From contig CP065013.1 of NCBI GenBank assembly GCA_016700315.1, positions 257,449 through 321,448 on the forward strand: a stretch of 64,000 bases of DNA. Reading direction: 5' to 3'. This document shows, piece after piece, positions 1 through 64,000 of this stretch. The notes under the pieces were generated by a model. It ran no database searches and was not told the DNA's origin. It was given only the letters and a program-made list of their open reading frames with translations. The position numbers were made by a program, and so were the translations under genes. Origin of the DNA: Candidatus Saccharimonadota bacterium (GTDB taxonomy: Bacteria > Patescibacteriota > Saccharimonadia > Saccharimonadales > SZUA-47). Every line of letters starts with the position of its first letter. Within the stretch, counting starts at the first letter, position 1.

Positions 1-113
1 AACTTGCTAGACCCTGGACCATAGTCCGTAGGAGGTACGGAGTAAGCAGTACGGGGTACGAGGTGATAATTGCTCGTCCCTAGACCCTAATCCGTAGTCC
101 CTAGCCCTAATCA

Positions 114-155
114 CTCTAACCTCTAACCTCTAACCTCTAACCTCTAACCTCTAAC
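114..155. repeat. Perfect tandem heptamer array (CTCTAAC)x6, embedded in a longer 7-nt-periodic tract spanning 8-160
   Basis: Read directly. Six contiguous identical 7-nt units. Flanking sequence is also in 7-nt register (CCCTAGA CCCTAAT CCGTAGT CCCTAGC CCTAATC). Confidence 0.95.
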
Positions 156-228
156 CTAATTTTGTCTCTTCTATCAACTATAAACCCCCTCTGGCGCTTT
201 TGCGTCTACCCCTGTAGAATATCTACAA

Positions 229-303
229 GACCCCGTAGTTCAACGGATAGAATAACTCCGTCCTAAGGAGCAGATATTGGTTCGATTCCAGTCGGGGTTA
301 CCA
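229..303 (+). tRNA. tRNA-Arg (anticodon CCU), CCA encoded
   Basis: Cloverleaf folded by hand. Acceptor GACCCCG/CGGGGUU, D arm GUUC-AACGGAUA-GAAU, anticodon loop GU-CCU-AA, T arm AUUGG-UUCGAUU-CCAGU, discriminator A followed by CCA. Confidence 0.85.
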
Positions 304-383
304 AAGCTCTAAATATTTGACAAAAGTCTTGTCCTTTTCGTATTCGAATCAAGACCCAAAAATTTTGGTATTAGGATAATCGA

Positions 384-1484
384 GTGAAATTCCCAAAAAT
401 TATCGAACTTGAAAGGTTACTAAACAACTCAAACGCTAACTTAGATCAGGTTGTTTTGTTAGCGTGTCAGCACCTACTTGCTAGCAATGGCTCAGTCTTT
501 GAGGCATTAAATAAACATGGCTTGCAGTACCCTAATATGTTTATTATCGGCAAATGCTACTCGGCTAACGCTGATGTTTGCGAAGAACTCAAAAAACGAG
601 GGGCAAAAGTTTTAATACCAAAGAAACCAGATATACCACTTTCTTTTGACTACCGAAAGTCTTTGGCAAACGCAGCATCTCGTATGCTTGCAGAAATTAT
701 AAAACATACCTTAGTAGGTAAGAAACTTTCCACATTACTGATAGTCGATGATGGTGGCGAGATCATTACCAAAGCCAACGATATTTTAGATTTTCGGCTC
801 AAAATAGTAGCAGTCGAACAGACTAGAAGCGGGATCGATAGATTACGTTCGTTAATTTGTAGGTTTCCTGTGATTAATGTTGCTGAATCAGAAGAAAAAC
901 TTACAAAAGAAAGCCCCATAATAGCTCAGTCAATATTGGACCACATCAACGCAGCGGCCGTTATACCACCCCTAGAAAAGAGTAACGTTCTTATATTGGG
1001 CGCAGGATCAATCGGTAGCGCTGTATATAATCTAGTGCAAGAAGTCGCAAAAAGTGTGGAATCCTATGACACATTACACACAGGAACGATAAACGATAAG
1101 GAACTAGAAGAAACTCTACCCATAACTAACATAATTATTGGGACTACCGGGGCTAACTGTTTAAATCAACGGATAATAAATAACCTTAAGGAAGGGGCTG
1201 TTTTAATAAGTGCATCCTCTTCAAATACCGAGTTTATTCACGAAAGCTTTTTCGTTAATCCAACTGAAAAAATCTCAAAATTAGGCGGGGTACGTCAAAA
1301 TACAACACTCAGAAATAATTATGGCAATAAAGTAACTTTGATTAATGAAGGTTTTCCCATAAATTTTGATGGCTCTAAAGATCCAATATCTGTGAATAAA
1401 ATTAAACTCACTCGAATACTAATTACTAGAGGGATATTACAAGCCCTCAATGAACAAGCCAATGAAATTCGTACACTAAAATAG
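384..1484 (+). CDS. Divergent S-adenosylhomocysteine-hydrolase-fold NAD-binding protein (function unknown)
   Basis: GTG start. Rossmann motif LGAGSIGS. The motif order IVDDGGE / VEQTRSG / PVINVAESEEK / LGAGSIG / IIGTTGA parallels DDGGD / EETTTG / PAINVNDS / GYGDVGKG / TTTGN of AdoHcy hydrolase, but key residues differ and the protein is shorter. Confidence 0.55.
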   Translation: MKFPKIIELERLLNNSNANLDQVVLLACQHLLASNGSVFEALNKHGLQYPNMFIIGKCYSANADVCEELKKRGAKVLIPKKPDIPLSFDYRKSLANAASRMLAEIIKHTLVGKKLSTLLIVDDGGEIITKANDILDFRLKIVAVEQTRSGIDRLRSLICRFPVINVAESEEKLTKESPIIAQSILDHINAAAVIPPLEKSNVLILGAGSIGSAVYNLVQEVAKSVESYDTLHTGTINDKELEETLPITNIIIGTTGANCLNQRIINNLKEGAVLISASSSNTEFIHESFFVNPTEKISKLGGVRQNTTLRNNYGNKVTLINEGFPINFDGSKDPISVNKIKLTRILITRGILQALNEQANEIRTLK

Positions 1485-1485
1485 G

Positions 1486-1998
1486 CTACTTTTTCTTTTT
1501 TCGGGCTTGAGTATAGACTTCGTAAACCGTTTCATAATCAAACAGTTCACTTTCTGAAAACCAATGATCAATTTCCTGCTCAGCTTCTTTTGGATCACCT
1601 GAAGCATGAATTAGGTTAGGTATACCAATTCCCTCGCCATTGGCGTACTCAAAGCCCATGTGAGCGTAGTCGCCTCTGATAGTACCTGGTACTGCCTCTT
1701 TTGGAGCAGTAGTGCCAACCATTTTGCGTACCAAACTAACTGCATCAACCCCTTCGAGCACGACAGCAATCACAGGACCAAGGTTCATGAAATCTAGCGT
1801 TACATCGAAAGCCTCCTTGCCGCGTCTAGAAACCATTTGGCCGATGTTTTCATAATGATGATAATAATGATCATAATCAGGTTTTACCATCTTGGTACCA
1901 ACAATTTTCAAACCCACTCGCTCAAATCGAGTCAAAATCTCTCCGATAATTCCTCTTTGAACTGCATCTGGCTTTAGTACAATAAGCGTTCGTTCCAT
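1486..1998 (-). CDS. ndk: Nucleoside diphosphate kinase
   Basis: MERTLIVLKPDAVQRGIIGEI N-terminus and NLIHASGD active-site region are typical of NDK. Confidence 0.93.
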   Translation of the reverse strand: MERTLIVLKPDAVQRGIIGEILTRFERVGLKIVGTKMVKPDYDHYYHHYENIGQMVSRRGKEAFDVTLDFMNLGPVIAVVLEGVDAVSLVRKMVGTTAPKEAVPGTIRGDYAHMGFEYANGEGIGIPNLIHASGDPKEAEQEIDHWFSESELFDYETVYEVYTQARKKKK

Positions 1999-2076
1999 CT
2001 TATCCTTTCAATATGTATAACTTTCTTACTCAATTATACCAAAACCCCCGCTAAATCCCCTCATACCCTCATATGT

Positions 2077-2112
2077 ACGACATAAAAACCACGATCGTGG
2101 TTTTTATGTCGT
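2077..2112. repeat. 36-bp perfect palindrome ACGACATAAAAACCACGA|TCGTGGTTTTTATGTCGT (copy 1 of a 5-copy hairpin element), preceded by a C-rich tract and followed by a T run
   Basis: Read directly. The two 18-nt arms are exact reverse complements. Related copies lie at 20564-20599, 20786-20803, 23776-23814 and 24475-24514. Confidence 0.9.
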
Positions 2113-2175
2113 TTTTTTCAATCATAAGTACAGAAGGCATGTACTAGTTGCCGGCTTCCCTGATACTATACACTT

Positions 2176-3102
2176 ATGCTTTTTAGTAAACTAAAAACCG
2201 ACTTTCTGGAATATCTCGAGATTGAGCAGGGACGCTCACAAGCCACAATCAAAAACTACGACTTTTACTTGTCTAGGCTGATTGACTTTGAAGGTGATTT
2301 TGAGATAGAGCTGCTGGACGGCGAAATGGTAAGAAAGTGGCGGCTATGGCTAAACCGACTCGGTACTGCCACCAGTGACGAGCTGCAAAAAAACACTCAG
2401 AATTACCATCTGATAGCTCTAAGGGGATTTCTAAAATTCTGCGCCAAGCGTGACATAAAAGCTTTACCACCAGAGAAGATTGAGCTAGCAAAAGCCAAAC
2501 CAAAGCAGGTGACTTTTCTGAACGAAGAAGAACTGGAAAGACTTTTCAACATCCCAAAGCTAGACACCAAATCGGGCCTTCGTGACCGAGCTATCCTCGA
2601 GCTTCTTTACTCTAGCGGCTTGCGTGTTTCAGAGCTCACTGGGCTCAACCGCGACCACATCAACCTCAAGCGGCGCGAGTTTATGGTACGCGGCAAAGGG
2701 CAAAAGGACCGACCAATATTTATCAGCGAATCAGCCTCGTGGTGGCTTCAGAAGTACCTCGATAAGCGCGACGACAATGCACCTGCTCTTTTTATCCAGT
2801 ACAGCGGTAAATCAAGCAGTACAGACAACAGCGGCAGTTACCGCCGCCTCACTCCGCGCAGTGTCCAGCGCATGGTAAGCAAATCTGCCCTGCTCGCTGG
2901 CATAACAAAACACGTAAGTCCTCATACTCTCAGACATAGCTTTGCGACCGACATTCTAATGAACGGCGGCGACTTGCGTTCTGTCCAGGCCCTACTCGGC
3001 CACAGCAACATCTCTACCACCCAGATCTACACTCACGTCACTGATCCACACCTAAAAGCTGTCCACGACAAGTTCCACAAGGATATTAAGAGTAGCACTT
3101 GA
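2176..3102 (+). CDS. Tyrosine site-specific recombinase, XerC/XerD family
   Basis: C-terminal catalytic region HTLRHSFATDILMNGGDLRSVQALLGHSNISTTQIYTHV (R..HxxR..Y) and an N-terminal SAM-like domain. Confidence 0.9.
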   Translation: MLFSKLKTDFLEYLEIEQGRSQATIKNYDFYLSRLIDFEGDFEIELLDGEMVRKWRLWLNRLGTATSDELQKNTQNYHLIALRGFLKFCAKRDIKALPPEKIELAKAKPKQVTFLNEEELERLFNIPKLDTKSGLRDRAILELLYSSGLRVSELTGLNRDHINLKRREFMVRGKGQKDRPIFISESASWWLQKYLDKRDDNAPALFIQYSGKSSSTDNSGSYRRLTPRSVQRMVSKSALLAGITKHVSPHTLRHSFATDILMNGGDLRSVQALLGHSNISTTQIYTHVTDPHLKAVHDKFHKDIKSST

Positions 3103-3232
3103 TACGGCACCACTGATTACCGATTAGCGATAGAGATCCATACGTACTCCGTGCCCTTTACTGTTTGGCTAAAGACACGAGTCATGAGTTGTGAGTTTTG
3201 TGTTTTTTAGTTTTTGTATTTTTTCAAGTTTG

Positions 3233-3260
3233 TTTAGAATTTAGAGTTTAGGATTTAGAA
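3233..3260. repeat. Heptamer array TTTAGAA TTTAGAG TTTAGGA TTTAGAA within a 7-nt-periodic tract (about 3186-3297)
   Basis: Read directly. A near-identical array occurs inside the mutM coding region at 49454-49481. Confidence 0.9.
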
Positions 3261-3320
3261 TTTTACGCTTACTACCAACTACTTGCTACTATTTGTGGAT
3301 TAATACTTTATATATGACAC

Positions 3321-4340
3321 TTAATTACACCCGTTCTCAACCGTTGTTCCAGTAACGGTGTATAATTTGCAGATTTCATCCTTACTTTGCAGGCTGGCTT
3401 CGGGTTTAAGCGCCTGACTTTCAAAAGGCAAACGAACCTGAACACGCCGCAGTACATCGTTGGCACGACCAGTTGAGTCAACGACTACCTGAGCGTTAGC
3501 AAACGAAACTACATTCGTACCGGACTTACCGGCAACTTCTACGTTTGCCGAACTATATATGGATTTAATACGCGCATAGTAATTCATTGCAGGAAACCCG
3601 TTGACCGTAACCGAACAAGTATAGCCACCACTTTTGTCACAAAAAACCGCTTGGATATTCCCGCGTCGAGAACCACTGGCATCACCTGCTCTAAAGTTAG
3701 TATAGTTTACGGTTGTGACTGAAGCGCTACTATCTCCGCAAGGGTAAAAAAGAAATGTAGCTGTATTTTGATCTAGGAATTCTCGGTTCAGATTACCAGT
3801 TGCAGCATTCGGGAAAGGTATCAAATCAACTTCCAGCATTGCTACTCTGTCATCTCCCCACTGATTGAGAGCTGGAATCCGTCGTACATCGCAATCAGCA
3901 CCAGCGTTAACTCTAGCAGGATTGTTGTCGCTCCACCTAAAGTTCAGCTCTGTCGCCAAAGGATTGGTAAAAACTGGCACTACCCTAGCTCGGTCAGTTT
4001 TGATAAAGCCGTTATTGAACTTTAATTCTGTCGGCGTTGGATCAATCATGAGGCAAGTAAACCTCACTTCCGGTGTAGCAGAATCAATTGTCCCGTTATT
4101 ATATGTACTAACATCGCAATCATTCTTCTCAGCCAATACTCCGCCTCGCATCTTAGCAGCGGCGGCATTCACACCTGACTCAGCTGCGTAAAAAGCCTGC
4201 GTCGACAGCTGGTCATCAAGTGCTTGGCGCTGTTCACGACTAACCAAGCGCGCAAATCCTAACGTAATTAAAGAAAGGATCACCATTATCATGGCAGTAA
4301 CCATGATTGCAACCATTCCCGAGCGATTTTTTGTTGTCAT
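3321..4340 (-). CDS. PilX-like pilus assembly protein / large minor pseudopilin
   Basis: N-terminal hydrophobic helix MVAIMVTAMIMVILSLITLGFARLV followed by QAFYAAESG, as in the PilX N-terminal domain. It is the last gene of the minor-pilin block, and its start overlaps the upstream stop. Confidence 0.6.
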   Translation of the reverse strand: MTTKNRSGMVAIMVTAMIMVILSLITLGFARLVSREQRQALDDQLSTQAFYAAESGVNAAAAKMRGGVLAEKNDCDVSTYNNGTIDSATPEVRFTCLMIDPTPTELKFNNGFIKTDRARVVPVFTNPLATELNFRWSDNNPARVNAGADCDVRRIPALNQWGDDRVAMLEVDLIPFPNAATGNLNREFLDQNTATFLFYPCGDSSASVTTVNYTNFRAGDASGSRRGNIQAVFCDKSGGYTCSVTVNGFPAMNYYARIKSIYSSANVEVAGKSGTNVVSFANAQVVVDSTGRANDVLRRVQVRLPFESQALKPEASLQSKDEICKLYTVTGTTVENGCN

Positions 4341-4999
4341 TACTCGTTCCCCATTCTTCTAATAACTGTTGTAGATATTTCTGAAAAGCCGCAAAATTCT
4401 TTACCAACATCACTTCTGCAAACGGTGCGGCCATTCTCCTCAACCAGTAAATCACTACTACCAAACACCACGGTTACCGATACTCTCCAAATTCTTTGGT
4501 CGCCGCCAACAGGCTCTACGATTAATCTTGAAAGCCTCATATTCTCTGAAAGCAGCGAAGCGCTTGGCGCTGTAACATCTACGCCAAGATTAGCTTTCGG
4601 AGTAGTGCTGCTGCAAGGAGCAGCTAGCTGATCTCGTATAACAGCATTTTTTATCTGTTTGTCTGCCGCATTTACAGATGGGTTAGTAGCAATCTGTCTA
4701 TCAATTGCATAGGTATAGCGTTTTAAGCCAACACACATTATTCCGGATGGGTCAGCGGAAGGATCAACCATTGGCCCGGCCGGGCCAGTCGATGCCATTA
4801 TTGAGTCAGCGCTTAGCTGAATACCTTGACTAATCTCATTAACAATCTGCCTTGTTGCGTTCTGAACTTTTGTTAACGTAACCCCTTTGTAATAACTACG
4901 GCTGATTGACATCAGCGCTGTTAGACACAGTAGTAGCACCAGAGAAAACACCATTGTCGCAACCATCAATTCAATTATTGTGAAACCTCGCCTTTTCAT
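4340..4999 (-). CDS. Minor pilin with prepilin-type N-terminal cleavage/methylation motif
   Basis: MKRRG|FTIIELMVATMVFSLVLL gives Gly-1, Phe+1 and Glu+5. Confidence 0.8.
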   Translation of the reverse strand: MKRRGFTIIELMVATMVFSLVLLLCLTALMSISRSYYKGVTLTKVQNATRQIVNEISQGIQLSADSIMASTGPAGPMVDPSADPSGIMCVGLKRYTYAIDRQIATNPSVNAADKQIKNAVIRDQLAAPCSSTTPKANLGVDVTAPSASLLSENMRLSRLIVEPVGGDQRIWRVSVTVVFGSSDLLVEENGRTVCRSDVGKEFCGFSEISTTVIRRMGNE

Positions 5000-5418
5000 C
5001 TGTCATACCTGTAAACTATCTTGAGTTCATTTGGGTTACCAGCATTTTTGCCTAAGGCCAGCCAGTCAATTTTGACTGTGAAAAAGTCCGAGTTATCAGC
5101 ACCAACACCTTTTGAAACGGCAATATTATAAAAATCTTTTTTGCAAGCAGTATTAGACGAAGGCAAAATCGCCAGATTATCCAAACAAAAATCGGAGGTC
5201 TGTGAATAGAGCGTTGTTTTGGCCGTACTATCTAGCGCCCGGATCTGCTCAATCTGAGATTCGGCGTATTTTAGCGCCTCTGTGCGCTCTTGAGTTGTTC
5301 GACTAACTCCTAGACTCCGACTAACCATTGTGTAGGACGCGCCTAGCACCATTCCAATAATCGCCATGGAAACCAGGACTTCTATTATCGTGTCGCCTGT
5401 TCTGCTGCCTAGCCGCAT
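4996..5418 (-). CDS. Minor pilin (PilV-like), prepilin-type N-terminus
   Basis: SRTG|DTIIEVLVSMAIIGMVLG has Glu+5 and a hydrophobic helix. The gene overlaps its neighbours by 4 and 10 nt. Confidence 0.7.
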   Translation of the reverse strand: MRLGSRTGDTIIEVLVSMAIIGMVLGASYTMVSRSLGVSRTTQERTEALKYAESQIEQIRALDSTAKTTLYSQTSDFCLDNLAILPSSNTACKKDFYNIAVSKGVGADNSDFFTVKIDWLALGKNAGNPNELKIVYRYDR

Positions 5419-6233
5419 AGTCCTCCTTCGGGAAAATCAAGCTCGCTGCGAATGTTAGTTGGATCGCCTCTCTCTCCAATAACAATCCTAGCTAATCGGC
5501 CATCGTAACTAAGGCAGACCGAAACCCCGCCGGCTGGTTGTTCAATTGTGAGTTTATTCAAGCCTTCAATCTCTTGAGCATAATTGTCGACCGACTGGTT
5601 AAAACCAATTGTCGATGCATACAAAACAGTTTGCATCAAACCATTTTTTTGTGATGCAGCCGAGGCATCAAAGCCAGCCGCAACTGCCAACATACCATAC
5701 TCTTTAGATGGACTAGCATTATTGAAAATTTTTGTGACCCTTATACCAAACTTCAGTGGTTTATTTTCGTTAAGGTTTAGCCCAACTCCAGGGGTTGGAT
5801 CATAGGCCAACCTCGGTTTCATATCTATTACAGATGGTAGCGCTGCTTGTGAAAAGGGAGGTTTGACGCCAACCAAAGTACCCAACAAATATTGGCTCGG
5901 TTCAACACCATCAACATTAAACATCAGCACCTTCCCAACGGATGCACAACTATCGCTGCTGCCCTGTTCTTTACTCCCAGCCACAAACGCCACTCTCTCA
6001 AGTGCTCCGCTGCCTGACTTTGTACAGATTATATTGTTTTGCTTAGGGAAGAAACCAGAAGCAACGTCGTTAACAGCATCAGAAAACTGGTTCTCGGTCT
6101 CTCTAACGGCTTGCGAGTACTGCACTTGTTTCTGCCTTCCACCAATTGCAATGACCGCATATATAAACATTACGCTAGATACAGCCAAAAAAATCATGAC
6201 CTCTAGTATCGTGTATCCCCCACGCCTTTTCAT
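5409..6233 (-). CDS. Minor pilin, prepilin-type N-terminus (start moved to internal ATG)
   Basis: MKRRGG|YTILEVMIFLAVSSVMF begins at Met66 of the tracked ORF (ATG at 6231-6233). The upstream 65 codons run through a heptamer-repeat spacer and are unlikely to be coding. Confidence 0.75.
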   Translation of the reverse strand: MKRRGGYTILEVMIFLAVSSVMFIYAVIAIGGRQKQVQYSQAVRETENQFSDAVNDVASGFFPKQNNIICTKSGSGALERVAFVAGSKEQGSSDSCASVGKVLMFNVDGVEPSQYLLGTLVGVKPPFSQAALPSVIDMKPRLAYDPTPGVGLNLNENKPLKFGIRVTKIFNNASPSKEYGMLAVAAGFDASAASQKNGLMQTVLYASTIGFNQSVDNYAQEIEGLNKLTIEQPAGGVSVCLSYDGRLARIVIGERGDPTNIRSELDFPEGGLCG

Positions 6234-6393
6234 CTTGTTTAAAGTATAGCATAAGCGTAAAAAGTCTACATCAGAGAGAATTAGTGTACTAAAAGGCTGT
6301 ACCACATTACTCAGTACAGCGAAACTAGCGGCTTCGTTACCCCGTACCCCGTACCTTGTACAGCACTTACTCGGTAGCTCGCCTAACCAACCC

Positions 6394-7206
6394 CTAGCTC
6401 CCAAAAACCAGCCGGCTATACCAGTCAACCAGCCGGTTACCCGCCAGCTGCACCACGATAGCAGATATTATCAACAGCGGCCCGTAGGGTATTTTTTTAC
6501 TCAAGCCCCATTTCTTATTAATAAGAAGAGGCAGTGACACTAAGGTGCCGATTATCGATGACAAGAAAACCAGTATAAACGCCGCTAGCGGACTACCAAC
6601 CAAAAGTCCGAGACCAAAACCTAGGATACTGTCGCCGTCGCCGATCCAGCGCCCTTTACTAGCCTTATACAGCAACCAGAAAAAGCCACCACATAAAATA
6701 CCGCCCAACAATGCAGAAAAAAGCCCCGTTACACTGAACATATGGCCCGCCCACAACTGTGCCGCAGCCTCTAGACCAGCAAAAATGATAAGCGCCCTCA
6801 TAAACCGCTCTGGTAACAAGCACCACGTCAGATCATACCAAAACAAAGCAGCCAGCAGTGGCAAAATAACTACTAACCACAATCCAAAATGCAACCAGGC
6901 GGCTATTCCTACTAATGGCAGCGGCCAAAACAGATATGAGGCAAGCGCTACCATGCCAAGACCCAGCTCAGCCAAGAATAATCTAGGATCTAACTTATGC
7001 TTACAAAAACGGCAGCGACCACCCAAAGCCAACCAGCTAAGCACTGGCACCATATCTAGAGCTCCCAGTAGCTTATGGCAACGATCACAGCTACTTCTGC
7101 CCCTTACCCAATCTTTACCGGCATGCGTCCGCCAAGCCAAAACAAGGCTAAAGCTGCCCAAAGCAGCCCCAAGCATAAAAACTACAAACCCCTCAATCAT
7201 AAGCAC
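6394..7206 (-). CDS. pilD: Prepilin peptidase (A24 family)
   Basis: Zinc-binding CDRCHKLLGALDMVPVLSWLALGGRCRFCKHKL, a polytopic membrane profile and Asp-containing GDGD motif. Confidence 0.9.
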   Translation of the reverse strand: MLMIEGFVVFMLGAALGSFSLVLAWRTHAGKDWVRGRSSCDRCHKLLGALDMVPVLSWLALGGRCRFCKHKLDPRLFLAELGLGMVALASYLFWPLPLVGIAAWLHFGLWLVVILPLLAALFWYDLTWCLLPERFMRALIIFAGLEAAAQLWAGHMFSVTGLFSALLGGILCGGFFWLLYKASKGRWIGDGDSILGFGLGLLVGSPLAAFILVFLSSIIGTLVSLPLLINKKWGLSKKIPYGPLLIISAIVVQLAGNRLVDWYSRLVFGS

Positions 7207-7248
7207 TATTATACAGGGCTACCACCTCTACCAAAAGAACGGATAAAT

Positions 7249-7740
7249 TTATTTATTGTCTAAGCAAAGCACTGCGCCACCCTCTAGTGGTAGCATTAGA
7301 ACGTAATTCTTTGCTACAGCTCCAACGGCAGTTGAAGCTTCTTTATCGCAAATTCGACCAGTGACGTAGTAGATGGTTCCCACAGTGCTCACCGCATTAT
7401 CAGCCGTCCATGCAGCGGTAACCATATTTGAGCCAGTTGATGGGTCTTTGAGATTGACTCCGCTCAAGTAGCGAGAATGGAAACCACCACCTGTCAAAAT
7501 GCCCGTTGCCGCATTATTATCAGATGATGGGGGATTAGTCTGATTATTGCCAACAAAGGCATCTACCTCAACCTTGATACGGCCTGCTACGTTCTTCCTT
7601 GCAGTATTGCGCTGATTACGCTGCAACTGAGGAATTGCAACCAGAACAATCAGCATAATCAGCCCAGCTATCGCCAGCACGATCAATATCTCAATTATGG
7701 TAAAGGCTTTTTTTTCCTTCAAATCTACCTTTCCCGCCAA
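7249..7740 (-). CDS. Type IV pilin paralogue with Ala at the -1 cleavage position
   Basis: KEKKA|FTIIEILIVLAIAGLIMLIVLVAIPQLQRNQRNTARKN is highly similar at protein and DNA level to the neighbouring pilin. TTG start; an alternative TTG at 7722 has a GGAAAGG Shine-Dalgarno sequence. Confidence 0.85.
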   Translation of the reverse strand: MAGKVDLKEKKAFTIIEILIVLAIAGLIMLIVLVAIPQLQRNQRNTARKNVAGRIKVEVDAFVGNNQTNPPSSDNNAATGILTGGGFHSRYLSGVNLKDPSTGSNMVTAAWTADNAVSTVGTIYYVTGRICDKEASTAVGAVAKNYVLMLPLEGGAVLCLDNK

Positions 7741-7791
7741 GTGCGCTACATTAATCCTATGGAATCACCTAGCTAAAATTACGCTGCTCTT

Positions 7792-8289
7792 TTACTGATT
7801 ATCTAGACACTGGATGGCACCACCCTCAAGCTGTGTCCACATAGCGTATTGTCGTGCGGTTCCACCAGTCACAACAGACTCGCCGTTACAGGTACTTGAA
7901 GTCTGGTAGTTTATTCCACCAATTGCTGGAAGAGCAGCACCTGTAGGAATGCTTCCGGGAGAGGCACTACCGGCACCGGTTGTATACGTCAAGGACATAT
8001 TGGAGCCGCTTGATGGATCTTTCAGATTAACACCACTCAAATAACGTGTCGTTAGAGACGTCAGATCAGCCGCGCTGGCAGGGATATTACCGTTATTGTT
8101 CCCTGTGTATGAGTCAATTTCTGTTTTTATACGTCCTACTATGTTCTTTCTTGCTGTGTTTCTTTGGTTACGCTGCAACTGCGGTATGGCAATTAATACA
8201 ATCAGCATAATCAGACCAGCAATTGCTAGTACGATCATAACTTCGATGATTGTGAAGCCTTTTTTTAGTTGTTGTTTAGTGTGCCCCAT
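7792..8289 (-). CDS. pilA: Type IV major pilin candidate
   Basis: QQLKKG|FTIIEVMIVLAIAGLIMLIVLIAIPQLQRNQRNTARKN has canonical Gly-1/Phe+1/Glu+5. C-terminal Cys pair. Confidence 0.85.
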   Translation of the reverse strand: MGHTKQQLKKGFTIIEVMIVLAIAGLIMLIVLIAIPQLQRNQRNTARKNIVGRIKTEIDSYTGNNNGNIPASAADLTSLTTRYLSGVNLKDPSSGSNMSLTYTTGAGSASPGSIPTGAALPAIGGINYQTSSTCNGESVVTGGTARQYAMWTQLEGGAIQCLDNQ

Positions 8290-8386
8290 TAGATTTCCCC
8301 TTTATCTTAATAAGCTTATGTTAATTTATTGCGCTGTTCTTTGCAAGTATTCTTCAGTTTTACAGGTTGCGCTTACCAACCAAAAA

Positions 8387-9607
8387 CTACCTCAAAGCAC
8401 CACTGCCCACAAGCCCATAAATTGGCAGTAGAATCGCACCCACAATAACCAGCGATACAATTCCTAGAACTATCATCAAAACTGGCTCAATAACGGTCGA
8501 GATCGCTTTGACCTCATTATCAACTTCTTTTTCATAGTAAACAGCCGTGCGATCCAGCATCTGCTCTAAAGATCCGGAATCTTCACCAATTTTTATCATC
8601 TGCGGCACCAAATCCAAAAAGTAAGGGTCGCCACCTATAGACTCCGATAACGACTTGCCGCCTTTAACCTTTTCGGCTGCTTTGACCACTGATTCTTCTA
8701 TCAAAACATTGTCGATCGCCCTAGAAGTAACCTGCATTGTCTGGAGTAACGGCACACCGCTAGCAACAAGAGTAGTGCCGGTTCGAGTGAACCGCGCCAT
8801 GTAAAGCTTCTTAAACAAGCCACTTATCGGCCACATATTTAGCTTGGCTGTATCTATCGCCCGCTTTCCGCCCATAGTTCTGGCCCATCTTGTTGTAAAA
8901 AACGCAGCGATAGCTACTAGAATCAACACTAACCACCAAAATCTAATCGTAAAGTCTGAGATCGCAAGCAGCAACCTAGTCACGAAAGGTAAATTTGTAC
9001 CAGGAAGACCCTTATACAGCTCCTTTACTTGGGGCAACACGGCCACAACCATGAAACCAACCACTCCGCCCATCACCAACAACACAATCACCGGATAAAT
9101 CAGCGCCCCTCGCACTTTACTGGCCAGCTCAGCATCTTTTTCTTGCTGATTAGCTAGCCTCTCCAAAGCTTTGTCGAGTGTACCCGAAGTCTCACCAGCT
9201 GCAACCAGACTAGTATAGACCTGATTAAAAATGCTAGGGTGTTTTTCCAGTGAGACAGATAGCGCCTTACCGCCTTCGACATCGTTAATTACTTGTCCAA
9301 TAACAGCAGACAGTTTCTTGTTCTTAGTCTGAGACATAACTGTTCGTAAGCTCTGTACTAGAGGTAAACCAGCATTGATAAGCGTAGAAAGCTGGCGCGA
9401 AAAGATAACTTTATCTTTGGCTTTCACTCTATTTAAAAGCCGATCAACAATATTCGCATCACCTGCACCTTTTGGCGTCAGCTCTAGTACTGTCAGCCCC
9501 TGGGCCCGCACCATTTTTGTCGCAGAGTTTTCATTTTCAGCCTCAACACTGCCTTTAACTGCCTTGCCGCTAACCGCATCCTTCGCTGTATATCTATAAG
9601 TTACCAC
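8387..9607 (-). CDS. pilC: Type IV pilus platform protein (GspF/PilC family)
   Basis: Two GspF-type repeats, three TM segments, and position between pilT and the pilins. Confidence 0.9.
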   Translation of the reverse strand: MVTYRYTAKDAVSGKAVKGSVEAENENSATKMVRAQGLTVLELTPKGAGDANIVDRLLNRVKAKDKVIFSRQLSTLINAGLPLVQSLRTVMSQTKNKKLSAVIGQVINDVEGGKALSVSLEKHPSIFNQVYTSLVAAGETSGTLDKALERLANQQEKDAELASKVRGALIYPVIVLLVMGGVVGFMVVAVLPQVKELYKGLPGTNLPFVTRLLLAISDFTIRFWWLVLILVAIAAFFTTRWARTMGGKRAIDTAKLNMWPISGLFKKLYMARFTRTGTTLVASGVPLLQTMQVTSRAIDNVLIEESVVKAAEKVKGGKSLSESIGGDPYFLDLVPQMIKIGEDSGSLEQMLDRTAVYYEKEVDNEVKAISTVIEPVLMIVLGIVSLVIVGAILLPIYGLVGSGALR

Positions 9608-9652
9608 CGCTGGCCTCCTATGAAGTTATTTATTAGCAGCCTAACCATCACC

Positions 9653-10720
9653 TTAACCCCGCATCAGGCGGTCTAACTCCTCGATATCTACTGCGAAGTT
9701 CTTGGCCTCATCGTAACTTATTGTGCCTTCATGGATTAACTGAACCAAAGTCTTGTCCATGCTCTGCATACCGTACTCTGCACCTGTTTGAATAACAGCA
9801 TCAAGCTGGTGAGTTTTCCCTTCTCGGATAATGTTTCGCACCGCTGGTGTAGCTACCAAGATTTCGGCTGCAACCGTGCGTCCGCCTCCAATTGTTGGCA
9901 CCAAACGCTGTGAACATATACCCATAAGTATGTTGGAAAGCTGAGCCCTAATCTGTGGCTGCTGGTGTGGCGGAAAAACGTCAATCATACGGTCAATACT
10001 TTGCGCAGCTGAGTTGGTGTGCAGTGTCGCAAAAACCAAGTGACCAGTTTCGGCGATCGTAATTGCGCTTGCGATAGTTTCTAGATCACGCATCTCACCA
10101 ATCAATACTACGTCTGGGTCCTGCCTGAGAGCACTTCTAAGAGCAGTTGAGAAAGAATAAGTATCATAATGAACCTCTCGCTGCACCACTACCGATCGTT
10201 TGCTTCTGTGCGTAAACTCAATTGGATCTTCGATTGTAATAATATGTGTAGCTTTTTCGCTGTTAATTTTATCAACCACGGCCGCTAGGCTAGTCGATTT
10301 ACCTGACCCGGTCGGCCCCGTTACAAGCACCAAACCTCGGGGGTAGTCAGCAAATTTATTCATGATTGCTGGCAAGCCAAGTTGTTCAACAGTCAAAATC
10401 TCGTTGGGTATCAAACGCAGTGCTGCCGCCAAGTTCCCTCGCTCGTGAAAAGCGTTTACTCGAAACCGCCCCAAGTCGCCAAAGGCAAATGAGAAGTCAA
10501 ATTCCTTATCTTTTAGCAGCAATTGCTTCTGGTCTTCGTCCAAAATAGCGAACACCAAAGCCTCAACTGCCTCCTCGTTCAAAACTTCCGCTCCCGCAAC
10601 AGGCTTAAGCGCCCCATCAACCCTTATCATCGGCGGCAAACCGACCTGAAGGTGAAGGTCGCTACCCTTCTTCTTGATGACTTCTTCTAGTAGTATCTCG
10701 ATTCGTGGTTGTCCTTGCAT
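9653..10720 (-). CDS. pilT: Twitching-motility retraction ATPase PilT
   Basis: Walker A GPTGSGKSTSLAAV, Asp box, and the His box / AHLVFATLHTNSAAQSIDRMIDVFP region typical of PilT. Length 355 aa. Confidence 0.92.
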   Translation of the reverse strand: MQGQPRIEILLEEVIKKKGSDLHLQVGLPPMIRVDGALKPVAGAEVLNEEAVEALVFAILDEDQKQLLLKDKEFDFSFAFGDLGRFRVNAFHERGNLAAALRLIPNEILTVEQLGLPAIMNKFADYPRGLVLVTGPTGSGKSTSLAAVVDKINSEKATHIITIEDPIEFTHRSKRSVVVQREVHYDTYSFSTALRSALRQDPDVVLIGEMRDLETIASAITIAETGHLVFATLHTNSAAQSIDRMIDVFPPHQQPQIRAQLSNILMGICSQRLVPTIGGGRTVAAEILVATPAVRNIIREGKTHQLDAVIQTGAEYGMQSMDKTLVQLIHEGTISYDEAKNFAVDIEELDRLMRG

Positions 10721-10808
10721 CAGAATTCCCCCCTGATCTCATACTGTTTGGAACAGCCGTATAGAGCCCTGTGCCCTGAGCCCTGAGATATTCTTACTAA
10801 CCCCACCT

Positions 10809-10836
10809 GTCTCTTGTCTCTTGTCTCTTGTCTCTT
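10809..10836. repeat. Perfect heptamer array (GTCTCTT)x4; a second array GAGCCCT GTGCCCT GAGCCCT GAGATAT lies at 10764-10791
   Basis: Read directly in the pilB-pilT spacer. Confidence 0.95.
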
Positions 10837-10849
10837 CATATCCCCCCTT

Positions 10850-12619
10850 TTATGCGTCCTCAGCCGCTACGCGGTTTACTTCACTGATACTAGTCATGCC
10901 TGCCAGCGCCTTAAGGTACCCATCCTGACGCATAGTAATCATGCCCTCTGCTTGCGCTTGTTTTTGGATATCGGTACTTGTAGCTCGCTCTAGGATAAGG
11001 TGCTGGATAGCTTCACTGATTTCAAAAACTTCGTAAAGTCCCATCCTCCCCTTAAATCCGTTTGGACTGTTTGGTTCGGGCTTACCCTTAAATAAAGTAT
11101 AAGCGGAATCGGTACTCAGGGGCAAGCTCTTATAGCCCAAATCATCGCAGAACTTAGCCAAATCTTCCTTTGTCGGCGGCAATAAACCTTTTAGGGTGTT
11201 TTGTATAACTGTTGTTTCGGTCTCATTTGTCTGGTACTGTTCGCCGCCCGGCACAATCTTTCGGACTAAGCGCTGACCAATAACAGTATGAACTGTGCTG
11301 GCTATCAAAAAAGGCTCGATTCCCATGTCTAGAAGTCGTGGCAAAATTCCAGAAGCTGAGTTTGTATGAAGCGTGCTAAAAACCAAATGGCCTGTTAGCG
11401 CTGCCTGGACAGCCAGCTGAGCCGTTTCTTTATCGCGAATCTCACCAACCATTACTACATCTGGGTCTTGGCGGAGTATCGAACGCAGACCATTCGCAAA
11501 CGTCAAACCAACTTCGGCGTTAACCTGTATCTGGTTAATCCCGCTCATCTTATACTCAACAGGGTCTTCGAGTGTTACGATATTGATCTCTTCGCTCTTA
11601 ATTTCTTGTAGCAGAGCATAAAGAGACGTTGATTTACCCGAACCTGTTGGGCCGCTAGTCAGGATCATGCCATTGGGTCGCTCAAGTCCCTTCCGAATTT
11701 CCCTAAGAGCTCGGCCGTGATAGCCCATTTCTTCCAGCTTCAAGGTAGTACCCGATTTATCCAGAAGCCTAATCACCACTTGTTCTCCCCAGACAACTGG
11801 GCTGATTGCTATACGTAGATCAACAGATTTTCCACCAATATTAACGCTAAAGTTTCCGTCCTGCGGGATTCGATGTTCGTCGATCTTTAGGTTAGATGAT
11901 ATTTTTACTCTCGAGACTAGAGGCGCCTCAATCGATTTTGGTAACTGCATTATCTCGCGCAGCACCCCGTCAACACGGCAACGAATCTTTAAGACTTTTT
12001 CTAGTGGCTCTATATGAATATCGCTTGCTTTATTTTTAATCGCAAATTCCAAGATCGCATTTAAGGCTTTAGTTATCGGCGAGTCATTAACCGTATTTTG
12101 AACATCTTTTTTATCCTGAGTAACTTCATCTATGCCTAGCTGTTCGGCCAAAACACCAGTTACGTCTTGGCTAACGTCTTGGTCGTATTGTTGTAATACC
12201 TGATGAATACCTTCTTCACTGGCAGCATAAACCTTCAGCGGCCGACCAATTTTGTTACTCAAAAAGTCGGTCGCTTGAACATTATCGGGATCAAGCATGC
12301 CAATGATAATGCGATTACCGCTCTCGCCAAGAGGCACGGCCATGTAGCGCTGTGCAAGGTCTTGCGGCACTAACTGCAAAATGTCTGGATCAACTTTAGC
12401 GTTACTAAGATCGACGTAGGGCGTGTTACTGGCCCTGGCAATTAACTTAGTCAGATGTTCATTCGTAATAATCTTTTCAGCAATTAAGAGCCCAAAAAAC
12501 GGCATTTTTCTGTCTTCAGCTAGAGCATGAAGGCTCTGTAGCTTTTCGGCCGTAACTTCACCGCCTTCAACAAGACTTTCTTCTACCCTTTTCTGTATTT
12601 CAGCCGAGATCATACTCAT
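10850..12619 (-). CDS. pilB: Type IV pilus assembly ATPase (GspE/PilB family)
   Basis: N-terminal T2SSE_N-like domain, Walker A GPTGSGKSTSLYALL, and GHLVFSTLHTNSASG. Confidence 0.92.
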   Translation of the reverse strand: MSMISAEIQKRVEESLVEGGEVTAEKLQSLHALAEDRKMPFFGLLIAEKIITNEHLTKLIARASNTPYVDLSNAKVDPDILQLVPQDLAQRYMAVPLGESGNRIIIGMLDPDNVQATDFLSNKIGRPLKVYAASEEGIHQVLQQYDQDVSQDVTGVLAEQLGIDEVTQDKKDVQNTVNDSPITKALNAILEFAIKNKASDIHIEPLEKVLKIRCRVDGVLREIMQLPKSIEAPLVSRVKISSNLKIDEHRIPQDGNFSVNIGGKSVDLRIAISPVVWGEQVVIRLLDKSGTTLKLEEMGYHGRALREIRKGLERPNGMILTSGPTGSGKSTSLYALLQEIKSEEINIVTLEDPVEYKMSGINQIQVNAEVGLTFANGLRSILRQDPDVVMVGEIRDKETAQLAVQAALTGHLVFSTLHTNSASGILPRLLDMGIEPFLIASTVHTVIGQRLVRKIVPGGEQYQTNETETTVIQNTLKGLLPPTKEDLAKFCDDLGYKSLPLSTDSAYTLFKGKPEPNSPNGFKGRMGLYEVFEISEAIQHLILERATSTDIQKQAQAEGMITMRQDGYLKALAGMTSISEVNRVAAEDA

Positions 12620-12660
12620 ATTTTTGGTCTAAGCTCCTATTGGCTTTCCCTAAAGTCGGC

Positions 12661-12912
12661 TTACTGGCTAGCTTGGAAGGGTTTTGTATTATTACTTTCA
12701 CCAATTTTAATTAATTGTGTTGGATTAACTGCCTGATCGTTAAAGATACTACCGCTGACAGGTCGTTTAAACTCAGCGCTAATCACTGGTACAACCTCGA
12801 CTTTTACTTGTTTATCGGCGGGATTTCCGATTAGTAGTTTCGCCAGGAAAAACGCAGCAAAAGCACTTATCAGAGTTACGACTATAATTGTATTTCTATC
12901 CTTAGGCTTCAT
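12661..12912 (-). CDS. Small single-pass membrane protein of the pilus locus (unknown)
   Basis: One N-terminal TM helix (IIVVTLISAFAAFFLAKLLI). Lies between pilO-like and pilB. Confidence 0.5.
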   Translation of the reverse strand: MKPKDRNTIIVVTLISAFAAFFLAKLLIGNPADKQVKVEVVPVISAEFKRPVSGSIFNDQAVNPTQLIKIGESNNTKPFQASQ

Positions 12913-13013
12913 TTATCCCCTCCCCGTAGTACTAGAACTAGCTACTTTGCAACACCCAATCAAATGCCCTGCCTCAAAGGCCGCCAAGTACTGCGTACCG
13001 TGTACTGCGTACA

Positions 13014-13709
13014 TCACTTCACCACCTTAGTAGTTACGTCAAACCTAGCCTCAGGCTGGTAGTAAGTAGTTAGATCTGTATTAAGCGTCATTGAGCTATC
13101 AGAGCCAGAAAGACGCAAATTATTTACATAGAGCGGCCTGATTGATGATTCCAAAGTTTTTATAAATGCTTGGATTTTAGTGTAATCACCTGTTACCGAC
13201 AGGGGAACTTTTAGCTCTACCGGCGTTGCGCTGGCCAGTGCTGGCTGGGCTGCATTGCTTGCCGAGGAGGTAGAATTATCAGTCCCGCCCAACGCCGAAA
13301 TAGTTACTCCGCCTTGGCTCTGTACCAGTTTCTCGATGCTAGTCACAAAAGCCGGAAAATCGTATTGGCTTGGCAGCGCATCCAGCACAATTCTGCTGTT
13401 GTCGCCATCACGGGTAGCGCTACCACTTTTGCTCCCACCAAGGATATTGACATCTTCATTTGCAAACGAACCGTAGGAGCTAACCAAAGTGTCGATATTA
13501 GCCTTGTTAGTTTTCAAAGTTTTCAAGGCAGCTCGCTTTTCATTCATTACTCTTCCGTTAAATAGTGCCTGCCTCACCAGAGAACTGACGCCAAACAAGG
13601 CAAAAATAAGTGAAGCTACAGCTATCGAAGTCATTATTACGATCTTCTGATTAGCCTTATCTATCAAGGAATATTTAATGGAAAACCCTTTTTTTGAATC
13701 TCCGCCCAT
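13014..13709 (-). CDS. PilO-like pilus alignment protein (start moved to internal ATG)
   Basis: ATG at 13707-13709 lies one base after the pilN stop. Single TM then a periplasmic-type domain. Assignment rests on position after pilM-pilN. Confidence 0.55.
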   Translation of the reverse strand: MGGDSKKGFSIKYSLIDKANQKIVIMTSIAVASLIFALFGVSSLVRQALFNGRVMNEKRAALKTLKTNKANIDTLVSSYGSFANEDVNILGGSKSGSATRDGDNSRIVLDALPSQYDFPAFVTSIEKLVQSQGGVTISALGGTDNSTSSASNAAQPALASATPVELKVPLSVTGDYTKIQAFIKTLESSIRPLYVNNLRLSGSDSSMTLNTDLTTYYQPEARFDVTTKVVK

Positions 13710-13710
13710 A

Positions 13711-14376
13711 CTACTGACCCTCACTTTTGTTCTCAAATAACTGAGCCGGTTTCTCTGTCTCCGAACGAGTACTAACAATATCTGGTACCGTCAAAACTGG
13801 CTGTTTTGTAGCATCGCTCAGAACTGGTTCGTATTTTGCGCTGATCGAGAAACTGCTACTAATTCCGCCGCGTGTCAAAGTCGTAGATACCTGGCTAAAA
13901 GCCTTTGTTTCGCTGTTATCGCCGTCACTAACTTTTGCGAACTTCAGAGTATCGCTAAACCTGTTCACCACTTCCAGCGAAGGAGCAGTACCGGTAAAAG
14001 TCACGGTGTGATCAACAGCATTAAGCTCAAAACTAGCAAGCTTGACATCAGCTGGTGTTAGTTTATTTATGTATTCAAAGAACCTTGAAGAGATAGGCTT
14101 TTTGTCATGCAAGCCTGGCAATGCATTGAGTTGATTCTGGATCGTCAAGATCTTATCAAGGTCAGGGGTAGCCTGAATACTACTTTTTACACTTTTTATG
14201 TCGTTAGTCAGGTTGGCAGTCAGCTTATTTTGTCCCAGCACGAACATCAAAGCTAGTAGTGTAGCTCCGGCAGAGCCTAATATAACTAAAGTGCTAATAG
14301 TCATAATTCGGCGCTTCAACTGCCGTGCTTTGACGTACTTCAGCTTTACATCTGGCAGCAAGTTAAATTGAATCAT
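13711..14376 (-). CDS. pilN: PilN (fimbrial assembly) protein
   Basis: MIQFNLLPDVKLKYVK N-terminus (the PilM-binding NLLP motif) followed by one TM helix. Confidence 0.8.
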   Translation of the reverse strand: MIQFNLLPDVKLKYVKARQLKRRIMTISTLVILGSAGATLLALMFVLGQNKLTANLTNDIKSVKSSIQATPDLDKILTIQNQLNALPGLHDKKPISSRFFEYINKLTPADVKLASFELNAVDHTVTFTGTAPSLEVVNRFSDTLKFAKVSDGDNSETKAFSQVSTTLTRGGISSSFSISAKYEPVLSDATKQPVLTVPDIVSTRSETEKPAQLFENKSEGQ

Positions 14377-14427
14377 ACTTGAACTCCTAAGCGTATAGTC
14401 CCTAGTCCATAGTACATAGTCTTTGGC

Positions 14428-14600
14428 ATGAAAAGACTAACAGTTGAGTGCTCAGTGAGTTTTCTTGCTGAGTAGCGCAACGAGGCGTACATTTCGTACG
14501 ACGATCGAGCAACGGAAGCAAAAAACTCGCTGAGTGCCAACAGCAAATCAAAAAGCACAGCTTTGCTGGGGTTTTGGGTTTGTGATGTTAGTCTTTTCAT
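14428..14600. mobile_element. MITE-like insert between pilM and pilN bounded by 15-bp perfect inverted repeats ATGAAAAGACTAACA / TGTTAGTCTTTTCAT
   Basis: IRs read at 14428-14442 and 14586-14600. A second imperfect inner IR pairs GTTGAGTGCTCAGTGAGTTTT with AAAAACTCGCTGAGTGCCAAC. A heptamer array TAGTCCC TAGTCCA TAGTACA TAGTCTT abuts at 14394-14423. Confidence 0.6.
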
Positions 14601-15655
14601 TCGTCCCTCTCTGCTAAGCCAGCCGCAACCGAGAACTGATGCGAAACTGTCATCAATTCGTTTTGTCTCTCTTGTCCAAACAAGATATTGCGCCAGGCGT
14701 TCCCGATCTCAACCGTTACAGCAAACTTGTTGGCAATATTAAGAGGTAATTCCGGTAATGTCGAAGCCGCTCCCGTCACTATAATCCGTTCCAGTTTTGC
14801 ATCGCCATAACGAGCACTAAAGAACTTAATCGACTTCTCGATCTCACTCATCAAAATTTCGACAGAACTAGCAATAGCGTTGTGAATCTGTCCTTCTAGC
14901 TTATCTTTGCTCATTCCAAACTTATAGACGAATTGCTCAGCCTGTTTTTCGTCGATCCCTAGGTTTTGCATAGCCGCTTTTACTATCCCTGTGCTACCAA
15001 TAGGTATCGTACGCATCAGTCTCGGTACTCCGCCCAGCACAACTATAAGATCACTCGAAACATCGCCCATGTCTACCATTAGCGCCGCACCCATGGCTGT
15101 CGGGTCTAACAATGCTCTGCTAATCGCCAAGCTATCTGGCTCAAAAGCAATTACGTTCAGCCCGATCGACTCGAGCATATCCAGGCGCTTCTCTACAAAA
15201 TCATTAGCCACACTCGAAATAAGCACCTCTACCTTGCTGGCCTCTTTGGGCGAATCACCCAGTAGCGCCCAATCAATCTTGCTCTCGCTAAGAGGTGTTG
15301 GGATCAGTGAATCAGCTTGGTATTTAATAGTTTTCGCTAAATCTTCAGGGCTCAATCTGTCGATGTCGACGACCGCCGAAAAAACTTTATTGCTTGGGAT
15401 ACCAACGGCCACGTTGTTAGCACTAATCCCTACTTCGCTAATCAGCTCTCTAACAGCCATTGCCACTTTTTGCTGATCAGCTGCCGCATCGCTTTGGCTA
15501 ATCTTAGAATCTATCGCTTTAGCCCCATATTTAAACAAGGTTCTTTGTGCGCCACCCCGAAGCTGCACAACTCGAATAGAGCTAGTGCCTATATCAAGCC
15601 CAAAGAAATCACTTTGCCCACTCAAGATACCCATATTGCTTATATTGTAAAGCAT
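14597..15655 (-). CDS. pilM: PilM, actin-like pilus assembly ATPase
   Basis: FFGLDIGTSSIRVVQL phosphate-1 motif, actin/FtsA-like fold length, and position upstream of pilN. Confidence 0.88.
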   Translation of the reverse strand: MLYNISNMGILSGQSDFFGLDIGTSSIRVVQLRGGAQRTLFKYGAKAIDSKISQSDAAADQQKVAMAVRELISEVGISANNVAVGIPSNKVFSAVVDIDRLSPEDLAKTIKYQADSLIPTPLSESKIDWALLGDSPKEASKVEVLISSVANDFVEKRLDMLESIGLNVIAFEPDSLAISRALLDPTAMGAALMVDMGDVSSDLIVVLGGVPRLMRTIPIGSTGIVKAAMQNLGIDEKQAEQFVYKFGMSKDKLEGQIHNAIASSVEILMSEIEKSIKFFSARYGDAKLERIIVTGAASTLPELPLNIANKFAVTVEIGNAWRNILFGQERQNELMTVSHQFSVAAGLAERDE

Positions 15656-15683
15656 AAGCTATTTCATGCAAAGCCTGAAATTA

Positions 15684-16162
15684 GCTAGTCCCTAGACCCT
15701 TGTCGGTTGTCCCTAGTTATCAAGCTAGACTTTTAGAAAGCTTAGTCAGCATTTTTTGTATAATCTCTAGTTCTTCAATTATTGCGGCTATTCCAATTTT
15801 ATAAATGTCTTCAACCATTATTAGTTGGGTCTCTAGTTCTGCGGCAGAGCCCGATGCTATTCGCAAGAAATGTTTAAACTCTTTGTCATTCCTCCTCCTA
15901 TAGCCCTCTGCAATATTTGAAGGTATGCTCACGCTCGATCTCTTCATCTGAGAAGATAGTGCAAAGTCTTCTGTCTTTAGCAATTTTCTACATACTAAGT
16001 ACACTTCCTTGACTAGCGATCGTGATCTTTGCCACACTTTAAGATCATTAAAGTTTTTATCCATAAACCAAATATAGATTACAAAGTAGGGATAAACAAA
16101 AGCGCTACGCGCTATCCCGTCATAAACGGCTACGGACTAGGGACTACTAGCTAGGGTCTAGC
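15684..16162. mobile_element. Four-helix-bundle gene cassette bracketed by inverted heptamer arrays
   Basis: Left array GCTAGTCCCTAGACCCTTGTCGGTTGTCCCTAGTTA (15684-15719). Right array GGCTACGGACTAGGGACTACTAGCTAGGGTCTAGCC (16128-16162). They share reverse-complementary TAGTCCCTAG / CTAGACCC words. Confidence 0.65.
15720..16064 (-). CDS. Four-helix-bundle protein (TIGR02436 / '23S rRNA intervening-sequence protein' family)
   Basis: LKVWQRSRSLVKEVY...SQMKRSSVSIPSNIAEGY.R....F..FLRIASGSAAELETQL is the family signature. Confidence 0.88.
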   Translation of the reverse strand: MDKNFNDLKVWQRSRSLVKEVYLVCRKLLKTEDFALSSQMKRSSVSIPSNIAEGYRRRNDKEFKHFLRIASGSAAELETQLIMVEDIYKIGIAAIIEELEIIQKMLTKLSKSLA

Positions 16163-16205
16163 CACCAAGCTTTTAAATCGGATCGACCGATTAAAAGCTT
16201 GGTGG
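16162..16205 (-). terminator. ~20-bp stem-loop whose one arm is the last codons plus stop of the 838-aa gene (3' stabiliser / terminator candidate, no U tract)
   Basis: CCACCAAGCTTTTAAATCGG-ATC-GACCGATTAAAAGCTTGGTGG. The arms are complementary apart from one bulged A. The right arm encodes ...PPSF-stop. Confidence 0.5.
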
Positions 16206-18707
16206 TAAGCTATTCACCGACTCATAATCTCTAAACTGATTCTCTGGATTATTAACTGCCCCAGCTGGACTAGACAGGTAAAATTCAGGTGTTAGACGTA
16301 TCGTCTCACCCGCCGTGGTAATCGAGCCAGCAAAGGTTTCGTTTGGCGTTGACTGGTTCATCGTTCCCGCCAGCCGCCACAAGTTCAGTTTATTAGTGAT
16401 CACCGCCCCGTTTATCTGTAGTCTCTTGTCAAGGCAAGGGTTGGGTGACATCAAGCTGACATCTGTATCTTTGTTGGCGTTACCCCTCGGATCTCCGGCG
16501 TTCAGCGCCTCGGCATAGCAAGTATAAAGCGTACCATTAGCCACCAAAACGCCGTCGAACCGCGCCAGCCTAGGGCTAATATATATATTACCCGTTGCCA
16601 CAATAATTAGCGACGGCATGTTGCCTACGTTTGTCCAACCAGCGTTGTTATAGGCAATTGCCGCGTCGCCGCTTGGTCCAATGTACGCATCACCATCTAC
16701 ATAAATCCTGTACTTACCACTCACTGCGCCACTAGTCGTGAAGTAAGTATCGCCATTATAGCGCTGCACTGTGCTGCTGCCAGCAGGAGCAGTCGACAGC
16801 GAAACCGCGCCGCCAGCAGCACCGCCAGCCGGCATATCTGCCAACCAATCGGCCGTACACATTGGGTAACCAGCACGGCCACCCAGGTCTTCCTCGGCAG
16901 TTATTGTGCTATTAAACGCCGTCGCATAAGAGTTGGCATCTGGGAAGGTGTTGGCTAGCACCCGCCGCTGCGGGAAAGCATTGTCGGCCCCATTCTGCGT
17001 ACTCGTTCTAAAGCCGGTTATGGAGCCTTGCGCCGTCGCAAGTAGCTGCGATCCCGAACCAACCAAAGCAAACGGATCATTAGCTGTCCGATCCAAGTAA
17101 GTTCTTATGCCAGCAAGCTCATTTGTCTGACAAACCCCTCCCTGCTCAAACCCCGACCCCGCAATCAACTCCCCGCTATAAGCCCTAAAATATGGATAAT
17201 TAGACACCGAGAGCTCCAACGCCGGCACAGAACCATTACAATTTACTACTGTTGCTCCATTTCTGACACTTGCCAGCAGCGGATATATGCCCGGAGGCTT
17301 GTTCACCGTTTGCTCCACAATAATATCGTTCGACGATTGCTGAGGCGTCAAGCTATTATTGCCATTCAGCCCATAGGTAGTATTCGTGGTAACTCCCGCA
17401 GCACCAATCGAGATTAGGTCGATGCTCAGTGGCCAATCAGAGGCAGTTATGTTGCTACCGCCAGTTGCTGCCTCGTTCGTTACTTTAGCAATAACTCTCA
17501 CCCTACCACTTGGCTGAACATTTGGCAGTACGCTATTAATGACTTGGTAAGACAATGTACAGCTCGGCGATCCAGTAACCACCGGGCAACTTCTATTGAG
17601 CGACGAGAGTGATTCGTCGAATGGCATCCACACTTGTAACCCGTTTCTGGCCCCTATATCCCAAAATACCCAAGAGTAGCCGTAGCCCGCCCTAACCGTT
17701 ATAGGGTACTGCACAAAATCATCGTTACCACTTGCGACCCCAAAGTCGGACCTACCACTAGGATTTATAGTTCTAACTATTGCTCCACTTGGGTCGTATT
17801 CATATACCAGCATTTTCGGCATACCTCGCGAATTGAGTGTACCAGGCGGGTTCGACCCGACATTGGCATCGGCATCATATACTTTGAGGAATATTGTCGA
17901 ATCGTTCTGAATAGTGCATCCAGGCTTAAACGACAATGAATACTCCAGATCATTATTGGTTGGCAAGTCGGTCTTCAAGGCAAAAGCCCCCAGGCCGGTT
18001 GGACCCAACAGGGCCTTTCGATTATTCTGCCAGTTGTTTTGATTATACTTATCTGGAGCACCGTTGGTAGCGTTTGACATAGGATCCGCATCAGAGCTAA
18101 ATCCTACATATGATTGCCCAGAAAGAGCATGTGCCGTAAGCTTGCAGACAACATCTGTCGTAAGAGGATTAATAATTTGTGCAACTACTTTTGTAGTCTT
18201 ATATACACCGTTAGATAACAAGAAATCACTCGGTTGAAAAGTAACTGTCTGGGTACCGGTACCAATGAATGTCGTATCCCTGACGATACCTACGGCATTA
18301 ACGCTGGTAGTAGCATGAGCACACAACCATACCTTGACTCTTATCTGCTGAGCTACAGTTGGCTGAGTCCCCGAGTAAAGTATGAATGACGCATTTGGAG
18401 TATGTAGCGTCGAGCCGGGCGAGCCGTCACTATTAGCATAATAAGATGAAAGATAAACATAAGAACCATTAACATCGGGCCAGGTCGCAGATGTTGTGCG
18501 CGGCACGTTATTACAGTTGTTCGAGGCATTCTTAGCTAGCCCAGTTCTAGGGAAGTCAACCGCTGGAGTTTTGAAGTTAGCGTTAGCGCTGTTAAAACAG
18601 CTTGGCAGCGCTGCTGCTTTTTCGCTGTTTAGTAGCACTGTACATGTAGCGATTAGCCCCAGCAGCACAGCAAACAGTATTGGCCTAGCAAACCTGAATC
18701 TCATCAT
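16191..18707 (-). CDS. Large secreted protein (838 aa) of unknown function, co-oriented with the pilus locus
   Basis: Signal-peptide-like N-terminus MMRFRFARPILFAVLLGLIATCTVLL. G/S/T/N-rich, with no recognisable catalytic motif. Start overlaps the stop of the TPR-like gene. Confidence 0.75.
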   Translation of the reverse strand: MMRFRFARPILFAVLLGLIATCTVLLNSEKAAALPSCFNSANANFKTPAVDFPRTGLAKNASNNCNNVPRTTSATWPDVNGSYVYLSSYYANSDGSPGSTLHTPNASFILYSGTQPTVAQQIRVKVWLCAHATTSVNAVGIVRDTTFIGTGTQTVTFQPSDFLLSNGVYKTTKVVAQIINPLTTDVVCKLTAHALSGQSYVGFSSDADPMSNATNGAPDKYNQNNWQNNRKALLGPTGLGAFALKTDLPTNNDLEYSLSFKPGCTIQNDSTIFLKVYDADANVGSNPPGTLNSRGMPKMLVYEYDPSGAIVRTINPSGRSDFGVASGNDDFVQYPITVRAGYGYSWVFWDIGARNGLQVWMPFDESLSSLNRSCPVVTGSPSCTLSYQVINSVLPNVQPSGRVRVIAKVTNEAATGGSNITASDWPLSIDLISIGAAGVTTNTTYGLNGNNSLTPQQSSNDIIVEQTVNKPPGIYPLLASVRNGATVVNCNGSVPALELSVSNYPYFRAYSGELIAGSGFEQGGVCQTNELAGIRTYLDRTANDPFALVGSGSQLLATAQGSITGFRTSTQNGADNAFPQRRVLANTFPDANSYATAFNSTITAEEDLGGRAGYPMCTADWLADMPAGGAAGGAVSLSTAPAGSSTVQRYNGDTYFTTSGAVSGKYRIYVDGDAYIGPSGDAAIAYNNAGWTNVGNMPSLIIVATGNIYISPRLARFDGVLVANGTLYTCYAEALNAGDPRGNANKDTDVSLMSPNPCLDKRLQINGAVITNKLNLWRLAGTMNQSTPNETFAGSITTAGETIRLTPEFYLSSPAGAVNNPENQFRDYESVNSLPPSF

Positions 18708-19162
18708 GTTCCCAGTATTCCTGCCTCTCGCTCCAACTTGTCTTGTTCTTCCTTAGTAGGTGGTACCTCTGTCTCATCAAGCAGCGGCGCTAGGTTGTCG
18801 GCCATAGCATTTAGCCTTTCAGACTCCGTGCCAAGCCCTGCACTAGCGTAGTACTTAGCAGCTTCTTCGTAAGATTTTTGAGCGCTTTTTAAGTCGTTAT
18901 CAAATGAGTAACACCGCCCCAATGCTTCGTTAGTTGCAGCCAAATCTTTGGCTGCTGCCCCTTTGTCGGCTTGCTTGAGCTTGGCAAACGATTCACCACT
19001 GCACTTGCCTTCAAACAACTGCTGTTTTAGACCTTGACTCTTGTAGTAGTCAGCCGATCGGTTGCCGCTACTTCGAAACTTTAGGTAAAGCCCCAGACAA
19101 ACAACTGCCGCCAGGCCCACCAAGCCGCCCACCATTAGCTTCTTCCTATTAAGCTTAACCAT
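18704..19162 (-). CDS. Membrane-anchored TPR-like protein
   Basis: N-terminal TM (LMVGGLVGLAAVVCLGLYL) followed by Ala/Tyr-rich helical repeats (ALGRCYSFDNDLKSAQKSYEEAAKYYASAG). Confidence 0.6.
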   Translation of the reverse strand: MVKLNRKKLMVGGLVGLAAVVCLGLYLKFRSSGNRSADYYKSQGLKQQLFEGKCSGESFAKLKQADKGAAAKDLAATNEALGRCYSFDNDLKSAQKSYEEAAKYYASAGLGTESERLNAMADNLAPLLDETEVPPTKEEQDKLEREAGILGT

Positions 19163-19300
19163 TATTATTAATATACATCATAATTGAGCTTATTCACATA
19201 ATTAAGCACTAGCCGACTAGCTATAAAAGCACTAAACGCCCGTGTTTTACCACAAGCGTTTAGTATCTATGTACGAATAGCTTTTTGTTTTTAAGAGTAG

Positions 19301-20173
19301 CTACATCTCTCTAGCATTTATTCTAGAAATCGCCCCAGCCCGCACAGGGTAAAGATTCGCATCGCTGTATGGGTCTACACTGATGTTTGCTTTGAGTCCG
19401 TTTTGGACAGGCGCTGGGTGAGCTTCGTCCCATTTAGCCCTAGCATAGGCATCTAATGCGCCTGCTTGGCTAGAATTTAGTTCATCTTCTATGCCCGTAA
19501 AGCGAAACATCTGGCCGTAGTTGGTGTCTATACCTTCTTTATCAGAAGCAGGTTCAATAAACTTTAGGTCGCAGCGCTTAGCAATCGCTACCGCTTCTGG
19601 GCTGCCATCTACCTTAACCACATCACCTTCTTTGTTTCGGTGGTACATCTTAGTAAACAAACTCTTAGCTAGCTCTGGTTCGCCCTGCTGTCCGGCACAT
19701 AGTTCGGCTACTCTTTCTTCAAAGGTTGGGGCTTGGGTGGTGGTAGTGGTGTTAGCGGAGTTCTTCTTGGTGGATTTAGTTGTGCCGCCAGAGCTATTGC
19801 CATTGTTGCTTCCGCCGCCGTTGCCGCCGTTATTACCACCGCCATTGTTACCACCGCCTTGTGGCTTAGTGGTTGTGGTGCGAGGTTTGGTGGTGGAGGT
19901 GCGAGGGCGGGTGGTGGAGGTGCAGACTAGTATAATACCGCCATACTCATCCGTCGTCTGCACACACCCCTCAACCCGTTTCTCTGGTTGTAGTACTTGT
20001 GGGGCTTCTTGAGCTATTGCTTGAGCAGTCGGCACACCGAGTATTGGCGTTAGCACCATACCGGCTCTCAATAACAAGCCTTTTGGTTTCTTAGATTTGC
20101 TAACTTCAGCCATAGGCATAGCACCCATCTCTGGGGATCGTGATAATTCGTTGCTTCTGTTGCTTGCACTCAT
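19301..20173 (-). CDS. Secreted protein with T/P/R and G/N low-complexity linker, unknown C-terminal domain
   Basis: Hydrophobic N-terminal segment, a TSTTRPRTSTTKPRTTTTKPQGGGNNGGGNNGGNGGGSNNG linker, and a good AAGGAG Shine-Dalgarno sequence upstream of the start. Confidence 0.65.
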   Translation of the reverse strand: MSASNRSNELSRSPEMGAMPMAEVSKSKKPKGLLLRAGMVLTPILGVPTAQAIAQEAPQVLQPEKRVEGCVQTTDEYGGIILVCTSTTRPRTSTTKPRTTTTKPQGGGNNGGGNNGGNGGGSNNGNSSGGTTKSTKKNSANTTTTTQAPTFEERVAELCAGQQGEPELAKSLFTKMYHRNKEGDVVKVDGSPEAVAIAKRCDLKFIEPASDKEGIDTNYGQMFRFTGIEDELNSSQAGALDAYARAKWDEAHPAPVQNGLKANISVDPYSDANLYPVRAGAISRINAREM

Positions 20174-20563
20174 GGCTTTCTGCTCCTTACCTGAGACTTG
20201 GGGGGGTTTCTGCTCAGATGATTAGTTAACTTAACTTTGGTCTATCGGTGCTAGCGGGCATTTTACTGTCCCTTGCTGACTGCTTGTACCGATCTTTTTT
20301 TGGCACGTTTTGAGCGTTCGGGCTCTAAGTTTCACAGTTAGTTTACTTTTTCCAGCAGCCTTGTTTACTTACTAAACAACCAGCTACCGAAATACTGACT
20401 AACCTTAACCTTAAAGCACACCCCAACTATACCACACCCCCACCCCCGTTGTCAATAGCCCGATTCTAGCAATTAGCGGGAACGGTAACCTTTACTTATG
20501 ATCTAATGCGCCCCTCGCCTTCCATTACCTCCCACCCAACACCCCTACAGCCAACCTTCATGT

Positions 20564-20599
20564 ACGACATGTTTGCCACGATCGTGGTTTTTATGTCGT
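20564..20599. repeat. Palindromic hairpin element copy 2 (left arm variant ACGACATGTTTGCCACGA)
   Basis: The right arm is identical to copy 1. The left arm has GTTTG in place of AAAAA, giving a U-U internal loop. Preceded by a C-rich tract. Confidence 0.85.
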
Positions 20600-20785
20600 C
20601 TTTTTATACTCACACCCCTGTAATTCACAAGGTAGACCAGGCTGCTTTCACGACTGTCACTACGACTAAGGCGCAGTCAAAACGCTAACCGTTATGCATT
20701 TATCCACCATTTTGCTTATGTTTTACCCAGACTTATCCATACCCCATCCCCACCCCACCAAACACCACTACACCTCCCTTCACGT

Positions 20786-20803
20786 ACGACATGTTTGCCA
20801 CGA
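20786..20803. repeat. Half-copy of the palindromic element (left arm only), preceded by C4 runs
   Basis: ACGACATGTTTGCCACGA is identical to the left arm of copy 2 and is followed by CCAAGCG instead of the right arm. Confidence 0.75.
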
Positions 20804-20852
20804 CCAAGCGTTTTCTTGTAGGCTTCTTGGCTTTCGTATATTTTTTTGTTCG

Positions 20853-21602
20853 CTATACACGTTTACTACCCTCGACTAAGCCGAGTGAAGACTTTTGACT
20901 CAGGAAGTCAGATGTCTCATTAACCGCACGAGCTAACGCTCTCTCGGGTTCAAGATTATTGATTAAACCACTTACATACTCTGCGAAAAATGTGTCGCCT
21001 GCTCCTATAGTATCTCTTAACCCTTCAACTACATTAGACGGTACGAAATATCTTTGTGAATTGTAAAATAGCTCTACTCCAAATATACCATCTGTGATTA
21101 TTAGCATTTTCTTTTTTTGTTCTTCGACAACAGTTTTTGGTATATAACGCATTTCTTCCCTAGTACCTTTTAAGCAAAATATGCTTTTAGAAACCTCTTC
21201 TGCTGCTAACCAATTTTTTTTCCGGCCAAAAAAATCTCCATCTCTTACATAACCTTGTATATCTAAGAAAACAAGACTGTTATGAAAGTCCACGCTAGAA
21301 AGATCCCACTCATCTGATACTGTCGATACTACCACCCATTTTGCTAGTTTAATGTCTATTGTCTTACGTATCTGTCTAGGTTTTTTTATTACCCGACCTT
21401 TTTCGCCATCTCTAGTGACCAGAATTTCTACCTCCAAACTCTTACAAAGAGCGTCGTCAAACGGCACGAAGTTTTTCGAGAAGACACGTTCTAAGAAATA
21501 TGCTGGACCTCGGTAACTATCTTCCAGTAAATCTCCAGACTCACTAATAACTATGTCCCTACTCCGAGTAGAAATAATATAGACTCTGTCACTCTTATTC
21601 AT
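20853..21602 (-). CDS. PfkB-family carbohydrate/nucleoside kinase-like protein (short)
   Basis: C-terminal IGAGDTFFAEYVSGL is the PfkB signature-2 (GAGD). At 249 aa it is shorter than ribokinases. Confidence 0.65.
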   Translation of the reverse strand: MNKSDRVYIISTRSRDIVISESGDLLEDSYRGPAYFLERVFSKNFVPFDDALCKSLEVEILVTRDGEKGRVIKKPRQIRKTIDIKLAKWVVVSTVSDEWDLSSVDFHNSLVFLDIQGYVRDGDFFGRKKNWLAAEEVSKSIFCLKGTREEMRYIPKTVVEEQKKKMLIITDGIFGVELFYNSQRYFVPSNVVEGLRDTIGAGDTFFAEYVSGLINNLEPERALARAVNETSDFLSQKSSLGLVEGSKRV

Positions 21603-22137
21603 ACTTATTTACATATTCCCGCGCTTTACTAAAAGCTATGCTCACTGCTTGCTCTGGTGACTCTGCTGCTAGTACCATCTGTCTTTGTCTGTTATCCATA
21701 AATTGTCCGGCCAGCTTGTCTGACCATCCACCCATCCCTGAGACCACTACCATAGGTATACCTGCTTGATAGGCAACCGTTAGTTCGTTCAATGTCCCGG
21801 ACCCACCACTGATAGCTATTACTACATCACACGATAAGGCGAGTACAAACTCTCTCCCACCTCCTCTTTCCATACCAGTAGGTATAATTACGTCAGCATC
21901 AGATTGTAATATCTTCTTACCCTTACCATAAGTTATTCCTACCGTCAGACCACCTTTTCTTTTTGCGCCTCGACAAGCGACTGTGGAGAGAGAGTCTGAA
22001 TCTTTCTCCGCACCAAAAACCAGTATTCCGCCTTCCTCAGCGATTAACTCTCCTACTCTTTCTGCAATCAGTTCAACTTCCTTAGTATAATTAAGGTCAG
22101 CCATTGAACCCATGACTCCTATCTGAAGTTTACGCAT
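21595..22137 (-). CDS. TIGR00725 / LOG (SLOG) family Rossmann protein
   Basis: IGVMGS N-terminus and AISGGSGTLNELTVAYQAGIPMVVV (PGGxGTxxE-like motif). Overlaps the PfkB-like gene by 8 nt. Confidence 0.7.
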   Translation of the reverse strand: MRKLQIGVMGSMADLNYTKEVELIAERVGELIAEEGGILVFGAEKDSDSLSTVACRGAKRKGGLTVGITYGKGKKILQSDADVIIPTGMERGGGREFVLALSCDVVIAISGGSGTLNELTVAYQAGIPMVVVSGMGGWSDKLAGQFMDNRQRQMVLAAESPEQAVSIAFSKAREYVNKYE

Positions 22138-22260
22138 AATTATTTACTCCTTTTAGTATAATATTTGCATTAATTAATGGTAGATACTCTACTTTTTTTC
22201 ATAGAGTTTTTGCCTCCCGATTTCTTTGTACTAAACTTTCATTATTCTTTCTCCATACTA

Positions 22261-22287
22261 AAAACACCAGCTCGCGCTGGTGTTTTA
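22261..22287. terminator. Hairpin AAAACACCAGC-TCGC-GCTGGTGTTTT, bidirectional terminator candidate
   Basis: An 11-bp stem flanked by A runs and T runs on both sides, in the 520-bp spacer between the PP2C and LOG-like genes. Confidence 0.5.
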
Positions 22288-22659
22288 TTAAATTTAGTTT
22301 TCTACATCAATACGCGAACTTTGAAACTAGCAACATGGTGATGCAAATGGGACTGATTAAGGGATCTTTTCAAAGCTAGCATACTCGCATGCTAGCTCTT
22401 AGGTACCGATTTGTCAACAACCTGCACCCTTACGAGATCTTTCATAACCCAAGTAAAATAGTTTTTGTATAACCATATCGTATAACTAGCTATTGTGTAG
22501 AAGTTACATACTTTTATCAGTATTCGGCCCTACAAAGGCCAGAGAACATACAACGACAAACACAAGATTCGATAAGAGAGTAGACTCATTAAACGAATCA
22601 ACAGGGAGAAGTCTGACAGCAAAGGTTTCTTGCTTCTACGAATTAGCCACAGTTATTTA

Positions 22660-23394
22660 TTATCCCCCTACCTTAAAAACTATTAAACTTGCGTTATCTT
22701 CCGCACCATTATCGAAAACCAGCTGCATTAATTTTTTTACTATAACTTCAGGTTTTAGGCTACATAATTTAGCTATTTCATCTTTCGAAATTACTGGCGT
22801 TTCGTATTTACACTCAGTAACACCATCTGTCATAAGCAACAGTACGTCTCCACGCTCAAGTTTTATTTGATCAAATTTAGTTGCAGATAATACTGGCATA
22901 CGCGCCCTAAGACCCAAAAATGAGAAAGCTCCGAGCCATGTCTTCTCTACTTGCTGTTCGTGAATTATATGCCCATTTCTAACTAAAAACGCTAAGCTGT
23001 CTCCGTATGAATGTAGAATTAGCCTATCCTGTTTTATTTCAGCTGCCACGTAACTGCTTTCAGATGTCCTATCTTTTTCTTCGTCCATTTCACAATGTCC
23101 AAACTTTTTATAAATCATTGATTGTATTTTTAATGCGAAAGATACGGCTTCTGCCCTATTACTAATAAGCTTGCGGGATGACGCCCACACCCGCATAACC
23201 AAGACTGCCGCTTCTTCGCCCCAATGGCTGTCAGCAACAACAAACTTAAGTGTAGAGCTACCAAACTTAGCAAACCCTATCCTATCTTCATTAACATCTT
23301 TTACCAGCCCTCTTGTTGTGGCCATACAAAAATTGTTAGCATAAAAAGTTTGTATTTTTTGCTTGTTATCCTTGACGGGCAAGACGACTTTCAT
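22660..23394 (-). CDS. PP2C-family Ser/Thr protein phosphatase
   Basis: Motifs VADSHWGEEAA, LLMTDGV and AEDNASLIVFKV match the metal-binding Asp motifs of PP2C/SpoIIE-type phosphatases. Confidence 0.75.
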   Translation of the reverse strand: MKVVLPVKDNKQKIQTFYANNFCMATTRGLVKDVNEDRIGFAKFGSSTLKFVVADSHWGEEAAVLVMRVWASSRKLISNRAEAVSFALKIQSMIYKKFGHCEMDEEKDRTSESSYVAAEIKQDRLILHSYGDSLAFLVRNGHIIHEQQVEKTWLGAFSFLGLRARMPVLSATKFDQIKLERGDVLLLMTDGVTECKYETPVISKDEIAKLCSLKPEVIVKKLMQLVFDNGAEDNASLIVFKVGG

Positions 23395-23543
23395 TTTTTA
23401 GATCTCTGCCGTTTCAATGCTAAGGCCGATTGTTTGTAAGATATTAGAAAAATGGCAGGTTGAAGGCACTTTTCCAAATCAACCGTTGGATAAGGCGCAG
23501 GCCCATCTGAAGAAGGATTTGACTCTAATATGATTGTTTCCAT
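23391..23543 (-). CDS. Candidate 50-aa ORF translationally coupled to the PP2C gene
   Basis: ATG at 23541-23543 is preceded by AGAGGAAAG. Its TGA stop overlaps the PP2C ATG (ATGA). Translated by hand as METIILESNPSSDGPAPYPTVDLEKCLQPAIFLISYKQSALALKRQRSKK. Below the ORF-track size cut-off. Confidence 0.35.
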   Translation of the reverse strand: METIILESNPSSDGPAPYPTVDLEKCLQPAIFLISYKQSALALKRQRSKK

Positions 23544-23775
23544 TGTTTACTTTCCTCTAATTTTATTAAAAATCTCCCCTGAGGGAGACTTCCGTTTTTT
23601 ATTCGTAATAATAATCTAGCGGGCGCCTCCTGAAAGCAAATATGCATAATAATATCCTTCTGAAGGGTTAAGAGTTCTTTTTACCATACCGATCGATTAT
23701 AGTACCAACTTTAAATACCGTCAAACCACCCCTTCCCCCCGCCCTACCAAAAAACCTGACCTCACAAGCAATAGC

Positions 23776-24514
23776 GTCAACATAAAAACCACGACCAAAG
23801 GTTTTTATGTTGACTTATAGGGGTAAGACTACTAACATGCGGGTATTATGGGCAGCGGGAATGCGAGAAAGATTAAGCCGAGCAGGCTCAGACCAAGGAG
23901 CCCTAGCAAGGAGCTTACTTCTAAAATAATTGAGTCCGTCTTGAGAGCTAGCGTTTTAGCTGGTTTTACCGCTTCTGCACTACTGATACCAAACTCTCCT
24001 ATCGCCCTAGAGAAACCAGTTAAATTCTTCCTAGATAAATTGGATCAGAAAGAAAAAGAGCGCCAAATCCGCCGCGTAATTACTGAGATGAAACGGCAAA
24101 AAATCGTCAAAGGAAGCTACGAACATGGTCTTGAGATAACCAATAAAGGACGCGAGCGACTAGCAAAACTAGATTACGACAAACTCGAGATATCTGAACC
24201 ACCTTCTTGGGATAAAAAATGGCGCATAGTACTCTTCGACATTCCTTTTAACAAAGATGAGAAACGTAGAGATTTGTCAGAGAAACTAAAACTAACTGGG
24301 TTTCAGTTACTCCAGCTTAGCGTATGGGTGCATCCGTACCCCTGCCGCGATGAACTAAACAAAATATGTGAGCACTTAGGTGTTGCTAAGTATGTTACCC
24401 TCATAGAAACTGCCCACATTGACCACGAAGAATTACTAAAAAAGCGCTTCAAAAATCTCAAATTACAGTAGTGTGTCAACATAAAAACCTTTGGTCGTGG
24501 TTTTTATGTCGTAC
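23776..24514. mobile_element. Single-gene cassette bounded by 35-bp perfect terminal inverted repeats, each itself a hairpin
   Basis: Left GTCAACATAAAAACC-ACGACCAAA-GGTTTTTATGTTGAC (23776-23814). Right GTCAACATAAAAACC-TTTGGTCGT-GGTTTTTATGTCGTAC (24475-24514). The loops are reverse complements, and 23780-23814 is the exact reverse complement of 24475-24509. Confidence 0.7.
23848..24471 (+). CDS. PaaX-like regulator (winged helix plus Cas2/VapD-fold C-terminal domain)
   Basis: WDKKWRIVLFDIPFNKDEKRRDLSEKLKLTGFQLLQLSVWVHP matches the PaaX C-terminal pattern (W..W.lv.f.ipe..R..R..L...GF..l..svWv.P). A wHTH-like region lies upstream. Confidence 0.65.
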   Translation: MGSGNARKIKPSRLRPRSPSKELTSKIIESVLRASVLAGFTASALLIPNSPIALEKPVKFFLDKLDQKEKERQIRRVITEMKRQKIVKGSYEHGLEITNKGRERLAKLDYDKLEISEPPSWDKKWRIVLFDIPFNKDEKRRDLSEKLKLTGFQLLQLSVWVHPYPCRDELNKICEHLGVAKYVTLIETAHIDHEELLKKRFKNLKLQ

Positions 24515-24588
24515 ATTAGCTGTGTGAGCTAGAAGTACCCAATGGTTCTAGGGATGCTGCTTACGAAATTTATAACTTTGAAGATAGC

Positions 24589-25215
24589 CTACAAAAGTGT
24601 CGACCAGTAGTACCAGAACTTGTACAGAATTAGCCATATTACAGCTGCGTAGGTTACGAAAAGTACCAGTGCATGTTCTCGCCTAACCCAAGCGGCAGCT
24701 CGGGCCAAGCTACCTTTTACGGCTATATGCCCTTCGCTAATGTTATACAGCGTCGTGTAAAAAAACAGCGGGATCATTACCGCCCAGGTTGTCATACACC
24801 ATGGGCACAAAGCGCCAATCACAAAAATACTGTGGTACATCAGGTTGAGAACAAAGACAAGCCCGGCCAGCACGCCGAACTGTAGCGCTACCCAAAACCA
24901 TCGCTGTTTCGGTCGCCCAGTTAGAAGCATCATCACCCCGATGGCTATGAGTCCTGCAAAGGCTGGGATGCCAAAAACTGGATTTGGAATACCAAAAACA
25001 TGCGAGCTAGAAGACTTCATGACCGAACCGCAAGAAATAATCGGGTTAAGATCACACCCCAGCTGAGCGGTCGGGTTTTTAAGTAGATGCACCTCCTCAA
25101 CCATCAGAACTACCGCTGCCAGCAGTGCAACCGCACTAAAAACAATCAGCAAGTAAGGATAAATGCGCTTTAGATCCCAAGCGCTACGGTTCAAAAACTC
25201 ATTGATCCTTTTCAT
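24589..25215 (-). CDS. Vitamin K epoxide reductase (VKOR) family membrane protein
   Basis: Loop Cys pair CDLNPIISC, CPWC redox motif and 4-5 TM helices. Start placed at ATG 25213-25215; the tracked ORF extends to a TTG at 25296. Confidence 0.75.
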   Translation of the reverse strand: MKRINEFLNRSAWDLKRIYPYLLIVFSAVALLAAVVLMVEEVHLLKNPTAQLGCDLNPIISCGSVMKSSSSHVFGIPNPVFGIPAFAGLIAIGVMMLLTGRPKQRWFWVALQFGVLAGLVFVLNLMYHSIFVIGALCPWCMTTWAVMIPLFFYTTLYNISEGHIAVKGSLARAAAWVRREHALVLFVTYAAVIWLILYKFWYYWSTLL

Positions 25216-25311
25216 CGCCTCATTATACCTCACACTTGATACAAACTCTTTATTCGCAGGTGCTGTGACAGCTAAGCCATACAAAAAAGCGCGCAACGTT
25301 AAATTCGCAAA

Positions 25312-25716
25312 TTAGATTTTAGCAACAGGTAGTTCGGGCACTCTGCCAAAATCTGAATCTAGAGAAAGCAATAAACAATCGTACTCGAGTGTCAGAGCCG
25401 CGATCCACATATCGTTGGTATTGATTGGTGTGCCCTGCTGCTTAAGTTTTTTGAATATAGCGGCGAAGAGTTTGGTGGTTTTGTCACTGATCGTAACTGT
25501 ATTAACATTCGGCATGTCTAGAAACTTCTGGAGGAGTGCTTCGTTTTCTTTCGGCCTGTTTCCAAGTGCGAAGCCAGCTCTTAGCTCGCCAACGACAACA
25601 AGCGGCACTAAAACTTGCGAATCTGGCCGAAAATATTCACGCAAGCGGCCATCGCCTCTGTTGAATGCCGAATAAGCACTAGTATCAATCAGCAGTTTCA
25701 CTTTGCTCACTGCCAT
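25312..25716 (-). CDS. vapC: PIN-domain toxin VapC
   Basis: LLIDTSAYSAF N-terminal acidic motif with distal D residues, 134 aa, and a 10-nt overlap with the upstream antitoxin. Confidence 0.85.
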   Translation of the reverse strand: MAVSKVKLLIDTSAYSAFNRGDGRLREYFRPDSQVLVPLVVVGELRAGFALGNRPKENEALLQKFLDMPNVNTVTISDKTTKLFAAIFKKLKQQGTPINTNDMWIAALTLEYDCLLLSLDSDFGRVPELPVAKI

Positions 25717-25958
25717 AACTTTTTATCTATTTTAGACAAATCAGCAATCGCTTCGTCAAATGACCCATCAAGTGTGTTAGCTCCAAAAAGCCAATCGAAC
25801 CCAGTCTCAGCTTGAATCTGCGTAGTTCCGAAAGTTTGCATAGTTAACAAATCTACTACTGTCTGGTTAAAAGATTTTCCAGTTCTTTGAGAGCGCTTTT
25901 TTATAACCATGTCAACCGCTGGTGGTATATTCCTTATAGTGTATTGAATTTTACTCAT
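25707..25958 (-). CDS. vapB: VapB-type antitoxin (RHH/FitA-like)
   Basis: MSKIQYTIRNIPPAVDMVIKKRSQRTGKSFNQTVVDLL is a ribbon-helix-helix type N-terminus. Start moved to ATG 25956-25958. Confidence 0.75.
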   Translation of the reverse strand: MSKIQYTIRNIPPAVDMVIKKRSQRTGKSFNQTVVDLLTMQTFGTTQIQAETGFDWLFGANTLDGSFDEAIADLSKIDKKLWQ

Positions 25959-26026
25959 GTATACATTGTATGCAGTATATACACTTACGTCAATCCGCTG
26001 GATCAATACTGATGACTTACACGGCT

Positions 26027-26082
26027 CTTGATACTTTATCCCTGATACTTGATACTAGTTATTATGAGTTTACAGATTGGGA
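26027..26082 (+). repeat. 56-bp direct repeat, copy A: decayed duplicate of the ychF promoter-proximal region and first 6 codons
   Basis: CTTGATACTTTATCCCTGATACTTGATACTAGTTATTATGAGTTTACAGATTGGGA differs from copy B (28110-28165) at 3 of 56 positions. Confidence 0.92.
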
Positions 26083-26201
26083 CAGATACTGCGCAGCCCA
26101 ATTACCTTTTGTGCTAAGACTAACTATGCTACCGACGGATAGAGGTGATCGTAGCTATTCCAACGAACGTACTGTTAAGACAAATGAAGAGTTACAGACC
26201 T

Positions 26202-28088
26202 CTAGCTCTTAGGCTTACTGCGTAAAGCTTTCGTGATAGTACCGAAATTCTTTGCTAGGTCGTAATCACTCCGCCCAGCAACTATTGCCTCATAAATAGC
26301 GTCATCACCAGCAAGCTTTTTAAGCCTGTTATTGAGCTGTCTCATAATTGTTTTAGGATCTTTGTCATGTACACCATTCTGACTTGCGAAGTGACTAAGC
26401 TCTTGAGCGTCAGCAGGACGCTCTGACGGGTTAAAGAGCGGTAGTGTTTCTGGACGTACTTCACGCTGTCGTGCACGAAATGCACCACTTTGCTCGGAGA
26501 GCTCTATGACTCGTTGCTCACCAACTGCGTCTAGCGCTAAAATCTGTAGTTCGTAATCACTAAAAATTAGATTTTCGGCACTTCTCCAGCCAGGTATAGG
26601 TACTGTCCTTTTACCGTCGTAGTCAGCAATTATTACCTTAACACGATCTTGCTCAAAACCACCGCTTGCTTTGTCTAAAGCAAAAAGTGTAGCTACTTCT
26701 ACAGGATCCAGCTTTCCTCTCAGTTGATAAGCGATACTTAGAATATCCTCTGGCAAATGATAATCTTCAGGCATTTCTGGCAATTGTGCGGCTGCCTTGA
26801 GATATTCAGTTGTAGCGTTTTCACGGACACCTTCACGCCCAGACTTACTGAGCCGGGGATTTACAGAGGTACTTCTGATTAACCTTTGAACGTAGTCGGT
26901 CAGTCCAACAAATGCTTTTGTCTTTACCCTACTCGTTTCGAACAATTGCATAAGCTGTCCGACAGCTCGGACTTCTGTTCGGTCTAAATGTTCAATTGCT
27001 GAACCTGCGTCCTCACCTAGTGCCCACGTTGCATCAATAATGGTAGACACTGACGATCCATCTTTGTCTACAGTTACAAATGTATTCCAAGCGTGTCCAC
27101 TTCCTTCACCGGTGCTCGTACTAAAACCGTCTGCTCGTGAGTCAGCATAACCCGCACCGTCTTTACCTCCGCCGTAAACAGCATAAGTATTATTTAGCAT
27201 ACTTAGTTCGGTTTGTGTTGCCTTGAGAGCTTCAAATACAGCCTTTACGTTTGAGGCTACGTTTCTGCAAACGCCGTTACCCTTCCAATTAGGGTCTTTC
27301 CTGCTAGCTATGCCTTCTCTTAGTAACTCAGAAGTGGTTGACTGGTCAGCTCTTGATAAATCTTTTAAGCCAATGTCCTCGTAGGTGTACCGTGAGACAC
27401 TTTGAACAAACGCAGCACTAAGCTTTACCGCTTGTTCGGGAGTCAAGTGACTTAATGAACGAATCTTTAGACTCTCTACTAACTGTTGACCGCTTTTGTC
27501 GTTTTGGAGGTAGTGAGCAAGGACAGTACGCAACTCCGTTTGCCAGCCTTCTTCCTCTACTGTATTGCGATAGGTGTGGTCGCCATTGCCACAGTCAGTT
27601 AGTGACGCTTCCAAGTAATCAGGCACAGGGTACGTTTCGCGGCTTGGTGCTACTTTAGGATTGTAGTGCTCAAGGGTCGTAAAACTAGCAAATGCTGTGT
27701 CTGTCATCTCAATGTGAGCTAAAGAACGTGTATGAACCGTCTCCAATGTACGCATTCGTTCCAGGCTATCGTGCAACGCTAACTCAACGTCCTTACCAGC
27801 ACCTACTACTTCTTTTTTTGTTCTACCTTCCTGTGAACCTGAGCCAATAATAATTCTGTGCTCACCCTCAGGGGTCCTGCCTATGAACTGTTCATCAGCG
27901 CGATAAAAATGCCCTGCCGATACTACAACACCTGATAAACCAACACGTCCAATAGCAGGTATGGCACCACTTTGTTCGGTTGGTAATTGATCTGGGCTTA
28001 TTAGAGGCTTTTGTTCTAGTACTGCGGTCATAGTTTTTATTTTTGCTTTACTCTCTGTTATCTTATCAAATAACTTGACAAATGTCAA
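26202..28088 (-). CDS. Transglutaminase-like (Cys-His-Asp) domain protein, 628 aa
   Basis: NGVCRNVASNVKAVFEAL (nucleophile Cys), GSGHAWNTFVTV (His) and IIDATW (Asp) occur in the order and spacing of the transglutaminase-core cysteine protease fold. No signal peptide seen. Confidence 0.65.
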   Translation of the reverse strand: MTFVKLFDKITESKAKIKTMTAVLEQKPLISPDQLPTEQSGAIPAIGRVGLSGVVVSAGHFYRADEQFIGRTPEGEHRIIIGSGSQEGRTKKEVVGAGKDVELALHDSLERMRTLETVHTRSLAHIEMTDTAFASFTTLEHYNPKVAPSRETYPVPDYLEASLTDCGNGDHTYRNTVEEEGWQTELRTVLAHYLQNDKSGQQLVESLKIRSLSHLTPEQAVKLSAAFVQSVSRYTYEDIGLKDLSRADQSTTSELLREGIASRKDPNWKGNGVCRNVASNVKAVFEALKATQTELSMLNNTYAVYGGGKDGAGYADSRADGFSTSTGEGSGHAWNTFVTVDKDGSSVSTIIDATWALGEDAGSAIEHLDRTEVRAVGQLMQLFETSRVKTKAFVGLTDYVQRLIRSTSVNPRLSKSGREGVRENATTEYLKAAAQLPEMPEDYHLPEDILSIAYQLRGKLDPVEVATLFALDKASGGFEQDRVKVIIADYDGKRTVPIPGWRSAENLIFSDYELQILALDAVGEQRVIELSEQSGAFRARQREVRPETLPLFNPSERPADAQELSHFASQNGVHDKDPKTIMRQLNNRLKKLAGDDAIYEAIVAGRSDYDLAKNFGTITKALRSKPKS

Positions 28089-28109
28089 TATGCTTATGTA
28101 TTAAACATA

Positions 28110-28165
28110 CTTGATACTTTATCCCTCATACTTGATACTAGTTATTATGAGTTTATCGATTGGGA
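28110..28165 (+). repeat. 56-bp direct repeat, copy B: functional ychF 5' region
   Basis: See copy A. Contains the heptamer array GATACTT TATCCCT CATACTT GATACTA and the ychF ATG at 28147. Confidence 0.92.
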
Positions 28166-29238
28166 TTGTTGGGCTGCCGAATGTCGGCAAGAGCACTCTT
28201 TTTAATGCGCTGACAGATGCGAATGCGCTGGCGGCTAATTACCCTTTTGCCACGATTGAACCAAACACCGGCATTGTACCGGTACCAGACGAGCGCCTAG
28301 GCAAGCTGGCCGATATGTACAAAAGTAAGAAAATTGTGCCCGCCACAGTAACTTTTGTAGATATTGCGGGGCTAGTTGAAGGTGCAAGTAAAGGCGAAGG
28401 CCTGGGCAATCAGTTCTTGAGTCATATACGTGCTTGTGATGCAATCCTACAGGTTGTGAGAGCCTTTGAAAGTGGCGATGTAATCAGAAGCGATAGTTCA
28501 CGAGACCCAGAACACGACATAGATGTAGTCGCTACTGAGTTAGTGCTAGCTGACCTGCAAACAGTCGAAAAACGCCTGCCCCGTATTCAAAAAGAGGCCA
28601 AAGCCAATCTAAAATTAAAACCCATGCTAGATTACATAGAGACGGTACACGGAATACTTGACTCAGGCAAGCCTCTTTTTTCAGAGTCAGGAGTCATGAG
28701 CCATGAGCTAAGAGGTTGGCTCCAAAAAGAACTGCAGCTTATGACTTTAAAGCCGATTCTGTATCTATTTAACATCGATGACGACGCACTAAGTAGCAAC
28801 GAGCTGAAAACTAAGCTTCGTAACATCGTCACACCCGCCCCCGCTCTTTTTGTTAGCGCCAAGCTAGAAGATGAGCTGCGTGGACTAGATGATATCGACA
28901 GGGCTGAAATGCTGGCAAGCTACGGCGCTAGTGAGTCTGGGCTCAACCAAGTTATCCACTCGGCCTATGACCTACTGGGGCTGCAAAGCTACTTAACCGC
29001 TGGCGAGCAAGAAGTCCGCGCCTGGACCATAAAAAAGGGTTGGACGGCACCACAAGCAGCCGGCGTAATACATGGCGACTTCGAAAGAGGCTTCATAGCT
29101 GCACAAATCGTAGACTATAACGACCTAGTTGCGGCCGGCAGCGAGCAAGCAGCCAAGTCGGCTGGCAAGGTTCGCACCGAAGGCAAAACCTACCAGATGC
29201 GTGAGGGCGATGTGGTAGAGTTCAGGTTCAACGTCTAG
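28147..29238 (+). CDS. ychF: Ribosome-binding ATPase YchF (Obg family)
   Basis: MSLSIGIVGLPNVGKSTLFNALT G1 motif, DIAGLVEGASKGEGLGN, and C-terminal GDFERGFIAAQIV. Start moved to the ATG at 28147. Confidence 0.93.
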   Translation: MSLSIGIVGLPNVGKSTLFNALTDANALAANYPFATIEPNTGIVPVPDERLGKLADMYKSKKIVPATVTFVDIAGLVEGASKGEGLGNQFLSHIRACDAILQVVRAFESGDVIRSDSSRDPEHDIDVVATELVLADLQTVEKRLPRIQKEAKANLKLKPMLDYIETVHGILDSGKPLFSESGVMSHELRGWLQKELQLMTLKPILYLFNIDDDALSSNELKTKLRNIVTPAPALFVSAKLEDELRGLDDIDRAEMLASYGASESGLNQVIHSAYDLLGLQSYLTAGEQEVRAWTIKKGWTAPQAAGVIHGDFERGFIAAQIVDYNDLVAAGSEQAAKSAGKVRTEGKTYQMREGDVVEFRFNV

Positions 29239-29336
29239 CCTAAGAAGTGTAAGCTTTGGCATCAACTTTCGCCACATACAACTAAAGTGGTGAGCTTTAA
29301 ATAAACACCTGTTTGTGTAATTGGTACTTTAGTTAC

Positions 29337-29371
29337 ATAACAGGGTCTGACCCTGACATCTGTTATTTTTT
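29337..29371 (+). terminator. Rho-independent terminator candidate after ychF
   Basis: ATAACAGGGTCTGACCCTGACATCTGTTAT (inner stem CAGGG/CCCTG, outer stem ATAACAG/CTGTTAT) followed by TTTTT. Confidence 0.55.
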
Positions 29372-29393
29372 GTTATATGGATTATTTAAGAGT

Positions 29394-30347
29394 TTAGAGG
29401 TTGGCTTTGATTATTTTAGCTAGGTCGCCAATTTTGTATAGACTGCTACCTTCGCTAAAAATCGCTACTGACAATTGAGTGCCGTCGGATAAAGTGATGA
29501 TAGCAACATCGTTATTTGCTGAGCCCAAAAACCCGACTTTATCGGCAACTTCTGCGCCAGCAAAGCCGCGTGGTATTCCCTGCCTATAGACCTGAGACTT
29601 CATATAGCCGATCAACTTTTGTCGGCTAGCTGCCGACAATCGCTCTTCAAAAGAAATTGCATTCAGCAACTTCACCGAATCTTTGGCTGTAAACATAAGA
29701 CCATTTAGTTCAGTATTTTTTAAGCCCAGATCTCTAAAAAGTTTATTGAGTGGATTGTAGCCATACTTACGCGCTATGGCCTGACCACAATCGTTATCTG
29801 AGTTTATAATCATCAGCTTTATACACGTTCCAATACTCTTTCCTGGCAGTGCTTCAGTTTCGGCTTTCCACTTACCGCTATCAATCATTAAAAACGCAGC
29901 GTAGGCAGCGTAGAGTTTATAGACACTTGCGCCAAAAAACTGCTTGTCACCAGATATATCTACCAACGTTTCTTGGTTTTCCTGATTTTGTACAACTACA
30001 CTAAAACTACCGGGCTGTTGGCTTATCCACGCCCGAACAGCGTCTTCTAGCTTGTTGCCGGACTTCACAAAAACAATTGGCTTTATCTCTTTCAAATCTA
30101 ATTTCTCATTATCGGACCTGTTACTCTCTGCCTCTGCATAGGCTAGCGGCTGAACGCTGTTAGAGGCGCTTACAAACAAACTAGCAGCGATACTATTGAC
30201 CATAGTTCCAACAATAATAAGTACACTCAATACTCGAACAAATTGAAACAAACCACGCTTACGCTTGCCCACTCTTCGAGGTTGATCGTAAATATAACTC
30301 TGCCCGGCCAACTTTCGCAGGCCCGACGTAAACGGAATAACGCTCAT
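29394..30347 (-). CDS. Membrane-anchored serine hydrolase, class A beta-lactamase / DD-peptidase-like
   Basis: SVYK (SxxK), SDN and KVG motifs occur in the canonical order. N-terminal TM helix. Confidence 0.7.
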   Translation of the reverse strand: MSVIPFTSGLRKLAGQSYIYDQPRRVGKRKRGLFQFVRVLSVLIIVGTMVNSIAASLFVSASNSVQPLAYAEAESNRSDNEKLDLKEIKPIVFVKSGNKLEDAVRAWISQQPGSFSVVVQNQENQETLVDISGDKQFFGASVYKLYAAYAAFLMIDSGKWKAETEALPGKSIGTCIKLMIINSDNDCGQAIARKYGYNPLNKLFRDLGLKNTELNGLMFTAKDSVKLLNAISFEERLSAASRQKLIGYMKSQVYRQGIPRGFAGAEVADKVGFLGSANNDVAIITLSDGTQLSVAIFSEGSSLYKIGDLAKIIKANL

Positions 30348-30470
30348 TTTAAAGTTTTTGTCTCTTTTTTAACCAAAAAACCCTAACGAACCAAGTAAGA
30401 ATTTTTTAGCTTTTGTTTAATAATTTTTGTTCTTTATTGAACTGAGCATAGTTTAGCTCAAGTCCTTCTA

Positions 30471-31244
30471 TTAACGCAAGCTTTTTAGCATATAAAATCG
30501 CTCGACGTTTCCTTTGCTACCGGCAAGTCCAGAATCAGCTTTGTCAACTATTTTGAACAAATTTTGTACCCAGCTTTCGAAGTCGTGAATAATTTCGCGA
30601 CGAACTTTGCTATTTTTGATTACACCCCTGTTAATTTGCTCCTTGCCTGCTTCAAACTGAGGCTTGAGCATAGCTATGATTAATGTTTTGTTATTAACGA
30701 ATAAAGAGATGTGAGGTAGTATTTTTCGCATCGAAATAAAGCTCACGTCAATCACTACTATGTCTGGTACTTCGGAGAGTACTACTCTTCGTTCCTCGTT
30801 CTTCGTTCCTCGTTCTATTTGGCTACTTTGTAGCCAAATCTCACGAATATCAGTCTTTTCGTGCAGTTCAATTTTGGGATTTCCTAACAGTGTTGGGTGA
30901 AGTTGATCCGTGCCAACATCAACTGCAACAACTTTACTAGCACCATTTTGCAGTGCAAAATCCGTGAAGCCTCCCGTGCTACTGCCCACGTCCAAAACGA
31001 CTTTATTTGTAAAATCTAGCCCTAGCTCTCTCGCTACAGAAGCCAGCTTCTCGCCTGCTCGTGATACGTACTTTCCTGCTGTAGCTGAAACTACAATTTT
31101 GTCACTAGCTGAAACCTCGAAAGCCGGTTTTGTAATAACATTACCGTTAACTCGCACCGTGCCGCGCTTAATCAAATCCTCGGCCCTAGACCGCGACTGA
31201 GTCTTGCCTGACAAAAATAAAACTTGATCAAGCCGCCGCTTCAT
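30471..31244 (-). CDS. tlyA: TlyA-family 16S/23S rRNA (cytidine-2'-O)-methyltransferase
   Basis: N-terminal S4 domain (RLDQVLFLSGKTQSRSRAEDLIKRGTVRVNG) and FtsJ-type SAM motif VLDVGSSTGGFTD. Confidence 0.88.
   Translation of the reverse strand: MKRRLDQVLFLSGKTQSRSRAEDLIKRGTVRVNGNVITKPAFEVSASDKIVVSATAGKYVSRAGEKLASVARELGLDFTNKVVLDVGSSTGGFTDFALQNGASKVVAVDVGTDQLHPTLLGNPKIELHEKTDIREIWLQSSQIERGTKNEERRVVLSEVPDIVVIDVSFISMRKILPHISLFVNNKTLIIAMLKPQFEAGKEQINRGVIKNSKVRREIIHDFESWVQNLFKIVDKADSGLAGSKGNVERFYMLKSLR
30787..30839. repeat. Intragenic module inside tlyA: heptamer array (CTTCGTT CCTCGTT)x2 plus adjacent 9-bp-stem hairpin ATTTGGCTA-CTTTG-TAGCCAAAT
   Basis: Read directly. Translated in frame as WLQSSQIERGTKNEERRVV. 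Confidence 0.9.
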
Positions 31245-31959
31245 TTCCCAACCGTATACCAGCGAACATTATTCGTTCTGCTGGAAGTGTAATTATTTCA
31301 CCAAATGCCATACCCTGATAGTACAAATCGACCACGCTTAGCATTCCTAGTATCGGCCCTAGAGGCAGTTCTTGCTTTTTGTCGCTTACCTCAAACCACT
31401 CCTCGAACTTTGGACCAGTGCCCGGTTTATCATCACCATTGTTAGATTGCTCATCAATTAGTAACTTGTCTAGTAATGAATTGCGGAAACTTTGTGTGAA
31501 GTTTGCCGCAATACCAAAGGCATCAAAAACCCTTTCACCATCTAGTATTGACGCAGCCAACGTAGCACCCAGGTAAGAAATTCCTTCACTGGCCGCATAT
31601 TCGAGCAGACTGTCTACTTGGTGCGTTTCAAAACGTACACAATGCAAGAGTTCGTGAAAGGCATACTGCACACTATCTATTATTTCCAAATCACTACGAG
31701 CAATTTTCCTGCGAGCTATCCTATCTGCTGGATAGTTAAGATCAAATTTTGTTTGATCGTATGATTCCCCGGAAGTAGGCCATGTCCGACTGCACTGATA
31801 AATCGCAGCCCGCTTTGAGGTTCGTGGTTCAACCCCAAGATCTCCAGTTATGTCCTCTGTCAAACCTAAAACCGTCTTAATGATGGGTTGCATATATTTT
31901 CTATGCGACCTTAACCATGTACCACCCCACACAAATTCAATCCCGTTGTAGGGTTTCAT
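31228..31959 (-). CDS. Hypothetical protein with HExxH motif (putative zinc metallopeptidase)
   Basis: AFHELLHCVRFE contains HELLH. No other recognisable motif. Confidence 0.45.
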   Translation of the reverse strand: MKPYNGIEFVWGGTWLRSHRKYMQPIIKTVLGLTEDITGDLGVEPRTSKRAAIYQCSRTWPTSGESYDQTKFDLNYPADRIARRKIARSDLEIIDSVQYAFHELLHCVRFETHQVDSLLEYAASEGISYLGATLAASILDGERVFDAFGIAANFTQSFRNSLLDKLLIDEQSNNGDDKPGTGPKFEEWFEVSDKKQELPLGPILGMLSVVDLYYQGMAFGEIITLPAERIMFAGIRLGNEAAA

Positions 31960-31970
31960 AATTTACCTTT

Positions 31971-32534
31971 CTACTTCTTTCGTTCGCGGTAGGAACCGTC
32001 TTCTGTGCTGACACTTATCGTGTCGCCCACTTTGATAAAAGCTGGCACACGAGTTTCAACACCGGTTTCTAGTGTTGCTGGCTTAGTGAGTGCGCTGCTT
32101 GTGTCACCACGTACGACATCTTCGGTATAAGTTACTTTTAGCCAGACATTTTTGGCAAGCTCGATGCTGACGGCATTGCCGTCGAGCAGCATCACCTTTA
32201 CATTGTCGCCTTCTTTTAGGTAGCCGACTTGATCCTCAACGGATTCTTTGGACAGTTCAAACTGTTCGTAAGTTTCGCCGTCCATAAAATACCATTTAGC
32301 GCCGTCGTTATAAAGATACTGAACATTTTTGTACGCTAGATCTGCTCTGTCTAGTTGTTCGTTGCCTTTAAAAGTTTTTTCTAACACACGACCGTCCAGA
32401 AGACTTTTGATGCGCACATTAACAATGGAACCACCGCGTCCCATGACTTTTTGTGAGTAGTCTAGTACTTGTTGCGGCACGCCTTCGTACATGAAGATAG
32501 TACCTTTTTTTAGTTCTGTAATTGATAATGCCAT
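31971..32534 (-). CDS. efp: Elongation factor P
   Basis: MALSITELKKGTIFMYEGVPQQVLDYSQKVMGRGGSIVNVRIKSLLDG is a typical EF-P KOW-like N-terminus. 187 aa. Confidence 0.93.
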   Translation of the reverse strand: MALSITELKKGTIFMYEGVPQQVLDYSQKVMGRGGSIVNVRIKSLLDGRVLEKTFKGNEQLDRADLAYKNVQYLYNDGAKWYFMDGETYEQFELSKESVEDQVGYLKEGDNVKVMLLDGNAVSIELAKNVWLKVTYTEDVVRGDTSSALTKPATLETGVETRVPAFIKVGDTISVSTEDGSYRERKK

Positions 32535-32546
32535 TTTAAATCCTTT

Positions 32547-32906
32547 TTAGTTGTAATCTGGGTCACTTGCTTTATGTAAAAGCTCAGCTACTTCGTGGGT
32601 TGCTTGGCTTAGATATTGATAACTTGCGTCTTTCATAATTCCTGCTTGATGCAAAACAAGCAAGTTTTCAGTAATCTCGCCCATCTCACGTTCCGCGCCC
32701 TTAAAAGCCAAAACTTGATCTGTTGCGTTGAAGGCCCCACCACTCTCATAAATGAGCTGGCGTATGTTCCCCAGATGATTATGCAAAGCAAAAATCACAT
32801 GATCTGGGAACATGGTGTTTTTCAGGCCTTCAACATTCAGCTCTTGAAAGCCACCAACTTGCGAAAGCAGCCGGTCAATCGCCGCTTTTAGGTTATCAAT
32901 ATCCAT
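32547..32906 (-). CDS. Hypothetical protein (119 aa)
   Basis: ORF with coding-like composition, in an operon position between rpsR and efp. No motif recognised. Confidence 0.5.
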   Translation of the reverse strand: MDIDNLKAAIDRLLSQVGGFQELNVEGLKNTMFPDHVIFALHNHLGNIRQLIYESGGAFNATDQVLAFKGAEREMGEITENLLVLHQAGIMKDASYQYLSQATHEVAELLHKASDPDYN

Positions 32907-32919
32907 AGCTACTATTTAA

Positions 32920-33123
32920 CTAGTTTGCCGAAACAAATGGCAGTAGTGCCAAATGTCGTGCACGCTTAACAGCTGCGCTCAAATGACGCTGCTGACTTTC
33001 GGTCAAGCCTGTCTTTTTACGAGTTTCAATAGCACCGTATTGATTAACATAGCGCTGCAATGTTTTAAAATCTTTGTAATCAAAAAATGCTACGTCTGTT
33101 CTGTGTTTAAAAATTTTCGCCAC
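32920..33123 (-). CDS. rpsR: 30S ribosomal protein S18
   Basis: FFDYKDFKTLQRYVNQYGAIETRKKTGLTESQQRHLSAAVKRARHLALLPF. GTG start with an AGGAGG Shine-Dalgarno sequence. Confidence 0.93.
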   Translation of the reverse strand: MAKIFKHRTDVAFFDYKDFKTLQRYVNQYGAIETRKKTGLTESQQRHLSAAVKRARHLALLPFVSAN

Positions 33124-33169
33124 TGTAAAAATCCTCCTGATTTTTAGATTAATGTTTGATGATTAACGA

Positions 33170-33543
33170 TTAAAGAATCTTTTCACCGTTAACCTTTATG
33201 AGTTTTATTAAAGCCGCTTTTAGTTCTTCTACTTTTGATATTAACTCTGCTTCCAAAACGCTAGAAAGGTAGTTTGTTTTTTTGATATTCCTATCTGAGC
33301 TTCTAGTTCAAATAATGAGCCGAGTGCATGTCGATAAAACTGCTCTTTCTCTCTGGCACTTCTTCTGCCAAAGCCTTCTGCGATATTAGATGGCAAAGAT
33401 ACAGCAGCTCGTCTCATTTGCGAAATCAAGCCAAAAACTTCTTCTTTAGGAAAAGCCGAAGTAACTTGGTAGACACTCAGACAAATAGACTCCGAAATCT
33501 GCCAAACCCTTAAGTCTTTAAAGGACTTTATCGTCGTACTCAT
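33170..33543 (-). pseudogene. Four-helix-bundle protein gene with a -1 frameshift in an A7 run (or homopolymer sequencing error), between ssb and rpsR
   Basis: LRVWQISESI...SQMRRAAVSLPSNIAEGFGRRS...ALGSLFELEAQ is the family signature. After the A7 run (T7 at 33277-33283 on the plus strand) the +1 frame stays open for 37 codons (KTNYLSSVLEAELISKVEELKAALIKLIKVNGEKIL-stop at 33170-33172), restoring a typical ~124-aa length. Confidence 0.6.
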
Positions 33544-33585
33544 TCTTCGTAAATCCTTAATCGTTAATCTTTAATCAACTAAGGC

Positions 33586-34062
33586 CTAGAAAGGTATATC
33601 ATCGAGATTGATTGGCTCGTCGTCTACATCTTCGATCTCGGCTTCTTTTTTCTTGGATGGTTTACCGCTAGGGGCGTCTGAACTTGCAGAGCTACTGCTT
33701 GAGCCATGATCGTTGCTACCGCTACTACCTTGTCCACCGCCAAGGAATGTTACATCTTGTGCCACAACCTCGACTTTACTGCGCTTTTGACCATCTTGCT
33801 CCCAAGAACGGCTTTGCAGCCGGCCGTTTACGAGTGCTGGCCTGCCCTTTGTCAGGTATTGAGCCACACGCTCCCCGAGTGGACCCCAAGCTACGATATC
33901 GATGAAATCTGTAGCTTCCTGCCACTCGCCGTTGCTACTTTTGTAACTGCGGTTCAAAGCTAGGCTAAAGCTACAAACGCTTTGACCGCTAGGCGTGCTC
34001 CTAAGCTCTGGATCACGCGTTAAGTTGCCCATGAGAATGACTTGGTTGAATGACCTTGCCAT
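33586..34062 (-). CDS. ssb: Single-stranded DNA-binding protein
   Basis: OB-fold N-terminus MARSFNQVILMGNLTRDPELR, a G/S-rich linker, and the acidic tip DDIPF. Confidence 0.93.
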   Translation of the reverse strand: MARSFNQVILMGNLTRDPELRSTPSGQSVCSFSLALNRSYKSSNGEWQEATDFIDIVAWGPLGERVAQYLTKGRPALVNGRLQSRSWEQDGQKRSKVEVVAQDVTFLGGGQGSSGSNDHGSSSSSASSDAPSGKPSKKKEAEIEDVDDEPINLDDIPF

Positions 34063-34179
34063 AAAAACCTCCTTGCAGGAACTAAGTCCTAGTTATTTAT
34101 TGTATTTTCAATGTACTCTCTTGCAAGCCATCCGTGCAAGTGTTATTTTTACTACCCTTAGAAAGAGCAACTTTCTGAA

Positions 34180-34497
34180 CTAGCTGTTGCGTACTGACAC
34201 TATCTTCTCTGCCTTGGCATCAAACTTCCATTCAGCACATGTACCTTTACCTATTCTACGGCCACAAATAAGGACTGCGCCAAAAAAAATTCTCTGTTCG
34301 CCTATGGATTCGTATATTAAACCCCTTACTTCGGGAGTAATGCCGCCGATGCGTATTGCCTCAAGTTCATCTGCAATAGAAACCTCAGCAGCAGCTTCAA
34401 GCAGTTTACCTGCAGCTGCTTTGTAGACGTCGTCGCTCCACCCTTCATCCCTGCCGTTTCTGGTGCATCTAGGGCATACTTCAGGTAGACAGTTCAT
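34180..34497 (-). CDS. Hypothetical 105-aa Cys-containing protein inserted between rpsF and ssb
   Basis: ATGA overlap with the rpsF stop. CPRC motif near the N-terminus. No family recognised. Confidence 0.45.
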   Translation of the reverse strand: MNCLPEVCPRCTRNGRDEGWSDDVYKAAAGKLLEAAAEVSIADELEAIRIGGITPEVRGLIYESIGEQRIFFGAVLICGRRIGKGTCAEWKFDAKAEKIVSVRNS

Positions 34498-34880
34498 TAC
34501 TCTTCGTCCTTGTCGTCTTCTTCGTCGTCAGCCGAGGTGCGCTTGGCAGCTTTTTCGGCTTTTTCGGCTTTCAAAGCTTCTGCTTTTGCAATCGCCTTTA
34601 GGTCAGGCTTGGTCAAAAGAAATCTTATAACTTCTTCTGTAATGTTAAGCTGATCGTTAATAGCCTTTACGCCTTCTGCCGGAAGCTCTAGCGTGTAGAA
34701 CACGTAGACGGCATGGTTAACGCCTTTGATAGTGTAAGCCATCTTACGCTTACCCCAGTTATCGGTAGCCTTGATTTCACCCTTAACACTTTTGACTAGT
34801 TTCTCGATTTTGCCGGTAGCTTTGTCGAGATCTGCCTCAAGATCAGGGTGAATTAACACCGCTAATTCGTATTGTGACAT
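34497..34880 (-). CDS. rpsF: 30S ribosomal protein S6 with acidic C-terminal tail
   Basis: MSQYELAVLIHPDLEADLDK...WGKRKMAYTIKGVNHAVYVFYTLE. Confidence 0.92.
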   Translation of the reverse strand: MSQYELAVLIHPDLEADLDKATGKIEKLVKSVKGEIKATDNWGKRKMAYTIKGVNHAVYVFYTLELPAEGVKAINDQLNITEEVIRFLLTKPDLKAIAKAEALKAEKAEKAAKRTSADDEEDDKDEE

Positions 34881-34910
34881 TCGTCACTCCTTTCTTCTGC
34901 GAAGAAACGA

Positions 34911-34988
34911 GTTAGTAGTTAGTAGTTGGTAGTTGGTAGTTAGTAGCCTCATGAGCTACCATCTACCATCTACCTTCTACCTTCTACC
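34911..34988 (-). promoter_or_regulatory. Long imperfect hairpin in the rpsF leader built from two inverted heptamer arrays
   Basis: GTTAGTAGTTAGTAGTTGGTAGTTGGTAGTTAGTAGC (34911-47), a 7-nt loop, then GCTACCATCTACCATCTACCTTCTACCTTCTACC (34955-88). Hand pairing gives runs of 5-7 bp separated by mismatches roughly once per heptamer unit. Confidence 0.6.
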
Positions 34989-35114
34989 GACCTGTAACTT
35001 CTTTCGGTTTCTAGGTTAGGCGCACCAGAGGCCCCAACCAAGAAGTTAATTAATATTAAATATAGTATAAAGTATTATGAATAAAGTATCAAGTGCTAAG
35101 TGCTAACAAATGCG

Positions 35115-37331
35115 TTAGATTTCGCGTTCAAAGTCAGTTAGCGGCTCATCTTCAGGTGAAACCACGGCAGACTCATCGCCGTCAGTAGTTGCCCCGCCAA
35201 AAACATCATCGAGCGAGCTAACCAACACTTCGCGCGGCTTACTGCCATCGGCATGGCCAACAATGCCAGCTTCTTCCATCTCATCGATTAGCCTCGAGGC
35301 ACGACCATAGCCTATACGCAGTCTACGCTGTAGGAGTGAGGTTGATGCCTTACGATTTTCTATGACTACTCGCACGGCATCGCGGAACATATCATCATCA
35401 CTATCACTGTTGCCACCGCCGGCTGGCTCAGGAACTATGCCGCCTTTACCATTAAGAACAACTGGCATACTCACCACTTCGTCATCATACTGAGGTGGTC
35501 GCTGCATACGCAGAAAATCTGTCACTTTGTTGATTTCATCACCCATGATCAAAGCACCCTGAACGCGGATTGGTTTGGGCATGTCAGCTGTTACATAAAG
35601 CATATCACCAGTACCCAAAAGTTTTTCAGCCCCAACTTGGTCGAGTATTATTCTACTTTCAACCTGCCCGGCAACTGTAAAGGCAATGCGAGCCGGTACG
35701 TTAGCTTTAATTAGTCCAGTTATAACATCTACACGCGGACTCTGTGTTGCCAAAACTAAGTGAATACCAGCAGCGCGTGCTTTTTGGGCAATTCGGACAA
35801 TTAAAGCCTCAACTTCACGGCCAGCAAGCATCATGAGATCAGCCATTTCGTCTACAACGATCACGATGTAAGGCATACCAGCTTCGGCCTGCCTATCATT
35901 GTACTCAGCAATTGAGCGCGCGCCGTGCTCTTTAAACTGACGAAGACGCCTCTCCATCTCCGCAACTGCCCACTTGAGAGCGCTAATACACTTCTCGGGC
36001 TCAGTAATTACAGGTGTTAAAAGGTGTGGAATGTCGTTATAGGATGTTAGCTCAACCTGTTTTGGATCGACCAGAATAAGTTTGAGATCAGACGGAGAAT
36101 TACGATACAGCAAACTAACCAGAAGAGTATTAATCATGACCGACTTACCAGAACCAGTCTGACCAGCTATCAAAAGATGAGGCATGCGATCGAGAGAACC
36201 AACAATAGGTACCCCTGCAATATCCTTGCCAACCGCTAAACCGAGCGGCTGTTGGTTACTTTTCCAAGCGTCGCTATCGATTACGCCAGCCAGACGAACT
36301 GTCGCTGGTTTGACGTTTGGCACTTCTATGCCAACAGCTCGCTTGCCAGGAATAGGTGCTTCCATACGAATGCTGCGTGCCGCCAAATCAAGAGCTAGGT
36401 TATCATCAAGCGCAGTAATCTTTGACAGCTTAATACCTTGAGGTGGTTTGAGCGTAAACTGTGTTACACGTGGACCAACATTCACTTCCTCCATTTCTAC
36501 ATCAATACTAAAGTTACTAAGTGTGCTCTTGATAATTTCGGCGTTAGTCTCATAGTCACCAGCGTCGGCCTTGTCCTGCTTTTGATTAAGTAGATTCAAG
36601 CTTGGGAATTGCCAGTTTGGATCGCTTTTCTCTGTTAGAGCTTCGTGGTCTTCTTGCGGGGTTAGTGCAGCAGCGGCATTCTTGACCGGATTTTTTGAAA
36701 CTGAATTTCGCTCAGCTTGGCTATGATGCTCTACAGGCACACCTTCGTTTAATTTGAAGTGAGGCTCGCGTGTTTTTAGCTCATCTAAATCTGTGTCACC
36801 TTCTTGACGACGTAGGCTAAGTAATTTATCGAACAATCCACGGACCGAAACATCAAAAGTCCAACAAAATGCTAGAAACGTTAGGACAAAAAACACAATG
36901 CTCGTAGGTACCTTGTCTAAGAGTGCCAATAGTGCGTTGCCTATAGTTCTACCGACAGCCCCGCCGTAGCCACCCGCCCAAGGCAGTTCAGACGAGTCAC
37001 GGGTAGCAAACCCTGTGTGCAACCATGCGCTGGCAACGATTACAAAACTTGCCATGCTAGCAATGTTTCTGAAAGGTACAACTTTTTCTTCATGTTTGAA
37101 CTTGTGCACCGCCCAGTAAAAACACGCTAAGGGAGCAAAGTAGCCCGCTAGGCCAAAAGCATCGTAAACCCAACCAAAAAGTTTAACCGGCAATGACCCG
37201 CCAGTACCAAAGCCTCCTAGTAGCAGAAGGAGCCCCAAAACTACCAAAAAAACGCCGCGCATAACACGCCAAAACATACTTGGCTCTTTTGGAGCTTGTT
37301 TCTTGCTTGTTCGTTTTTTTCTTTTTGCCAT
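35115..37331 (-). CDS. ftsK: DNA translocase FtsK/SpoIIIE
   Basis: N-terminal TM helices, Walker A GQTGSGKSVMIN, VVDEMADLMM, and the C-terminal gamma winged helix LLQRRLRIGYGRASRLIDEMEEAGIVG. Confidence 0.93.
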   Translation of the reverse strand: MAKRKKRTSKKQAPKEPSMFWRVMRGVFLVVLGLLLLLGGFGTGGSLPVKLFGWVYDAFGLAGYFAPLACFYWAVHKFKHEEKVVPFRNIASMASFVIVASAWLHTGFATRDSSELPWAGGYGGAVGRTIGNALLALLDKVPTSIVFFVLTFLAFCWTFDVSVRGLFDKLLSLRRQEGDTDLDELKTREPHFKLNEGVPVEHHSQAERNSVSKNPVKNAAAALTPQEDHEALTEKSDPNWQFPSLNLLNQKQDKADAGDYETNAEIIKSTLSNFSIDVEMEEVNVGPRVTQFTLKPPQGIKLSKITALDDNLALDLAARSIRMEAPIPGKRAVGIEVPNVKPATVRLAGVIDSDAWKSNQQPLGLAVGKDIAGVPIVGSLDRMPHLLIAGQTGSGKSVMINTLLVSLLYRNSPSDLKLILVDPKQVELTSYNDIPHLLTPVITEPEKCISALKWAVAEMERRLRQFKEHGARSIAEYNDRQAEAGMPYIVIVVDEMADLMMLAGREVEALIVRIAQKARAAGIHLVLATQSPRVDVITGLIKANVPARIAFTVAGQVESRIILDQVGAEKLLGTGDMLYVTADMPKPIRVQGALIMGDEINKVTDFLRMQRPPQYDDEVVSMPVVLNGKGGIVPEPAGGGNSDSDDDMFRDAVRVVIENRKASTSLLQRRLRIGYGRASRLIDEMEEAGIVGHADGSKPREVLVSSLDDVFGGATTDGDESAVVSPEDEPLTDFEREI

Positions 37332-37344
37332 AGTACTTCACTTA

Positions 37345-37425
37345 CGCTTCAGAGGACAACTACGTTTTCCTCTGGTCGCTCCGGGCAAAAAGCGTCGTTT
37401 TTGCTCGGGCTACTCTTTTCCTTTT
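37345..37425 (-). repeat. Two-hairpin intergenic element, copy B (between rnj and ftsK)
   Basis: AGAGGACAAC-TAC-GTTTTCCTCT and GCAAAAA-GCGTCG-TTTTTGC followed by GGCTACTCTTTTCC. Alignable with copy A at 40735-40826. Confidence 0.75.
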
Positions 37426-37518
37426 TTAATACTGTTACAGTATACCGCTTATCTTAAATTTCAGATATACCGAATGTTGTAATAATAACAAAATTCTTAT
37501 GCTTTGTCAACTGATTGA

Positions 37519-39633
37519 TCAGTCTACTCGGGCGTCTTGGCCTAGCAGGCTGGCCCGCATTTTGGCGAAGCGCTCCTGCTGTTCGGCGGCAATTTGTTCA
37601 GGCGTTTTTGGTTCCGGCTTTGACTCGCCTACCGCATTTTCTGCTACTAGTTGCCCTGCACCGACCGTGCCATTTGCGTTCTTGACGCTACTGTTGCCAA
37701 CCACGTTGACTACCGGTATGACGATCGGGCTGCGCTGAGTCTGCTCGTACAGAAAATGTGTAACGTAATCCTTGAGCTCGGCTTTGAAACGATCTAGATC
37801 AACTCTCTTGTAGCGCTGCTGAACCGCCCGGCGAAGTTCTATTCTAAACAAATTCATCAACTCTTCCTGGCCGCGCATGTAGATGAAGCCGCGGCTAATA
37901 ATATCTGGGCTAGTAAGCAGCTGCCCCGTTTTCTTATCAATTGTTAAGATGACCGCTACAAGTCCTTCCTCGCTCAATACTAGGCGATCTTTGACCACCA
38001 CACTGTTTACGATTGCACCTGTTTGATCAACCAAAACTGTACCAACTGGCACTTCTCCGATTACCTCCATCTTGTCTCCGTTGATTGCTACAACTTGACC
38101 ATTTTCGGCATTGAGACAGTTGCTTCTCGGTACACCTAGCTCGACTGCAAGATCAATATGGCTTTTCTTGCTGCGGATTGAACCGTAGATTGGCAAGAAA
38201 AACTTAGGACGAAGCATCTGGATCATCTCGGCGTACTCGTCTCGACTTGCATGACCCGAAACATGTAGCGGTCCAACCTTATCTAACTCATGAGTCATGT
38301 GCTGAAAAACGTGAACACCCATACGCACCATGTTGTCGACCATACCGCCGATAAGTGCGTCGTTTCCGGTCTCTGGGATTGGCGTACTTGAAAGCACAAC
38401 CGTGTCTTGCTCTTTAAGCTTAATATGCTTGTGAGCGCCGCTAGCCATACGCTGCAGCGCCGAATTTGGTTCGCCTTGACTACCCGTACAAACCACTACT
38501 ACTTCGTGATCTTTCATGGTTGGGACGGCACTGATCGGCACGATTGTGCCTTTCTGAATCCTGACAAAACCGTGACGAATCGCCATTTCAAGTGTGCTAA
38601 TTAGACTGCGACCATCAAGTGCGATCTTTTTGTTGTGGTGAATCGCAGCGTTGATGATCATTTGAATACGGTTGATATTGGTAGAAAACATCGACATGAA
38701 ACAGCGTCCTGGCGCATTCTCCATAATGTCGATGAAGCTCTGCTCGATTGTCGATTCGCTAGGGGTGCGGCCCAATCGCTCAGTTGTTGTACTCTCGCTC
38801 ATAAGTAGCAGTACACCTTCGCGGCCAAGCTCGGTTAGCCTTTCCATGTCAGAGCGTTCGTGATCGAGCGGATTTGGGTCAAAACGGAAGTCGCCGGTGT
38901 TTATCACACGTCCAACCGGAGTATCTAGCACTACTACAGTACTGCCTGGAATAGAGTGAGTGATACGCACTAACTCGACAAAAAAGACTCCAACTTTTAG
39001 TTTTTCGTGGGTGTTCTCGTTCATGGGTACTACTTCGAGCTTGAAGCCTTCTGGCATAGGCAGGCCAAAGTTCTCGAAAATTTCCTGCACGCGCCCACAA
39101 GTAAATCGGCTACCATAAACTGGCGCTGGATACTTAGGAATGATGTGCGGCAAAGCCCCAATGTGATCAAGGTGCCCGTGAGTTATAACGTAGCCTTTTA
39201 TCTTGTGCTTGATAGTATCTAGATAGCTTGTATCGCAGATGCCATAGTTGATACCAGGCAGGTCAACCCCAAGGTCGTTACCCGCGTCAATGATAACCGC
39301 ATCGTTTTGGTACTCAACAAGCATCATGTTTTTGGAGCCACCACCGTCCATACCACCCAAGCCGATTACCTTCAGTCTAGGACTGTCATCTATGAAATTT
39401 GCTCGGCGTGGCTGGTTGCCATTTTGGGCCGGTGTGTCGTACAACTTTGCGATTCGGTCAGCATCTTCGTGAGCACGTTTTTGGGCTCTGATAGCTTCGC
39501 CGCGGCTTGCCGCACGAGCCTGAGGCGTCGTCCGAGGTCTAGCCTTAGCAGGCGCGTTCTGCCCCTGTTTTGGTGCTGAGTTTCTCGGGCGATTACCGCC
39601 ACCAGAACGGTTTTGTTTAAAATTGTTATTCAT
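37519..39633 (-). CDS. rnj: Ribonuclease J with basic N-terminal extension and extended C-terminus
   Basis: Metallo-beta-lactamase motif ITHGHLDHIGALP and beta-CASP region. About 90 aa of R/N/Q/G-rich N-terminal low complexity. Confidence 0.88.
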   Translation of the reverse strand: MNNNFKQNRSGGGNRPRNSAPKQGQNAPAKARPRTTPQARAASRGEAIRAQKRAHEDADRIAKLYDTPAQNGNQPRRANFIDDSPRLKVIGLGGMDGGGSKNMMLVEYQNDAVIIDAGNDLGVDLPGINYGICDTSYLDTIKHKIKGYVITHGHLDHIGALPHIIPKYPAPVYGSRFTCGRVQEIFENFGLPMPEGFKLEVVPMNENTHEKLKVGVFFVELVRITHSIPGSTVVVLDTPVGRVINTGDFRFDPNPLDHERSDMERLTELGREGVLLLMSESTTTERLGRTPSESTIEQSFIDIMENAPGRCFMSMFSTNINRIQMIINAAIHHNKKIALDGRSLISTLEMAIRHGFVRIQKGTIVPISAVPTMKDHEVVVVCTGSQGEPNSALQRMASGAHKHIKLKEQDTVVLSSTPIPETGNDALIGGMVDNMVRMGVHVFQHMTHELDKVGPLHVSGHASRDEYAEMIQMLRPKFFLPIYGSIRSKKSHIDLAVELGVPRSNCLNAENGQVVAINGDKMEVIGEVPVGTVLVDQTGAIVNSVVVKDRLVLSEEGLVAVILTIDKKTGQLLTSPDIISRGFIYMRGQEELMNLFRIELRRAVQQRYKRVDLDRFKAELKDYVTHFLYEQTQRSPIVIPVVNVVGNSSVKNANGTVGAGQLVAENAVGESKPEPKTPEQIAAEQQERFAKMRASLLGQDARVD

Positions 39634-39664
39634 TTTTCTTTTCCCTTTCTATTTATTAGAGAAA

Positions 39665-40270
39665 TTATTTAGTTTCATTGTTATTAATTTGCTTCAGAAG
39701 ACTTGGAATTACTGCAAAATCTTCTAAAAGCGTAGCCCTCAAGCCGCCGTTATATAGTGCTGCGGCTGGGTGGTACAAAGGCAAAATAACTAATTTTGAC
39801 TCTGTATGCTCCAGCATAACCTTTATTCTTTTAGCTTGCCCGTGTTCTCGGCTGATAAACAGATCTGGCAGGAAGGCTAAGCCACTGTGTCGGCCTAACG
39901 TAACTATGATTTTAGGCTTGATGATAGCAATTTGCTTTTTCAGGTAAGGCAAAAAAGCTAGTTTTTCTTCTGGGAGTGGGTCTCGATTGTTCGGCGGACG
40001 ATACTTCACAATGTTGGTAATGTAGATGTCTCGCCTTTTCAGCCCGATACTGCTTAACATCTCATCTAGAAACTTGCCCGCTGCTCCGACAAATGGCAAG
40101 CCTTTAATATCTTCGTTTTTACCCGGGGCTTCGCCGACAAACAGCAACTCTGCCTCTGGGTTGCCATCACCAAAAACTAGCTGAGTCGCCTGTTCAGCTA
40201 GCTCTGGCGTCGGATTGTCAGCCAGTATCTTGGCCTGCAGAGCGTCTAATTGTTCCTGGTTACTCATCAC
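39665..40270 (-). CDS. Uracil-DNA glycosylase, family 4
   Basis: [27 protein letters not shown] and the HPAAALY motif. Confidence 0.88.
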
Positions 40271-40469
40271 TTCTTAAATTCTCCATTTTGCAGATAACAT
40301 AAGAGTGAGCTGATCTGCTACTGACTTGGGGATGCCTGCCTGCTCTCTAAGCTGTCTAATCACTCTAACAGCAAACTCAAGCATTCGCCTTTCAAGCAAC
40401 TGATGCCTAGTCTGTTCTCTGTCATCTGCTAAATCTCTGTTTTCTGTCATCTGTTTTCTGTTAAATTGC

Positions 40470-40658
40470 TTACTTTCTACTGACCAAACTGTAAAGATTT
40501 TTTAGCGTAAGGTATGCGAACAAAAAGAACGGTACGTACCAGATTAGGCCGCGGTCAATCGCGATGCTGGCGAACAAGTAGGTTAGTGCAGCATAGACCA
40601 AAACCCTAACTAGTGTTTTCTTGGTATTAGCCTGATTAACTACTTCTACTTTTGCCAT
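40470..40658 (-). CDS. Small two-TM membrane protein (62 aa)
   Basis: GAAGGGG Shine-Dalgarno sequence upstream. Two hydrophobic helices. Confidence 0.5.
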   Translation of the reverse strand: MAKVEVVNQANTKKTLVRVLVYAALTYLFASIAIDRGLIWYVPFFLFAYLTLKNLYSLVSRK

Positions 40659-40686
40659 CTGTACGCCCCTTCTATACTCTATAAAA

Positions 40687-40826
40687 TTACTTTTCTACAG
40701 CTTTCATTGACAATTTGCTGCGGCCTTTGTCGCCTTCGGCTTTTGAGGACAACCTACGGTTTTCCTCAACGCGCAGTGCAAAAAAATGTGATTTTTTGCT
40801 CTGGCTACTCTTTCCCCTTAAATACA
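40687..40826 (-). repeat. 48-bp duplicate of the pnp 3' end (40687-40734) plus ~92-nt two-hairpin element, copy A (40735-40826)
   Basis: TTACTTTTCTACAGCTTTCATTGACAATTTGCTGCGGCCTTTGTCGCC matches pnp 40827-40874 with 3 mismatches in 48. Element hairpins are GAGGACAACC-TAC-GGTTTTCCTC and GCAAAAAAA-TGTGA-TTTTTTGC. Confidence 0.88.
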
Positions 40827-42980
40827 TTACTTCTCTACAGCTTTCATTGACAATTTGCTTCGGCCTTTGTCGTCGATACCGACTAGTTTAACATCTACAA
40901 TGTCGCCAACTTTGACAACATCGCTCGGTTTCTCGACACGCTCGTTTTTCATCTCGCTGACATGTACTAAACCCTCTTGACCCTTCATAAATTCTACGAA
41001 TGCGCCGAAATCTAAGACGCTAACAACACGCGCTCCACGGTAAACTTTGCCAACTTCTGGCTCGGCTGTAAGGCTTTTGATCCACTCAAGCGCTTTTTCG
41101 ATCGCCTCAGTATTAACTGCAGCGACTGTAATCAAACCAGTGTCTTTGATGTCGATCTCAGCGCCTGTTTCTTTGGTGATTGCGTTGATTGTTTCACCAC
41201 CCTTACCAATAACAGCACCGATTTTCTCTGGGTTGATCATAATTTTCTCAATCCTTGGAGCGTGTGGGCTTAGACTAGCCCGAGGTCTGCCTAGGGTGCT
41301 TAACATGTGCCGTAAAATCTCAGCACGGCCTTCCTTGCCCTGCTCTAAAGCTTTTCGCAGAACCTCAACAGGCAAGCCGTGAACTTTCATATCCATCTGC
41401 AGAGCTGTGATACCCTTGTTGGTGCCTGCCGTTTTGAAGTCCATGTCACCTGCGAAATCTTCAGCGTCAGCAATATCACTCATGACGTAGGCATTGTCGC
41501 CGTCCATCATCAGCCCCATCGCAATACCAGACACTGGAGCTTTGAGGGGCACACCTGCATCCATAAGCGCCAGACAGCTGGAACAAGTCGCAGCCATGCT
41601 GGTACTACCGTTTTGGCTCATAATTTCTGTAACCGATCGAATAGCGTACGGAAAGTCTTCTTCGCCTGGTAGAACTGCAGTTAAGGCTCTTTCAGCGAGG
41701 TAGCCATGACCAATTTCACGACGTCCCGGACTACCAAGTCGGCGGACTTCGCCAACAGTGTATCCTGGAGCGTTATAGTGGTGCATATAACGGCGTTCAC
41801 CGTCACTTACTTCCATTGTGTCGACGATTTGGGCGTAGCTAAGCGGTGCGAGCGTTACGATGTTCATACCTTGAGTCACGCCTCGAGTAAACAAGCTCGA
41901 ACCGTGCGCTCTTGGCAAGATACCAACTTCGCTCGACAGCTGCCTAATCTCAGTTAGCTTACGGCCGTCAGGGCGAGTTTGGCTTTTTACAATACCATCA
42001 CGTACGTCTTTGTGAAGCGCCATAGTAAAGGCTTCATCGTATTCATCCCGCAGATCAGCGTAGTTCTCGCCGACTTTTTCAGCCATTTGCCCGTGAAAAT
42101 CCCAGCGAAGCTCGTTGATCATTTCGTTGCGTTCAGGGTAAGGACGGTGGAGTTTTTCGCCCAGCTTTCCTTCTACCCATGCATCAACTGCGCCCTGGAT
42201 CTCGTCATTTGGCTTGACTAGCTCGTACTCCAGCGGCTCTACACCAACTTTGGCGACTAGTTCTTTTTGAATCTTAAAGGCTGGAGCCATTTCGTTTAGA
42301 GCCCACTGCATGGCCTCTAAGACTTTTTCTTCGCTGACTTCATTAGCGCCCGCTTCTACCATCATAATGCCGCCTTCGCGGGCCGCAACTACTAGATCCA
42401 GCTCGCTAGCTTTCATCTCTGCATAGCTCATAAATGCCTTGAACTGGCCACTGTCATCTAGGCCGACTCGAAGTCCGGCAACTGGGCCGTCGAACGGTGC
42501 ACCTGTGAGCATAAATGCTGTACTCATGGCGATCATTGCCACCATGTCTGGCCTAAAGCTTGGGTCGCTGCTCAAAACACTAGCGACACCTTGTACTTCT
42601 TGTCGGTAGCCCTTGGGCCAAAGAGGTCGGATTGGTCGATCAATCAGCCGTCCGATCAAAATCGCCTCTTCACTTGGGCGACCTTCGCGCTTAATAAAGC
42701 GACTACCGCTGATTTTGCCTGTAGCGTAAAATTTTTCTTCGTAGTCGATGCTTAGCGGGAAATAGTCCATGCCGCTGATAGGTCGATTGCCAACCATGGC
42801 GGTCCCTAGCACAACCGTGTCGCCGTAGCTTACGAGAACACTTGAGGTACTCCTAAAACCAACGCGGTTGATTTCTAACTTTAGCTCTCGGCCGCAAAGC
42901 TCGGTGCTAACACTTATTATTTCTTTACCCTGGGGATTTATTGTCATTTTTTCCTTTTCCTTTTCGAAGTTTGGGCGCAA
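40827..42980 (-). CDS. pnp: Polyribonucleotide nucleotidyltransferase (PNPase)
   Basis: Two RNase PH domains plus KH and S1 domains (GKVYRGARVVSVLDFGAFVEF). The true start may be Met12 (42947). Confidence 0.94.
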   Translation of the reverse strand: MRPNFEKEKEKMTINPQGKEIISVSTELCGRELKLEINRVGFRSTSSVLVSYGDTVVLGTAMVGNRPISGMDYFPLSIDYEEKFYATGKISGSRFIKREGRPSEEAILIGRLIDRPIRPLWPKGYRQEVQGVASVLSSDPSFRPDMVAMIAMSTAFMLTGAPFDGPVAGLRVGLDDSGQFKAFMSYAEMKASELDLVVAAREGGIMMVEAGANEVSEEKVLEAMQWALNEMAPAFKIQKELVAKVGVEPLEYELVKPNDEIQGAVDAWVEGKLGEKLHRPYPERNEMINELRWDFHGQMAEKVGENYADLRDEYDEAFTMALHKDVRDGIVKSQTRPDGRKLTEIRQLSSEVGILPRAHGSSLFTRGVTQGMNIVTLAPLSYAQIVDTMEVSDGERRYMHHYNAPGYTVGEVRRLGSPGRREIGHGYLAERALTAVLPGEEDFPYAIRSVTEIMSQNGSTSMAATCSSCLALMDAGVPLKAPVSGIAMGLMMDGDNAYVMSDIADAEDFAGDMDFKTAGTNKGITALQMDMKVHGLPVEVLRKALEQGKEGRAEILRHMLSTLGRPRASLSPHAPRIEKIMINPEKIGAVIGKGGETINAITKETGAEIDIKDTGLITVAAVNTEAIEKALEWIKSLTAEPEVGKVYRGARVVSVLDFGAFVEFMKGQEGLVHVSEMKNERVEKPSDVVKVGDIVDVKLVGIDDKGRSKLSMKAVEK

Positions 42981-43103
42981 AGTTCAGCTATACGACGAAA
43001 TGCTATGAGCCGTATATCTATTTCTTTGCAACCAAAATTCTGATGGTTAGTTTATGCATTCCATTGTCCGCTTTATTTATTAGCGAACTAGCAAAGCACA
43101 AAT

Positions 43104-43370
43104 TTAGCGGCGTAGGCCGAGCTTCTTAATAAGGCTTAGGTATTTTGCACTGTCACGATCAGCAATGTATTTGAGCAGTTTTTTGCGCTGTCCAACCATT
43201 TGGAGTAGACCGCGTCGGGCTGCAAAATCTTTTTTGTTGATCTTCATGTGGTCAGTCAGTTCGTTGATACGAGCTGTCAGCAAACCAACTTGAGTAGAAG
43301 CCGAACCAGTATCAGTTTTGCTCACGCCCAAATCAGCCACAATTGCCTGTTTTTTCTCTAGAGTCATCAT
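43104..43370 (-). CDS. rpsO: 30S ribosomal protein S15
   Basis: TGSASTQVGLLTARINELTDHMKINKKDFAARRGLLQMVGQRKKLLKYI. Confidence 0.93.
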   Translation of the reverse strand: MMTLEKKQAIVADLGVSKTDTGSASTQVGLLTARINELTDHMKINKKDFAARRGLLQMVGQRKKLLKYIADRDSAKYLSLIKKLGLRR

Positions 43371-43428
43371 ATATTAGTTACTACTGTAGCACATCTGTTA
43401 GTCAGATGCAACTTTGAATCTAGCTTTT

Positions 43429-43638
43429 CTAGTCAATGAGAGCCCTGGTCGCCATACCACCAACGACTAAAACACTACGCCCTTCACCCAGTTTTCGCAA
43501 ACCATTATCACCAGTTAAAGCCAACATGTCTTTATCAACTACGCCATTCCAGCCAGTTATGGGTTGGCCTAGCTCGTCTGCTGTAGGCTCTTTAAGTTCC
43601 GACAACTCACCATAAAAACTACCTTCAATTTCCGTCAT
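43429..43638 (-). CDS. Hypothetical protein (69 aa)
   Basis: ORF in operon position between truB and rpsO. No motif recognised. Confidence 0.4.
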   Translation of the reverse strand: MTEIEGSFYGELSELKEPTADELGQPITGWNGVVDKDMLALTGDNGLRKLGEGRSVLVVGGMATRALID

Positions 43639-43675
43639 TTCTGCTCCTTATTTCGAATCAATACTACAACAGCGC

Positions 43676-44383
43676 CTAGATATCTTCAATAGTTTTAGCA
43701 TCTTTTACTTCATAGCCTCCGATTTTCGTACGTCGAAGCTCAAGACAGTAAGCACCCGTACCAAGTTCTTTGCCAATATCTTCCGCAAGGGTACGAATGT
43801 ATGTGCCGCTGGAGACATGGGCACGTACTTTTATTTCTGGCCAGACGTACTCAAGCAGCTCCAGGCTATAAATCGTTACTTGGCGTGGTTTCAGTTCGAC
43901 TTTTTTGCCCGCCCTAGCAAGCTCATAAGCCTTTTTGCCGTTAACCTTGATAGCCGAATACTGCGGCGGCACCTGCGTGATCTCACCAACAAACTTAGCT
44001 AGCGCCTTTTGTACCTCTTCAGTAGATGGTAGATGGTAGTTAGTAGTTGGAGTGGCTTCTCTTCGTTCATCGTTCAGCATCCCTCGTTCTGTGATTTCCC
44101 CTTCCGGATCACCGGTCGTCGAGACAGCCCCAAGTCGAAAAGTCGCCTCATAGACCTTATCTTGCTTCATAAACTCGTCCTGACGCTTCGTGGCACTGCC
44201 AATCAGGATTATCAGCAGCCCCGTAGCAAAAGGATCGAGCGTGCCACTGTGGCCTACTTTTAGTTTCTGTTTACCGTTTACTGAGGACTGAGGACTATTT
44301 TTTCGTAAATCAGAGCGGATTTTGGCCACCACATCAAAACTAGTCCACCCCGATGGTTTATCTATCAGAATTACTTGATCCAT
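43676..44383 (-). CDS. truB: tRNA pseudouridine(55) synthase
   Basis: KVGHSGTLDPFATGLLIILIG catalytic Asp motif, and QVPPQYSAIKVNGKKAYELAR. Confidence 0.92.
   Translation of the reverse strand: MDQVILIDKPSGWTSFDVVAKIRSDLRKNSPQSSVNGKQKLKVGHSGTLDPFATGLLIILIGSATKRQDEFMKQDKVYEATFRLGAVSTTGDPEGEITERGMLNDERREATPTTNYHLPSTEEVQKALAKFVGEITQVPPQYSAIKVNGKKAYELARAGKKVELKPRQVTIYSLELLEYVWPEIKVRAHVSSGTYIRTLAEDIGKELGTGAYCLELRRTKIGGYEVKDAKTIEDI
44022..44088. repeat. Intragenic heptamer arrays inside truB: GTAGATG GTAGATG GTAGTTA GTAGTTG (44022-49) and CTTCGTT CATCGTT CAGCATC CCTCGTT (44061-88)
   Basis: Read directly. Translated in frame as ERGMLNDERREATPTTNYHLPST. The E. coli TruB sequence as I recall it is about 14 residues shorter here. 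Confidence 0.85.
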
Positions 44384-45026
44384 CCAAAAACTCCTGCTGA
44401 ATCAATTCCCCAATTTCCGTACGGTATTCGCCTAAGGCATTACGACACACTAAAGTTGCCATGGTTGATATATCTTCAACGCAAAATTCAGCAACTCTGC
44501 TACTTTCGATACTACGAGTGTCTGTAACACCGGCCAGTACAAAACTGACTCTAAAGAGATTACGTCTAGTGTAAACGCCCGTACCCCCTACCTCACTGAC
44601 TACGCCAGGTTGGTTGGGTACGGGTGGCAGTAGCGCTTCTAGGCCTTCGTTGACTATGTCAAAAGTCGGAAAAGCTTCGCCTTTTACGACTCTTGATCGC
44701 CAGCTGTAATGTCGGCTACCTTTCGAAGCTTGCTCGCCTTTTTCAGCGATAATCTCCGAGCCGCTATTAATAATTATCTCTTTGACTTTATCATCAGTAA
44801 CCCCAGCCCGTCTTAAATAGCCAGCTATGCAAGCAATTAGGGTCGTATCGCTACCGTAAGACATGTTGAATAGTTTTAATCTAGGATCATCATGCTCAGG
44901 CCTCTGTTTTATATCGCCGCTCCAAGCGGCGATAAGGATGTCACCGTGACCAAAATACCCATATTCAATATTTCTATCAACTCCAAAATTTGTAGGGGGC
45001 AACTGCCTCCTTAACCTCTCATACAT
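44358..45026 (-). CDS. Hypothetical protein (222 aa)
   Basis: Coding-like ORF that overlaps the truB start by 26 nt. No motif recognised. Confidence 0.55.
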   Translation of the reverse strand: MYERLRRQLPPTNFGVDRNIEYGYFGHGDILIAAWSGDIKQRPEHDDPRLKLFNMSYGSDTTLIACIAGYLRRAGVTDDKVKEIIINSGSEIIAEKGEQASKGSRHYSWRSRVVKGEAFPTFDIVNEGLEALLPPVPNQPGVVSEVGGTGVYTRRNLFRVSFVLAGVTDTRSIESSRVAEFCVEDISTMATLVCRNALGEYRTEIGELIQQEFLDGSSNSDR

Positions 45027-45330
45027 ATTACCCGTATTCTGACAAATACTTTAGCCGCAATCAACCATAAAGTATTGCAAAACTAAAAAGCGTCGCAAAT
45101 CAAAGCCACTTCAATGGCGCAACTAAAGTTCTCTGCAGCCACGGATTCCTAAACTCAAGCCCAAAATCCACTCCCCTAAGCCAGATAATCCAGCAAATAT
45201 TCCACAAAAATTCACACAATACAGCCCTCAAATCAACAGATACAAAATTCAAAATTCACATTTCCCTCCCCTGTATAAGGACGGACCTTATACAGAGGAG
45301 CGGGGAGCGATTTGGTTGGTTTCAGTGGTA

Positions 45331-47097
45331 CTATTTCGCTTCGGCCTGGCCGCTTGGGTCAAAGAACTGGGGCGTCATCACTATTGGCGGCGGAACTTCT
45401 GGAGGTGAGTTTGGATCTTTTACCTCTGGTTTTGGTGCTTCAGGCTGTGCTGCTTCTGCACCAGAATTTAGGTTTTCCAACGCAGGTATTGCGTTAAGCG
45501 CTTCGATTGGCTTCATCGTTGGCTCGGCTAGTGCTTTTGCGGTTTCGGCTTCTTGCTTGATAGTAGCTCGAGCAGCCTCCTGGTCAACTTTCGGCGCGGT
45601 CATAGCGTGAGCACTGCCAATTAACTTCTCAATGTCGGCCAAGGTATCGCTAGAATTAGGTTGCGCTTTAACTGGAGCAGGAACAGATACAGAAGGTGCT
45701 ACAGCTTCAGCCTGCGAAGGTGCGGGTGGAATAGCCACTTCTTCTACTACTGTTGGCTGGGCTGCAGGCTCACTCGGCAAACTTTCTGGTTGCATAATTG
45801 GCTCAACCGGTTCCGGCAGCTGTGTCTCTCCGACCCCTTCTCCATCTTCAGCTAGAGGCCGCAGGGTTTTACCGCGCGTCATAATTGGTCCTGGCTTAGG
45901 CGGTAAATTAAAGCTCATTGCATCAGTTGACGGTTCGTTCACAACTCGCTCTGGCTCTGTGTTAGCTGTAAGTTGGCCTGTATTTTTAGGTTGCTGTTCA
46001 ATTCTCTCTCGAGTAACTTGTTCATTGGTTGGCTGCTCTGCCTCCTGAACCTCACCTGCCACTTGTGTTTCTTCGATCACGACTGGTTCTTGAGCCTCCA
46101 CAACTGGCTCGTCCTCTGCAACAGGTAACTCTTGTTCGTAAACTTCTTGCTTTTCTACTGGCACATCAAAGGCTGGTTCGCTACTGTTTACTTCTTCATT
46201 GAACTCTGAAGATTTATCATGAGCAATAGACATGCTGCCATCGTCGTTTACTACTATATCGTCTTGCTCGCCGATTTCCTCTGCTGGCTCCGTCCCGTTA
46301 AAATCTGCTTCGGGCAGCACCGCTTCTTCAAATTGAGCAGCTGGTGGTTCTGGTTTTTCCAGCTCATCAGCCACCAGCTGTTGATTAGCTCCTGCCGCCA
46401 TGAGCTGGGCGGCCAACTGCATAACTCTCGGACTAGTGTTTTGATTTCGGAAGCGGTCTGTTTGTGCCACCAAGCCCGTCAAAAGCGAAGTTGCAATCTG
46501 ATCGTCAAGACCGTCTGGATCAAGCTGAGCACAGATACGTGCTGCCATTTCTGAGAGTCCAGACGCACGATCATCATGCAAGTTGATAGAACCGATATCC
46601 GTTGCCACATCACCAACCGACACACCTATCACTGTTGCATCGTGTAATATTCGGCCGTGAGCCAGTATAGCTTCATCAAGATCTTCTCTCGTCATGACAC
46701 CAAGAGCCACAACAGCCTCCACGTTGAAATCGCCCTGACTAAAATCAAAATCATTGGCTGCGAGACTAGTTCGGTAAGGCGTTATGAATATCTTAACGAC
46801 ATCTCCTTCTACCTTGTAACGGAGTTTGTCAGCCTTGGCCTTATCAAGTGAAATAATAAAATCACGAAGTGAATCTGTATTGCCTTCTATGGTCTCTTCA
46901 GGATTCAAGAAATCAAGTACTGGTGGGATTTGACCGCTAAAGACCGCTGCTCCATGCTTATTAAGCTTATTAATAAACAGGGTCATACCAATACAGGCCG
47001 CTAATTGGTCTAACGACGGGTTCCGGCTAACCGTAATCATAATAGTATTTGCCTGTTTAAGGCGTTCAACTATCTGTTGGAGTACTTGTGGATCCAT
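45331..47097 (-). CDS. Protein with a DHH/NrnA-like N-terminal half (catalytic motifs not evident) and a ~330-aa E/P/Q/A-rich tail
   Basis: The N-terminal ~250 aa follow the DHH-family layout (IMITVSRNPSLDQLAACIGMTLFINKL..., ...VVALGV...) but lack DHH residues. The remainder is low complexity. Confidence 0.35.
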   Translation of the reverse strand: MDPQVLQQIVERLKQANTIMITVSRNPSLDQLAACIGMTLFINKLNKHGAAVFSGQIPPVLDFLNPEETIEGNTDSLRDFIISLDKAKADKLRYKVEGDVVKIFITPYRTSLAANDFDFSQGDFNVEAVVALGVMTREDLDEAILAHGRILHDATVIGVSVGDVATDIGSINLHDDRASGLSEMAARICAQLDPDGLDDQIATSLLTGLVAQTDRFRNQNTSPRVMQLAAQLMAAGANQQLVADELEKPEPPAAQFEEAVLPEADFNGTEPAEEIGEQDDIVVNDDGSMSIAHDKSSEFNEEVNSSEPAFDVPVEKQEVYEQELPVAEDEPVVEAQEPVVIEETQVAGEVQEAEQPTNEQVTRERIEQQPKNTGQLTANTEPERVVNEPSTDAMSFNLPPKPGPIMTRGKTLRPLAEDGEGVGETQLPEPVEPIMQPESLPSEPAAQPTVVEEVAIPPAPSQAEAVAPSVSVPAPVKAQPNSSDTLADIEKLIGSAHAMTAPKVDQEAARATIKQEAETAKALAEPTMKPIEALNAIPALENLNSGAEAAQPEAPKPEVKDPNSPPEVPPPIVMTPQFFDPSGQAEAK

Positions 47098-47180
47098 TTT
47101 ATTTGTTTTTTATTTTTTGCTGATACAAGCTCACAATACCATATGAAAATGCTTATGACAATATAATAGTATTGGATCGA

Positions 47181-47210
47181 TTGTTGTATTTTTGTATGTT
47201 CAGTTATAAT
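47181..47210 (+). promoter_or_regulatory. Candidate sigma70-type promoter of rpsT
   Basis: TTGTTG (47181-86), an 18-nt spacer, then TATAAT (47205-10). AAAGGAGA Shine-Dalgarno sequence before the ATG at 47249. Confidence 0.4.
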
Positions 47211-47248
47211 GTATTTAAGAAAGCGAAAAATTAAAGGAGAAACAGTAA

Positions 47249-47632
47249 ATGCCAATTATCAAATCAGCCAAGAAGCGCGTCAAAGTTGCCCGTAAAGCTA
47301 CTGTCAGAAACGCTAAAACCAAGAAAAGCGTACGAGGTGCACTAAAGGCTTTTGCCAGCGCAGTGTCTGGCAAAAAAGCCGTTTCATCTAGCCGCAGCAA
47401 GGCCCAAAGTGCCATCGACAAGGCAGTCAAAAAAGGTGTAATGAGCAAAAAGCGTGCAGCACGTAAAAAAAGCCAGCTGAGCAAATCCGCCAAAGCTAGC
47501 GGTGCCAAAGTTGAGAAGCGCTCTGCCCCAAAGAAAACTCAGCTCAAAAAAGCTAGCGTCAAGAAAGCCGCTCCAAAGAAATCTACAGCCAAAAAACCAG
47601 CTGCCAAAAAAGTTTCTGCAAAGAAAAAATAG
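47249..47632 (+). CDS. rpsT: 30S ribosomal protein S20 with Lys/Ala-rich C-terminal extension
   Basis: MPIIKSAKKRVKVARKATVRNAKTKKSVRGALKAF followed by a ~45-aa KKAAPKK-type tail. Confidence 0.9.
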   Translation: MPIIKSAKKRVKVARKATVRNAKTKKSVRGALKAFASAVSGKKAVSSSRSKAQSAIDKAVKKGVMSKKRAARKKSQLSKSAKASGAKVEKRSAPKKTQLKKASVKKAAPKKSTAKKPAAKKVSAKKK

Positions 47633-47676
47633 TTTCTAGCAGAATAAATAAAAAGCCGCTCAAACATGGGCAGCTT

Positions 47677-48591
47677 TTAGAAGCCAACGATTAGGGTTCT
47701 TAGTGCCTCATCAATGTCATAACTAGATGTTTTAGCGCGGTATTCAATATCTACAAGATCGGCAGCAACCGCTTTTATATCTTTAAGTGTCATGTTTCTA
47801 CTCAAACTTAGTGCCTTCTCAGCTGAATAAGGGCTTAGTCGGGCTTTGCGCGCCAGATTACTTGCCGAACTTTCGCCGCTAGTTTTGGCAAGAGCAATTT
47901 GATGAAGTTGCCAGCCTATCATACTCAAAATCGCAAAAGGTTCAACCTTTTGCGCACGCTGCTGCTCATAAAGCTCCAGGGCCTTCTTGTGCTGGCCCGA
48001 AAAAGCCGCACTCAAAAGATCAAAAATGCTGCTCTCAGGCGTTGGGTCAGTCAAAAGATGAATTGACTCCCGGTTAATATCAGTCGAATAAGTCGCCAGC
48101 TTGTCTATCTCTTGCGCTAGCAAGCTCTGATCACCACCAACCCTTTCAATCAAATATTGCGCATCGGCAGGACTCAGGCTGGCTTTGCGCTCACGGGCTT
48201 CTTCTACACACCAGCTCGCTATGTTGGCACTTTGTGCGGCCCCATGCTCGCGGAACTCAGGCCGTTTTTTCAAAGTCTTATAGTAAACCGAACGTTTGTC
48301 CAACTTACCTTCGACCAGCAAAAGGTCATTACCACCTTCTGCAGCATGTAGAACCTGCTCAACGTTATCTGCTATTTCTTTGTTTTCGCTTCCGCGGCGC
48401 AATACTACTAGTTTCTTGCTAGCCAAAAACGGCAAGCTATTGAGAGCTCCTATCACATCATTGACAGTGGTATCTTCCCCCTCGAAACGTTCTAGTGAAA
48501 GGTCACCAAACTTTTCCAAAAACCTAGCACAAACCTTGTCGGCCGCTTGTTTGATTGCCCAACCATTCTCCCCGCAAAGTATAGTAACCAT
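47677..48591 (-). CDS. holA: DNA polymerase III delta subunit
   Basis: Length and the N-terminal pattern (...LPFLASKKLVVLR...) fit HolA. C-terminal helical domain. Confidence 0.72.
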   Translation of the reverse strand: MVTILCGENGWAIKQAADKVCARFLEKFGDLSLERFEGEDTTVNDVIGALNSLPFLASKKLVVLRRGSENKEIADNVEQVLHAAEGGNDLLLVEGKLDKRSVYYKTLKKRPEFREHGAAQSANIASWCVEEARERKASLSPADAQYLIERVGGDQSLLAQEIDKLATYSTDINRESIHLLTDPTPESSIFDLLSAAFSGQHKKALELYEQQRAQKVEPFAILSMIGWQLHQIALAKTSGESSASNLARKARLSPYSAEKALSLSRNMTLKDIKAVAADLVDIEYRAKTSSYDIDEALRTLIVGF

Positions 48592-48628
48592 ACATATAGG
48601 TTATAGCTAAAACGCAGCACATAAAAGT

Positions 48629-48770
48629 GCTAGAGCTTCTCCTGGCAGCTCGGGCACAGATGTGTGCCTCGCCCAGCAGGGTTTGTTCTAGGAGGGGCAC
48701 ACCCCTCCGCTTCAAAACTGAAGTAAATTCAGTTTTTCGCCCTCCCCCTAAAGGCAGTGCTTACAGCTCT
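48629..48770 (-). repeat. ~50-bp duplicate of the mutM 3' end (48629-48678) plus ~92-nt two-hairpin element, copy C (48679-48770)
   Basis: CTGGCAGCTCGGGCACAGATGTGTGCCTCGCCCAGCA is identical in both copies (second copy at 48781-48817). The duplicate keeps frame and stop (…GRGTHLCPSCQEKL-stop versus …CQQL-stop). Hairpins are GGAGGGG-CACA-CCCCTCC and AAAACTGAA-GTAAA-TTCAGTTTT. Confidence 0.88.
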
Positions 48771-48771
48771 G

Positions 48772-49743
48772 CTAGAGTTGCTGGCAGCTCGGGCACAGAT
48801 GTGTGCCTCGCCCAGCAACTCTTGTTTTAATGATGGTGGTTTGGCAGCGTGGGCACGGGGCACCTTCTTTGCGGAAGACTCTAGCGAAATCTATGTAACT
48901 TCCCCGCTTGCCTTCAGCGTTGACATAGTTACGGTCGGTGCTGCCGCCTTTTTCGATCGACAACTTGAGTACATAAATAATTTCAGAGTGCAGCTTAGTC
49001 AGTCTGGCATTTGAGAGATCCCGGACCAAGCTTGCCGGATGAATACTAGACCCCCAAAGCGATTCGTCAGCGTAGATATTGCCCACTCCTGCCAGAACTG
49101 TTTGATCCAAAAGCGCCGCCTTAATGCTGCTATTTTTGCGCTTTTGCAGTCTTTTGATTAAGACTTTGGGCATAAAATCTTCTTCTAGCGGTTCAGGCCC
49201 AACCTTTTTCATAAAATCAATTTCGGCGACAGCAATCGTCGGCATTAACCTTACCCAGCCAAACTTACGCTGGTCATTGAAGTATAGGTGCTCGCTATCC
49301 CCAAGAAAGAAATCTACCCTTGTCGATTTATCGGGCAGGTTACCTACTAGCGAATTGTTTGGATGCCCAGCCCCAAACCGAGTCTCTGTCTCGGAAAATT
49401 CTAAATCATGAGGACCATATCCTAAATTTTTTTCTTTTTTGTTTTTATTATTTTTTAGAATTTCGGATTTAGATTTTAGGGTTTTTCTTTGTCCGACAAA
49501 GACTAGTTGCCCTGTCATTTTAAGATGAATAACAAAAGTGTAGCCAGTCGACAAATCGATCATCAAAACTTTAGCTCGGCGACGCACATCAATAATTTTG
49601 GCGCCGATTGCAAACTTACTTACCTCTGTTTCTGGGTTTGGGAAGCTTTTTGCCCAGTCGTGAGTAATTTTTGTGATCGACTTACCAACAATCAAACTAA
49701 CTAGTCCGAGTCGGACGGTTTCAACTTCAGGCAGCTCTGGCAT
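48772..49743 (-). CDS. mutM: Formamidopyrimidine-DNA glycosylase
   Basis: MPELPEVETVRLGL N-terminus, H2TH region, and C-terminal zinc finger CPRCQTTIIKTRVAGRGTHLCPSCQ. Confidence 0.9.
   Translation of the reverse strand: MPELPEVETVRLGLVSLIVGKSITKITHDWAKSFPNPETEVSKFAIGAKIIDVRRRAKVLMIDLSTGYTFVIHLKMTGQLVFVGQRKTLKSKSEILKNNKNKKEKNLGYGPHDLEFSETETRFGAGHPNNSLVGNLPDKSTRVDFFLGDSEHLYFNDQRKFGWVRLMPTIAVAEIDFMKKVGPEPLEEDFMPKVLIKRLQKRKNSSIKAALLDQTVLAGVGNIYADESLWGSSIHPASLVRDLSNARLTKLHSEIIYVLKLSIEKGGSTDRNYVNAEGKRGSYIDFARVFRKEGAPCPRCQTTIIKTRVAGRGTHLCPSCQQL
49454..49481. repeat. Intragenic heptamer array in mutM: TTTAGAA TTTCGGA TTTAGAT TTTAGGG
   Basis: Read directly. Same unit family as the intergenic array at 3233-3260. 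Translated as KTLKSKSEILK. Confidence 0.88.
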
Positions 49744-49755
49744 AAAGACATTGTA

Positions 49756-50727
49756 TCAAGCCGCCAAAGCCAGACGCCCCAAATCAACCGCAAAAGGCGT
49801 ATACTTCTTCATTTCGAATTGTTTTTTGGGTGCTTCAACCAAGTCTTTAGCAGCACTGACTAGGGCACGCGCAATCGGCTCTGGCTCTTTCATAAATGTA
49901 GTATGAGTGCCAGATAATACCAAAGCCCTAGAATCTTTCAAAGCTTTAGCAGCTCCTTCAATAATATCTTGGTCGTGAAAAATGTGCCCAACCGGAACAT
50001 GAGACCGTCGAAGATCTTGTATCGGCTCGGCGAGACCAACGCTCTTCAAGTACCTCAGTTCTCCTATCATGTAGCCCCACTCGAGTAGTAGCAGCGGGTT
50101 TCTTAAATTTTTTTCGACTAGCTGACATAACTGCTTCCGCTCAAGTGACAAAACGCCCTCAGAAACATGTTTTACTAGTCTGAAAAGACCACTGACAAGA
50201 TCAATACCCTCATAGTCCATTGCGTCATATACACCTGGTGCGTTTATAGTGACTACACCGTAAGGTAAGCCACTTTTACGGCTTTCACGCTGCTTATCAC
50301 GACGATCTAGGGCAACATCAATTGCTGTTACACCTCCTTGAGATTGACCTCCATACAGCACAGCACTTGGCCTTAATGTGCGTTCGGTCTCTTCCGCACC
50401 CTTGTTAAAAGCTTTTAGCCTTAAGTACCTGGAATAGCTTGTATCCTCAGCTACGAAGGCAGCTTTAAATGCTTTTCTAAGGTCATACGGTCTAACTGTG
50501 CCAACTGTTGCTACCGAAACTTCGCCACTTCCTATATCAATCATGGCTTCTGTAATCTCTCCTAGTGAGTGAGAGCCATCATCGCCCAGCCCACCCTTCA
50601 GCACTATCAACGGTGAGTCTTCAGGGTCTTTGGCCGGGAAGAAGTTTAGATGAAAACCACAACGCCCAAAGTTTGGGTCGCGTCTTTCGTTCCATCTACC
50701 GGGTTTGAATTCTGGGCTACTTAACAT
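49756..50727 (-). CDS. Alpha/beta-hydrolase-fold protein
   Basis: Nucleophile elbow GQSQG (GxSxG) in LYGGQSQGGVTAIDVAL. Size is typical of the fold. Confidence 0.55.
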   Translation of the reverse strand: MLSSPEFKPGRWNERRDPNFGRCGFHLNFFPAKDPEDSPLIVLKGGLGDDGSHSLGEITEAMIDIGSGEVSVATVGTVRPYDLRKAFKAAFVAEDTSYSRYLRLKAFNKGAEETERTLRPSAVLYGGQSQGGVTAIDVALDRRDKQRESRKSGLPYGVVTINAPGVYDAMDYEGIDLVSGLFRLVKHVSEGVLSLERKQLCQLVEKNLRNPLLLLEWGYMIGELRYLKSVGLAEPIQDLRRSHVPVGHIFHDQDIIEGAAKALKDSRALVLSGTHTTFMKEPEPIARALVSAAKDLVEAPKKQFEMKKYTPFAVDLGRLALAA

Positions 50728-50814
50728 GTTTTTCTCTTTATTAGTGCCTATCTGGATAATACTCCTAGTTTTTGATTATGGCCATATCTAGATAAACAAG
50801 AATATAATAGCTAT

Positions 50815-51054
50815 ATGGACTCAGTAAGCAACATAATCGGCAGACGAGTGCCAGATGAAAAACAGTTTTTAGAAGATATTAAGCGCTATATCGGCGAGCA
50901 TTACGATTCATATTGCAGCGTCTCGGTTTCCCAGAGAAATTACGTCTTAGCCGTAGCCAGTGCCAGTCTGGCCAGCACGCTCCAGATGGAACGCATCAAA
51001 ATAGCAAAGGCTTGCGGTCTCGACAAACCTCTACGAATTAGAATCGGCGACTAG
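50815..51054 (+). CDS. Small DUF721/DciA-like protein (tentative)
   Basis: 79 aa ending ...KPLRIRIGD, as in DUF721 proteins. Weak. Confidence 0.35.
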   Translation: MDSVSNIIGRRVPDEKQFLEDIKRYIGEHYDSYCSVSVSQRNYVLAVASASLASTLQMERIKIAKACGLDKPLRIRIGD

Positions 51055-51615
51055 AAGTTCCTCTAGATCAGATTTAAATTTATCAAAGCCCGTAAACAAG
51101 ATAGCGCTGAGCCCAGCTTCAACGGCAGCAGCACAATATTCGTCACGATCATCTGTAAAAATAGCTTCGTTAGGCATGATAGCAAGTTTTTTTAGTGTAT
51201 GCTCATAGATTTCCGCATCTGGTTTACCGACTCCAATGGCACCGCTCTCAACCACCACGTCAAAATACTGAGCAAGTTCTTCTGCGGAAAACCTTCGACT
51301 AATTCCACCTTCCGAAACATTACTCAAAATCGCTGTTTTATACCGCTTTTTCAACTCCAAGATGTAAGCAAAAAGTCTTGTGTCACGACCTTCATGGCTT
51401 GCGACCAACTGAGTCCACTCTTCTGCGCTAATTCCTAAGACTTGCGCGTGTTGTTCGCGCGCTTCTTTGGCTGTCAAAAGCCCCAAGTTTGCAGCATTCA
51501 TTATATCGCGTAAATCTTGTCGCTGCCGACCGCTAACGCTCAGAGTGCCAACCGCCGCATCCATTGAGTCGTTCAAAAGCACACCAAAACAGTCAAAAAT
51601 AATTGCCTTGATCAT
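51031..51615 (-). CDS. HAD-superfamily hydrolase
   Basis: MIKAIIFDCFGVLL motif I, and TDD late motif. Confidence 0.78.
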   Translation of the reverse strand: MIKAIIFDCFGVLLNDSMDAAVGTLSVSGRQRQDLRDIMNAANLGLLTAKEAREQHAQVLGISAEEWTQLVASHEGRDTRLFAYILELKKRYKTAILSNVSEGGISRRFSAEELAQYFDVVVESGAIGVGKPDAEIYEHTLKKLAIMPNEAIFTDDRDEYCAAAVEAGLSAILFTGFDKFKSDLEELLVADSNS

Positions 51616-51665
51616 CTACAACTAGTTTACAGTCTCAATAATATTTAGGCCAGACGTGGCTGTCT

Positions 51666-52268
51666 CTACAACAGGCCGAAATCGCCAAAAAACTTAGCGT
51701 ATTCCGGTATTTGTTCGTTGAATAATAGCCTAACTGCGCCTGATGCCTTTGAATTACCACTATTGCCGCAGCTAGTAGCCCAGGTTCGCACCAGAGGCAT
51801 GTCAGACTCATCTAAAATTGAATAAATATAACGTCGGCCCATTGGGCAAAAGCCTCTTTCGTCTTCAGTAACTCCACTTGTTTTACTGTCAAAGTTCAAC
51901 TTACCGATAGACCGCATAAATACTTCGTAGGCTTGTTGGCTGTTGGCAGATGATTGTTCTTTTGTAACGACACCATCGTAACCGCGAATAAGCTGTACCC
52001 TACGCTCACTTGGCGTAATAGTGATTTTGTATGATTTGAAATCTTCATTTCCCTTAACTGGTCCTTGGACTTCCAGCTGTGCCCCATTGCCGTTAGTAAT
52101 GAATTTTTCATAATTATCAGATGCAGTAATGGTCGTTATACCGGCAACTTTTGATCCTGAAGGCCTAAAGACTCTCTTGCCGATTGCAAAAACACCCCAA
52201 ACACTTAGTATCAACAGTACTCCCAAAAATACAGTAAAGCCGATCGTTAGTCCCAATTTCCTAACCAT
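51666..52268 (-). CDS. Membrane-anchored hypothetical protein (start moved to Met54)
   Basis: MVRKLGLTIGFTVFLGVLLILSVWGVFAIG signal-anchor. The longer tracked ORF would overlap the divergent ABC gene. Confidence 0.5.
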   Translation of the reverse strand: MVRKLGLTIGFTVFLGVLLILSVWGVFAIGKRVFRPSGSKVAGITTITASDNYEKFITNGNGAQLEVQGPVKGNEDFKSYKITITPSERRVQLIRGYDGVVTKEQSSANSQQAYEVFMRSIGKLNFDSKTSGVTEDERGFCPMGRRYIYSILDESDMPLVRTWATSCGNSGNSKASGAVRLLFNEQIPEYAKFFGDFGLL

Positions 52269-52348
52269 AATGGTCGTATTATATAACAGTTTTATCTCTA
52301 TTGCAATAGCTCCGTAAAGCACGAATTCATTTATAATAAGCATAAGCG

Positions 52349-54655
52349 ATGAGTGGGGATGATATTGGTATGAAACAGAAGTTGCTAGAAGCCATAGATA
52401 TGGCTGTGGCAAGTGGCGTTCCGACATCTATGCTTGGTGACGTGCTTACCAGCCAGGGTTGGCCTGCCGAGATTGTTAATGAGACTGTCGAACAATGGCT
52501 GCAAACCCACCATGAGGAGTCGCAGCGTTCTGGCTTTAGGGTTTGGCTAGAAAAATATCACAAAAAAGCAAGACCAGCAGTAGTTGTAGTAGTTTTGATA
52601 GGTATGGTTCAGGCAGGCATTGCCCTGCTCAAACCTTGGCCAACCAAAATCCTAGCCGACTCAGCCTTCGGTGATATCCCAGCTTGGGGCCCGCTTGAGC
52701 CATACACTCACACTCCAACTCTTATACTTATCACCGCACTAATGAGTATCGCTCTTTTTGTCTTGGGAGCTGCCTTTGATTTTTTCAGCGACTTTATTCT
52801 GCTTAAAATTGGTTTTTGGCTGAACCGCTCTATCAAGCAAGAGTCTTTACGTCACATTTTGCATTTACCGCTTTTTCATCAGGAGCGTTTAGCAAAGGGC
52901 GACTATGTTTATCGTCAAAACGTCGTTACCAACAGCCTTTCGGATCTGGTTCTAGGCACTACTTCGGCCATAATCGGTTCTATCATCATGATCATTGGTG
53001 TGTTGGCCATCATGATAAGTTTTAATCCTAAACTGACACTAGTATCGGTTGTCTTAATGCCGCTTTTGTACCTAACTATGCGTATTTTTGGCCCCAAGTT
53101 GGGCTTTTATAACCAACAGCTTACGGAGGTAGCCAGCGATACAGCAGCCAGCATAAACGAGTCAGTAGACAACGCCGAAACGGTTCAGGCCTTCACACTT
53201 GAGGATAAGCAAATAAACAAAATCGACCGTCTTTGGATGAGAAGCTACTACCTAACTAAAAAAACAATGATGTGGGGCAACTTACTCCAGGACGCCAATT
53301 CCTTTCTGGTGATTATCGCAACATCGATTGTGATGTATTTTGGAGGCACGGCTGCGCTCAACGGCCAGCTGACTTTTGGTGAGCTACTCATTTTCATGAC
53401 TTACATGGGCTACTTACTGGGGCCAATAGAAGGCTTGGTACAGGAAATCACCAGTCGCAACCAAAAACTAATCGACGTAGGCCGTGTTTACGAAGTTATA
53501 AGCGATCACCAAGGCATAGAAGACCTTAGGCGAGATGCCCACGTACCTCCAAATATCAAAGGAGTTATAGACTTCAGAGATGTATCTTACACATACGGTA
53601 GTCAGACCATTTTCAACAATCTCAACTTGCATATCAAAGAAGGCGAGAAAGTCGGCGTCATCGGTCCTTCGGGTTCTGGGAAAAGCACTATTCTAAAACT
53701 AATGCCCCTTTTCATTGAGCCAAATCAGGGCAAAATTTTTATTGACGGTATCGACACGCAATCAGTCTCGCTGCATGAACTAAGGCAAAAAATCGCCTGG
53801 GTAAGTCAAAGTCCTCAGCTTTTCACAGGTACGATACTAGACAACCTCTACGACGGAGACGCATACCATGAAATATCAGACGAGAGAGTTAAAGATGCGA
53901 TAATTGTTAGTAACGTGGCCGAGTTTGCTGTACGCCTGCCACTGGGTATTAACTCGCCAGCTGGTGAAAATGGCTCTTCGCTGTCCGGCGGTCAGCGTCA
54001 ACGTGTCGCTATAGCTAGAGCTTTAATCAAAGACGCCCCCATTGTGTGCCTCGACGAGCCAACAGCCGCTCTGGACGCCAAAAGTGAAAACTATATCCGA
54101 GACTCGCTTATGCAAATGGTGCAAGGCAAAACCGTACTTATGGTAACCCACCGCAAGGCTCTGCTCGCCCTGATGGACACAATTTACGTTCTTGATAGCG
54201 GCACGCTTACCAATGTGAATGAACTTGGCGGCCTTGATTACTACCTAAGTGTTTTGGAAGGTCTAGACCAAAAGAATGTTGAAGCTGAGATACAAGACGA
54301 ACAGGCTTATATAGACCCAGCTATCCTGGACAAATTTTTGGCTCTGCAGGCAGCCGAACAACGTAATGATGTAATCGAACAGCCAGAGCAACTTGCCGAA
54401 GCACCGCAAATAATAGAATACGTTGGCCAGCCTACGGCTGATCAAGCAGTCATTTCTGGCGAAACTGAACAGCATTATGTTGCCCAACAGCAGACAAACG
54501 AACCCCAGCAAGCTGAATATGTTGAGTCGCAAAACATGATAAACAACGAACAGCGTTCATACCAGCAAGCTTTGCCCCAGCAAGAACAGGTTATAGAAAA
54601 CCAACAACCTCCTGAGCCGGAAGAGAGTCAGGAGATTGAGGTTAAGTTACACTAA
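52349..54655 (+). CDS. ABC exporter, fused permease/ATPase (MsbA-like) with N-terminal soluble extension and Q-rich C-terminal tail
   Basis: Six-TM region, Walker A GPSGSGKST, signature LSGGQRQR and Walker B VCLDEPT. About 120 aa of Q/E-rich tail. The start may be the ATG at 52370. Confidence 0.88.
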   Translation: MSGDDIGMKQKLLEAIDMAVASGVPTSMLGDVLTSQGWPAEIVNETVEQWLQTHHEESQRSGFRVWLEKYHKKARPAVVVVVLIGMVQAGIALLKPWPTKILADSAFGDIPAWGPLEPYTHTPTLILITALMSIALFVLGAAFDFFSDFILLKIGFWLNRSIKQESLRHILHLPLFHQERLAKGDYVYRQNVVTNSLSDLVLGTTSAIIGSIIMIIGVLAIMISFNPKLTLVSVVLMPLLYLTMRIFGPKLGFYNQQLTEVASDTAASINESVDNAETVQAFTLEDKQINKIDRLWMRSYYLTKKTMMWGNLLQDANSFLVIIATSIVMYFGGTAALNGQLTFGELLIFMTYMGYLLGPIEGLVQEITSRNQKLIDVGRVYEVISDHQGIEDLRRDAHVPPNIKGVIDFRDVSYTYGSQTIFNNLNLHIKEGEKVGVIGPSGSGKSTILKLMPLFIEPNQGKIFIDGIDTQSVSLHELRQKIAWVSQSPQLFTGTILDNLYDGDAYHEISDERVKDAIIVSNVAEFAVRLPLGINSPAGENGSSLSGGQRQRVAIARALIKDAPIVCLDEPTAALDAKSENYIRDSLMQMVQGKTVLMVTHRKALLALMDTIYVLDSGTLTNVNELGGLDYYLSVLEGLDQKNVEAEIQDEQAYIDPAILDKFLALQAAEQRNDVIEQPEQLAEAPQIIEYVGQPTADQAVISGETEQHYVAQQQTNEPQQAEYVESQNMINNEQRSYQQALPQQEQVIENQQPPEPEESQEIEVKLH

Positions 54656-54664
54656 AGCTTTTTT

Positions 54665-55039
54665 CTAAATTGCTCTGGGAGTATTAACCCCAGGCCGATA
54701 GGTTTTTGGCGGTGGGTACACAACGGACTTGGGCTTGTATACCTCATCATAGCCATTGGAGTTTCCTCTACTATAACCACCGGTTGCTACAGGTGGCTTA
54801 CTAGGCTTTTTGGTAGACAATGACGGTTTTTTCATCAAAGTACTTCTCGCCCAATCATTATCTTCTCGGTCAGCTTTAGCCTGAACTGAGGCAGCTGCTT
54901 GTCGCTTGAGCATTGAGTCGAAATTTTGCTTGGCTTTGGTCTGCTGGCCTCTTTGGGCAAGCGAAGCGTCATTTGCAACTTGCATCTTGAAGAATGCCCG
55001 GGGGCTGGGGCCGGTTGCGGCTTTCTTTGTTTGCATCAT
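54665..55039 (-). CDS. Basic low-complexity protein; probably the C-terminal fragment of a split gene
   Basis: The sequence just upstream of its ATG continues a repeat module of the preceding ORF in another frame (see findings). Confidence 0.45.
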   Translation of the reverse strand: MMQTKKAATGPSPRAFFKMQVANDASLAQRGQQTKAKQNFDSMLKRQAAASVQAKADREDNDWARSTLMKKPSLSTKKPSKPPVATGGYSRGNSNGYDEVYKPKSVVYPPPKTYRPGVNTPRAI

Positions 55040-55073
55040 GAAGGAAAGGGTGGGCTTCTCTAAGCCTTCTGGA

Positions 55074-55514
55074 TCAACTGTTCAAACCGCTATCACTGTC
55101 TTGACTATGTTTGCCAGTTCCTACAACATATAAATTCTTTGCGGCCTCATAGCCTGTGGCACCGTGTCTACCAGTTACGGGTGAGGTCGGCTTAATGTCT
55201 GTTGCTCCATTACGAGCTGCTTCGCCACTGAGAGAGCCAGGTTTTGCGACTGGCGCACTATTTCTACCTTTGTTTGGATCATCAACATAGGACATAGTGG
55301 TGGGCTTTTTCCCTAAGCCTTCTGGATCAACTGTTCGGAAAATAGGAGGTTCTCCGGAGCTATCACTGTCTTGACTATGTTTGCCAGTTCCTACAACACT
55401 TCTAGCCTTTTGGGCTGCTAATCTAGCAGTTTGGTTAATTCTCAATACTGTTGGGTCGTCCACTTTGGCTCCTTTGTTTGTTTTGTTACTTTTGTGCTTT
55501 ACTTTGTGTTTCAT
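55074..55514 (-). CDS. Basic low-complexity protein with internal repeat VVGTGKHSQDSDS...TVDPEGL
   Basis: ORF containing two copies of an ~80-100-nt module (55299-55398 and 55049-55128). Confidence 0.5.
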   Translation of the reverse strand: MKHKVKHKSNKTNKGAKVDDPTVLRINQTARLAAQKARSVVGTGKHSQDSDSSGEPPIFRTVDPEGLGKKPTTMSYVDDPNKGRNSAPVAKPGSLSGEAARNGATDIKPTSPVTGRHGATGYEAAKNLYVVGTGKHSQDSDSGLNS

Positions 55515-55519
55515 TTTTA

Positions 55520-56584
55520 TTACCTCACCACATTTCTACGTACTGGGCTAACAGGTAGCGGCGAGTCGTTTTTGCCAAAAATTGCATTTTTAGAATGTTT
55601 GTCGTAGGCGGCAGCCTTAGTGACCCATTGTTCAAAGGCTTTCTTTTTCACTGGGTCCGCGTTGATTTCTTTGAGTTTGTTTTCATTGTTAGTCGCACCT
55701 TTTACCCATGTTTCAAAGGCCTTCTTTTTGGCTGGATCCGCGCTAATTTCTTTGAGTTTTTGTGCTTGCGCAGCTGACAATGTAGAAGATTTGAAGTTCT
55801 TCATGCTTTGGCTTTCAGAGCCGCGCTGAGTCAGCGCCGAATGGTTCTCGACCATCATCTTGTTCCAGGCTTTTTGCTGATCTGGCGTTAACTTGCCATA
55901 GGCATTAGCAAATTTATCTAAGTCATTTCCAGTAATTTTCTTGTCTTTGCCATTAGCGTCTTTAATAATAATTGTTTTATTAGCGCCCGGCGCTCCGGGG
56001 TGTTGGCCCTGTCCAATTGTAGTTGACCCAGATCCGCCACTTTTGTTTGCTTCTATCCATTTATCTCTTTGTTCGGGTGTTAGCTTGTTGAGCGTTGCGG
56101 CAAACTTGGCTACGTCACTTTTGTTCAAAGTCTGACTGTTAACCGTGATTTTGTCGTCTTTGGGAGGTACTTGACCACCGTTTTTGGCCATGGCTTCGAA
56201 GTCTTTCCACCTCTGGCTGGGCTGATTGTGATGAGCCATCGCCCAAGAGCTGTCGGCGGCAATACGACTCATTTTTTGGAAGGCTTCCCACTCTGCATCA
56301 CCCCAGTACTTAGTGTCTTTGTTGAACTGAGCGATCTGCTCTTTACTGTGACCTCCCGGATGCTGACCTGGTGCAAACTTCAGTTCGCGGTTCGGCTGGC
56401 GAAGGTTCCAACTATCTGCCGATTTAAGTCCCGTACCGCTAATGTGCGTGTCACCACTTGGGGCTGGTTTATTGTCCATAGGCTTTGTTAGCTTGAGACC
56501 GCTTTTAGCACTAAGCATAATTGCAGCCGAGCCAGCTGCCGAGTTCATAAATTGATTTGTAGTTGAATTTCGACGTTTTGTCAT
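55520..56584 (-). CDS. K/G/P/N-rich hypothetical protein (354 aa) with helical repeats
   Basis: Repeats KFAATLNKLTPEQRDKWIE / KFANAYGKLTPDQQKAWNK and ADPAKKKAFETWV / ADPVKKKAFEQWV. No signal peptide. Confidence 0.6.
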   Translation of the reverse strand: MTKRRNSTTNQFMNSAAGSAAIMLSAKSGLKLTKPMDNKPAPSGDTHISGTGLKSADSWNLRQPNRELKFAPGQHPGGHSKEQIAQFNKDTKYWGDAEWEAFQKMSRIAADSSWAMAHHNQPSQRWKDFEAMAKNGGQVPPKDDKITVNSQTLNKSDVAKFAATLNKLTPEQRDKWIEANKSGGSGSTTIGQGQHPGAPGANKTIIIKDANGKDKKITGNDLDKFANAYGKLTPDQQKAWNKMMVENHSALTQRGSESQSMKNFKSSTLSAAQAQKLKEISADPAKKKAFETWVKGATNNENKLKEINADPVKKKAFEQWVTKAAAYDKHSKNAIFGKNDSPLPVSPVRRNVVR

Positions 56585-56800
56585 CTTAACTCTCTTTTTT
56601 ATTGTTTTTGTGTTTTAATTTATACCCGAACAATATCATATATAACCATAAGTAACAACGACTTATCCACACCCTGCATGCTATCATTTTTTCTTCCCAA
56701 CCTTTCCAAGGATAGTCCTTGGAAAGAAAAACCACACTTACGCGTTCAAAAGCTTGAGCTGCTTGACCAGTTGTCTCTGCTTGTCTCTGCACTTCCTCGT

Positions 56801-57290
56801 TCAGCGCAATTCTAGCGCCTTATCGATTATGGATAGTGTCTTGGGAACAAGTTTATCTATACCTTTGACGGCCTGTGCAACTTCTTCAATCGTGCCGCAA
56901 ACCACGTCGCAGGTACTAAAAACAAACGGGTCTTTGTAGTTTTGGATTATCTTACCGTCCATTTCTTTTTCACAACCGTTAAACTTACCGCCGTACGGTG
57001 CAAAACCAATCACAGGCTTGCCCAGATACTTTGCTATCAAGATCTCTTGTGAGCCACCCACACTAATATCGTCAGATAAATAGACAATTATGAAATCGGC
57101 TTTGTATATTAATTTGCAGTCTTTTGAAAAAATCCTGAAAATAACTCATAAAACTCTTGAATTCTTTTGTAGGATCAAGATTTTCTAAGAATTCCGCCAA
57201 ATCTGAAATTTCTGCGCAAAAATCATCTCTCCAATGGTCAGTTTCAAAAAATGATTTTTTTGATACCTTACCAGCTATATAAACTTTCAA
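56801..57290 (-). pseudogene. Nucleoside 2-deoxyribosyltransferase-like gene split by a +1 frameshift in a T6 run (or homopolymer error)
   Basis: TTG start at 57288-57290 with an AGGAGG Shine-Dalgarno sequence, then LKVYIAGK... After the run at 57127-57132 the reading continues in the next frame as SKDCKLIYKADFIIVYLSDDISVGGSQEILIAKYLGKPVIGF, the family's core motif. Confidence 0.6.
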
Positions 57291-57411
57291 CGTATTCCTC
57301 CTAAGGTATTGACTTAAGCCTCGCATCCAGCCGTTGTTTTGAGTTTTGTCGGCTCGCAGCATTTTATATTAACCCACTGATCTCTTCAAAATATACCAAA
57401 CTTCCGACACT

Positions 57412-57753
57412 TCACTGTCTTGCAAGATTAACGAGCCTAAACCCAAAAATATGCACTAGCTGGTTTGTTAAGGCTTCTATTCTTTCTACTCTATAAAAGG
57501 CTTTGGGCTCGCCGATACTGTATTGAATCTTTGACCCAAGTTCTTCTTTAATTTTCTTAGCAAAACAGTCCTTCAAGCTTTGGCATTAAACAGTCATTTT
57601 TTTATTCTGCCGCCAGGAAGATCCCCACCACCGAACTTATCTTTTACCATAAGCAATCCCACAACCCTTACGAACTCATGCCTTTACAGCAACAAAATAC
57701 GTGTCTTTGTCTCCATCTGTGGCGATAACTTTATTGCCTGCTATAATTTTCAT
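57412..57753 (-). pseudogene. NUDIX-hydrolase-like pseudogene
   Basis: Hand translation gives MKIIAGNKVIATDGDKDTYFVAVKA, then a frameshift, then HEFVRVVGLLMVKDKFGGGDLPGGRIKK..., then an in-frame TAA, then ...SLKDCFAKKIKEELGSKI. These look like remnants of the NUDIX box (PGG...REUxEExGU). Confidence 0.4.
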
Positions 57754-58374
57754 TTTGTTATCGATGCCATCATTAAACTACGTAAACTCTCACCAGTAAA
57801 GCCCTTGAAATCAAAGTAATAGACAGTGCAACATAAGAAACTTTATTTTCTCCAATATTTTTGGCTTGGCCGTAGGCCCCAGTTATACTAGAGCAAAACT
57901 ATAAGAGATAAGACATCAACCCATCAAATTTTCATTGATCACACCCTATGTTAAGTTTTGCCGTAAATAGTCTGGTTCAAATCCACGAAAAATATTCCAC
58001 GTTGAAAGCAAAATAGGACATAATCGAGACCAGTGGTTAATTAACGCTCGTACCCTAAAATTGCCTTTGGTTATCCAAGCCTATCAACTTACAAATAGCC
58101 GAGCTATTAGAATAAACCTCAATAAAATAATGGAGAAATGGTGGTAACTCATCTTTAAATACCCACCAAACTGCCATGTATCAAAAACATGACAATCAAA
58201 AGATAATAGCCACCCAATGCTAAAAGCCCAAGATAAACATTTTTATCGAAGAGCTGAACTCTTTGCGTAATAGGCCTGTGGTTCTTTTCTAGATCTCGAC
58301 AAGCAAACTCAAAATTATCCATATCCCTTGCCAACTATACCGTAAAATGAAATACCTGTAAAACTCGTGGTTAA

Positions 58375-61083
58375 TCATAGCTCCCCCCATGTTTTACCGG
58401 TGGATATGTCTACACGCAGTTTTACGCCCAGCTCTGGATAAATATTTTCCATAGTCTGCTTCATCATTTTGCCAACCCGCTCAGCATCAGCTTCGGCACA
58501 TTCAACCAAAATACTGTCATGTATCTGCAATATCTGTCTCGGCTCTTCCTCGTTCCTCGTTCCTCGTTCCTCGTTCCAGTGTCTAAATTGGCTTTCTAAT
58601 TTAGACATTGCCATCTTGGTTATATCAGCAGCGCCTCCCTGAATTGGCATATTGATTGCGGCCCGCAAAGCTGCCTCACGTACGACAAAATTGCTGCTCC
58701 GAGCATCCGGCGTTGGGCGGCGACGTCCGAGCGGCGTCTCCACAAAACCTTTGTTTTTGGCTTGGTCACGAAAACGCTCCATCATTGCCTTCAGTTTGGG
58801 GCGCACCTCGAAGTATTTATCGATAAACTTTTTGGAATCGGCGTAGCTCATGCCCGTTCCTTCACTGAGTCCGTGAACACCTTGCCCATACAAAATACCG
58901 AAATTAACAGCTTTGGCCGCGTAGCGCATCTCTTTGCTGACTTCTTCGGGCTTGACACCTTGAACCAAAGCGGCCGTCTCGATATGAATGTCTCGATCAG
59001 AGTTAAACGACTCAATCATTGCTTGATCACCGCTCAGTGCCGCGGCAATGCGAAGCTCAAACTGACTGTAGTCGGCACTCACCAATACATTGCCAGGCTC
59101 GGCGATAAAGCCAGTTCTGATCTCTCGACCAATTTCGGTGCGGATAGGAATGTTCTGCAAGTTGGGATCGTTGCTACTAAGCCGGCCAGTTGCTGCGACC
59201 GTCAGCGCCAGTGTTGTATGTATACGATTGTTCTCATCTACCTGCTCTGGCAGCGTATCTACGTAGGTACTTTTGAGCTTTGTGTACTCACGATATTTCT
59301 CGATATCGTTGATGATCGGGTGAAGGTCTTTTAGTTTAGCGAGTACGTTACTGGCTGTGCTGAAGTGGCCAGCCTTCCCTTTCTTGCTTGCGATTGTAGG
59401 CAAGTTTAGCTTCACAAACAAAATATCACTCAGCTGGCTAGGACTTGAGATATTAAACTCTTGGTCGGCATAGCCATAAATTGTTTGTTCAATGTCACTA
59501 ATTTGATCTGTTAACTTGTCAGATAAAACCTTGAAAAAGCTTGGCTCAATCTTCACCCCAGTACGCTCAATTCGAGCTAAGACTGGTATCACTGGCCAGT
59601 CCACTTGCTCGGCCATTTTGATCAAACTTGTAACCTCGCTCATTTGCTCACCCTGTCGCTCAGCAAGCCCCCGGATCACAGCGCAGATTTCTGGTAGCTT
59701 AATTAGCGCTTCATCATCATCAATATTGTCGAGCTCACCAGCGTAGTTTAGATCCTCGCTCGCAAGCGCCGTAAGCGAAAAATCTCGCCTCAGAGAATTA
59801 ACAATAAATGCGCCAACTTGTGTGTCGTGGCTTACCTGCGGCAAGTTTTCTATCCCAAGCTCGAGTAAAATTTGAAAGATATTCTTTAAATCGTGCCCGG
59901 TAACGGCTTTGCCGTTTAGTAGTTGGTCGATGGTAGATGGTAGATGGGAATTAGCTACTGATTTTCTTAAATCAAAAATATAGCAATTTGTTTTGTCAGA
60001 TAGCGCCAAAACAGTTGGCTCGTGACCGTGCTTACCACTGCTGCGAGCAAAAATTACTACATCCCCTTCAAGCTGCAGCGATGACACTGCGGAGCTCTCC
60101 TGAACGTAGACAGGTGTCGGGGTTTTGAGATCGAGGATTGCCGCACTTATGTTTGACGAAAGGTCATTTGTCGATTCTGCAACTGCTACTTTGGACGAAT
60201 CACTACGCATTCCTTGTGGCAAGTTGCGCAGCAGGCTCCTGAACTCTAGGCGCTTTAGTATGCTTGCCAGCTCATTCGTATCTAGCTTATTTATGTCCAT
60301 TTGTTCAAGGTCCAGCTCGATTGGCGCATCTGCGTAAAGTCGAGCAATTTCTTTACTCATGTAGGCCGAATCTCGCCCCGCTTCAAGCTTTTTCTGTACT
60401 GCGCCCTTGGTGAGAGCAACATTCTCGTAAACACCATCGAGAGTTTTGTATTGTTTAAGTAGTTCAACCGCTGTTTTTTCACCAATGCCAGGAACACCGG
60501 GAATGTTGTCCGACGAATCGCCTTTTAGAGCTTTTAAGTCCAGAAATTGCTCAGGCTCGAGGCCGTATTTATCACGAAATTGTTCTGGCCGATAAAGCTC
60601 GATATTTGTTAGTCCTTTTTTGAGCGCATAGACATGGGTGTTCTCGCTAATGCACTGCAGTGCATCAAGATCACTGGTGATTAGCATTGTCTCTAACCCG
60701 GCGGCATCAGCTTTTTTAGCCAGGCCACACATAATATCGTCTGCCTCGTAATCATCGAGTTCGTATAGCGGCCAATTTAGTGCTCTTAGCAGCTCGTGAA
60801 GAATAGGAATTTGTACATAAAAGTCTGGCGGTGCCGGCTTTCGTCCTGCCTTGTAGTCTGGGTAGACGGCTAGTCGTTTTCGGATATTGGTTTTTGGTTT
60901 ATCCCAAGCTACACAAACATAATCTGGTTTGAGCCGCTTAATCAGCTCCAGCGCCATTGCTGCGAAGCCATAAACTCCCCCTGTTGGCGTCCCGTCGGCG
61001 GTCGAAAGCCCCGGCATCGCGTAATAGCCACGGTAAAAGACTGACTTTCCGTCGATAATCGCAAGTTTTTTTCTACTCTCCAT
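58375..61083 (-). CDS. polA: DNA polymerase I
   Basis: 5'-nuclease domain, DYSQFELRIAA (motif A), KAVNFGILYGQG (motif B) and QIHDSILVE (motif C). Confidence 0.94.
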   Translation of the reverse strand: MESRKKLAIIDGKSVFYRGYYAMPGLSTADGTPTGGVYGFAAMALELIKRLKPDYVCVAWDKPKTNIRKRLAVYPDYKAGRKPAPPDFYVQIPILHELLRALNWPLYELDDYEADDIMCGLAKKADAAGLETMLITSDLDALQCISENTHVYALKKGLTNIELYRPEQFRDKYGLEPEQFLDLKALKGDSSDNIPGVPGIGEKTAVELLKQYKTLDGVYENVALTKGAVQKKLEAGRDSAYMSKEIARLYADAPIELDLEQMDINKLDTNELASILKRLEFRSLLRNLPQGMRSDSSKVAVAESTNDLSSNISAAILDLKTPTPVYVQESSAVSSLQLEGDVVIFARSSGKHGHEPTVLALSDKTNCYIFDLRKSVANSHLPSTIDQLLNGKAVTGHDLKNIFQILLELGIENLPQVSHDTQVGAFIVNSLRRDFSLTALASEDLNYAGELDNIDDDEALIKLPEICAVIRGLAERQGEQMSEVTSLIKMAEQVDWPVIPVLARIERTGVKIEPSFFKVLSDKLTDQISDIEQTIYGYADQEFNISSPSQLSDILFVKLNLPTIASKKGKAGHFSTASNVLAKLKDLHPIINDIEKYREYTKLKSTYVDTLPEQVDENNRIHTTLALTVAATGRLSSNDPNLQNIPIRTEIGREIRTGFIAEPGNVLVSADYSQFELRIAAALSGDQAMIESFNSDRDIHIETAALVQGVKPEEVSKEMRYAAKAVNFGILYGQGVHGLSEGTGMSYADSKKFIDKYFEVRPKLKAMMERFRDQAKNKGFVETPLGRRRPTPDARSSNFVVREAALRAAINMPIQGGAADITKMAMSKLESQFRHWNEERGTRNEEEPRQILQIHDSILVECAEADAERVGKMMKQTMENIYPELGVKLRVDISTGKTWGEL
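58548..58607. repeat. Intragenic module inside polA: perfect (CCTCGTT)x4 plus adjacent 10-bp-stem hairpin TGTCTAAATT-GGCTTTCT-AATTTAGACA
   Basis: Read directly. Translated in frame as KLESQFRHWNEERGTRNEEEPRQ, just upstream of motif C. Confidence 0.92.
59917..59951. repeat. Second intragenic heptamer array in polA: TAGTAGT TGGTCGA TGGTAGA TGGTAGA TGGGAAT
   Basis: Read directly. Same unit family as the truB and rpsF-leader arrays. Translated as ANSHLPSTIDQLL. Confidence 0.85.
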
Positions 61084-61146
61084 TAGGTGTAATTATACTC
61101 TTAAACCCTACCAATTAAACCGCATAATGTTTACAATATCACTTAG

Positions 61147-63216
61147 ATGATCAAAGTCTTTGAACTAGTTGTCAGTAAATCACAGGTGACAAAAGAAGAT
61201 TTTTTTGAATTATATAATACTCTTACAGCTCATCTCGGTACATTCTCGAGCGTTAAATTCCACATTTTAATGCGGGAAAATCACTTTAGGTATTTTGTTG
61301 AAAGCGATAGAGATCTTAGTTCAATATCTGGGAGTGTGCACTTTTGTGTTCTACGAGAAGTCCAAGAAAAAGAAATAGAATTGCCAAAACACGTCTCCAG
61401 AGAGAGGTTCGTAAATTTTGTGACAAGTGGATCACTGACAACGTTAAAAGAAAAAATGTCCTTAAGACGAGGCAAGATGCTTGAACATTTCGTTTGCCAG
61501 GTGACGAGGGTAAATTTTGAGTATGCTCACGTAAAAATGCTGCTCTACTTCAAAAACGCTAAAGGCGATTACTCACTTGCAAAAAAGATAACCAACAAAT
61601 TCCCCGCCCACTTATTCGCAATGGATTTTGAAGTTTCCAATAACTTTATGCGAACCGAGACCCCGAAGTATCTTAATATTGAAAAGGCTCTACATATAAT
61701 TAACTCCGAAAATATGAACGCAATCTTGGAGGTAGACACGTTCCCATATTTTCCTCAGCCATATTACTTAGCACTCCCTACGTACGAATTTGATAAGCAT
61801 TCAATGATTGTTGGAGCTTCGGGAAGTGGCAAATCAAAGTTCATTGAATTGTTTATAGATAGACTAAGTCGAATGCCGAATAGGTTCAATTATCGTGTTG
61901 TAGTTATTGACCCGCATGCCAACTTAGCTGAAGACTTGAAGCATATAGACTCGTCAAAAATCATTGACTTTAAAGCCGAAAACACAGAACTTTTTGCTGG
62001 GGCAGAAGCCGACACAACTGCTGCTACTGAACTAACGTCGACTCTGATGAAGTCACTAATGGGAGATAGTTTTAACCCTAGAGTAGAAAGAGTAATGCGT
62101 TTTACGCTATACGTGTTGTTTACTGCAAAATCTATGTCATTAAGCATGTTGAAGCGTTTTTTGACAGACGTAGAAGTACGACAGCAAGTGCTAGATCATG
62201 TTCAGGGGCACGTTCCGCATAATATCAGCCACTTCTTTGCTACTGACTACAACGAAATCCGCACCGCATTTTATAACGAAGGCATTCTTCCGATTATCGC
62301 AATCGTCGACGAACTCGAGCTACAACCTGCTCTAATGGCCGAGGGAGGGCTTTCAATACAAAGCACCATTAGAGATAGCTTTTTGACCGTTTTTTCGTTA
62401 AACAAGGTTAGCATGGGCGAAAAGGTCGTCAAGACAATTGCGGGCCTACTAATTCAGCAGATATTCCTACTTGCACAGTCCAGAGCCTTTAACGAAAAAG
62501 TCCTACTTTTCATCGACGAAGTGTCGGTAGTTCAGAACCCCGCCCTGTCGGCAATCTTGAGTGAAGCCAGGAAGTTTAACCTTTTTGTAATTCTTACTCA
62601 GCAATACTTTGCTCAAGTCGATAAGAGCCTACGAGATTCAATATTCGCAAACGTATCAAACTACTATTGCTTTAGAGTCGCAGAAGAAGATGCCATCCAA
62701 CTAGTTGGTAATTTACCAATGGAGCTGCCCAATGAAACTCTAGTTGAGGCGAAAGAAAAAGGGATCAAAGAAGAAACAATAAAGATACGACATTTGACAG
62801 ATTTACACCCAAGAGAATGCATAGTCCGTATTGCGAGTAATGGCATGCTACTCCCCTGCTTCAAAGCTAAGACTCTGGATACGCGGCAGCACGTAATAGA
62901 GACCAGCGTTACAAAGGACTATAAACCTCAAATGTATGAAGGGCCAGTAATTTCAATCGACAACTTTTTCGCAAAGGCGGAAGCCGCAATTGAGGGCGCT
63001 AAATTAGATTCGTCTGACTATGCTGGTATCATACGCGACTTAGAGCCTTTTGTCCTGAAAGACAGTAGCAGCTCTTCAAGTCATCTTAGTATACAAAATG
63101 AACCACCTCCAGACAGGAAACCGCCAGACTTACGGCCAAATCCTGCACAGGAGAGGCCTGTCAGTTTGGATGCAATCATGAACGAGCAATCAACAAAAGA
63201 AAATGGAAAGGAGTAA
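61147..63216 (+). CDS. HerA/FtsK-superfamily ATPase (DUF87-like)
   Basis: Walker A VGASGSGKSKF followed by VVVIDPHANLAEDL (the DPHGEY-type motif of HerA/DUF87), Walker B LLFIDEVSVV and ILTQQ. A ~220-aa N-terminal domain and no TM helices. Confidence 0.65.
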   Translation: MIKVFELVVSKSQVTKEDFFELYNTLTAHLGTFSSVKFHILMRENHFRYFVESDRDLSSISGSVHFCVLREVQEKEIELPKHVSRERFVNFVTSGSLTTLKEKMSLRRGKMLEHFVCQVTRVNFEYAHVKMLLYFKNAKGDYSLAKKITNKFPAHLFAMDFEVSNNFMRTETPKYLNIEKALHIINSENMNAILEVDTFPYFPQPYYLALPTYEFDKHSMIVGASGSGKSKFIELFIDRLSRMPNRFNYRVVVIDPHANLAEDLKHIDSSKIIDFKAENTELFAGAEADTTAATELTSTLMKSLMGDSFNPRVERVMRFTLYVLFTAKSMSLSMLKRFLTDVEVRQQVLDHVQGHVPHNISHFFATDYNEIRTAFYNEGILPIIAIVDELELQPALMAEGGLSIQSTIRDSFLTVFSLNKVSMGEKVVKTIAGLLIQQIFLLAQSRAFNEKVLLFIDEVSVVQNPALSAILSEARKFNLFVILTQQYFAQVDKSLRDSIFANVSNYYCFRVAEEDAIQLVGNLPMELPNETLVEAKEKGIKEETIKIRHLTDLHPRECIVRIASNGMLLPCFKAKTLDTRQHVIETSVTKDYKPQMYEGPVISIDNFFAKAEAAIEGAKLDSSDYAGIIRDLEPFVLKDSSSSSSHLSIQNEPPPDRKPPDLRPNPAQERPVSLDAIMNEQSTKENGKE

Positions 63217-63220
63217 AAAG

Positions 63221-63910
63221 ATGAACGACCAAAAAGCACAAGAAATCGCCGACAAAATAATTGGCCAGATATTCGGACTCCAAAATCCATTTACACTAGA
63301 GCAGTTCGCTGCAAAATTCGCATTTGATATTCGTTTAACTGGAGAAGTTTTTGAAACAAAAACAGGTGAGTCAACCTGGGCGCAAAACACAAAGCATAGT
63401 AAATACCTGACGTTTGATAGTCTAAAAAACGAAGAAGAAAAGTTAGAGCCAAAAAAACCAATCAACTCCGTTGAAGATATAATGCGCTATTGGCAAGAAA
63501 CCAATTACACTGCGACTGAAAGAACGCTAAATTCAATCAACATCGCAAAAAGTGATGCAATTTATGGTTCACAAAATATCTACAGATCGATAGATATTCA
63601 CGACTCCAAAAATATTCTTTTTAGCGAAAGTTCGCATGACTCAGAATTTTCCGCTGCCATCCAAAGATCTGGAACCTGCGTATACTCTCTACGTGTTGAC
63701 GATAGTAAAAATATATCCAAGAGTTTTCAGGTTTCTTGGTCCGGGAATATTTCAAATTGCCTCTTCATCAAGGACTCTAATGGTTTATCGGACTGCATGT
63801 TCTGCTCGCAGTTAACTAATCGCCGCTTTTGCATTGCTAATATGCAGTTTACTGAAGAAGAGTACCGAAAATGGGAAAAAATCGTTAAAGAGTGGGTGCT
63901 AGCTAGCTAG
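63221..63910 (+). CDS. Hypothetical protein, partner of the HerA-like ATPase
   Basis: ATG at 63221 lies 7 nt after an AAGGAG Shine-Dalgarno sequence and just after the upstream stop. The C-terminal half has a short periodic S/N/D-rich pattern. No family recognised. Confidence 0.55.
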   Translation: MNDQKAQEIADKIIGQIFGLQNPFTLEQFAAKFAFDIRLTGEVFETKTGESTWAQNTKHSKYLTFDSLKNEEEKLEPKKPINSVEDIMRYWQETNYTATERTLNSINIAKSDAIYGSQNIYRSIDIHDSKNILFSESSHDSEFSAAIQRSGTCVYSLRVDDSKNISKSFQVSWSGNISNCLFIKDSNGLSDCMFCSQLTNRRFCIANMQFTEEEYRKWEKIVKEWVLAS

Positions 63911-64000
63911 TCCTGCTACCAAGCCGCGAGATAAATTCGCGCAAGAACTCTACCTGGGATGCTCGCCATTCGGGCGGAAACGAATCGACAGTTTCTAGAG

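Follow-up and report, generated by a model that had tools for sequence, protein, structure and literature searches.

Why should mutM have its last 45 nt present twice, on either side of a spacer that is rich in hairpins and about 93 nt long? In the 64-kb stretch of DNA analysed here (the window), mutM (Fpg) was placed on the minus strand at 48772–49743 by the ORF list, and the Pfam domains Fapy_DNA_glyco, H2TH, and zf-FPG_IleRS were listed for its homologues. The upstream copy, T1 (48772–48829, minus strand), is the genuine end of the gene and reads ...AGRGTHLCPSCQQL-stop, while the downstream copy, T2 (48630–48690, minus strand), ends ...AGRGTHLCPSCQEKL-stop, with its stop codon at 48630–48632, one base inside the start coordinate first given. 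Spacer X occupies the 93 nt between them (48679–48771, minus strand). The exact 37-nt core given in a preliminary description of this DNA was confirmed, the segments 48642–48678 and 48781–48817 being identical; the repeat widens to 49 nt at 90% identity (48642–48690 and 48781–48829), with a spacing of 139 nt. Measured from the Ala codon of AGRGTH through the stop (48816 down to 48772), T1 comprises 45 nt, that is, 14 codons plus the stop. A perfect 11-nt inverted repeat, AGAGTTGCTGG/CCAGCAACTCT, brackets the T1 tail and stop; its arms covary in the related lineage L102 (AGAGTGGCTG/CAGCCACTCT), and the repeat was also found in L107. A terminator-like hairpin, TAGCACTTTTATGTGCTG, followed by CGTTTT (48615–48632, minus strand), overlaps the T2 stop; it was the only hairpin flagged by a terminator scan at mutM and is probably the original mutM 3' hairpin. 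The next gene is holA (DNA polymerase III delta subunit; 47677–48591, minus strand), which is the neighbour of mutM in most related species.

The tail-spacer-tail structure was seen in eight independent assemblies (L001–L008), and thus the duplication is not an artefact. Direct repeats of 25 nt or more with copies no more than 400 nt apart form only six families in the window, and a scan of 1.5 Mb of retrieved loci yielded nothing comparable outside the window's species. The mutM tail/spacer region folded better than all of 200 shuffled sequences (200/200; z = -4.8).

The duplication had been said to preserve frame and stop, which holds in part: T2 retains its own internal frame and stop, yet it stands at +1 relative to the mutM frame (139 = 46 × 3 + 1). 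In L102, where the spacing is 137 nt, the offset is +2; T2 is thus out of frame with mutM in both lineages, and no in-frame start codon for T2 was found. Judged by these offsets, by the missing start, and by a nonsense change in the corresponding copy at pnp in strain L006 (TTG to TAG within the T2 frame), T2 is untranslated. Translation of T2 through recoding or from an ORF of its own was rejected, because the offsets differ by lineage and no start codon is conserved. An ORF running through the spacer for translational coupling was likewise discarded; pnp has one of 46 aa, with a TAATG that overlaps the stop of pnp, but it is interrupted in L006, and mutM has none.

Spacer X consists of a stop-proximal short hairpin region, a purine-rich box (TTTAGGGGGAGGG; complement CCCTCCCCCTAAA at 48740–48752), hairpin A (AAAACTGAA-N5-TTCAGTTTT, 48714–48736), hairpin B (GGAGGGG-N4-CCCCTCC, 48691–48708), and an A-rich 13-nt linker, in good agreement with the hairpin-bearing interval of about 92 nt first reported after the mutM stop. 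A homologous 92-nt spacer is present in L102 and L103, with the conserved blocks CTTTAGGGGGAGG and GGAGGGG-N4-CCCCTCCT-GAA; the local alignment of X with this L102-type spacer scored 37, a value reached by none of 5000 shuffles (13.4 ± 2.2). Conservation of two blocks and the hairpins across lineages in which neutral sites are saturated suggests that X is under selection. X probably acts at the RNA level, as a structured 3'-end, processing, or stability element that lies between mutM and the gene after it; such a role is compatible with its Shine-Dalgarno-like boxes, one of which is masked by an anti-Shine-Dalgarno-like arm. It does not have the form of a canonical intrinsic terminator, in which a U tract comes straight after a G+C-rich stem: no such tract follows hairpin B, and the core of hairpin A is an A/T-rich stem of 5 bp with the U run inside it. 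No terminal inverted repeats were found at the ends of X, and at Rfam gathering thresholds the window matched a tRNA only. No second copy of X was found in the DNA examined.

Elsewhere in the Saccharibacteria, holA or one inserted gene usually lies 0–60 nt after mutM; L014 and L020 carry unrelated sequence there, and neither a spacer nor a second tail was found after mutM in the other species examined. The position of T2 is the site of the gene end in species without the spacer. The module recurs in L102, whose MutM is 77% identical, with the same junction codon as in the window, a 45-nt functional tail, the 92-nt spacer, and the two conserved blocks. The common junction codon, the 45-nt tails, and the significant similarity of the 93- and 92-nt spacers indicate that the module is common to these lineages. 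The displaced copy in L102 corresponds to the genuine mutM end of the sister lineage L106. It abuts a convergent otsAB-like gene in just the way that the true gene end does in L106 and still encodes AGRGTHLCPKCQ, which indicates that T2 is the native tail; its codon differences from functional tails are 7–9 synonymous and 0–3 nonsynonymous, mostly at third positions and of all kinds of change. Import of this tail into L102 as a passenger with otsAB was rejected, as otsAB shows the same degree of divergence as its neighbours, and no mosaic signal was detected along the L102 MutM. The suggestion that the QEKL end of T2 might be the MutM end of a related lineage failed, since none of the best 120 homologues ends in QEKL. 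The idea of import behind it survives in modified form, with the L106-type real end as T2 in L102 and with a QKH-stop end imported in L004, L007, and L008. A MutM ending in QQL or QKL was also tried as a marker of the module and abandoned, L104 and L108 being simple loci. L107 bears T1-type tails without any spacer, and no lineage turned up in which mutM and X occur without T2, as a plausible donor would have them.

The locus also varies among strains of the window's species. L002 carries 2.3 tandem units with a period of 139 nt and 100% matches, and its middle copy is a hybrid, of T2 type in the left flank and T1 type in the right; L006 appears to be expanded too, although across a scaffold gap. 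With head-to-tail units, a strain-variable number, and hybrid junction copies, the mutM repeat behaves as a minisatellite. In L004, L007, and L008, foreign DNA was imported with a breakpoint exactly at the displaced T2 core, and the QKH-stop end of T2 arrived with this DNA, which resembles lineage L101. The flanks of L007 and L008 are 97–99% identical to the window, whereas identity drops to 56–68% where the T2 core ends and stays there until about 425 nt into holA; L004 diverges at the same point, its contig ending inside the inserted gene.

A copy of the structure had been noted at pnp, and it does exist, as a 47-nt repeat with 96% identity and a period of 140 nt. On the minus strand, the functional PNPase tail T1 (DKGRSKLSMKAVEK-stop, 45 nt, 40827–40872) is followed by a spacer (40734–40821) and by the displaced PNPase-tail copy T2, 96% identical to T1 (40686–40732). 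The SNPs of pnp T1 and T2 are swapped among strains, and pnp T2 is decaying in L006; a 62-aa gene lies 3–20 nt after pnp in other Saccharibacteria. The pnp spacer belongs to R1, the pnp-type two-hairpin family, as assessed by family alignment, covariation, and a covariance model built from nine members (82.9 bits, E = 1.4e-20). A third R1 copy lies in the ftsK leader (37342–37426, minus strand; 84.3 bits, E = 5.8e-21) and has no flanking duplication (flank test p = 1.0). R1 is a conserved, dispersed two-hairpin family absent from Rfam: its members are about 88 nt long, hairpin-forming, multi-copy, intergenic, found in either orientation relative to their neighbours, and conserved across species. 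Copies elsewhere precede rpsJ and tRNA-Leu in other Saccharibacteria, and several stand about 10 nt ahead of start codons or a tRNA. A permissive Rfam search (E ≤ 10) of the ftsK-leader copy (37250–37560) returned only a chance-level match to atoC (E = 8.4). None of seven other R1 members, nor the ftsK-leader copy, showed a flanking duplication, so the duplication is no general insertion signature of the family. Extended homology of the ftsK-leader flanks to the pnp tail or to the next gene was considered and found not significant, and viral contigs scanned for the mutM and pnp spacers gave nothing real.

The inference of a specific mechanism from equal geometry at two unrelated genes stood in its measurements and weakened in its conclusion. 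The geometry is closer than had been claimed, with a 45-nt tail at each of three loci, spacers of 93–94 nt (mutM), 92 nt (L102 mutM), and 95 nt (pnp), and periods of 139, 137, and 140 nt. The common order of features also held: in both spacers, a purine-rich box, a hairpin flanked by A/T runs, and a GAGG..CCTC hairpin follow one another, and only three perfect hairpins of this type, the third in the ftsK leader, occur in 64 kb. The spacers themselves, however, show no detectable relationship. The R1 covariance model, which gives the pnp and ftsK copies 83–84 bits, found no match at E ≤ 10 in the mutM spacer of the window or L102 with filters off, and local alignment of the mutM and pnp spacers remained at chance level (p = 0.2–0.8). 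Membership of the mutM spacer in R1 was thus rejected, and by every test run on the sequences the two spacers appear not to be the same element.

We favour, at about even probability, the reading of the mutM locus as a gene-tail replacement module, composed of T1 (45 nt), the structured X (about 93 nt), and a displaced native T2, which is now under ordinary homologous recombination. The evidence fits a recombination-shaped relic around a conserved structured spacer rather than the same mobile element at two genes. One insertion-duplication event, in an ancestor or donor lineage, would have split mutM at the Val|Ala boundary, 45 nt ahead of its stop. Illegitimate recombination, one-sided recombination, or a template switch during replication would be the likeliest cause, and a system dedicated to transposition is less likely. 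Of the 51 long ORFs of the window, 45 were scanned with Pfam, which revealed no transposase or reverse transcriptase and a single Xer-like recombinase, 46 kb away; the lack of a transposase and of terminal inverted repeats, together with the unduplicated R1 members, argues that neither dedicated machinery nor its signature is present. The identity of the T1 and T2 cores is consistent with gene conversion and the strain differences in unit number with unequal crossing-over; the conserved T2 core serves as a crossover site for DNA of diverged lineages, and the whole module can be inherited or exchanged between lineages. The pnp structure would then be a separate and younger event of like kind, with a spacer drawn from the other, dispersed family.

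Several observations count against this module reading. The recurrence of 45 nt plus about 93 nt at two unrelated genes is not predicted by one-off illegitimate events and could point to a mechanism that measures length. That T2 of L102 is perfectly conserved in the manner of coding sequence implies a recent gain of T1 and X there, and thus that the module moves. Unequal crossing-over should also yield contracted alleles, and none was seen among nine close protein clusters. Finally, X departs from a canonical intrinsic terminator, and the role assigned to it is a prediction.

A rival reading, which we consider unlikely, is a non-autonomous tail-replacing cassette of about 140 nt (a 45-nt surrogate tail plus a two-hairpin element of about 93 nt) that integrated specifically 45 nt upstream of the stop and then spread horizontally. 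One route would be a trans-acting recombinase that integrates an excised circle by way of the tail sequence, and the tandem units of L002 could give such circles. The matching geometry at mutM, L102 mutM, and pnp (45-nt tails; 94, 92, and 95 nt), the junction codon identical in two lineages, the recently displaced look of the L102 T2, and the rare architecture common to both spacers all favour it. The spacers nevertheless lack detectable homology, the duplication is missing from the other pnp-type family members tested, the mutM spacer has no second copy in the DNA examined, and neither locus is associated with a recombinase or transposase. Moreover, the divergence between the two mutM cassettes is about that between their hosts, in keeping with inheritance or with spread by ordinary homologous recombination, and L107 possesses T1-type tails without the spacer. 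The broader proposition that Saccharibacteria harbour such cassettes of about 140 nt, in which a 45-nt surrogate end is joined to a Shine-Dalgarno/anti-Shine-Dalgarno-like hairpin element of about 93 nt, and that these integrate 45 nt upstream of the stop, displace the native tail harmlessly, amplify in tandem, and spread between lineages, seems to us doubtful.

That the locus is the scar of a larger integrative element appears quite improbable. An integrase-bearing element would have entered the 3' end of mutM and supplied the replacement tail, and an internal deletion would have left about 93 nt between attL and attR. The direct repeats do correspond to the gene 3' end, the element-side copy restores the reading frame, and the cargo genes at the mutM–holA junction differ by lineage. 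These genes, however, lie after T2 rather than between T1 and T2, and no third tail copy was found past them. Spacers of equal length with conserved blocks in two lineages do not look like what a random deletion would leave, the pnp spacer is a complete copy from a dispersed family rather than a remnant, and the identical cores of 37–47 nt far exceed typical crossover cores.

A plain tandem duplication of about 140 nt over the gene boundary (tail, intergenic region, and 5' end of the next gene), with decay of the redundant middle into the spacer, is very improbable and was largely refuted. The head-to-tail geometry agrees with it, as does a weak resemblance after both stops (TAGCA...TTTAG at mutM and GTAT..AAGGGG at pnp), but similarity of the spacer to the sequence downstream of T2 was not significant (p = 0.37 at mutM and 0.13 at pnp), the pnp spacer belongs to a genuine family with copies at unrelated loci, and a perfect T2 core beside an unrecognisable neighbour is not expected from decay. 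A variable/template repeat pair of a diversity-generating retroelement, or off-target CRISPR-like integration, for which the recurrence of the gene 3' end about 100 nt downstream and a small palindrome in the core could speak, is hardly credible and was refuted by the absence of reverse transcriptase and cas genes from the ORFs scanned, by identical cores with flank differences that are not adenine-specific, and by the identity of the 'spacers' in the expanded allele of L002.

Our survey of the literature on Saccharibacteria repeats, long target duplications, and templated insertions yielded no description of a tail-spacer-tail structure. Integrative elements of gene 3' ends, bounded by attL and attR, are alike in having a functional tail on the insert side, a displaced native tail downstream, and an intact gene, but the mutM insert is about 93 nt of non-coding DNA without integrase or cargo between the copies, the mutM and pnp cores are 37–47 nt long, and one strain has amplified the unit in tandem. 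Homology-facilitated illegitimate recombination and template switching (MMBIR/FoSTeS-type) yield inserts flanked by duplicated target without transposon signatures, and arbitrary lengths are expected from them. The mutM locus directly shows recombination with DNA diverged by 30–40%; it differs in that two genes have the same 45 + ~93 nt geometry, and junction microhomologies are at best 2–6 nt, without statistical support. Diversity-generating retroelements likewise have a coding-sequence 3' end that recurs shortly downstream, whereas at mutM no reverse transcriptase was found in the ORFs scanned, the changes are not adenine-specific, and the tail is a housekeeping zinc finger rather than part of a ligand-binding variable protein. 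As for MITEs, the mutM spacer has no terminal inverted repeats, its duplication is 45–49 nt, and the multi-copy property holds for R1, the mutM spacer being single-copy in the DNA examined.

If the conservative reading, the recombination-shaped module, holds, the locus would offer a clean natural case of a tiny, recombination-prone genome remodelling a gene boundary while keeping the gene, with the leftover tail turned into a landing pad for foreign DNA and a minisatellite seed. If the 45 + ~93 nt geometry does reflect a mechanism, it would point to a new miniature mobile element that spares its target gene by means of a spare gene end. To our knowledge, gene regulation in this phylum is almost wholly uncharted, and R1, situated directly before ftsK, rpsJ, and a tRNA, is a candidate for a new cis-acting RNA family. 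It resembles REP/BIME of enterobacteria, BOX/RUP of pneumococci, and Correia elements of Neisseria in being short, hairpin-forming, multi-copy, and intergenic, and it differs in having no terminal inverted repeats, no short fixed target duplication, and no RAYT or transposase in the window; the mutM spacer, single-copy in the DNA examined, is no detectable member of R1. Directly 5' of hairpin 1, R1 carries GTAG, as REP does, which the mutM spacer lacks, and the R1 copies about 10 nt before starts or a tRNA look more like a leader element.

The window derives from a Saccharibacteria (TM7) genome; the MutM homologues with named sources, and the assemblies with related loci, belong to the same group. 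The mutM gene (48772..49743, minus strand) and holA (47677..48591, minus strand) are separated by a second copy of the mutM 3' end. The 37-nt core at 48642-48678 was identical to 48781-48817 without a mismatch, and at 90% identity the repeat covers 49 nt; its two copies start 139 nt apart. Along the gene strand, the functional mutM tail (T1; ...KTRVAGRGTHLCPSCQQL-stop) was followed by a 93-nt spacer, the downstream tail copy (T2; ...AGRGTHLCPSCQEKL-stop), a short hairpin resembling a terminator and, after 41 nt, holA. The spacer consisted of TTTAGGGGGAGGG, a hairpin AAAACTGAA/TTCAGTTTT and a hairpin GGAGGGG/CCCCTCC, and the fold of the repeat region beat every shuffle (z = -4.8). The tail-spacer-tail arrangement was found in 8 independent assemblies of the species and is therefore no assembly artefact. 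The repeat and intervening hairpins reported in the preliminary description were borne out, the core at identical coordinates. T2, described there as in frame, was offset by +1 from the mutM frame in the window and by +2 in the related lineage L102; no conserved start codon for T2 was found in either, and T2 has no obvious route to translation.

A homologue of the mutM spacer was found at the same place in the lineage L102/L103 (GCA_030154785.1), whose MutM showed 69% identity to that of the window by BLASTP and 77% over aligned positions. In this lineage, mutM ended in ...AGRGTHICEICQPL-stop, the 92-nt spacer comprised CTTTAGGGGGAGG, a differently sequenced A/T-rich hairpin and GGAGGGG-caag-CCCCTCC, and the second tail read AGRGTHLCPKCQTLSR-stop. 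The similarity between the two spacers scored 37, as against 13.4 +/- 2.2 in shuffles (0/5000 as high). The functional tail of L102 was exactly 45 nt, as in the window, with a period of 137 nt; its second tail, too, opened with the Ala codon of AGRGTH, and the region again folded into a five-hairpin chain (z = -6.2). The long hairpin enclosing T1 covaried, from AGAGTTGCTGG/CCAGCAACTCT in the window to AGAGTGGCTG/CAGCCACTCT in L102, a change that turns the protein tail from QQL into QPL. These data demonstrate that the mutM spacer is structured and conserved. Two blocks and the hairpins persist between lineages with saturated synonymous sites, which points to selection on the spacer.

Neither the spacer nor a second tail was present behind mutM in any of the 12 other Saccharibacteria species compared, where holA usually lay 0-60 nt after mutM and often overlapped it; in the species L014 and L020, unrelated sequence followed mutM. 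Both were likewise absent from the closer lineages L101, L104, L106, L107 and L108, in which mutM was followed directly by holA or by one inserted gene. Behind pnp, a small membrane-protein gene lay at a distance of 3-20 nt in five further species, and in L102 the called pnp and this downstream gene were 3 nt apart. T2 therefore sits at the original gene end, and T1 and the spacer were added.

L106 and L102 both carry a convergent otsAB-like (trehalose-phosphate synthase/phosphatase) gene between mutM and holA. Its products share 67% amino-acid identity, as against 77-82% for the flanking genes; being as diverged as its neighbours, it points to an old common arrangement. L106 has no spacer, and there the real mutM tail directly adjoins the otsAB end, the position held by T2 in L102. 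Compared with six functional tails, the L102 T2, which still encodes the perfect consensus AGRGTHLCPKCQ, has 7-9 synonymous but only 0-3 nonsynonymous codon differences. The layout of L106 and this coding match establish that T2 of mutM is a displaced native tail, undecayed in L102, which reflects either a recent entry of T1 and the spacer into that lineage or some constraint on T2.

The mutM locus has undergone copy-number change and served as a recombination breakpoint. One assembly of the species (L002) contained 2.3 perfect 139-nt units, whose middle copy joined a T2 left flank to a T1 right flank, the hybrid expected of unequal crossing-over. L006 looked expanded too, but over a scaffold gap: N-runs with repeated sequence on their flanks occur at 4321-4420 and from 8612 onward, and its extra mutM unit calls for caution. 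QQL is the ending in 9/9 close MutM clusters, so the sampling included no contracted allele. L007 and L008 matched the window at 97-99% identity as far as the final base of the T2 core, fell to 56-68% over a 462-aa gene plus the initial ~425 nt of holA, and were near-identical again beyond. L004 departed at the same point, its contig stopping within the inserted gene. The gene, with the foreign 5' part of holA in L007 and L008, occupies 5795-7717 in L007, 3172-5094 in L008 and positions from 4106 in L004, and gave weak phosphoribosyltransferase-like matches (PADLOC). L101 showed the arrangement of L007 and L008 and the same QKH-stop tail; the segment in L004, L007 and L008 is an import from a diverged L101-like lineage. 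The breakpoint lies at the end of the T2 core, and T2 thus offers foreign DNA a patch of homology. The mutM-holA junction was also seen to be a hot spot of variable cargo: a 462/464-aa gene (L007, L101), a 342-aa gene (L104), the otsAB-like gene, or none (window, L107, L108).

The repeat at pnp (40686-40732 vs 40826-40872) was 96% identical at a spacing of 140 nt, and its T2 shows drift: the L006 copy carries a nonsense change and the L005 copy a missense one. A 46-aa ORF (40687-40827, minus strand), whose ATG overlaps the pnp stop (TAATG), crosses the spacer element into the displaced-tail frame; it was annotated as a gene in L005, is cut to 38 aa in L006 and probably does not represent a genuine gene. 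A short BLAST search found a segment of the pnp spacer again at 37398-37418, within an 85-nt element in the ftsK leader (37342-37426, minus strand) downstream of a strong promoter-like site (37510-37482). The two copies were ~85% identical, with compensatory differences in hairpin 2. Scanning metagenomes with a 20-base motif yielded 8 true members, namely 7 new ones and the species' own ftsK-leader locus, and 3 chance matches in high-GC DNA. Members lay directly before a tRNA-Leu gene (L090), 10 nt before rpsJ (L091) and at convergent gene ends (L094-L096). The nine-member covariance model of this family (R1) was well supported: 92.8% of cells were paired and 8 pairs had changed on both sides; the covariation score was 0.281, as against 0.125 in shuffles (0/500) and no more than 0.066 in slid controls, and the pnp and ftsK copies scored 83-84 bits. 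R1 also picked up a truncated copy in L016, a distant species, at the corresponding position: RNase J and a similar promoter-like site precede it, and the locus stops short of the next gene. At gathering thresholds, Rfam matched only a tRNA across the whole window, and a permissive search of the ftsK-leader region gave only a chance-level match. R1 emerged, as a side result, as a previously undescribed conserved element family of Saccharibacteria, a candidate cis-acting RNA or dispersed repeat.

With filters off, R1 gave nothing on the mutM spacer at E <= 10, and alignment of that spacer to R1 members gave chance-level similarity; it is therefore no detectable member of the pnp-type family, and the earlier proposal of one element at both genes found no sequence-level support. 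Neither spacer matched a canonical terminator, and several R1 copies lie ~10 nt upstream of start codons. The spacers may act at the RNA level, in transcript-end formation, processing, stability or ribosome binding.

No transposase, reverse transcriptase or cas gene was found among 45 long ORFs scanned in the window, and the mutM spacer had no terminal inverted repeats. The sole recombinase among these ORFs, an Xer-like tyrosine recombinase with Phage_integrase and SAM_1 domains (2176-3102, plus strand), lies 46 kb away near tRNA-Arg(CCT) (229-303, plus strand) and showed no link to the repeats. Because machinery genes and terminal inverted repeats were not found and simple tandem duplication with decay was not supported, we favour a one-off insertion-duplication as the first event, which would have occurred via illegitimate or one-sided recombination or template switching, followed by inheritance and exchange through homologous recombination. 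Such an event does not account for the parallel geometry of mutM and pnp, which proved real: two unrelated genes share a 45-nt tail and a spacer of 92-95 nt. In addition, each spacer carries a purine-rich Shine-Dalgarno-like box and a GAGG..CCTC hairpin of a type occurring only three times in 64 kb (the mutM, pnp and ftsK copies). These features would suit a dedicated mechanism replacing gene tails by a cassette, which we consider unlikely; no flanking duplication was found at the other R1 members tested. The mutM structure is best classed with the known recombination-generated repeats around structured intergenic elements, of which it is a new form.

Elsewhere in the window, a type IV pilus cluster (PilM, two T2SSE ATPases, T2SSF, prepilin peptidase and pilins; 3321-15655, minus strand) and a TrwB/VirD4-like coupling ATPase (61147-63216, plus strand) were annotated. 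Small function-unassigned proteins at 55053-55415 and 55623-55759 (minus strand) contained internal direct repeats spaced 253-270 nt and 81 nt apart. Two tandem paralogous mini-ORFs (20480-20830, minus strand; repeat 20555-20592 / 20777-20814), which lie downstream of a gene for a PfkB-like kinase, encode short glycine-rich peptides, e.g., MSYVKGGVVVFGGVGMGYG.

Follow-up and report, generated by a model that had tools for sequence, protein, structure and literature searches.

The fpg gene and its product

The window, the whole 64-kb stretch of DNA analysed here, carries an intact fpg/mutM gene (Table 1). Judged by its catalytic domain, H2TH and zinc finger, the product is a formamidopyrimidine-DNA glycosylase (Fpg/MutM). 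The domains Fapy_DNA_glyco, H2TH and zf-FPG_IleRS all scored above Pfam cut-offs, solved MutM structures matched the protein with E = 2e-51 (about 1e-51), and the alignment revealed that P2, E3 and the cysteines are invariant.

Comparison with related proteins disclosed a long in-frame insert. Saccharibacterial Fpg proteins with a short loop have 5 residues (VGETR or RGEQN) where the window protein has 40, which corresponds to an insert of approximately 35 residues; against Geobacillus MutM, query residues 86 to 139 align with chain residues 87 to 92, a difference of approximately 48 residues. The original prediction had recognized an insertion relative to other Fpg proteins, and this part of it holds, at a size larger than the approximately 25 residues proposed. 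The pLDDT of an AlphaFold2 model is <50 at residues 88 to 117, between strands at 78 to 85 and 120 to 125, and the insert is thus predicted to be a disordered loop.

The insert consists of a left heptamer array, an A-rich spacer and a right heptamer array, in whose outer units the unit family of the left arm appears as its reverse complement. The right arm encodes the pattern L-x-x-x-x-x-D-L-E-F and corresponds to a (TTTGGAA)x4-like block coding for LEFxxWDLEF in the orthologues L082 to L088. Lag-7 periodicity was evident in the insert (z = 3.2 relative to shuffles) and absent from the remainder of the gene; Tandem repeat analysis (TRF) reported period 7 with 3.7 copies at 49454 to 49479 (consensus TTTAGAA).

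Table 1. Coordinates of the fpg gene, its insert and other heptamer arrays in the window.
Feature	Position	Strand	Sequence or coding content	Remarks
Intergenic array	3233..3260	-	TTCTAAA TCCTAAA CTCTAAA TTCTAAA	Between two convergent genes
Heptamer-phased tract around the 3233-3260 array	3172..3300		Units changing from GAGTCAT via GAGTTTT and TTAGTTT to TAGAATT, then CTACCAA-type units	
Intergenic inverted pair	34902..34994		(TAGTTRG)x5 then (CTACCWT)x5	Predicted hairpin, DNA fold z = -3.56
truB array	44018..44053	-	CTACTAA/CTACCAT units, coding TPTTNYHLPSTE	Adjoins a 14-residue insertion absent from orthologues
fpg/mutM gene	48772..49743	-	323 aa, N-terminal PELPEVE, C-terminal zinc finger	Intact ORF
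fpg insert, in frame	49387..49491	-	35 codons (105 nt, 15 x 7), residues ~Q85-T119	Forms a loop joining two beta strands in the N-terminal domain
fpg right heptamer array	49399..49426	-	TTTAGGA TATGGTC CTCATGA TTTAGAA, coding L-G-Y-G-P-H-D-L-E	
fpg A-rich spacer	49427..49453	-	AAATAATAAAAACAAAAAAGAAAAAAA, coding N-N-K-N-K-K-E-K-N	
fpg left heptamer array	49454..49481	-	CCCTAAA ATCTAAA TCCGAAA TTCTAAA, coding T-L-K-S-K-S-E-I-L-K	
polA array	58537..58586	-	(AGGAACG)x4, coding NEERGTRNEEE	Loop of variable length
polA array	59914..59957	-	CTACCAT/CTACCAA/CTACTAA, coding SHLPSTIDQ	Variable region

Reading frame and stop positions

The left array is read as ACC CTA AAA TCT AAA TCC GAA ATT CTA AAA, in agreement with the frame originally assigned to it. 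In units 1, 2 and 4, the triplet equivalent to TAA lies in frame +1, +2 and +1, respectively; in unit 3 it is in frame and reads GAA instead of TAA (E94, 49462 to 49464). In the right array, the sole unit with a potential in-frame TAG, unit 3, has CAT (H112, 49408 to 49410). The genic arrays, 336 nt in all, contain 19 sense-strand stop triplets, each of them out of frame; this density is two thirds of that in the intergenic arrays and equals the usual out-of-frame stop density of genes.

The original prediction had taken the GAA codon as evidence for a stop-removing mutation, an argument that proved circular. Because an intact ORF is without in-frame stops by necessity, deviation of exactly the in-frame unit is no independent evidence, and because a period of 7 cycles through the three frames, a genic array that bears TAA or TAG must deviate in one unit out of every three. 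The stop-codon point is therefore of little weight, since any intact gene must show an exception of the GAA type. A test of stop-position bias across intragenic arrays, proposed along with it, had no power and did not discriminate when run in the window.

A metagenome scan with a 22-nt pattern flanking the critical base found 12 occurrences at unrelated loci, none of them in fpg, with T at the critical base in seven, A in three, C in two and G in none. A scan with a 29-nt pattern for variants of this base returned no matches. Going by the 12 occurrences, the canonical base of the unit family at this position is T.

Heptamer arrays in the window

The window contains 27 to 28 arrays at lag 7 versus 0 to 2 at lags 5, 6, 8 and 10, and approximately 18 of the 28 are located outside ORFs, in DNA that makes up 16% of the window. 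By this period-7 excess and intergenic enrichment, the arrays are heptanucleotide repeats of the LSSR/STRR type. The array DNA in the fpg insert is of the same kind as that filling the intergenic spacers, as the original prediction had proposed. Array richness is lineage-specific, with seven arrays in 21 kb of the conspecific L081 (assembly GCA_029781765.1) and none in 190 kb of 12 Saccharibacteria whose Fpg has no insert.

The left array of fpg had been described as a near-copy of the intergenic array at 3233 to 3260. Both arrays are present with the sequences given, and the phased CTAAA pattern CTAAANNCTAAANNCNAAANNCTAAA occurs at exactly these two sites in the window and in 0 of 100 dinucleotide-preserving shuffles of it. 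TRF assigned the intergenic array the same consensus, TTTAGAA (period 7, 4.4 copies at 3233 to 3263), and an A-rich tract similar to the fpg spacer follows it as well. A common unit family is thus confirmed, but a copy is not: only 21 of 28 positions (75%) are identical in the register used by the original prediction, and the best local match between the 126-nt fpg insert region and the intergenic tract spans 59 nt at 69.5% identity. At the sequence level, the two arrays are members of one family, not copies of each other. A promoter and terminator scan of 3000 to 3450 revealed nothing above shuffle expectation, and an Rfam search of the window found only a tRNA at 229 to 300.

Genic arrays in TruB and PolA coincide with insertions or variable loops. 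The truB array region shows 10 mismatches per 100 nt relative to L081. The polA loop that holds (AGGAACG)x4 carries a GATGGAA array in L090 and has no insert in L089, and the TruB and PolA loops of other lineages contain arrays of different units. With these parallels, the 35-codon fpg insert sits in frame at a structurally permissive site of a housekeeping protein.

Among the arrays of the window, 16 pairs share units with a match of at least 6/7, compared with 7.8 expected, and adjacent arrays are mostly unrelated to one another. A palindrome, TCATGA or CTCATGAG, found near several arrays (3182, 28694, 34949 and 49406), was considered as an array core and rejected; with 20 occurrences across the window, mostly far from arrays, the hexamer has an ordinary frequency among 6-bp palindromes there.

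Orthologues and evolution of the Fpg loop

Across 120 orthologues, the loop ranges from 5 to 81 residues in length. The DNA of the inserts was lag-7 periodic in 11 of 11 examined (z from 3.2 to 6.0), and the rest of each gene was not. The inserts are built alike, with a spacer separating the left array from a (TTTGGAA)x4-like right array. Read in that frame, a pure (TTTGGAA)x4 array would give LEFGIWNLEF; L083 has LELGAWDLEI. Insert lengths, judged by eye across the orthologues, displayed no clear pattern of multiples of 7 residues. The insert is distributed patchily on the Fpg tree, so that many losses or exchanges are needed.

The insert of the window is homologous to that of L088, whose Fpg is approximately 69% identical. 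The two are collinear over their full length (z = 6.8 for the whole insert and 4.7 for its left half) and have CGAAATTC, which includes the GAA codon, in common.

One complete replacement of the loop was observed. In the near-identical genome pair L084 and L103, flanking DNA matches at 100% for kilobases and the Fpg proteins are 96% identical outside the loop, yet the loop DNA is unrelated, and over gene positions +100 to +389 identity drops to 87%, then 76%, then 56%. We considered whether the two loops could be one DNA read in shifted frames; the alternative frames hold stops and the DNA cannot be aligned, and this idea was discarded. Over 15.7 kb, the window and L081 are 98.75% identical, and the only gap is 1 nt long. 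No 7-nt indels were seen in the arrays of these 15.7 kb, where divergence may be too small to reveal them, and the pair gives no sign of ongoing slippage. On these sequence comparisons, the Fpg loop is an old and hypervariable feature of Saccharibacteria, with alleles that appear to be exchanged by homologous recombination.

Origin of the insert

The explanation we favor, and consider probable, is that the left array forms the 5' arm of an fpg segment, 105 nt long and periodic in heptanucleotides, that was born by slippage, is old, and encodes a disordered surface loop rich in lysine and asparagine. This Saccharibacterium (TM7) lineage would make and keep many short arrays of 7-nt units, which may arise when polymerase slippage copies a neighboring unit with errors. 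Arrays would accumulate where they are harmless, either in the spacers between genes or in a small number of loops in the housekeeping proteins Fpg, TruB and PolA that tolerate them. Inside a gene, two conditions would apply. The array DNA as a whole must be divisible by 3 in length, which means that units are effectively added in threes, and in-frame stops must be absent from every unit; both arms of the fpg insert show the resulting deviation (GAA in the left and CAT in the right). Loop alleles could then be swapped by homologous recombination, which may also have caused the L084/L103 replacement, and the loop itself likely has no function.

Some observations weigh against this explanation. 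Units are shared above chance, which purely local slippage starting from random seeds would not predict, and the insert is patchily distributed on the Fpg tree. Several elements are inverted array pairs, one of which folds significantly (Table 1), a hint of a structured or mobile unit. The insert could be read as a mobile cassette, small and palindromic, in which two heptamer arrays form an inverted pair. Such a cassette would be the Saccharibacterial counterpart of Rickettsia palindromic elements (RPEs) or MITEs and would insert in frame into permissive loops and also into intergenic DNA; we regard this as unlikely. Arm families that are reverse complements of each other do occur in every lineage (CTAAA/TTTAG here, CCAAA/TTTGG in L083 to L087, and GTAGATG followed by CTACYAA in L090), and exact units are common to different genomes (4 of 17 arrays have an exact window unit versus 0.55 expected, P = 0.002). 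The Fpg and PolA loops of other lineages also hold a REP-like hairpin of the classical type (ATTCCCGC-GAAG-GCGGGAAT in L087) and peptides such as REGGNPV, WIPDQVGNDE and HPELVEGS, and in-frame insertion of RPEs is described for Rickettsia (PMC10969869). Against a cassette, the 64 kb and the compared loci contain no second full-length copy, with the 59-nt match given above as the best paralogous one, and reading the insert boundaries by eye revealed no apparent terminal inverted repeat or target-site duplication. Neither the RNA fold of the fpg insert (z = -0.59) nor the DNA fold of the tract 3165 to 3305 (z = 0.04) was better than shuffles, neighboring arrays are usually unrelated, and the L084/L103 replacement, with its diverged flanks, resembles homologous recombination and not transposition. 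It is similarly doubtful that Saccharibacteria share inverted-array cassettes moving between intergenic DNA and the Fpg, TruB and PolA loops, by transposition or by recombination between lineages. If they do, the cassettes would be the CPR counterpart of the in-frame palindromic elements of Rickettsia and would keep the loops hypervariable.

The scenario of the original prediction, in which a stop-laden intergenic YYCTAAA array was recently copied into fpg and the gene survived through a TAA to GAA change, is improbable. The unit family shared with the array at 3233 to 3260, the A-rich tract after both arrays, the canonical T elsewhere in the family and the status of the segment as an insertion relative to other Fpg proteins are all in agreement with it. 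The supposed source, however, is a family member only, with the low identities noted above, no common flanks and no target duplication. Nor is the insert a recent private one, as its L-x-x-x-x-x-D-L-E-F 3' half recurs in several Saccharibacterial clades and its whole length, GAA included, is collinear with that of L088; the mutM segment is thus conserved outside the lineage, an observation that the original prediction had itself set against its reading. L088 also has G in the neighboring unit, which is out of frame and had no stop to be removed, and nine of nine strain-level clusters (98 to 100% identical) have the same loop length and all have Glu at this position. The GAA codon is probably old, given that CGAAATTC is common to such a distant orthologue, and we think it rather likely that it is a long-standing exception kept by selection and not a sign of the recent rescue of an inserted array.

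Selection on the loop as a peptide, either a basic DNA-binding tail or an LEF partner-binding motif with the periodicity as a trace of its origin, is very unlikely. Several clades keep the L-E-F...D-L-E-F block, Lys and Asn are abundant in the left half, and most sampled orthologues retain the loop; on the other hand, approximately 35 of the 120 orthologues, in several clades, have only 5 to 6 residues there, proteins 96% identical elsewhere carry unrelated loops, the segment is predicted to be disordered, and the conserved block is just the sequence that a (TTTGGAA)x4 array encodes. Repeats in repair genes of some pathogens act as phase-variation switches, and slippage of a single 7-nt unit, not being a multiple of 3, would switch fpg off by frameshift and toggle a mutator state, but a contingency tract of this kind is extremely unlikely here, as the array has imperfect units (four different heptamers), nine of nine strain-level protein clusters are 323 aa with equal loop length, and the comparison of the window arrays with L081 shows point changes alone.

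The overall pattern is of more use than the stop-codon point. A bacterium with a reduced genome and dependent on a host makes both spacer DNA and disordered loops out of 7-nt repeats, and the loops of essential enzymes are repeatedly recolonised or swapped across the class, a clear natural case for studying how non-triplet repeats turn into coding sequence. The fpg loop illustrates the extent of insertion tolerated by the DNA glycosylase fold, and the pattern suggests that heptamer loops could be of use as fast markers of Saccharibacterial strains. For annotators, low-complexity insertions in CPR proteins may be repeat DNA rather than functional domains.

Comparison with known repeat systems

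The fpg array joins a kind of heptanucleotide simple repeat already known from other prokaryotes, including the cyanobacterial STRR, GGGAATC in Xanthomonas, GGGGAYT in Nostoc and TAACTGA in Beggiatoaceae. According to work cited in PMC4679880 and PMC4692102, heptanucleotide repeats are the commonest class of long SSRs in many prokaryotes, and slippage is proposed as their origin. The arrays described here resemble these LSSRs (PMC4679880, PMC4692102) in their head-to-tail 7-nt units, 3 to 7 copies, intergenic enrichment and lineage-specific abundance, as well as in the occurrence of inverted pairs and the limits that stop codons set on orientation inside ORFs; a heptamer with stops in all frames is excluded from ORFs in the forward orientation (PMC4679880). 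They differ in having many unit families, none of them dominant, in being translated also within core enzymes as hypervariable loops, and in their reduced-genome Saccharibacterial host, a group for which our literature search found no report of heptanucleotide LSSRs.

Phase-variable contingency loci likewise have, inside an ORF, a tandem repeat whose unit length is not divisible by 3; in fpg, by contrast, the units are imperfect and the strains showed no length polymorphism. The Rickettsia RPEs (Ogata et al. 2000, as summarised in PMC10969869) are comparable as in-frame repeat DNA in unrelated housekeeping genes that leaves the fold undisturbed, and the two-armed layout of the fpg insert is palindrome-like. 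As described there, RPE families are approximately 100 to 150 bp with conserved sequence and peptide, while the copies in the window share only a 7-nt unit family; for the fpg insert, a second full-length copy was not found, and its fold is not significant. The tandem repeats of Borgs offer a further parallel in that recent, fast-evolving repeats in ORFs are reported to give rise to disordered, low-complexity segments (PMC9879509); those belong to archaeal extrachromosomal elements, whereas the repeats in fpg are bacterial 7-nt units, added in threes and free of in-frame stops.

The heptamer-periodic insert of fpg

A Pfam profile search recovered all three Fpg/MutM domains in the fpg (mutM) ORF, and solved structures of MutM matched its product (E about 1e-51). 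The two heptamer arrays compared in the original prediction, one in fpg and one intergenic, were verified in the window DNA in sequence and position, as was the frame proposed for the former (ACC CTA AAA TCT AAA TCC GAA ATT CTA AAA). Since a period of 7 shifts the frame by one per unit, only the third unit has its TAA-equivalent triplet in frame, and this unit reads GAA instead of TAA (E94, 49462-49464), while the three real TAA triplets of the array lie in frames +1, +2, and +1. The phased pattern CTAAANNCTAAANNCNAAANNCTAAA occurred twice in the 64 kb, in the fpg array and the intergenic array, and not once across 100 shuffles, confirming that the observation is not due to chance. Describing the fpg array as a near-copy of the intergenic one was overstated; 21 of the 28 positions are identical in the proposed register. 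The best extended match of the insert region elsewhere in the window (3206-3264) spans 59 nt at 69.5% identity, and the other insert arm matches the intergenic array about equally well in the opposite orientation (35 nt at 74%).

Structural matching aligned residues 86-139 of the query Fpg with residues 87-92 of the Geobacillus MutM chain. Short-loop Saccharibacterial Fpg orthologues have 5 residues in the loop (VGETR or RGEQN) versus 40 in the window Fpg, which defines an insert of 35 codons (105 nt) and bears out the proposal that the array region is an insertion relative to other Fpg proteins. In its right array, the outer units are reverse complements of the unit family found in the left arm. 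The stop logic of the right array matches that of the left, a feature absent from the original prediction: the third unit, the one that would place TAG in frame, carries CAT (H112). Residues 88-117 showed pLDDT below 50 and are flanked by strands 78-85 and 120-125 (AlphaFold2 run on the orthologue alignment); the insert is predicted to leave a beta-hairpin turn as a disordered excursion. At the RNA level, its predicted fold was no better than that of shuffles (z=-0.59).

Coordinates and content of the fpg insert and of heptamer arrays in the window
Feature	Position	Strand	Content
fpg/mutM ORF	48772-49743	-	Intact, 323 codons; contains the 49454-49481 array
Insert part 1, left array (the array first noticed)	49454-49481	- (sense)	CCCTAAA ATCTAAA TCCGAAA TTCTAAA
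Insert part 2, A-rich spacer		- (sense)	27 nt, between left and right arrays
Insert part 3, right array		- (sense)	TTTAGGA TATGGTC CTCATGA TTTAGAA
Intergenic array	3233-3260	-	TTCTAAA TCCTAAA CTCTAAA TTCTAAA
truB genic array	44018-44053		Codes TPTTNYHLPSTE; variable loop; adjoins 14-residue insertion
polA genic array	58537-58586		Codes NEERGTRNEEE; variable loop
polA genic array	59914-59957		Codes SHLPSTIDQ; variable loop

Stop triplets in genic arrays

Because an ORF called intact has no in-frame stop, any heptamer array that bears TAA and spans at least three units within a gene must deviate in its in-frame unit; MacGregor made the equivalent argument for TAACTGA repeats (PMC4679880). When the proposed test for stop bias was run on the window's nine genic arrays, the sense strand held 19 stop triplets in 336 nt, all out of frame (5.7 per 100 nt), and the antisense strand 22 in 336 nt (6.5 per 100 nt), compared with 55-61 in 720 nt on each strand of the intergenic arrays (about 8.1 per 100 nt) and an out-of-frame background of 5.3 per 100 nt over all genes. 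The density in these nine arrays, two-thirds of the intergenic value, fits the removal of in-frame stops only and, equally, ordinary coding sequence.

Searching metagenomes for the flanking pattern while allowing any base at the critical position gave 12 loci; fpg was not among them. They carried T in 7, A in 3, C in 2, and G in 0, in agreement with the supposition that T is canonical for the family and G the exception. YYCTAAA-family arrays were also present in unrelated metagenome contigs (L091, L092, L094, L095, L096, L099, and L102; GC 38-64%), several of which carry further period-7 arrays, and an ATG follows some of these YYCTAAA arrays after a few bases.

The Fpg loop among orthologues

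Across 120 orthologues the Fpg loop ranges from 5 to 81 residues, with short-loop forms spread over several clades. Insert DNA was obtained for 13 orthologues, and lag-7 periodicity, tested in 10 of them and the window, was significant in all 11 inserts (z=3.2-6.0) and found in the rest of none of the 11 genes. Eight inserts have the window-type architecture, in which a variable array, its units of the form NNC(A/T)AAA, is followed by an A-rich spacer and then by a four-unit (TTTGGAA)x4-like block coding L-E-F-x-x-W-D-L-E-F. A pure TTTGGAA array in the right-block frame would read LEFGIWNLEF, and L083 has LELGAWDLEI; the widely conserved 'LEF' motif is thus array-derived.

A recent private insertion is contradicted by the locus L088, whose Fpg is ~69% identical to that of the window and whose insert is collinear over the full length (whole z=6.8, left half z=4.7), with CGAAATTC, holding the critical GAA, common to both. 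The segment is therefore conserved outside the lineage, an outcome that the original prediction had named as counting against it. Since L088 has this GAA string and also a G in the next, out-of-frame unit, the change could have run in either direction between T and G; the G exception is probably old. The in-frame deviation holds by construction and is not evidence of a specific stop-rescue mutation.

Other Fpg loops use different unit families: CTACYAA in L089, GTAGATG followed by CTACTAA/CTACCAA in L090, and GAGTCAT in L103. The Fpg loop of L087 (5324-6376) contains, in frame, a classical REP-like hairpin, ATTCCCGC-GAAG-GCGGGAAT. REP-like hairpin peptides in Saccharibacterial loops read REGGNPV, WIPDQVGNDE, and HPELVEGS, and such in-frame inserts were also seen in the proteins P0056, P0116, P0118, P0017, P0057, P0035, and P0088, and in the polA loop of L084. 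The orthologue P0105 has a second, unrelated insertion of ~53 residues (SRKGDPHEVHARKDRSAQVAV...) further along the N-terminal domain, between a conserved STRV block and a conserved FNDQRKFGW block.

Period-7 arrays in the window and its lineage

The closest named relatives of the fpg protein are from Candidatus Saccharibacteria or Saccharimonadales, and the related loci are, among the matches listed, Saccharibacterial MAGs. Period-7 arrays are plentiful in the window and their units highly diverse; a lag-autocorrelation scan detected 27-28 arrays at lag 7 and 0-2 at lags 5, 6, 8, and 10. About 18 of the 27-28 fall in the 16% outside long ORFs, often adjoining each other. The conspecific locus L081 has 7 arrays in 21 kb, seven other insert-bearing lineages have 6 in 104 kb, and twelve Saccharibacteria with Fpg lacking the insert have 0 in 190 kb. 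The abundance of period-7 arrays is a lineage-specific trait. Heptanucleotide repeats are an established class: according to two studies (PMC4679880, PMC4692102), they outnumber all other long simple-sequence repeats in many prokaryotes, with Calothrix/Nostoc, Xanthomonas, and Beggiatoaceae as examples and slippage as the proposed cause. In the literature collection searched, no report tied such repeats to Saccharibacteria.

Several intergenic tracts were recorded in the window. At 34902-34994, adjoining (TAGTTRG)x5 and (CTACCWT)x5 arrays are near reverse complements about a CTCATGAG centre and form a long imperfect DNA hairpin (predicted fold z=-3.56); with two further arrays at 35047-35108, the 234-nt spacer is nearly all repeat. 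Between two convergent genes, 3172-3300 is an unbroken heptamer-phased tract whose unit drifts stepwise from GAGTCAT through GAGTTGT, GAGTTTT, and GTGTTTT to TTTAGAA and then CTACCAA, which looks like serial copying with error. Three successive arrays at 35-163, one a perfect (CTCTAAC)x6, lie directly upstream of the window's only tRNA gene (229-300). A 20.8-kb Candidatus Omnitrophota MAG locus (L029) carries six stringent period-7 arrays, a density well in excess of the 0.16 per 10 kb in other non-Saccharibacterial loci, and represents another heptamer-rich uncultivated lineage.

Shared units and arrays in other genes

Arrays of different units occupy the same PolA and TruB loops in L090, and the PolA loop of L089 has no insert. 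The CTACYWW family recurs in the window at 34949 (intergenic), at 3265-3300, and inside both truB and polA; L089 and L090 carry it in their Fpg loops. Among the window arrays, 16 pairs agree at 6/7 positions or more versus 7.8 expected, and 4 of 17 arrays in other Saccharibacteria have a unit identical to a window array (0.55 expected, P=0.002). This common repertoire is unexplained by simple slippage and lends some plausibility to the main rival explanation, a mobile cassette built from heptamer arrays in inverted orientation, which we consider unlikely overall.

Between the window and L081, truB 44000-44100 shows ten substitutions per 100 nt against a background of about 1.25%, and the array peptides (TPTTNYHLPST versus TETTNHHIPST) are equal in length. 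TruB of L085 (6521-7381) and L086 (15212-16072) carries an insertion of ~54 residues (ARGFCTEMQGSGSASNGVSRTSGTVTRVAQATDA...) missing from other TruB orthologues.

Loop turnover and apparent recombination

Leaving the loop aside, the Fpg proteins of L084 and L103 are 96% identical, and the flanking DNA is 100% identical over kilobases, yet the loop DNA is unrelated. DNA comparison ruled out that the two loops are one sequence frame-shifted. Between gene positions +100 and +389 identity declines to 87%, 76%, and 56%, and after that it is again 100%, apparently the expected trace of a divergent allele imported by homologous recombination; such import would likewise account for the patchy occurrence of loop types across the protein tree.

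The window and L081 are 98.75% identical over 15.7 kb, with one 1-nt gap and no 7-nt indels, so unit-number change is not seen at so short a distance. Phase variation of fpg is highly improbable, as the tract showed no length polymorphism among nine strain-level protein clusters. Identity to L081 drops to 90.5% at 58169-59690 (3' polA sequence and the adjacent downstream spacer) and to 95.4% at 55301-57304, the alignment being broken by numerous small gaps and by some segments that do not align, which suggests recombination mosaics within the species.

Origin of the insert

The idea of a repeat-derived insert under a no-stop constraint survives this analysis, without the near-copying, recent private insertion, and rescue mutation attached to it. 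The best-supported reading, which we think probable, is that a lineage-specific heptanucleotide simple-repeat process, strong in this species, would yield products that intergenic spacers and a small number of disordered protein loops tolerate; the Fpg loop would be ancient and hypervariable, and apparently exchanged by recombination. The significance lies in this wider heptamer-repeat pattern and not in the stop codon. The less likely cassette of inverted heptamer arrays would find its analogue in the Rickettsia palindromic elements.

Follow-up and report, generated by a model that had tools for sequence, protein, structure and literature searches.

This locus raises the question of how a perfect tandem repeat of seven-nucleotide units, lying beside a perfect hairpin, comes to be translated within DNA polymerase I just ahead of its motif C. 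The host organism is a member of Candidatus Saccharibacteria, and the gene (58375..61083, minus strand; 902 aa) lies in the 64,000-nucleotide stretch of DNA that was analysed, referred to here as the window. Close homologues of the ORF carry the domains 5_3_exonuc_N, 5_3_exonuc and DNA_pol_A (PF02739, PF01367, PF00476), and its C-terminal region aligns with Taq Pol I (E = 5e-38), with QIHDS opposite QVHDE (motif C, HD, after the insert); with its 5' nuclease and DNA_pol_A domains and motif C, the host gene is a family A DNA polymerase. On the minus strand, a perfect hairpin with a 10-bp stem and an 8-nt loop (58580..58607; TGTCTAAATT-AGAAAGCC-AATTTAGACA as stem, loop and stem, read from 58607 to 58580) is followed by three nucleotides, CTG, then by a perfect (GAACGAG)x4 array (58576..58549) and by GAAGAGCCGAGACAG. 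The hairpin specifies the C-terminal part of the helix preceding motif C (M-S-K-L-E-S-Q-F-R-H), and the array encodes NEERGTRNEE; hairpin and array together yield ...SKLESQFRHWNEERGTRNEEE... in the protein, and the translated ORF includes ...MAMSKLESQFRHWNEERGTRNEEEPRQILQIHDSILVE. Tandem Repeats Finder reports the array at 58546-58577, with period 7, 4.6 copies and 100% matches. The letters, this output and the translation bear out an earlier sequence-only reading, which had placed the fourfold array and its hairpin inside DNA polymerase I before motif C. The 14-mer GAACGAGGAACGAG, with up to two mismatches allowed, gives 9 matches against 0.25 expected. An assembly artefact was ruled out, as the same sequence is present in independent NCBI, JGI, ENA and Logan assemblies.

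The segment had been taken for a nucleotide-level repeat rather than conserved polymerase sequence, a view open to refutation by an alignment of Pol I orthologues. In that alignment it did not match conserved Pol I sequence and fell in a gap relative to both Taq Pol I, against which about 10 residues are extra, and the nearest insert-free Saccharibacteria, against which 11 are extra; at the nucleotide level, the (GAACGAG)x4 array accounts for a net gain of 33 nt over the nearest orthologues that lack the insert. In the AlphaFold model this region comprises the end of helix 799-840 and the loop 841-848, before the motif C strand. We infer that in Pol I the product slightly lengthens the helix ahead of motif C and adds a loop, and that it is tolerated rather than functional.

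Related units are found in two further genes on the minus strand. In tlyA, a hairpin with a different stem, ATTTGGCTAC/AAAG/GTAGCCAAAT (30817..30839; folding z = -4.8), encodes IWLQSSQI and stands 1 nt from the array (GAACGAG GAACGAA)x2 (30786..30816), which encodes ERGTKNEERR (read with its preceding residue, IERGTKNEERR). In truB, a degenerate GAACGAR array (44062..44089; GAACGAG GGATGCT GAACGAT GAACGAA) encodes ERGMLNDER within ERGMLNDERRE. Both had been given correctly before; the description of the hosts as three essential genes was overstated for tlyA and truB, which are dispensable in model bacteria. A second array in polA and two more in truB had been passed over. The second polA array (59919..59947, minus strand) is of the CCATCTA type (CCATCTA CCATCTA CCATCGA CCAACTA), encodes HLPSTIDQLL and adjoins a 6-bp hairpin, AACGGC/AAA/GCCGTT (arms 59902-59907 and 59911-59916). 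A truB array of CCATCTA and CTAACTA units (44022..44050, minus strand), encoding PTTNYHLPST, belongs to the same unit family, and the third truB array, AGTCCTC x2.4 (44280..44296, minus strand), encodes SPQSSV and lies where solved TruB structures leave a gap of 12 residues in the alignment. The ychF array GAGTCAG GAGTCAT GAGCCAT GAGC (28684..28708, plus strand) is in frame but makes no clear net insertion, and the proposition that all coding arrays are net insertions was rejected on its account. Array residues fall in alignment gaps of TlyA against 3hp7 and 7s0s and of TruB against 1sgv and 1r3f; the host ORFs are intact, and the polA, tlyA and truB inserts are in frame and non-disrupting. 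The in-gene arrays are few (two in polA, one in tlyA, three in truB and one in ychF), in frame and at poorly constrained positions, where they encode short, mostly hydrophilic peptides and leave catalytic motifs untouched.

The GAACGAG-type unit does lie in the same sense in polA, tlyA and truB, as had been claimed, but the argument built on this orientation is weak. Stop-free sense frames do not explain the orientation, because the antisense of GAACGAG is also stop-free, and the three host genes all lie on one strand. The sense peptide of GAACGAG, ERGTRNE, is fully hydrophilic, whereas the antisense peptide, LVPRSSF, is not; 120 of 2340 oriented heptamer classes are purely hydrophilic-coding. 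In the CCATCTA family the antisense contains a stop.

The GAACGAG-type arrays in polA, tlyA and truB were the ones noted by the sequence-only reading. They are indeed present, but they make up only three of the roughly 25 tandem arrays with period 7 in the 64-kb window, where many different units occur. Under strict criteria there are 13 period-7 arrays against 0.2 expected from shuffles, and none at periods 4, 5, 6 or 8; their density is 2.0 per 10 kb in the window, compared with 0.17 per 10 kb in relatives. The excess is strong and specific to period 7. By a crude ORF map, 15 of the 25 lie in the approximately 14% of the window that is non-coding, seven are in frame within genes, and three further arrays (6338, 28107 and 49454, the first of them checked) lie in questionable N-terminal ORF extensions. 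The longest perfect array of the window is an intergenic (CTCTAAC)x6.3 (114..157), which follows a degenerate TCCCTAG/ACCCTAA array, and some arrays, such as those of CTTGATA, occupy promoter-like regions. Two inverted arrays in the 5' leader of rpsF (34910..34988, minus strand; GGTAGAW x5 and CTACYAA x5) are of the unit family seen in the polA and truB CCATCTA arrays and pair with each other in a periodic hairpin built from 5-bp helices (-51.6 kcal/mol, z = -7.8). Heptamer arrays break short-read assemblies, and several public contigs terminate exactly in the rpsF-leader array. A search with Rfam at gathering thresholds returned tRNA only.

The same preference is seen among relatives. Period 7 is again the commonest class in 1.42 Mb of sequence from 80 related genomes, with 24 arrays, against 2, 2, 4, 13 and 6 at periods 5, 6, 8, 9 and 10; in 82 polA genes there are 23 arrays at period 7, against 3, 3, 12, 7, 6 and 9 at periods 6, 8, 9, 10, 11 and 12. 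The heptamer arrays of the 82 relatives cluster at three polA hotspots, with units that vary by species: residues ~295-299, 377-387 and 834-840, which in the AlphaFold model correspond to a disordered linker (pLDDT <50), a segment with a pLDDT of 73 and the approach to motif C. The CCATCTA-type array of the window occupies the second hotspot, and the (GAACGAG)x4 array the third. The motif-C insert is missing from about 63 of the 82 polA orthologues, and the insert-bearing lineages are scattered on the tree, often next to insert-free sister lineages; lag 7 gives the best self-match in 12 of 19 insert-bearing polA sequences. Some insert is present at the corresponding TlyA site in about 83 of 120 Saccharibacteria proteins, and the peptides found at any one polA or TlyA site are unrelated between species. 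Within a genome, on the other hand, units recur: GAACGAR in polA, tlyA and truB, and CTACCAW in polA, truB and the rpsF leader of the window; GAACGAA three times in the polA of relative L051; and AGTCTCG twice in L053. The same permissive polA and tlyA sites carry hairpin-plus-array inserts across Saccharibacteria, with units that differ among them.

Arrays often adjoin a perfect hairpin, and about a fifth have a strong one: 8 of 37 arrays have, within 12 nt, a perfect stem 7 bp or more in length, compared with 1.7% of random positions, and arrays begin 0-3 nt from the stem base. The order of hairpin then array, proposed from polA and tlyA, recurs in relatives; in TlyA, L213 has GTCTGGC/GCCAGAC followed by (GAGACAA)x3-4, and L215 has GTTTGGC/GCCAAAC followed by GAGCAAW units. 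The perfect hairpin goes with the motif-C insert and is absent from insert-free polA, in which the best stems are 3-6 bp, whereas 12 of 18 insert-bearing polA genes have stems of 6-10 bp adjoining the array. The possibility that the polA insertion brought the hairpin with it was rejected: the net insertion is the array, the stem overlaps native helix codons, and the insert-free member of each of the sister pairs L019/L023 and L045/L046 already has the 3' arm. The tlyA hairpin may be partly inserted. Stem differences between species are fully compensated and alter amino acids. Between the window and L051, 4 of the 10 pairs of the polA stem are changed and 4 of these 4 are compensated, with SKL..QFRH becoming IKL..QFDQ, and a C-G pair of the tlyA stem in L213 is T-A in L215. 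The inverted arrays of L051 polA fold into a very stable periodic hairpin (z = -6.1), and the polA segment of the window is weakly structured overall (z = -1.7). By GC skew, the array lies on the hairpin side first met by lagging-strand synthesis in only 5 of 9 cases; this side is predicted if polymerase stalling at the hairpin gives rise to the array, and the prediction is therefore not supported.

Unit-number differences between strains had been suggested as a check, and none was found. Eight full-length and four partial polA variants of 97-100% identity show no length change (all full-length variants have 902 aa), unit number in the rpsF leader is identical in 6 strains, and ~35 kb spanning ~10 arrays contains no 7-nt indel between strains that are 96-99% identical. 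The insert peptide is the same in 12 strain variants but for one E-to-V change. Among closely related strains the arrays thus keep their unit number, and ongoing slippage is therefore inferred from the form of the repeat only.

Taken together, these observations suggest that the Pol I segment is probably one of many heptanucleotide simple-sequence repeats, generated by misalignment and tolerated at permissive protein sites. The slippage-type origin and the tolerance at permissive sites proposed earlier fit the data. Under such a scheme, arrays would arise by misalignment during replication or repair, when the nascent strand slips backward by 7 nt, and a polymerase stalled at a hairpin base would favour such slippage. 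Either of two processes may keep the hairpin arms matched, namely intrastrand template switching (quasi-palindrome correction) or selection that acts on the structure. Arrays that shift the frame, add a stop or disturb the fold would then be purged by purifying selection, and the survivors would be stop-free, hydrophilic-coding units in sense orientation at a handful of loops. Local slippage alone fails to explain why one unit recurs at unlinked loci of one genome, and the 7-nt preference is not accounted for by slippage. The compensated, amino-acid-altering stem changes may alternatively reflect selection for a nucleic-acid structure that has a function.

This last point leads to the alternative that hairpin and array form a functional element in mRNA or single-stranded DNA, selected within coding sequence with the peptide as a by-product; its role could be that of a pause, processing, protection or protein-binding site. 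We consider this unlikely. The double substitutions in the polA and tlyA stems do change the protein while preserving pairing, but in quasi-palindrome mutagenesis template switching from arm to arm yields compensated changes without selection. The polA hairpin is found only where the array is present, with the array 0-3 nt from the stem base, and the inverted arrays of the rpsF leader and of L051 polA fold stably; against this, loops, stems and units have no common motif across loci, the strong hairpin is confined to 8 of 37 arrays, Rfam finds no such element, the polA segment itself is weakly structured, and the host genes and positions share no functional common ground. A broader version, in which the hairpin-anchored arrays are the footprint of a dedicated process rather than of generic slippage, or in which hairpin and array make up an RNA or single-stranded DNA element with a function, preserved through covariation inside housekeeping genes across Saccharibacteria, is in our view rather unlikely. 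The dedicated process might, for one, be the work of an enzyme, or of a mode of polymerase action, at hairpin bases, writing 7-nt units from a genome-specific template, and such a template, if it existed, would explain one unit family at unlinked loci of one genome.

An origin in a small mobile or copy-and-paste element that inserts in frame, of the kind represented by the Rickettsia palindromic elements or MITEs, had been put forward, beside slippage, by the sequence-only reading and appears improbable. Three genes of one genome do have in common a 7-nt unit, its orientation and the order of hairpin then array, polA lineages with the insert occur in scattered places on the tree, and unit families are genome-specific. 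The polA, tlyA and truB copies nevertheless share GAACGAR units only; their stems (TGTCTAAATT in polA, ATTTGGCTAC in tlyA), loops and flanks differ, and inspection of the flanks of all three reveals neither terminal inverted repeats nor target-site duplications. In polA the array accounts for the whole net insertion, beside a hairpin that overlaps native codons and whose 3' arm pre-exists in insert-free sisters, and units differ by species at one site, most arrays having quite different ones. The Rickettsia elements, reportedly described by Ogata and colleagues in 2000, are said to measure ~100-150 bp, to have a conserved consensus and to have spread as copies. They resemble the present case as palindromic, nucleotide-level repeats placed in frame in genes, including housekeeping genes, and tolerated at surface positions; here, by contrast, the 7-nt unit alone is shared, each locus has its own hairpin sequence and the inserted DNA is a tandem array. 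The analogy drawn with them extends to in-frame insertion and not to a shared consensus of the whole element.

It is quite improbable that selection has favoured the inserts as protein features, in the form of charged, flexible extensions with an adaptive role in Pol I, TlyA and TruB, for example in interactions specific to the episymbiotic lifestyle. The AlphaFold model gives a confident helix extension (pLDDT 81-91), and the majority of TlyA proteins with some insert at the site would also suit this view, as would the near-constancy of the peptide in the 12 strain variants, but such conservation is expected anyway at 96-99% nucleotide identity. The polA, tlyA and truB arrays use near-identical nucleotides rather than synonymous variants, and the shared feature is therefore DNA, not peptide; different species have unrelated peptides at one and the same site, and most polA orthologues do without the insert. 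Contingency switches are a very improbable reading: coding heptanucleotide tracts are a known switch, as in E. coli neuO (PMC13001214), and some arrays, such as CTTGATA, are promoter-like in position, but copy numbers are low (3-6), the hosts are housekeeping genes, and the constant unit number across strains in ~10 arrays largely refutes phase variation.

The arrays are a real, lineage-wide trait and belong to a known repeat class rather than to a new mobile element. Among bacterial heptanucleotide repeats are the cyanobacterial STRR heptamers, specific consensus heptamers of heterocystous cyanobacteria. A literature search on STRR, and on heptamer or simple-sequence repeats in Saccharibacteria or Patescibacteria, found nothing relevant, and heptamer arrays are apparently undescribed for CPR bacteria. 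By the account of Mrazek 2007 given in PMC4679880 and PMC4692102, heptamers are the most abundant long simple-sequence repeats (LSSRs) in many bacteria, and polymerase slippage has been proposed for them; examples are GGGAATC in Xanthomonas, GGGGAYT in Nostoc and TAACTGA in Beggiatoaceae. The earlier view lacked this wider frame, in which a genome-wide excess of heptamer arrays is a known bacterial phenomenon (PMC4679880, PMC4692102). The likeness extends to tandem 7-nt units in excess of other lengths and mostly intergenic, to inverted pairs able at times to form stem-loops and to genome-specific unit families. In the present arrays, tandem units in the 5-11-nt range occur beyond chance, unit 7 predominates and the arrays are enriched in intergenic DNA; the length polymorphism between strains that slippage would lead one to expect was not found in the polA variants, the rpsF leader of 6 strains or the ~35 kb compared. 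What differs here is the CPR host, the many units in one genome, the in-frame translation in housekeeping enzymes, the statistical tie to a perfect hairpin and the use of the same protein loops in many species. At least 120 metagenome contigs, of GC content 0.30-0.75, contain (GAACGAR)3, and the repeat is usually embedded among other heptamer arrays; the matches listed come from many unrelated, mostly high-GC organisms, and among them are no other loci of this species.

Two translated repeats offer further comparison. The genic repeats of Borgs are known for unit lengths divisible by three, and the present arrays are distinguished from them by a 7-nt unit, stability between strains and a bacterial chromosome. 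Borg tandem repeats are described as rapidly evolving and recently formed and as creating disordered protein regions (PMC9879509); they resemble the present arrays in their independent origin in and between genes and in adding low-complexity peptide to proteins. In E. coli neuO, full-length translation is obtained only with a unit number divisible by three (PMC13001214). The neuO tract of E. coli K1 is, like those described here, a translated 7-nt tandem repeat in which three units make up one peptide period of 7 residues and only suitable lengths preserve the frame. Its unit number ranges from 3 to 53 and differs both among strains and within them, as a phase switch (PMC13001214), whereas the arrays here have 3-5 units and are invariant among strains.

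An excess of 7-nt repeats has been noted in some bacteria since 2007 without a mechanism. Three new handles are provided by these data: arrays tend to begin at a hairpin base, the same few loops are taken by different units in many lineages, and unit families are common to unlinked loci of one genome yet stable between strains. Together they make the question of origin testable. In the reduced genomes of CPR bacteria, core enzymes (Pol I, TlyA and TruB) do vary in length through this repeat process, and such variation matters for the alignment, phylogeny and annotation of CPR lineages.

The DNA polymerase I gene (polA; 58375..61083, minus strand, 902 aa) carries a hairpin (TGTCTAAATT/AGAAAGCC/AATTTAGACA; 58607..58580, minus strand) and, after a CTG, a perfect array of four GAACGAG heptamers (58576..58549, minus strand); across both elements the minus strand reads ATG TCT AAA TTA GAA AGC CAA TTT AGA CAC TGG AAC GAG GAA CGA GGA ACG AGG AAC GAG GAA GAG CCG AGA CAG. 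Tandem Repeats Finder (TRF) places the array at 58546-58577, with a period of 7, 4.6 copies and 100% matches. The segment is translated as SKLESQFRHWNEERGTRNEEE, a short way ahead of PRQILQIHDSILVE. Re-reading of the window and translation of the ORF confirmed the coordinates, sequence and peptide given by the sequence-only reading, and the sequence and translation of tlyA and truB agree with its description of the copies there; the polA module exists at the stated position and is more than a chance pattern.

Alignment with Taq Pol I, in which QIHDS pairs with QVHDE, reveals 10 extra residues between the post-fingers helix and the motif C strand, and the ADxTK-to-QIHD distance is 34 residues in the window protein compared with 23-26 in most Saccharibacteria. 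In the AlphaFold model (mean pLDDT 87) a helix at 799-840 spans the residues that the hairpin and array encode and leads into a loop (841-848) and a strand (849-854), with block pLDDT values of 91 and 81. The proposed ortholog alignment and structural mapping thus identify the segment as an insert ahead of the motif C strand, not conserved Pol I sequence. The other two polA array sites fall in a disordered linker (296-316; pLDDT <50) and a segment with a pLDDT of 73. In TlyA, LQSSQIERGTKNEERRVV aligns with a 12-15-residue gap in 3hp7 and 7s0s, as do RGMLNDERREATPTTNYH and KNSPQSSVNGKQKL of TruB with gaps in 1sgv and 1r3f; comparison of the ychF array gave no clear net insertion. Arrays survive in frame only at weakly constrained sites.

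The polA segment belongs to a genome-wide heptamer pattern. TRF finds more than 20 period-7 arrays of many different units in the window (CTCTAAC x6, TGTCTCT, GAGCCCT, TTTAGAA, CTTGATA, GAGTCAN, and the GAACGAR and CTACCAW/CCATCTA families). Strict scoring retains 13, compared with an expectation of 0.2 under Markov shuffling, and none at periods 4, 5, 6 or 8, an excess specific to this period. The arrays are biased towards intergenic DNA, with 15 of 25 in the ~14% of the window that is non-coding on a crude ORF map. Seven are genic and in frame (polA two, tlyA one, truB three, ychF one); these include the second polA array (59919, minus strand), encoding HLPSTIDQLL, and the truB arrays of GAACGAR, CCATCTA/CTAACTA and AGTCCTC units, the last encoding SPQSSV. 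Three more (6338, 28107, 49454) lie inside ORFs on the same crude map; that at 6338 is outside its gene if a likelier downstream start is used, and the ORFs at 28107 and 49454 look like N-terminal extensions of the same kind.

At 60-157, a degenerate TCCCTAG/ACCCTAA array passes directly into a perfect (CTCTAAC)x6.3 array ending ~70 nt before tRNA-Arg(CCT) (229-303). Another array (33547-33576) occupies the 42-nt gap upstream of a gene for a 100-aa '23S rRNA-intervening sequence protein' (PF05635; 33241-33543, minus strand), flanked by ssb and rpsR within the rpsF operon. In several genomes heptamer arrays also closely precede a conserved gene whose product begins MDAVAE, in the window (26027/28107) and at loci from related Saccharibacteria (L011:4897, L048:2380, L071:5229); their units differ by genome (CTTGCTA, TGTAAAT, CTTGATA), and TTG-type hexamers resemble -35 boxes. 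The window copies sit in a ~50-nt duplicated block at 26027 and 28107 that combines CTTGATA heptamers with -35-like and -10-like promoter sequences. A 2.9-kb segment (25246-28147), replaced by 26 nt in strain L082 (96-99% identical), carries a PIN-domain protein, a 99-aa ORF and a 628-aa protein without a Pfam match. Longer-period coding repeats at 47528-47627 and 19814-19923 (a lysine/alanine-rich 45-nt unit x2.2; GGT-rich units of 9, 15 and 21 nt) are unrelated to the heptamers.

Across 82 Saccharibacteria polA genes there are 23 period-7 arrays, compared with three each at periods 6 and 8. The same sites are hit across species, nearly all arrays lying at residues about 295-299, 377-387 or 834-840, with units that vary by species. 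At the motif C site, lag 7 is the best self-match in 12 of 19 insert-bearing sequences, and the units include GAACGAA x4 followed by inverted CCGTTCA x3 (locus L051), CCCACTC/CTCACTC (L013), CAGGTTA (L046), AGCTCAC/AGCTAAA (L023) and AAGAGTT (L001). Insert-bearing lineages are dispersed on a neighbour-joining tree, often next to insert-free sisters, which implies many gains, many losses, or both. The nearest insert-bearing species stacks three structures at L051:12455-12600 (hairpin 1; the GAACGAA x4 array paired with its inverted CCGTTCA x3; hairpin 2), adding 29 residues before motif C and folding at -48.7 kcal/mol (z = -6.1). At L029:6580-6735 the insert at this site is non-heptameric, a 9-bp hairpin followed by DNA encoding SCHPELVEGSNQISRQARNDK; it looks like the translation of another palindromic repeat family, one presumably present in many environmental genomes.

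The hairpin-plus-array pattern is replicated in tlyA. Of 120 TlyA proteins compared from Saccharibacteria, 38 span 33-35 residues and about 83 span 40-80 from the GNPKIEL motif (just before TDIR) to DVSFIS. Among four relatives compared at the DNA level (L212-L215), L213 has GTCTGGC/tgc/GCCAGAC followed by (GAGACAA)x3-4, L215 has GTTTGGC/cac/GCCAAAC followed by ~7 GAGCAAW-type units, L212 retains (GAGACAW)x4 with a decayed stem, and L214 has (GAGGGAA)x4 without a stem. The stems have a TGGC/GCCA core in common with ATTTGGCTAC/GTAGCCAAAT of the window, and their differences are compensated pairs.

Hairpins adjoin arrays more often than random positions: 8 of 37 arrays, counted over the window plus 80 loci, have a perfect stem of 7 bp or longer within 12 nt of an array edge, compared with 1.7% of random positions. 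The window contains 14 distinct perfect hairpins of 9 bp or more, among them the two coding hairpins that abut GAACGAR arrays. At the motif C site, stems of 6-10 bp stand directly 5' of the array in 12 of 18 insert-bearing polA sequences, and the best stems in all insert-free sequences are 3-6 bp. Part of the polA stem consists of native helix codons (K-L-Q..Q-F-D), and the array accounts for the whole net gain of the window gene (+33 nt). In two sister pairs (L019/L023 and L045/L046), the insert-free member already has the 3' arm (CTGGAT), and it is the 5' arm that has been remodelled to match it; the window and L051 stems share an identical register and differ at 4 of 10 pairs, where each change is compensated on both arms and alters amino acids.

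Within 34885-35000 (minus strand), ahead of rpsF (34497-34880), a pair of inverted heptamer arrays folds into a periodic hairpin of 5-bp helices and small internal loops (-51.6 kcal/mol, z = -7.8); in a second hairpin after it the GGAG ribosome-binding site is base-paired. This array breaks assemblies, as five short-read contigs in public data begin exactly inside it. Three intergenic copies of a long perfect palindrome family, ACATAAAAACC...GGTTTTTATGT (2077-2112, 23776-23814, 24479-24509; stems 11-16 bp), probably serve as bidirectional terminators or form a REP-like repeat.

In sense, GAACGAG encodes ERGTRNE in every phase, and a product made up solely of hydrophilic or small residues is shared by just 120 of 2340 oriented heptamer classes. 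The lack of stops in any sense frame, advanced earlier as an argument, loses its force, since the antisense, LVPRSSF, is likewise stop-free, and hydrophobic; the CCATCTA family antisense contains a stop. Peptide selection can therefore explain sense orientation, and stop avoidance alone cannot. As polA, tlyA and truB all lie on the minus strand, which is leading by GC skew, gene and replication orientation cannot be separated in the window.

Relatives of the window polA are all Candidatus Saccharibacteria, the best species-level match having 72% amino-acid identity. The 90% cluster of the window Pol I comprises 17 sequences, with QQS65220.1 identical to the window protein; all eight full-length variants are 902 aa (97-100% identity) with the same insert peptide except for one E838V change, and four fragments are concordant. 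Unit number in the rpsF-leader inverted arrays is equal in six strains, with one point difference, and matching the window base by base to a strain that shares 96-99% of its nucleotides revealed no 7-nt indel over ~35 kb containing ~10 arrays. The unit-number changes sought between strains were thus absent from all three comparisons; the arrays are stable on the strain timescale, and we rejected phase-variable tracts. FtsK (35115-37331; compared with L082 and L083) has a called length of 738 aa in the window and one strain, against 720 aa in two others, a difference that may stem from start-site choice or an indel.

These arrays can be assigned to the heptanucleotide simple-sequence repeats already known from bacteria, for which polymerase-footprint slippage was proposed but never shown (Mrazek 2007, as summarised in PMC4679880 and PMC4692102). 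We suggest that arrays most likely arise by backward misalignment of the nascent strand by 7 nt, that stalling at a hairpin would favour this step, that either intrastrand template switching or selection keeps the arms matched, and that purifying selection filters the outcomes. A lagging-strand version of the stall model fits 5 of 9 cases and gains no support. Generic slippage leaves without account the choice of 7 nt and the recurrence of one unit family at unlinked loci within one genome; these points, the compensated stems and the failure of the lagging-strand model give a modest probability to a dedicated process or a functional element. At least 120 metagenome contigs, which differ widely in GC content, contain (GAACGAR)3, in most cases within mosaics of other heptamer arrays. 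From the sequence-only reading, slippage-type origin and tolerated inserts are retained, and the mobile element resembling Rickettsia palindromic elements and the 'essential' status of the host genes are not. Precedents exist in neuO for translated 7-nt repeats (PMC13001214) and in Borg elements for repeat-born peptide segments (PMC9879509). Heptamer arrays translated in housekeeping genes, for which we found no prior description in this lineage, are a variant of this known repeat class.
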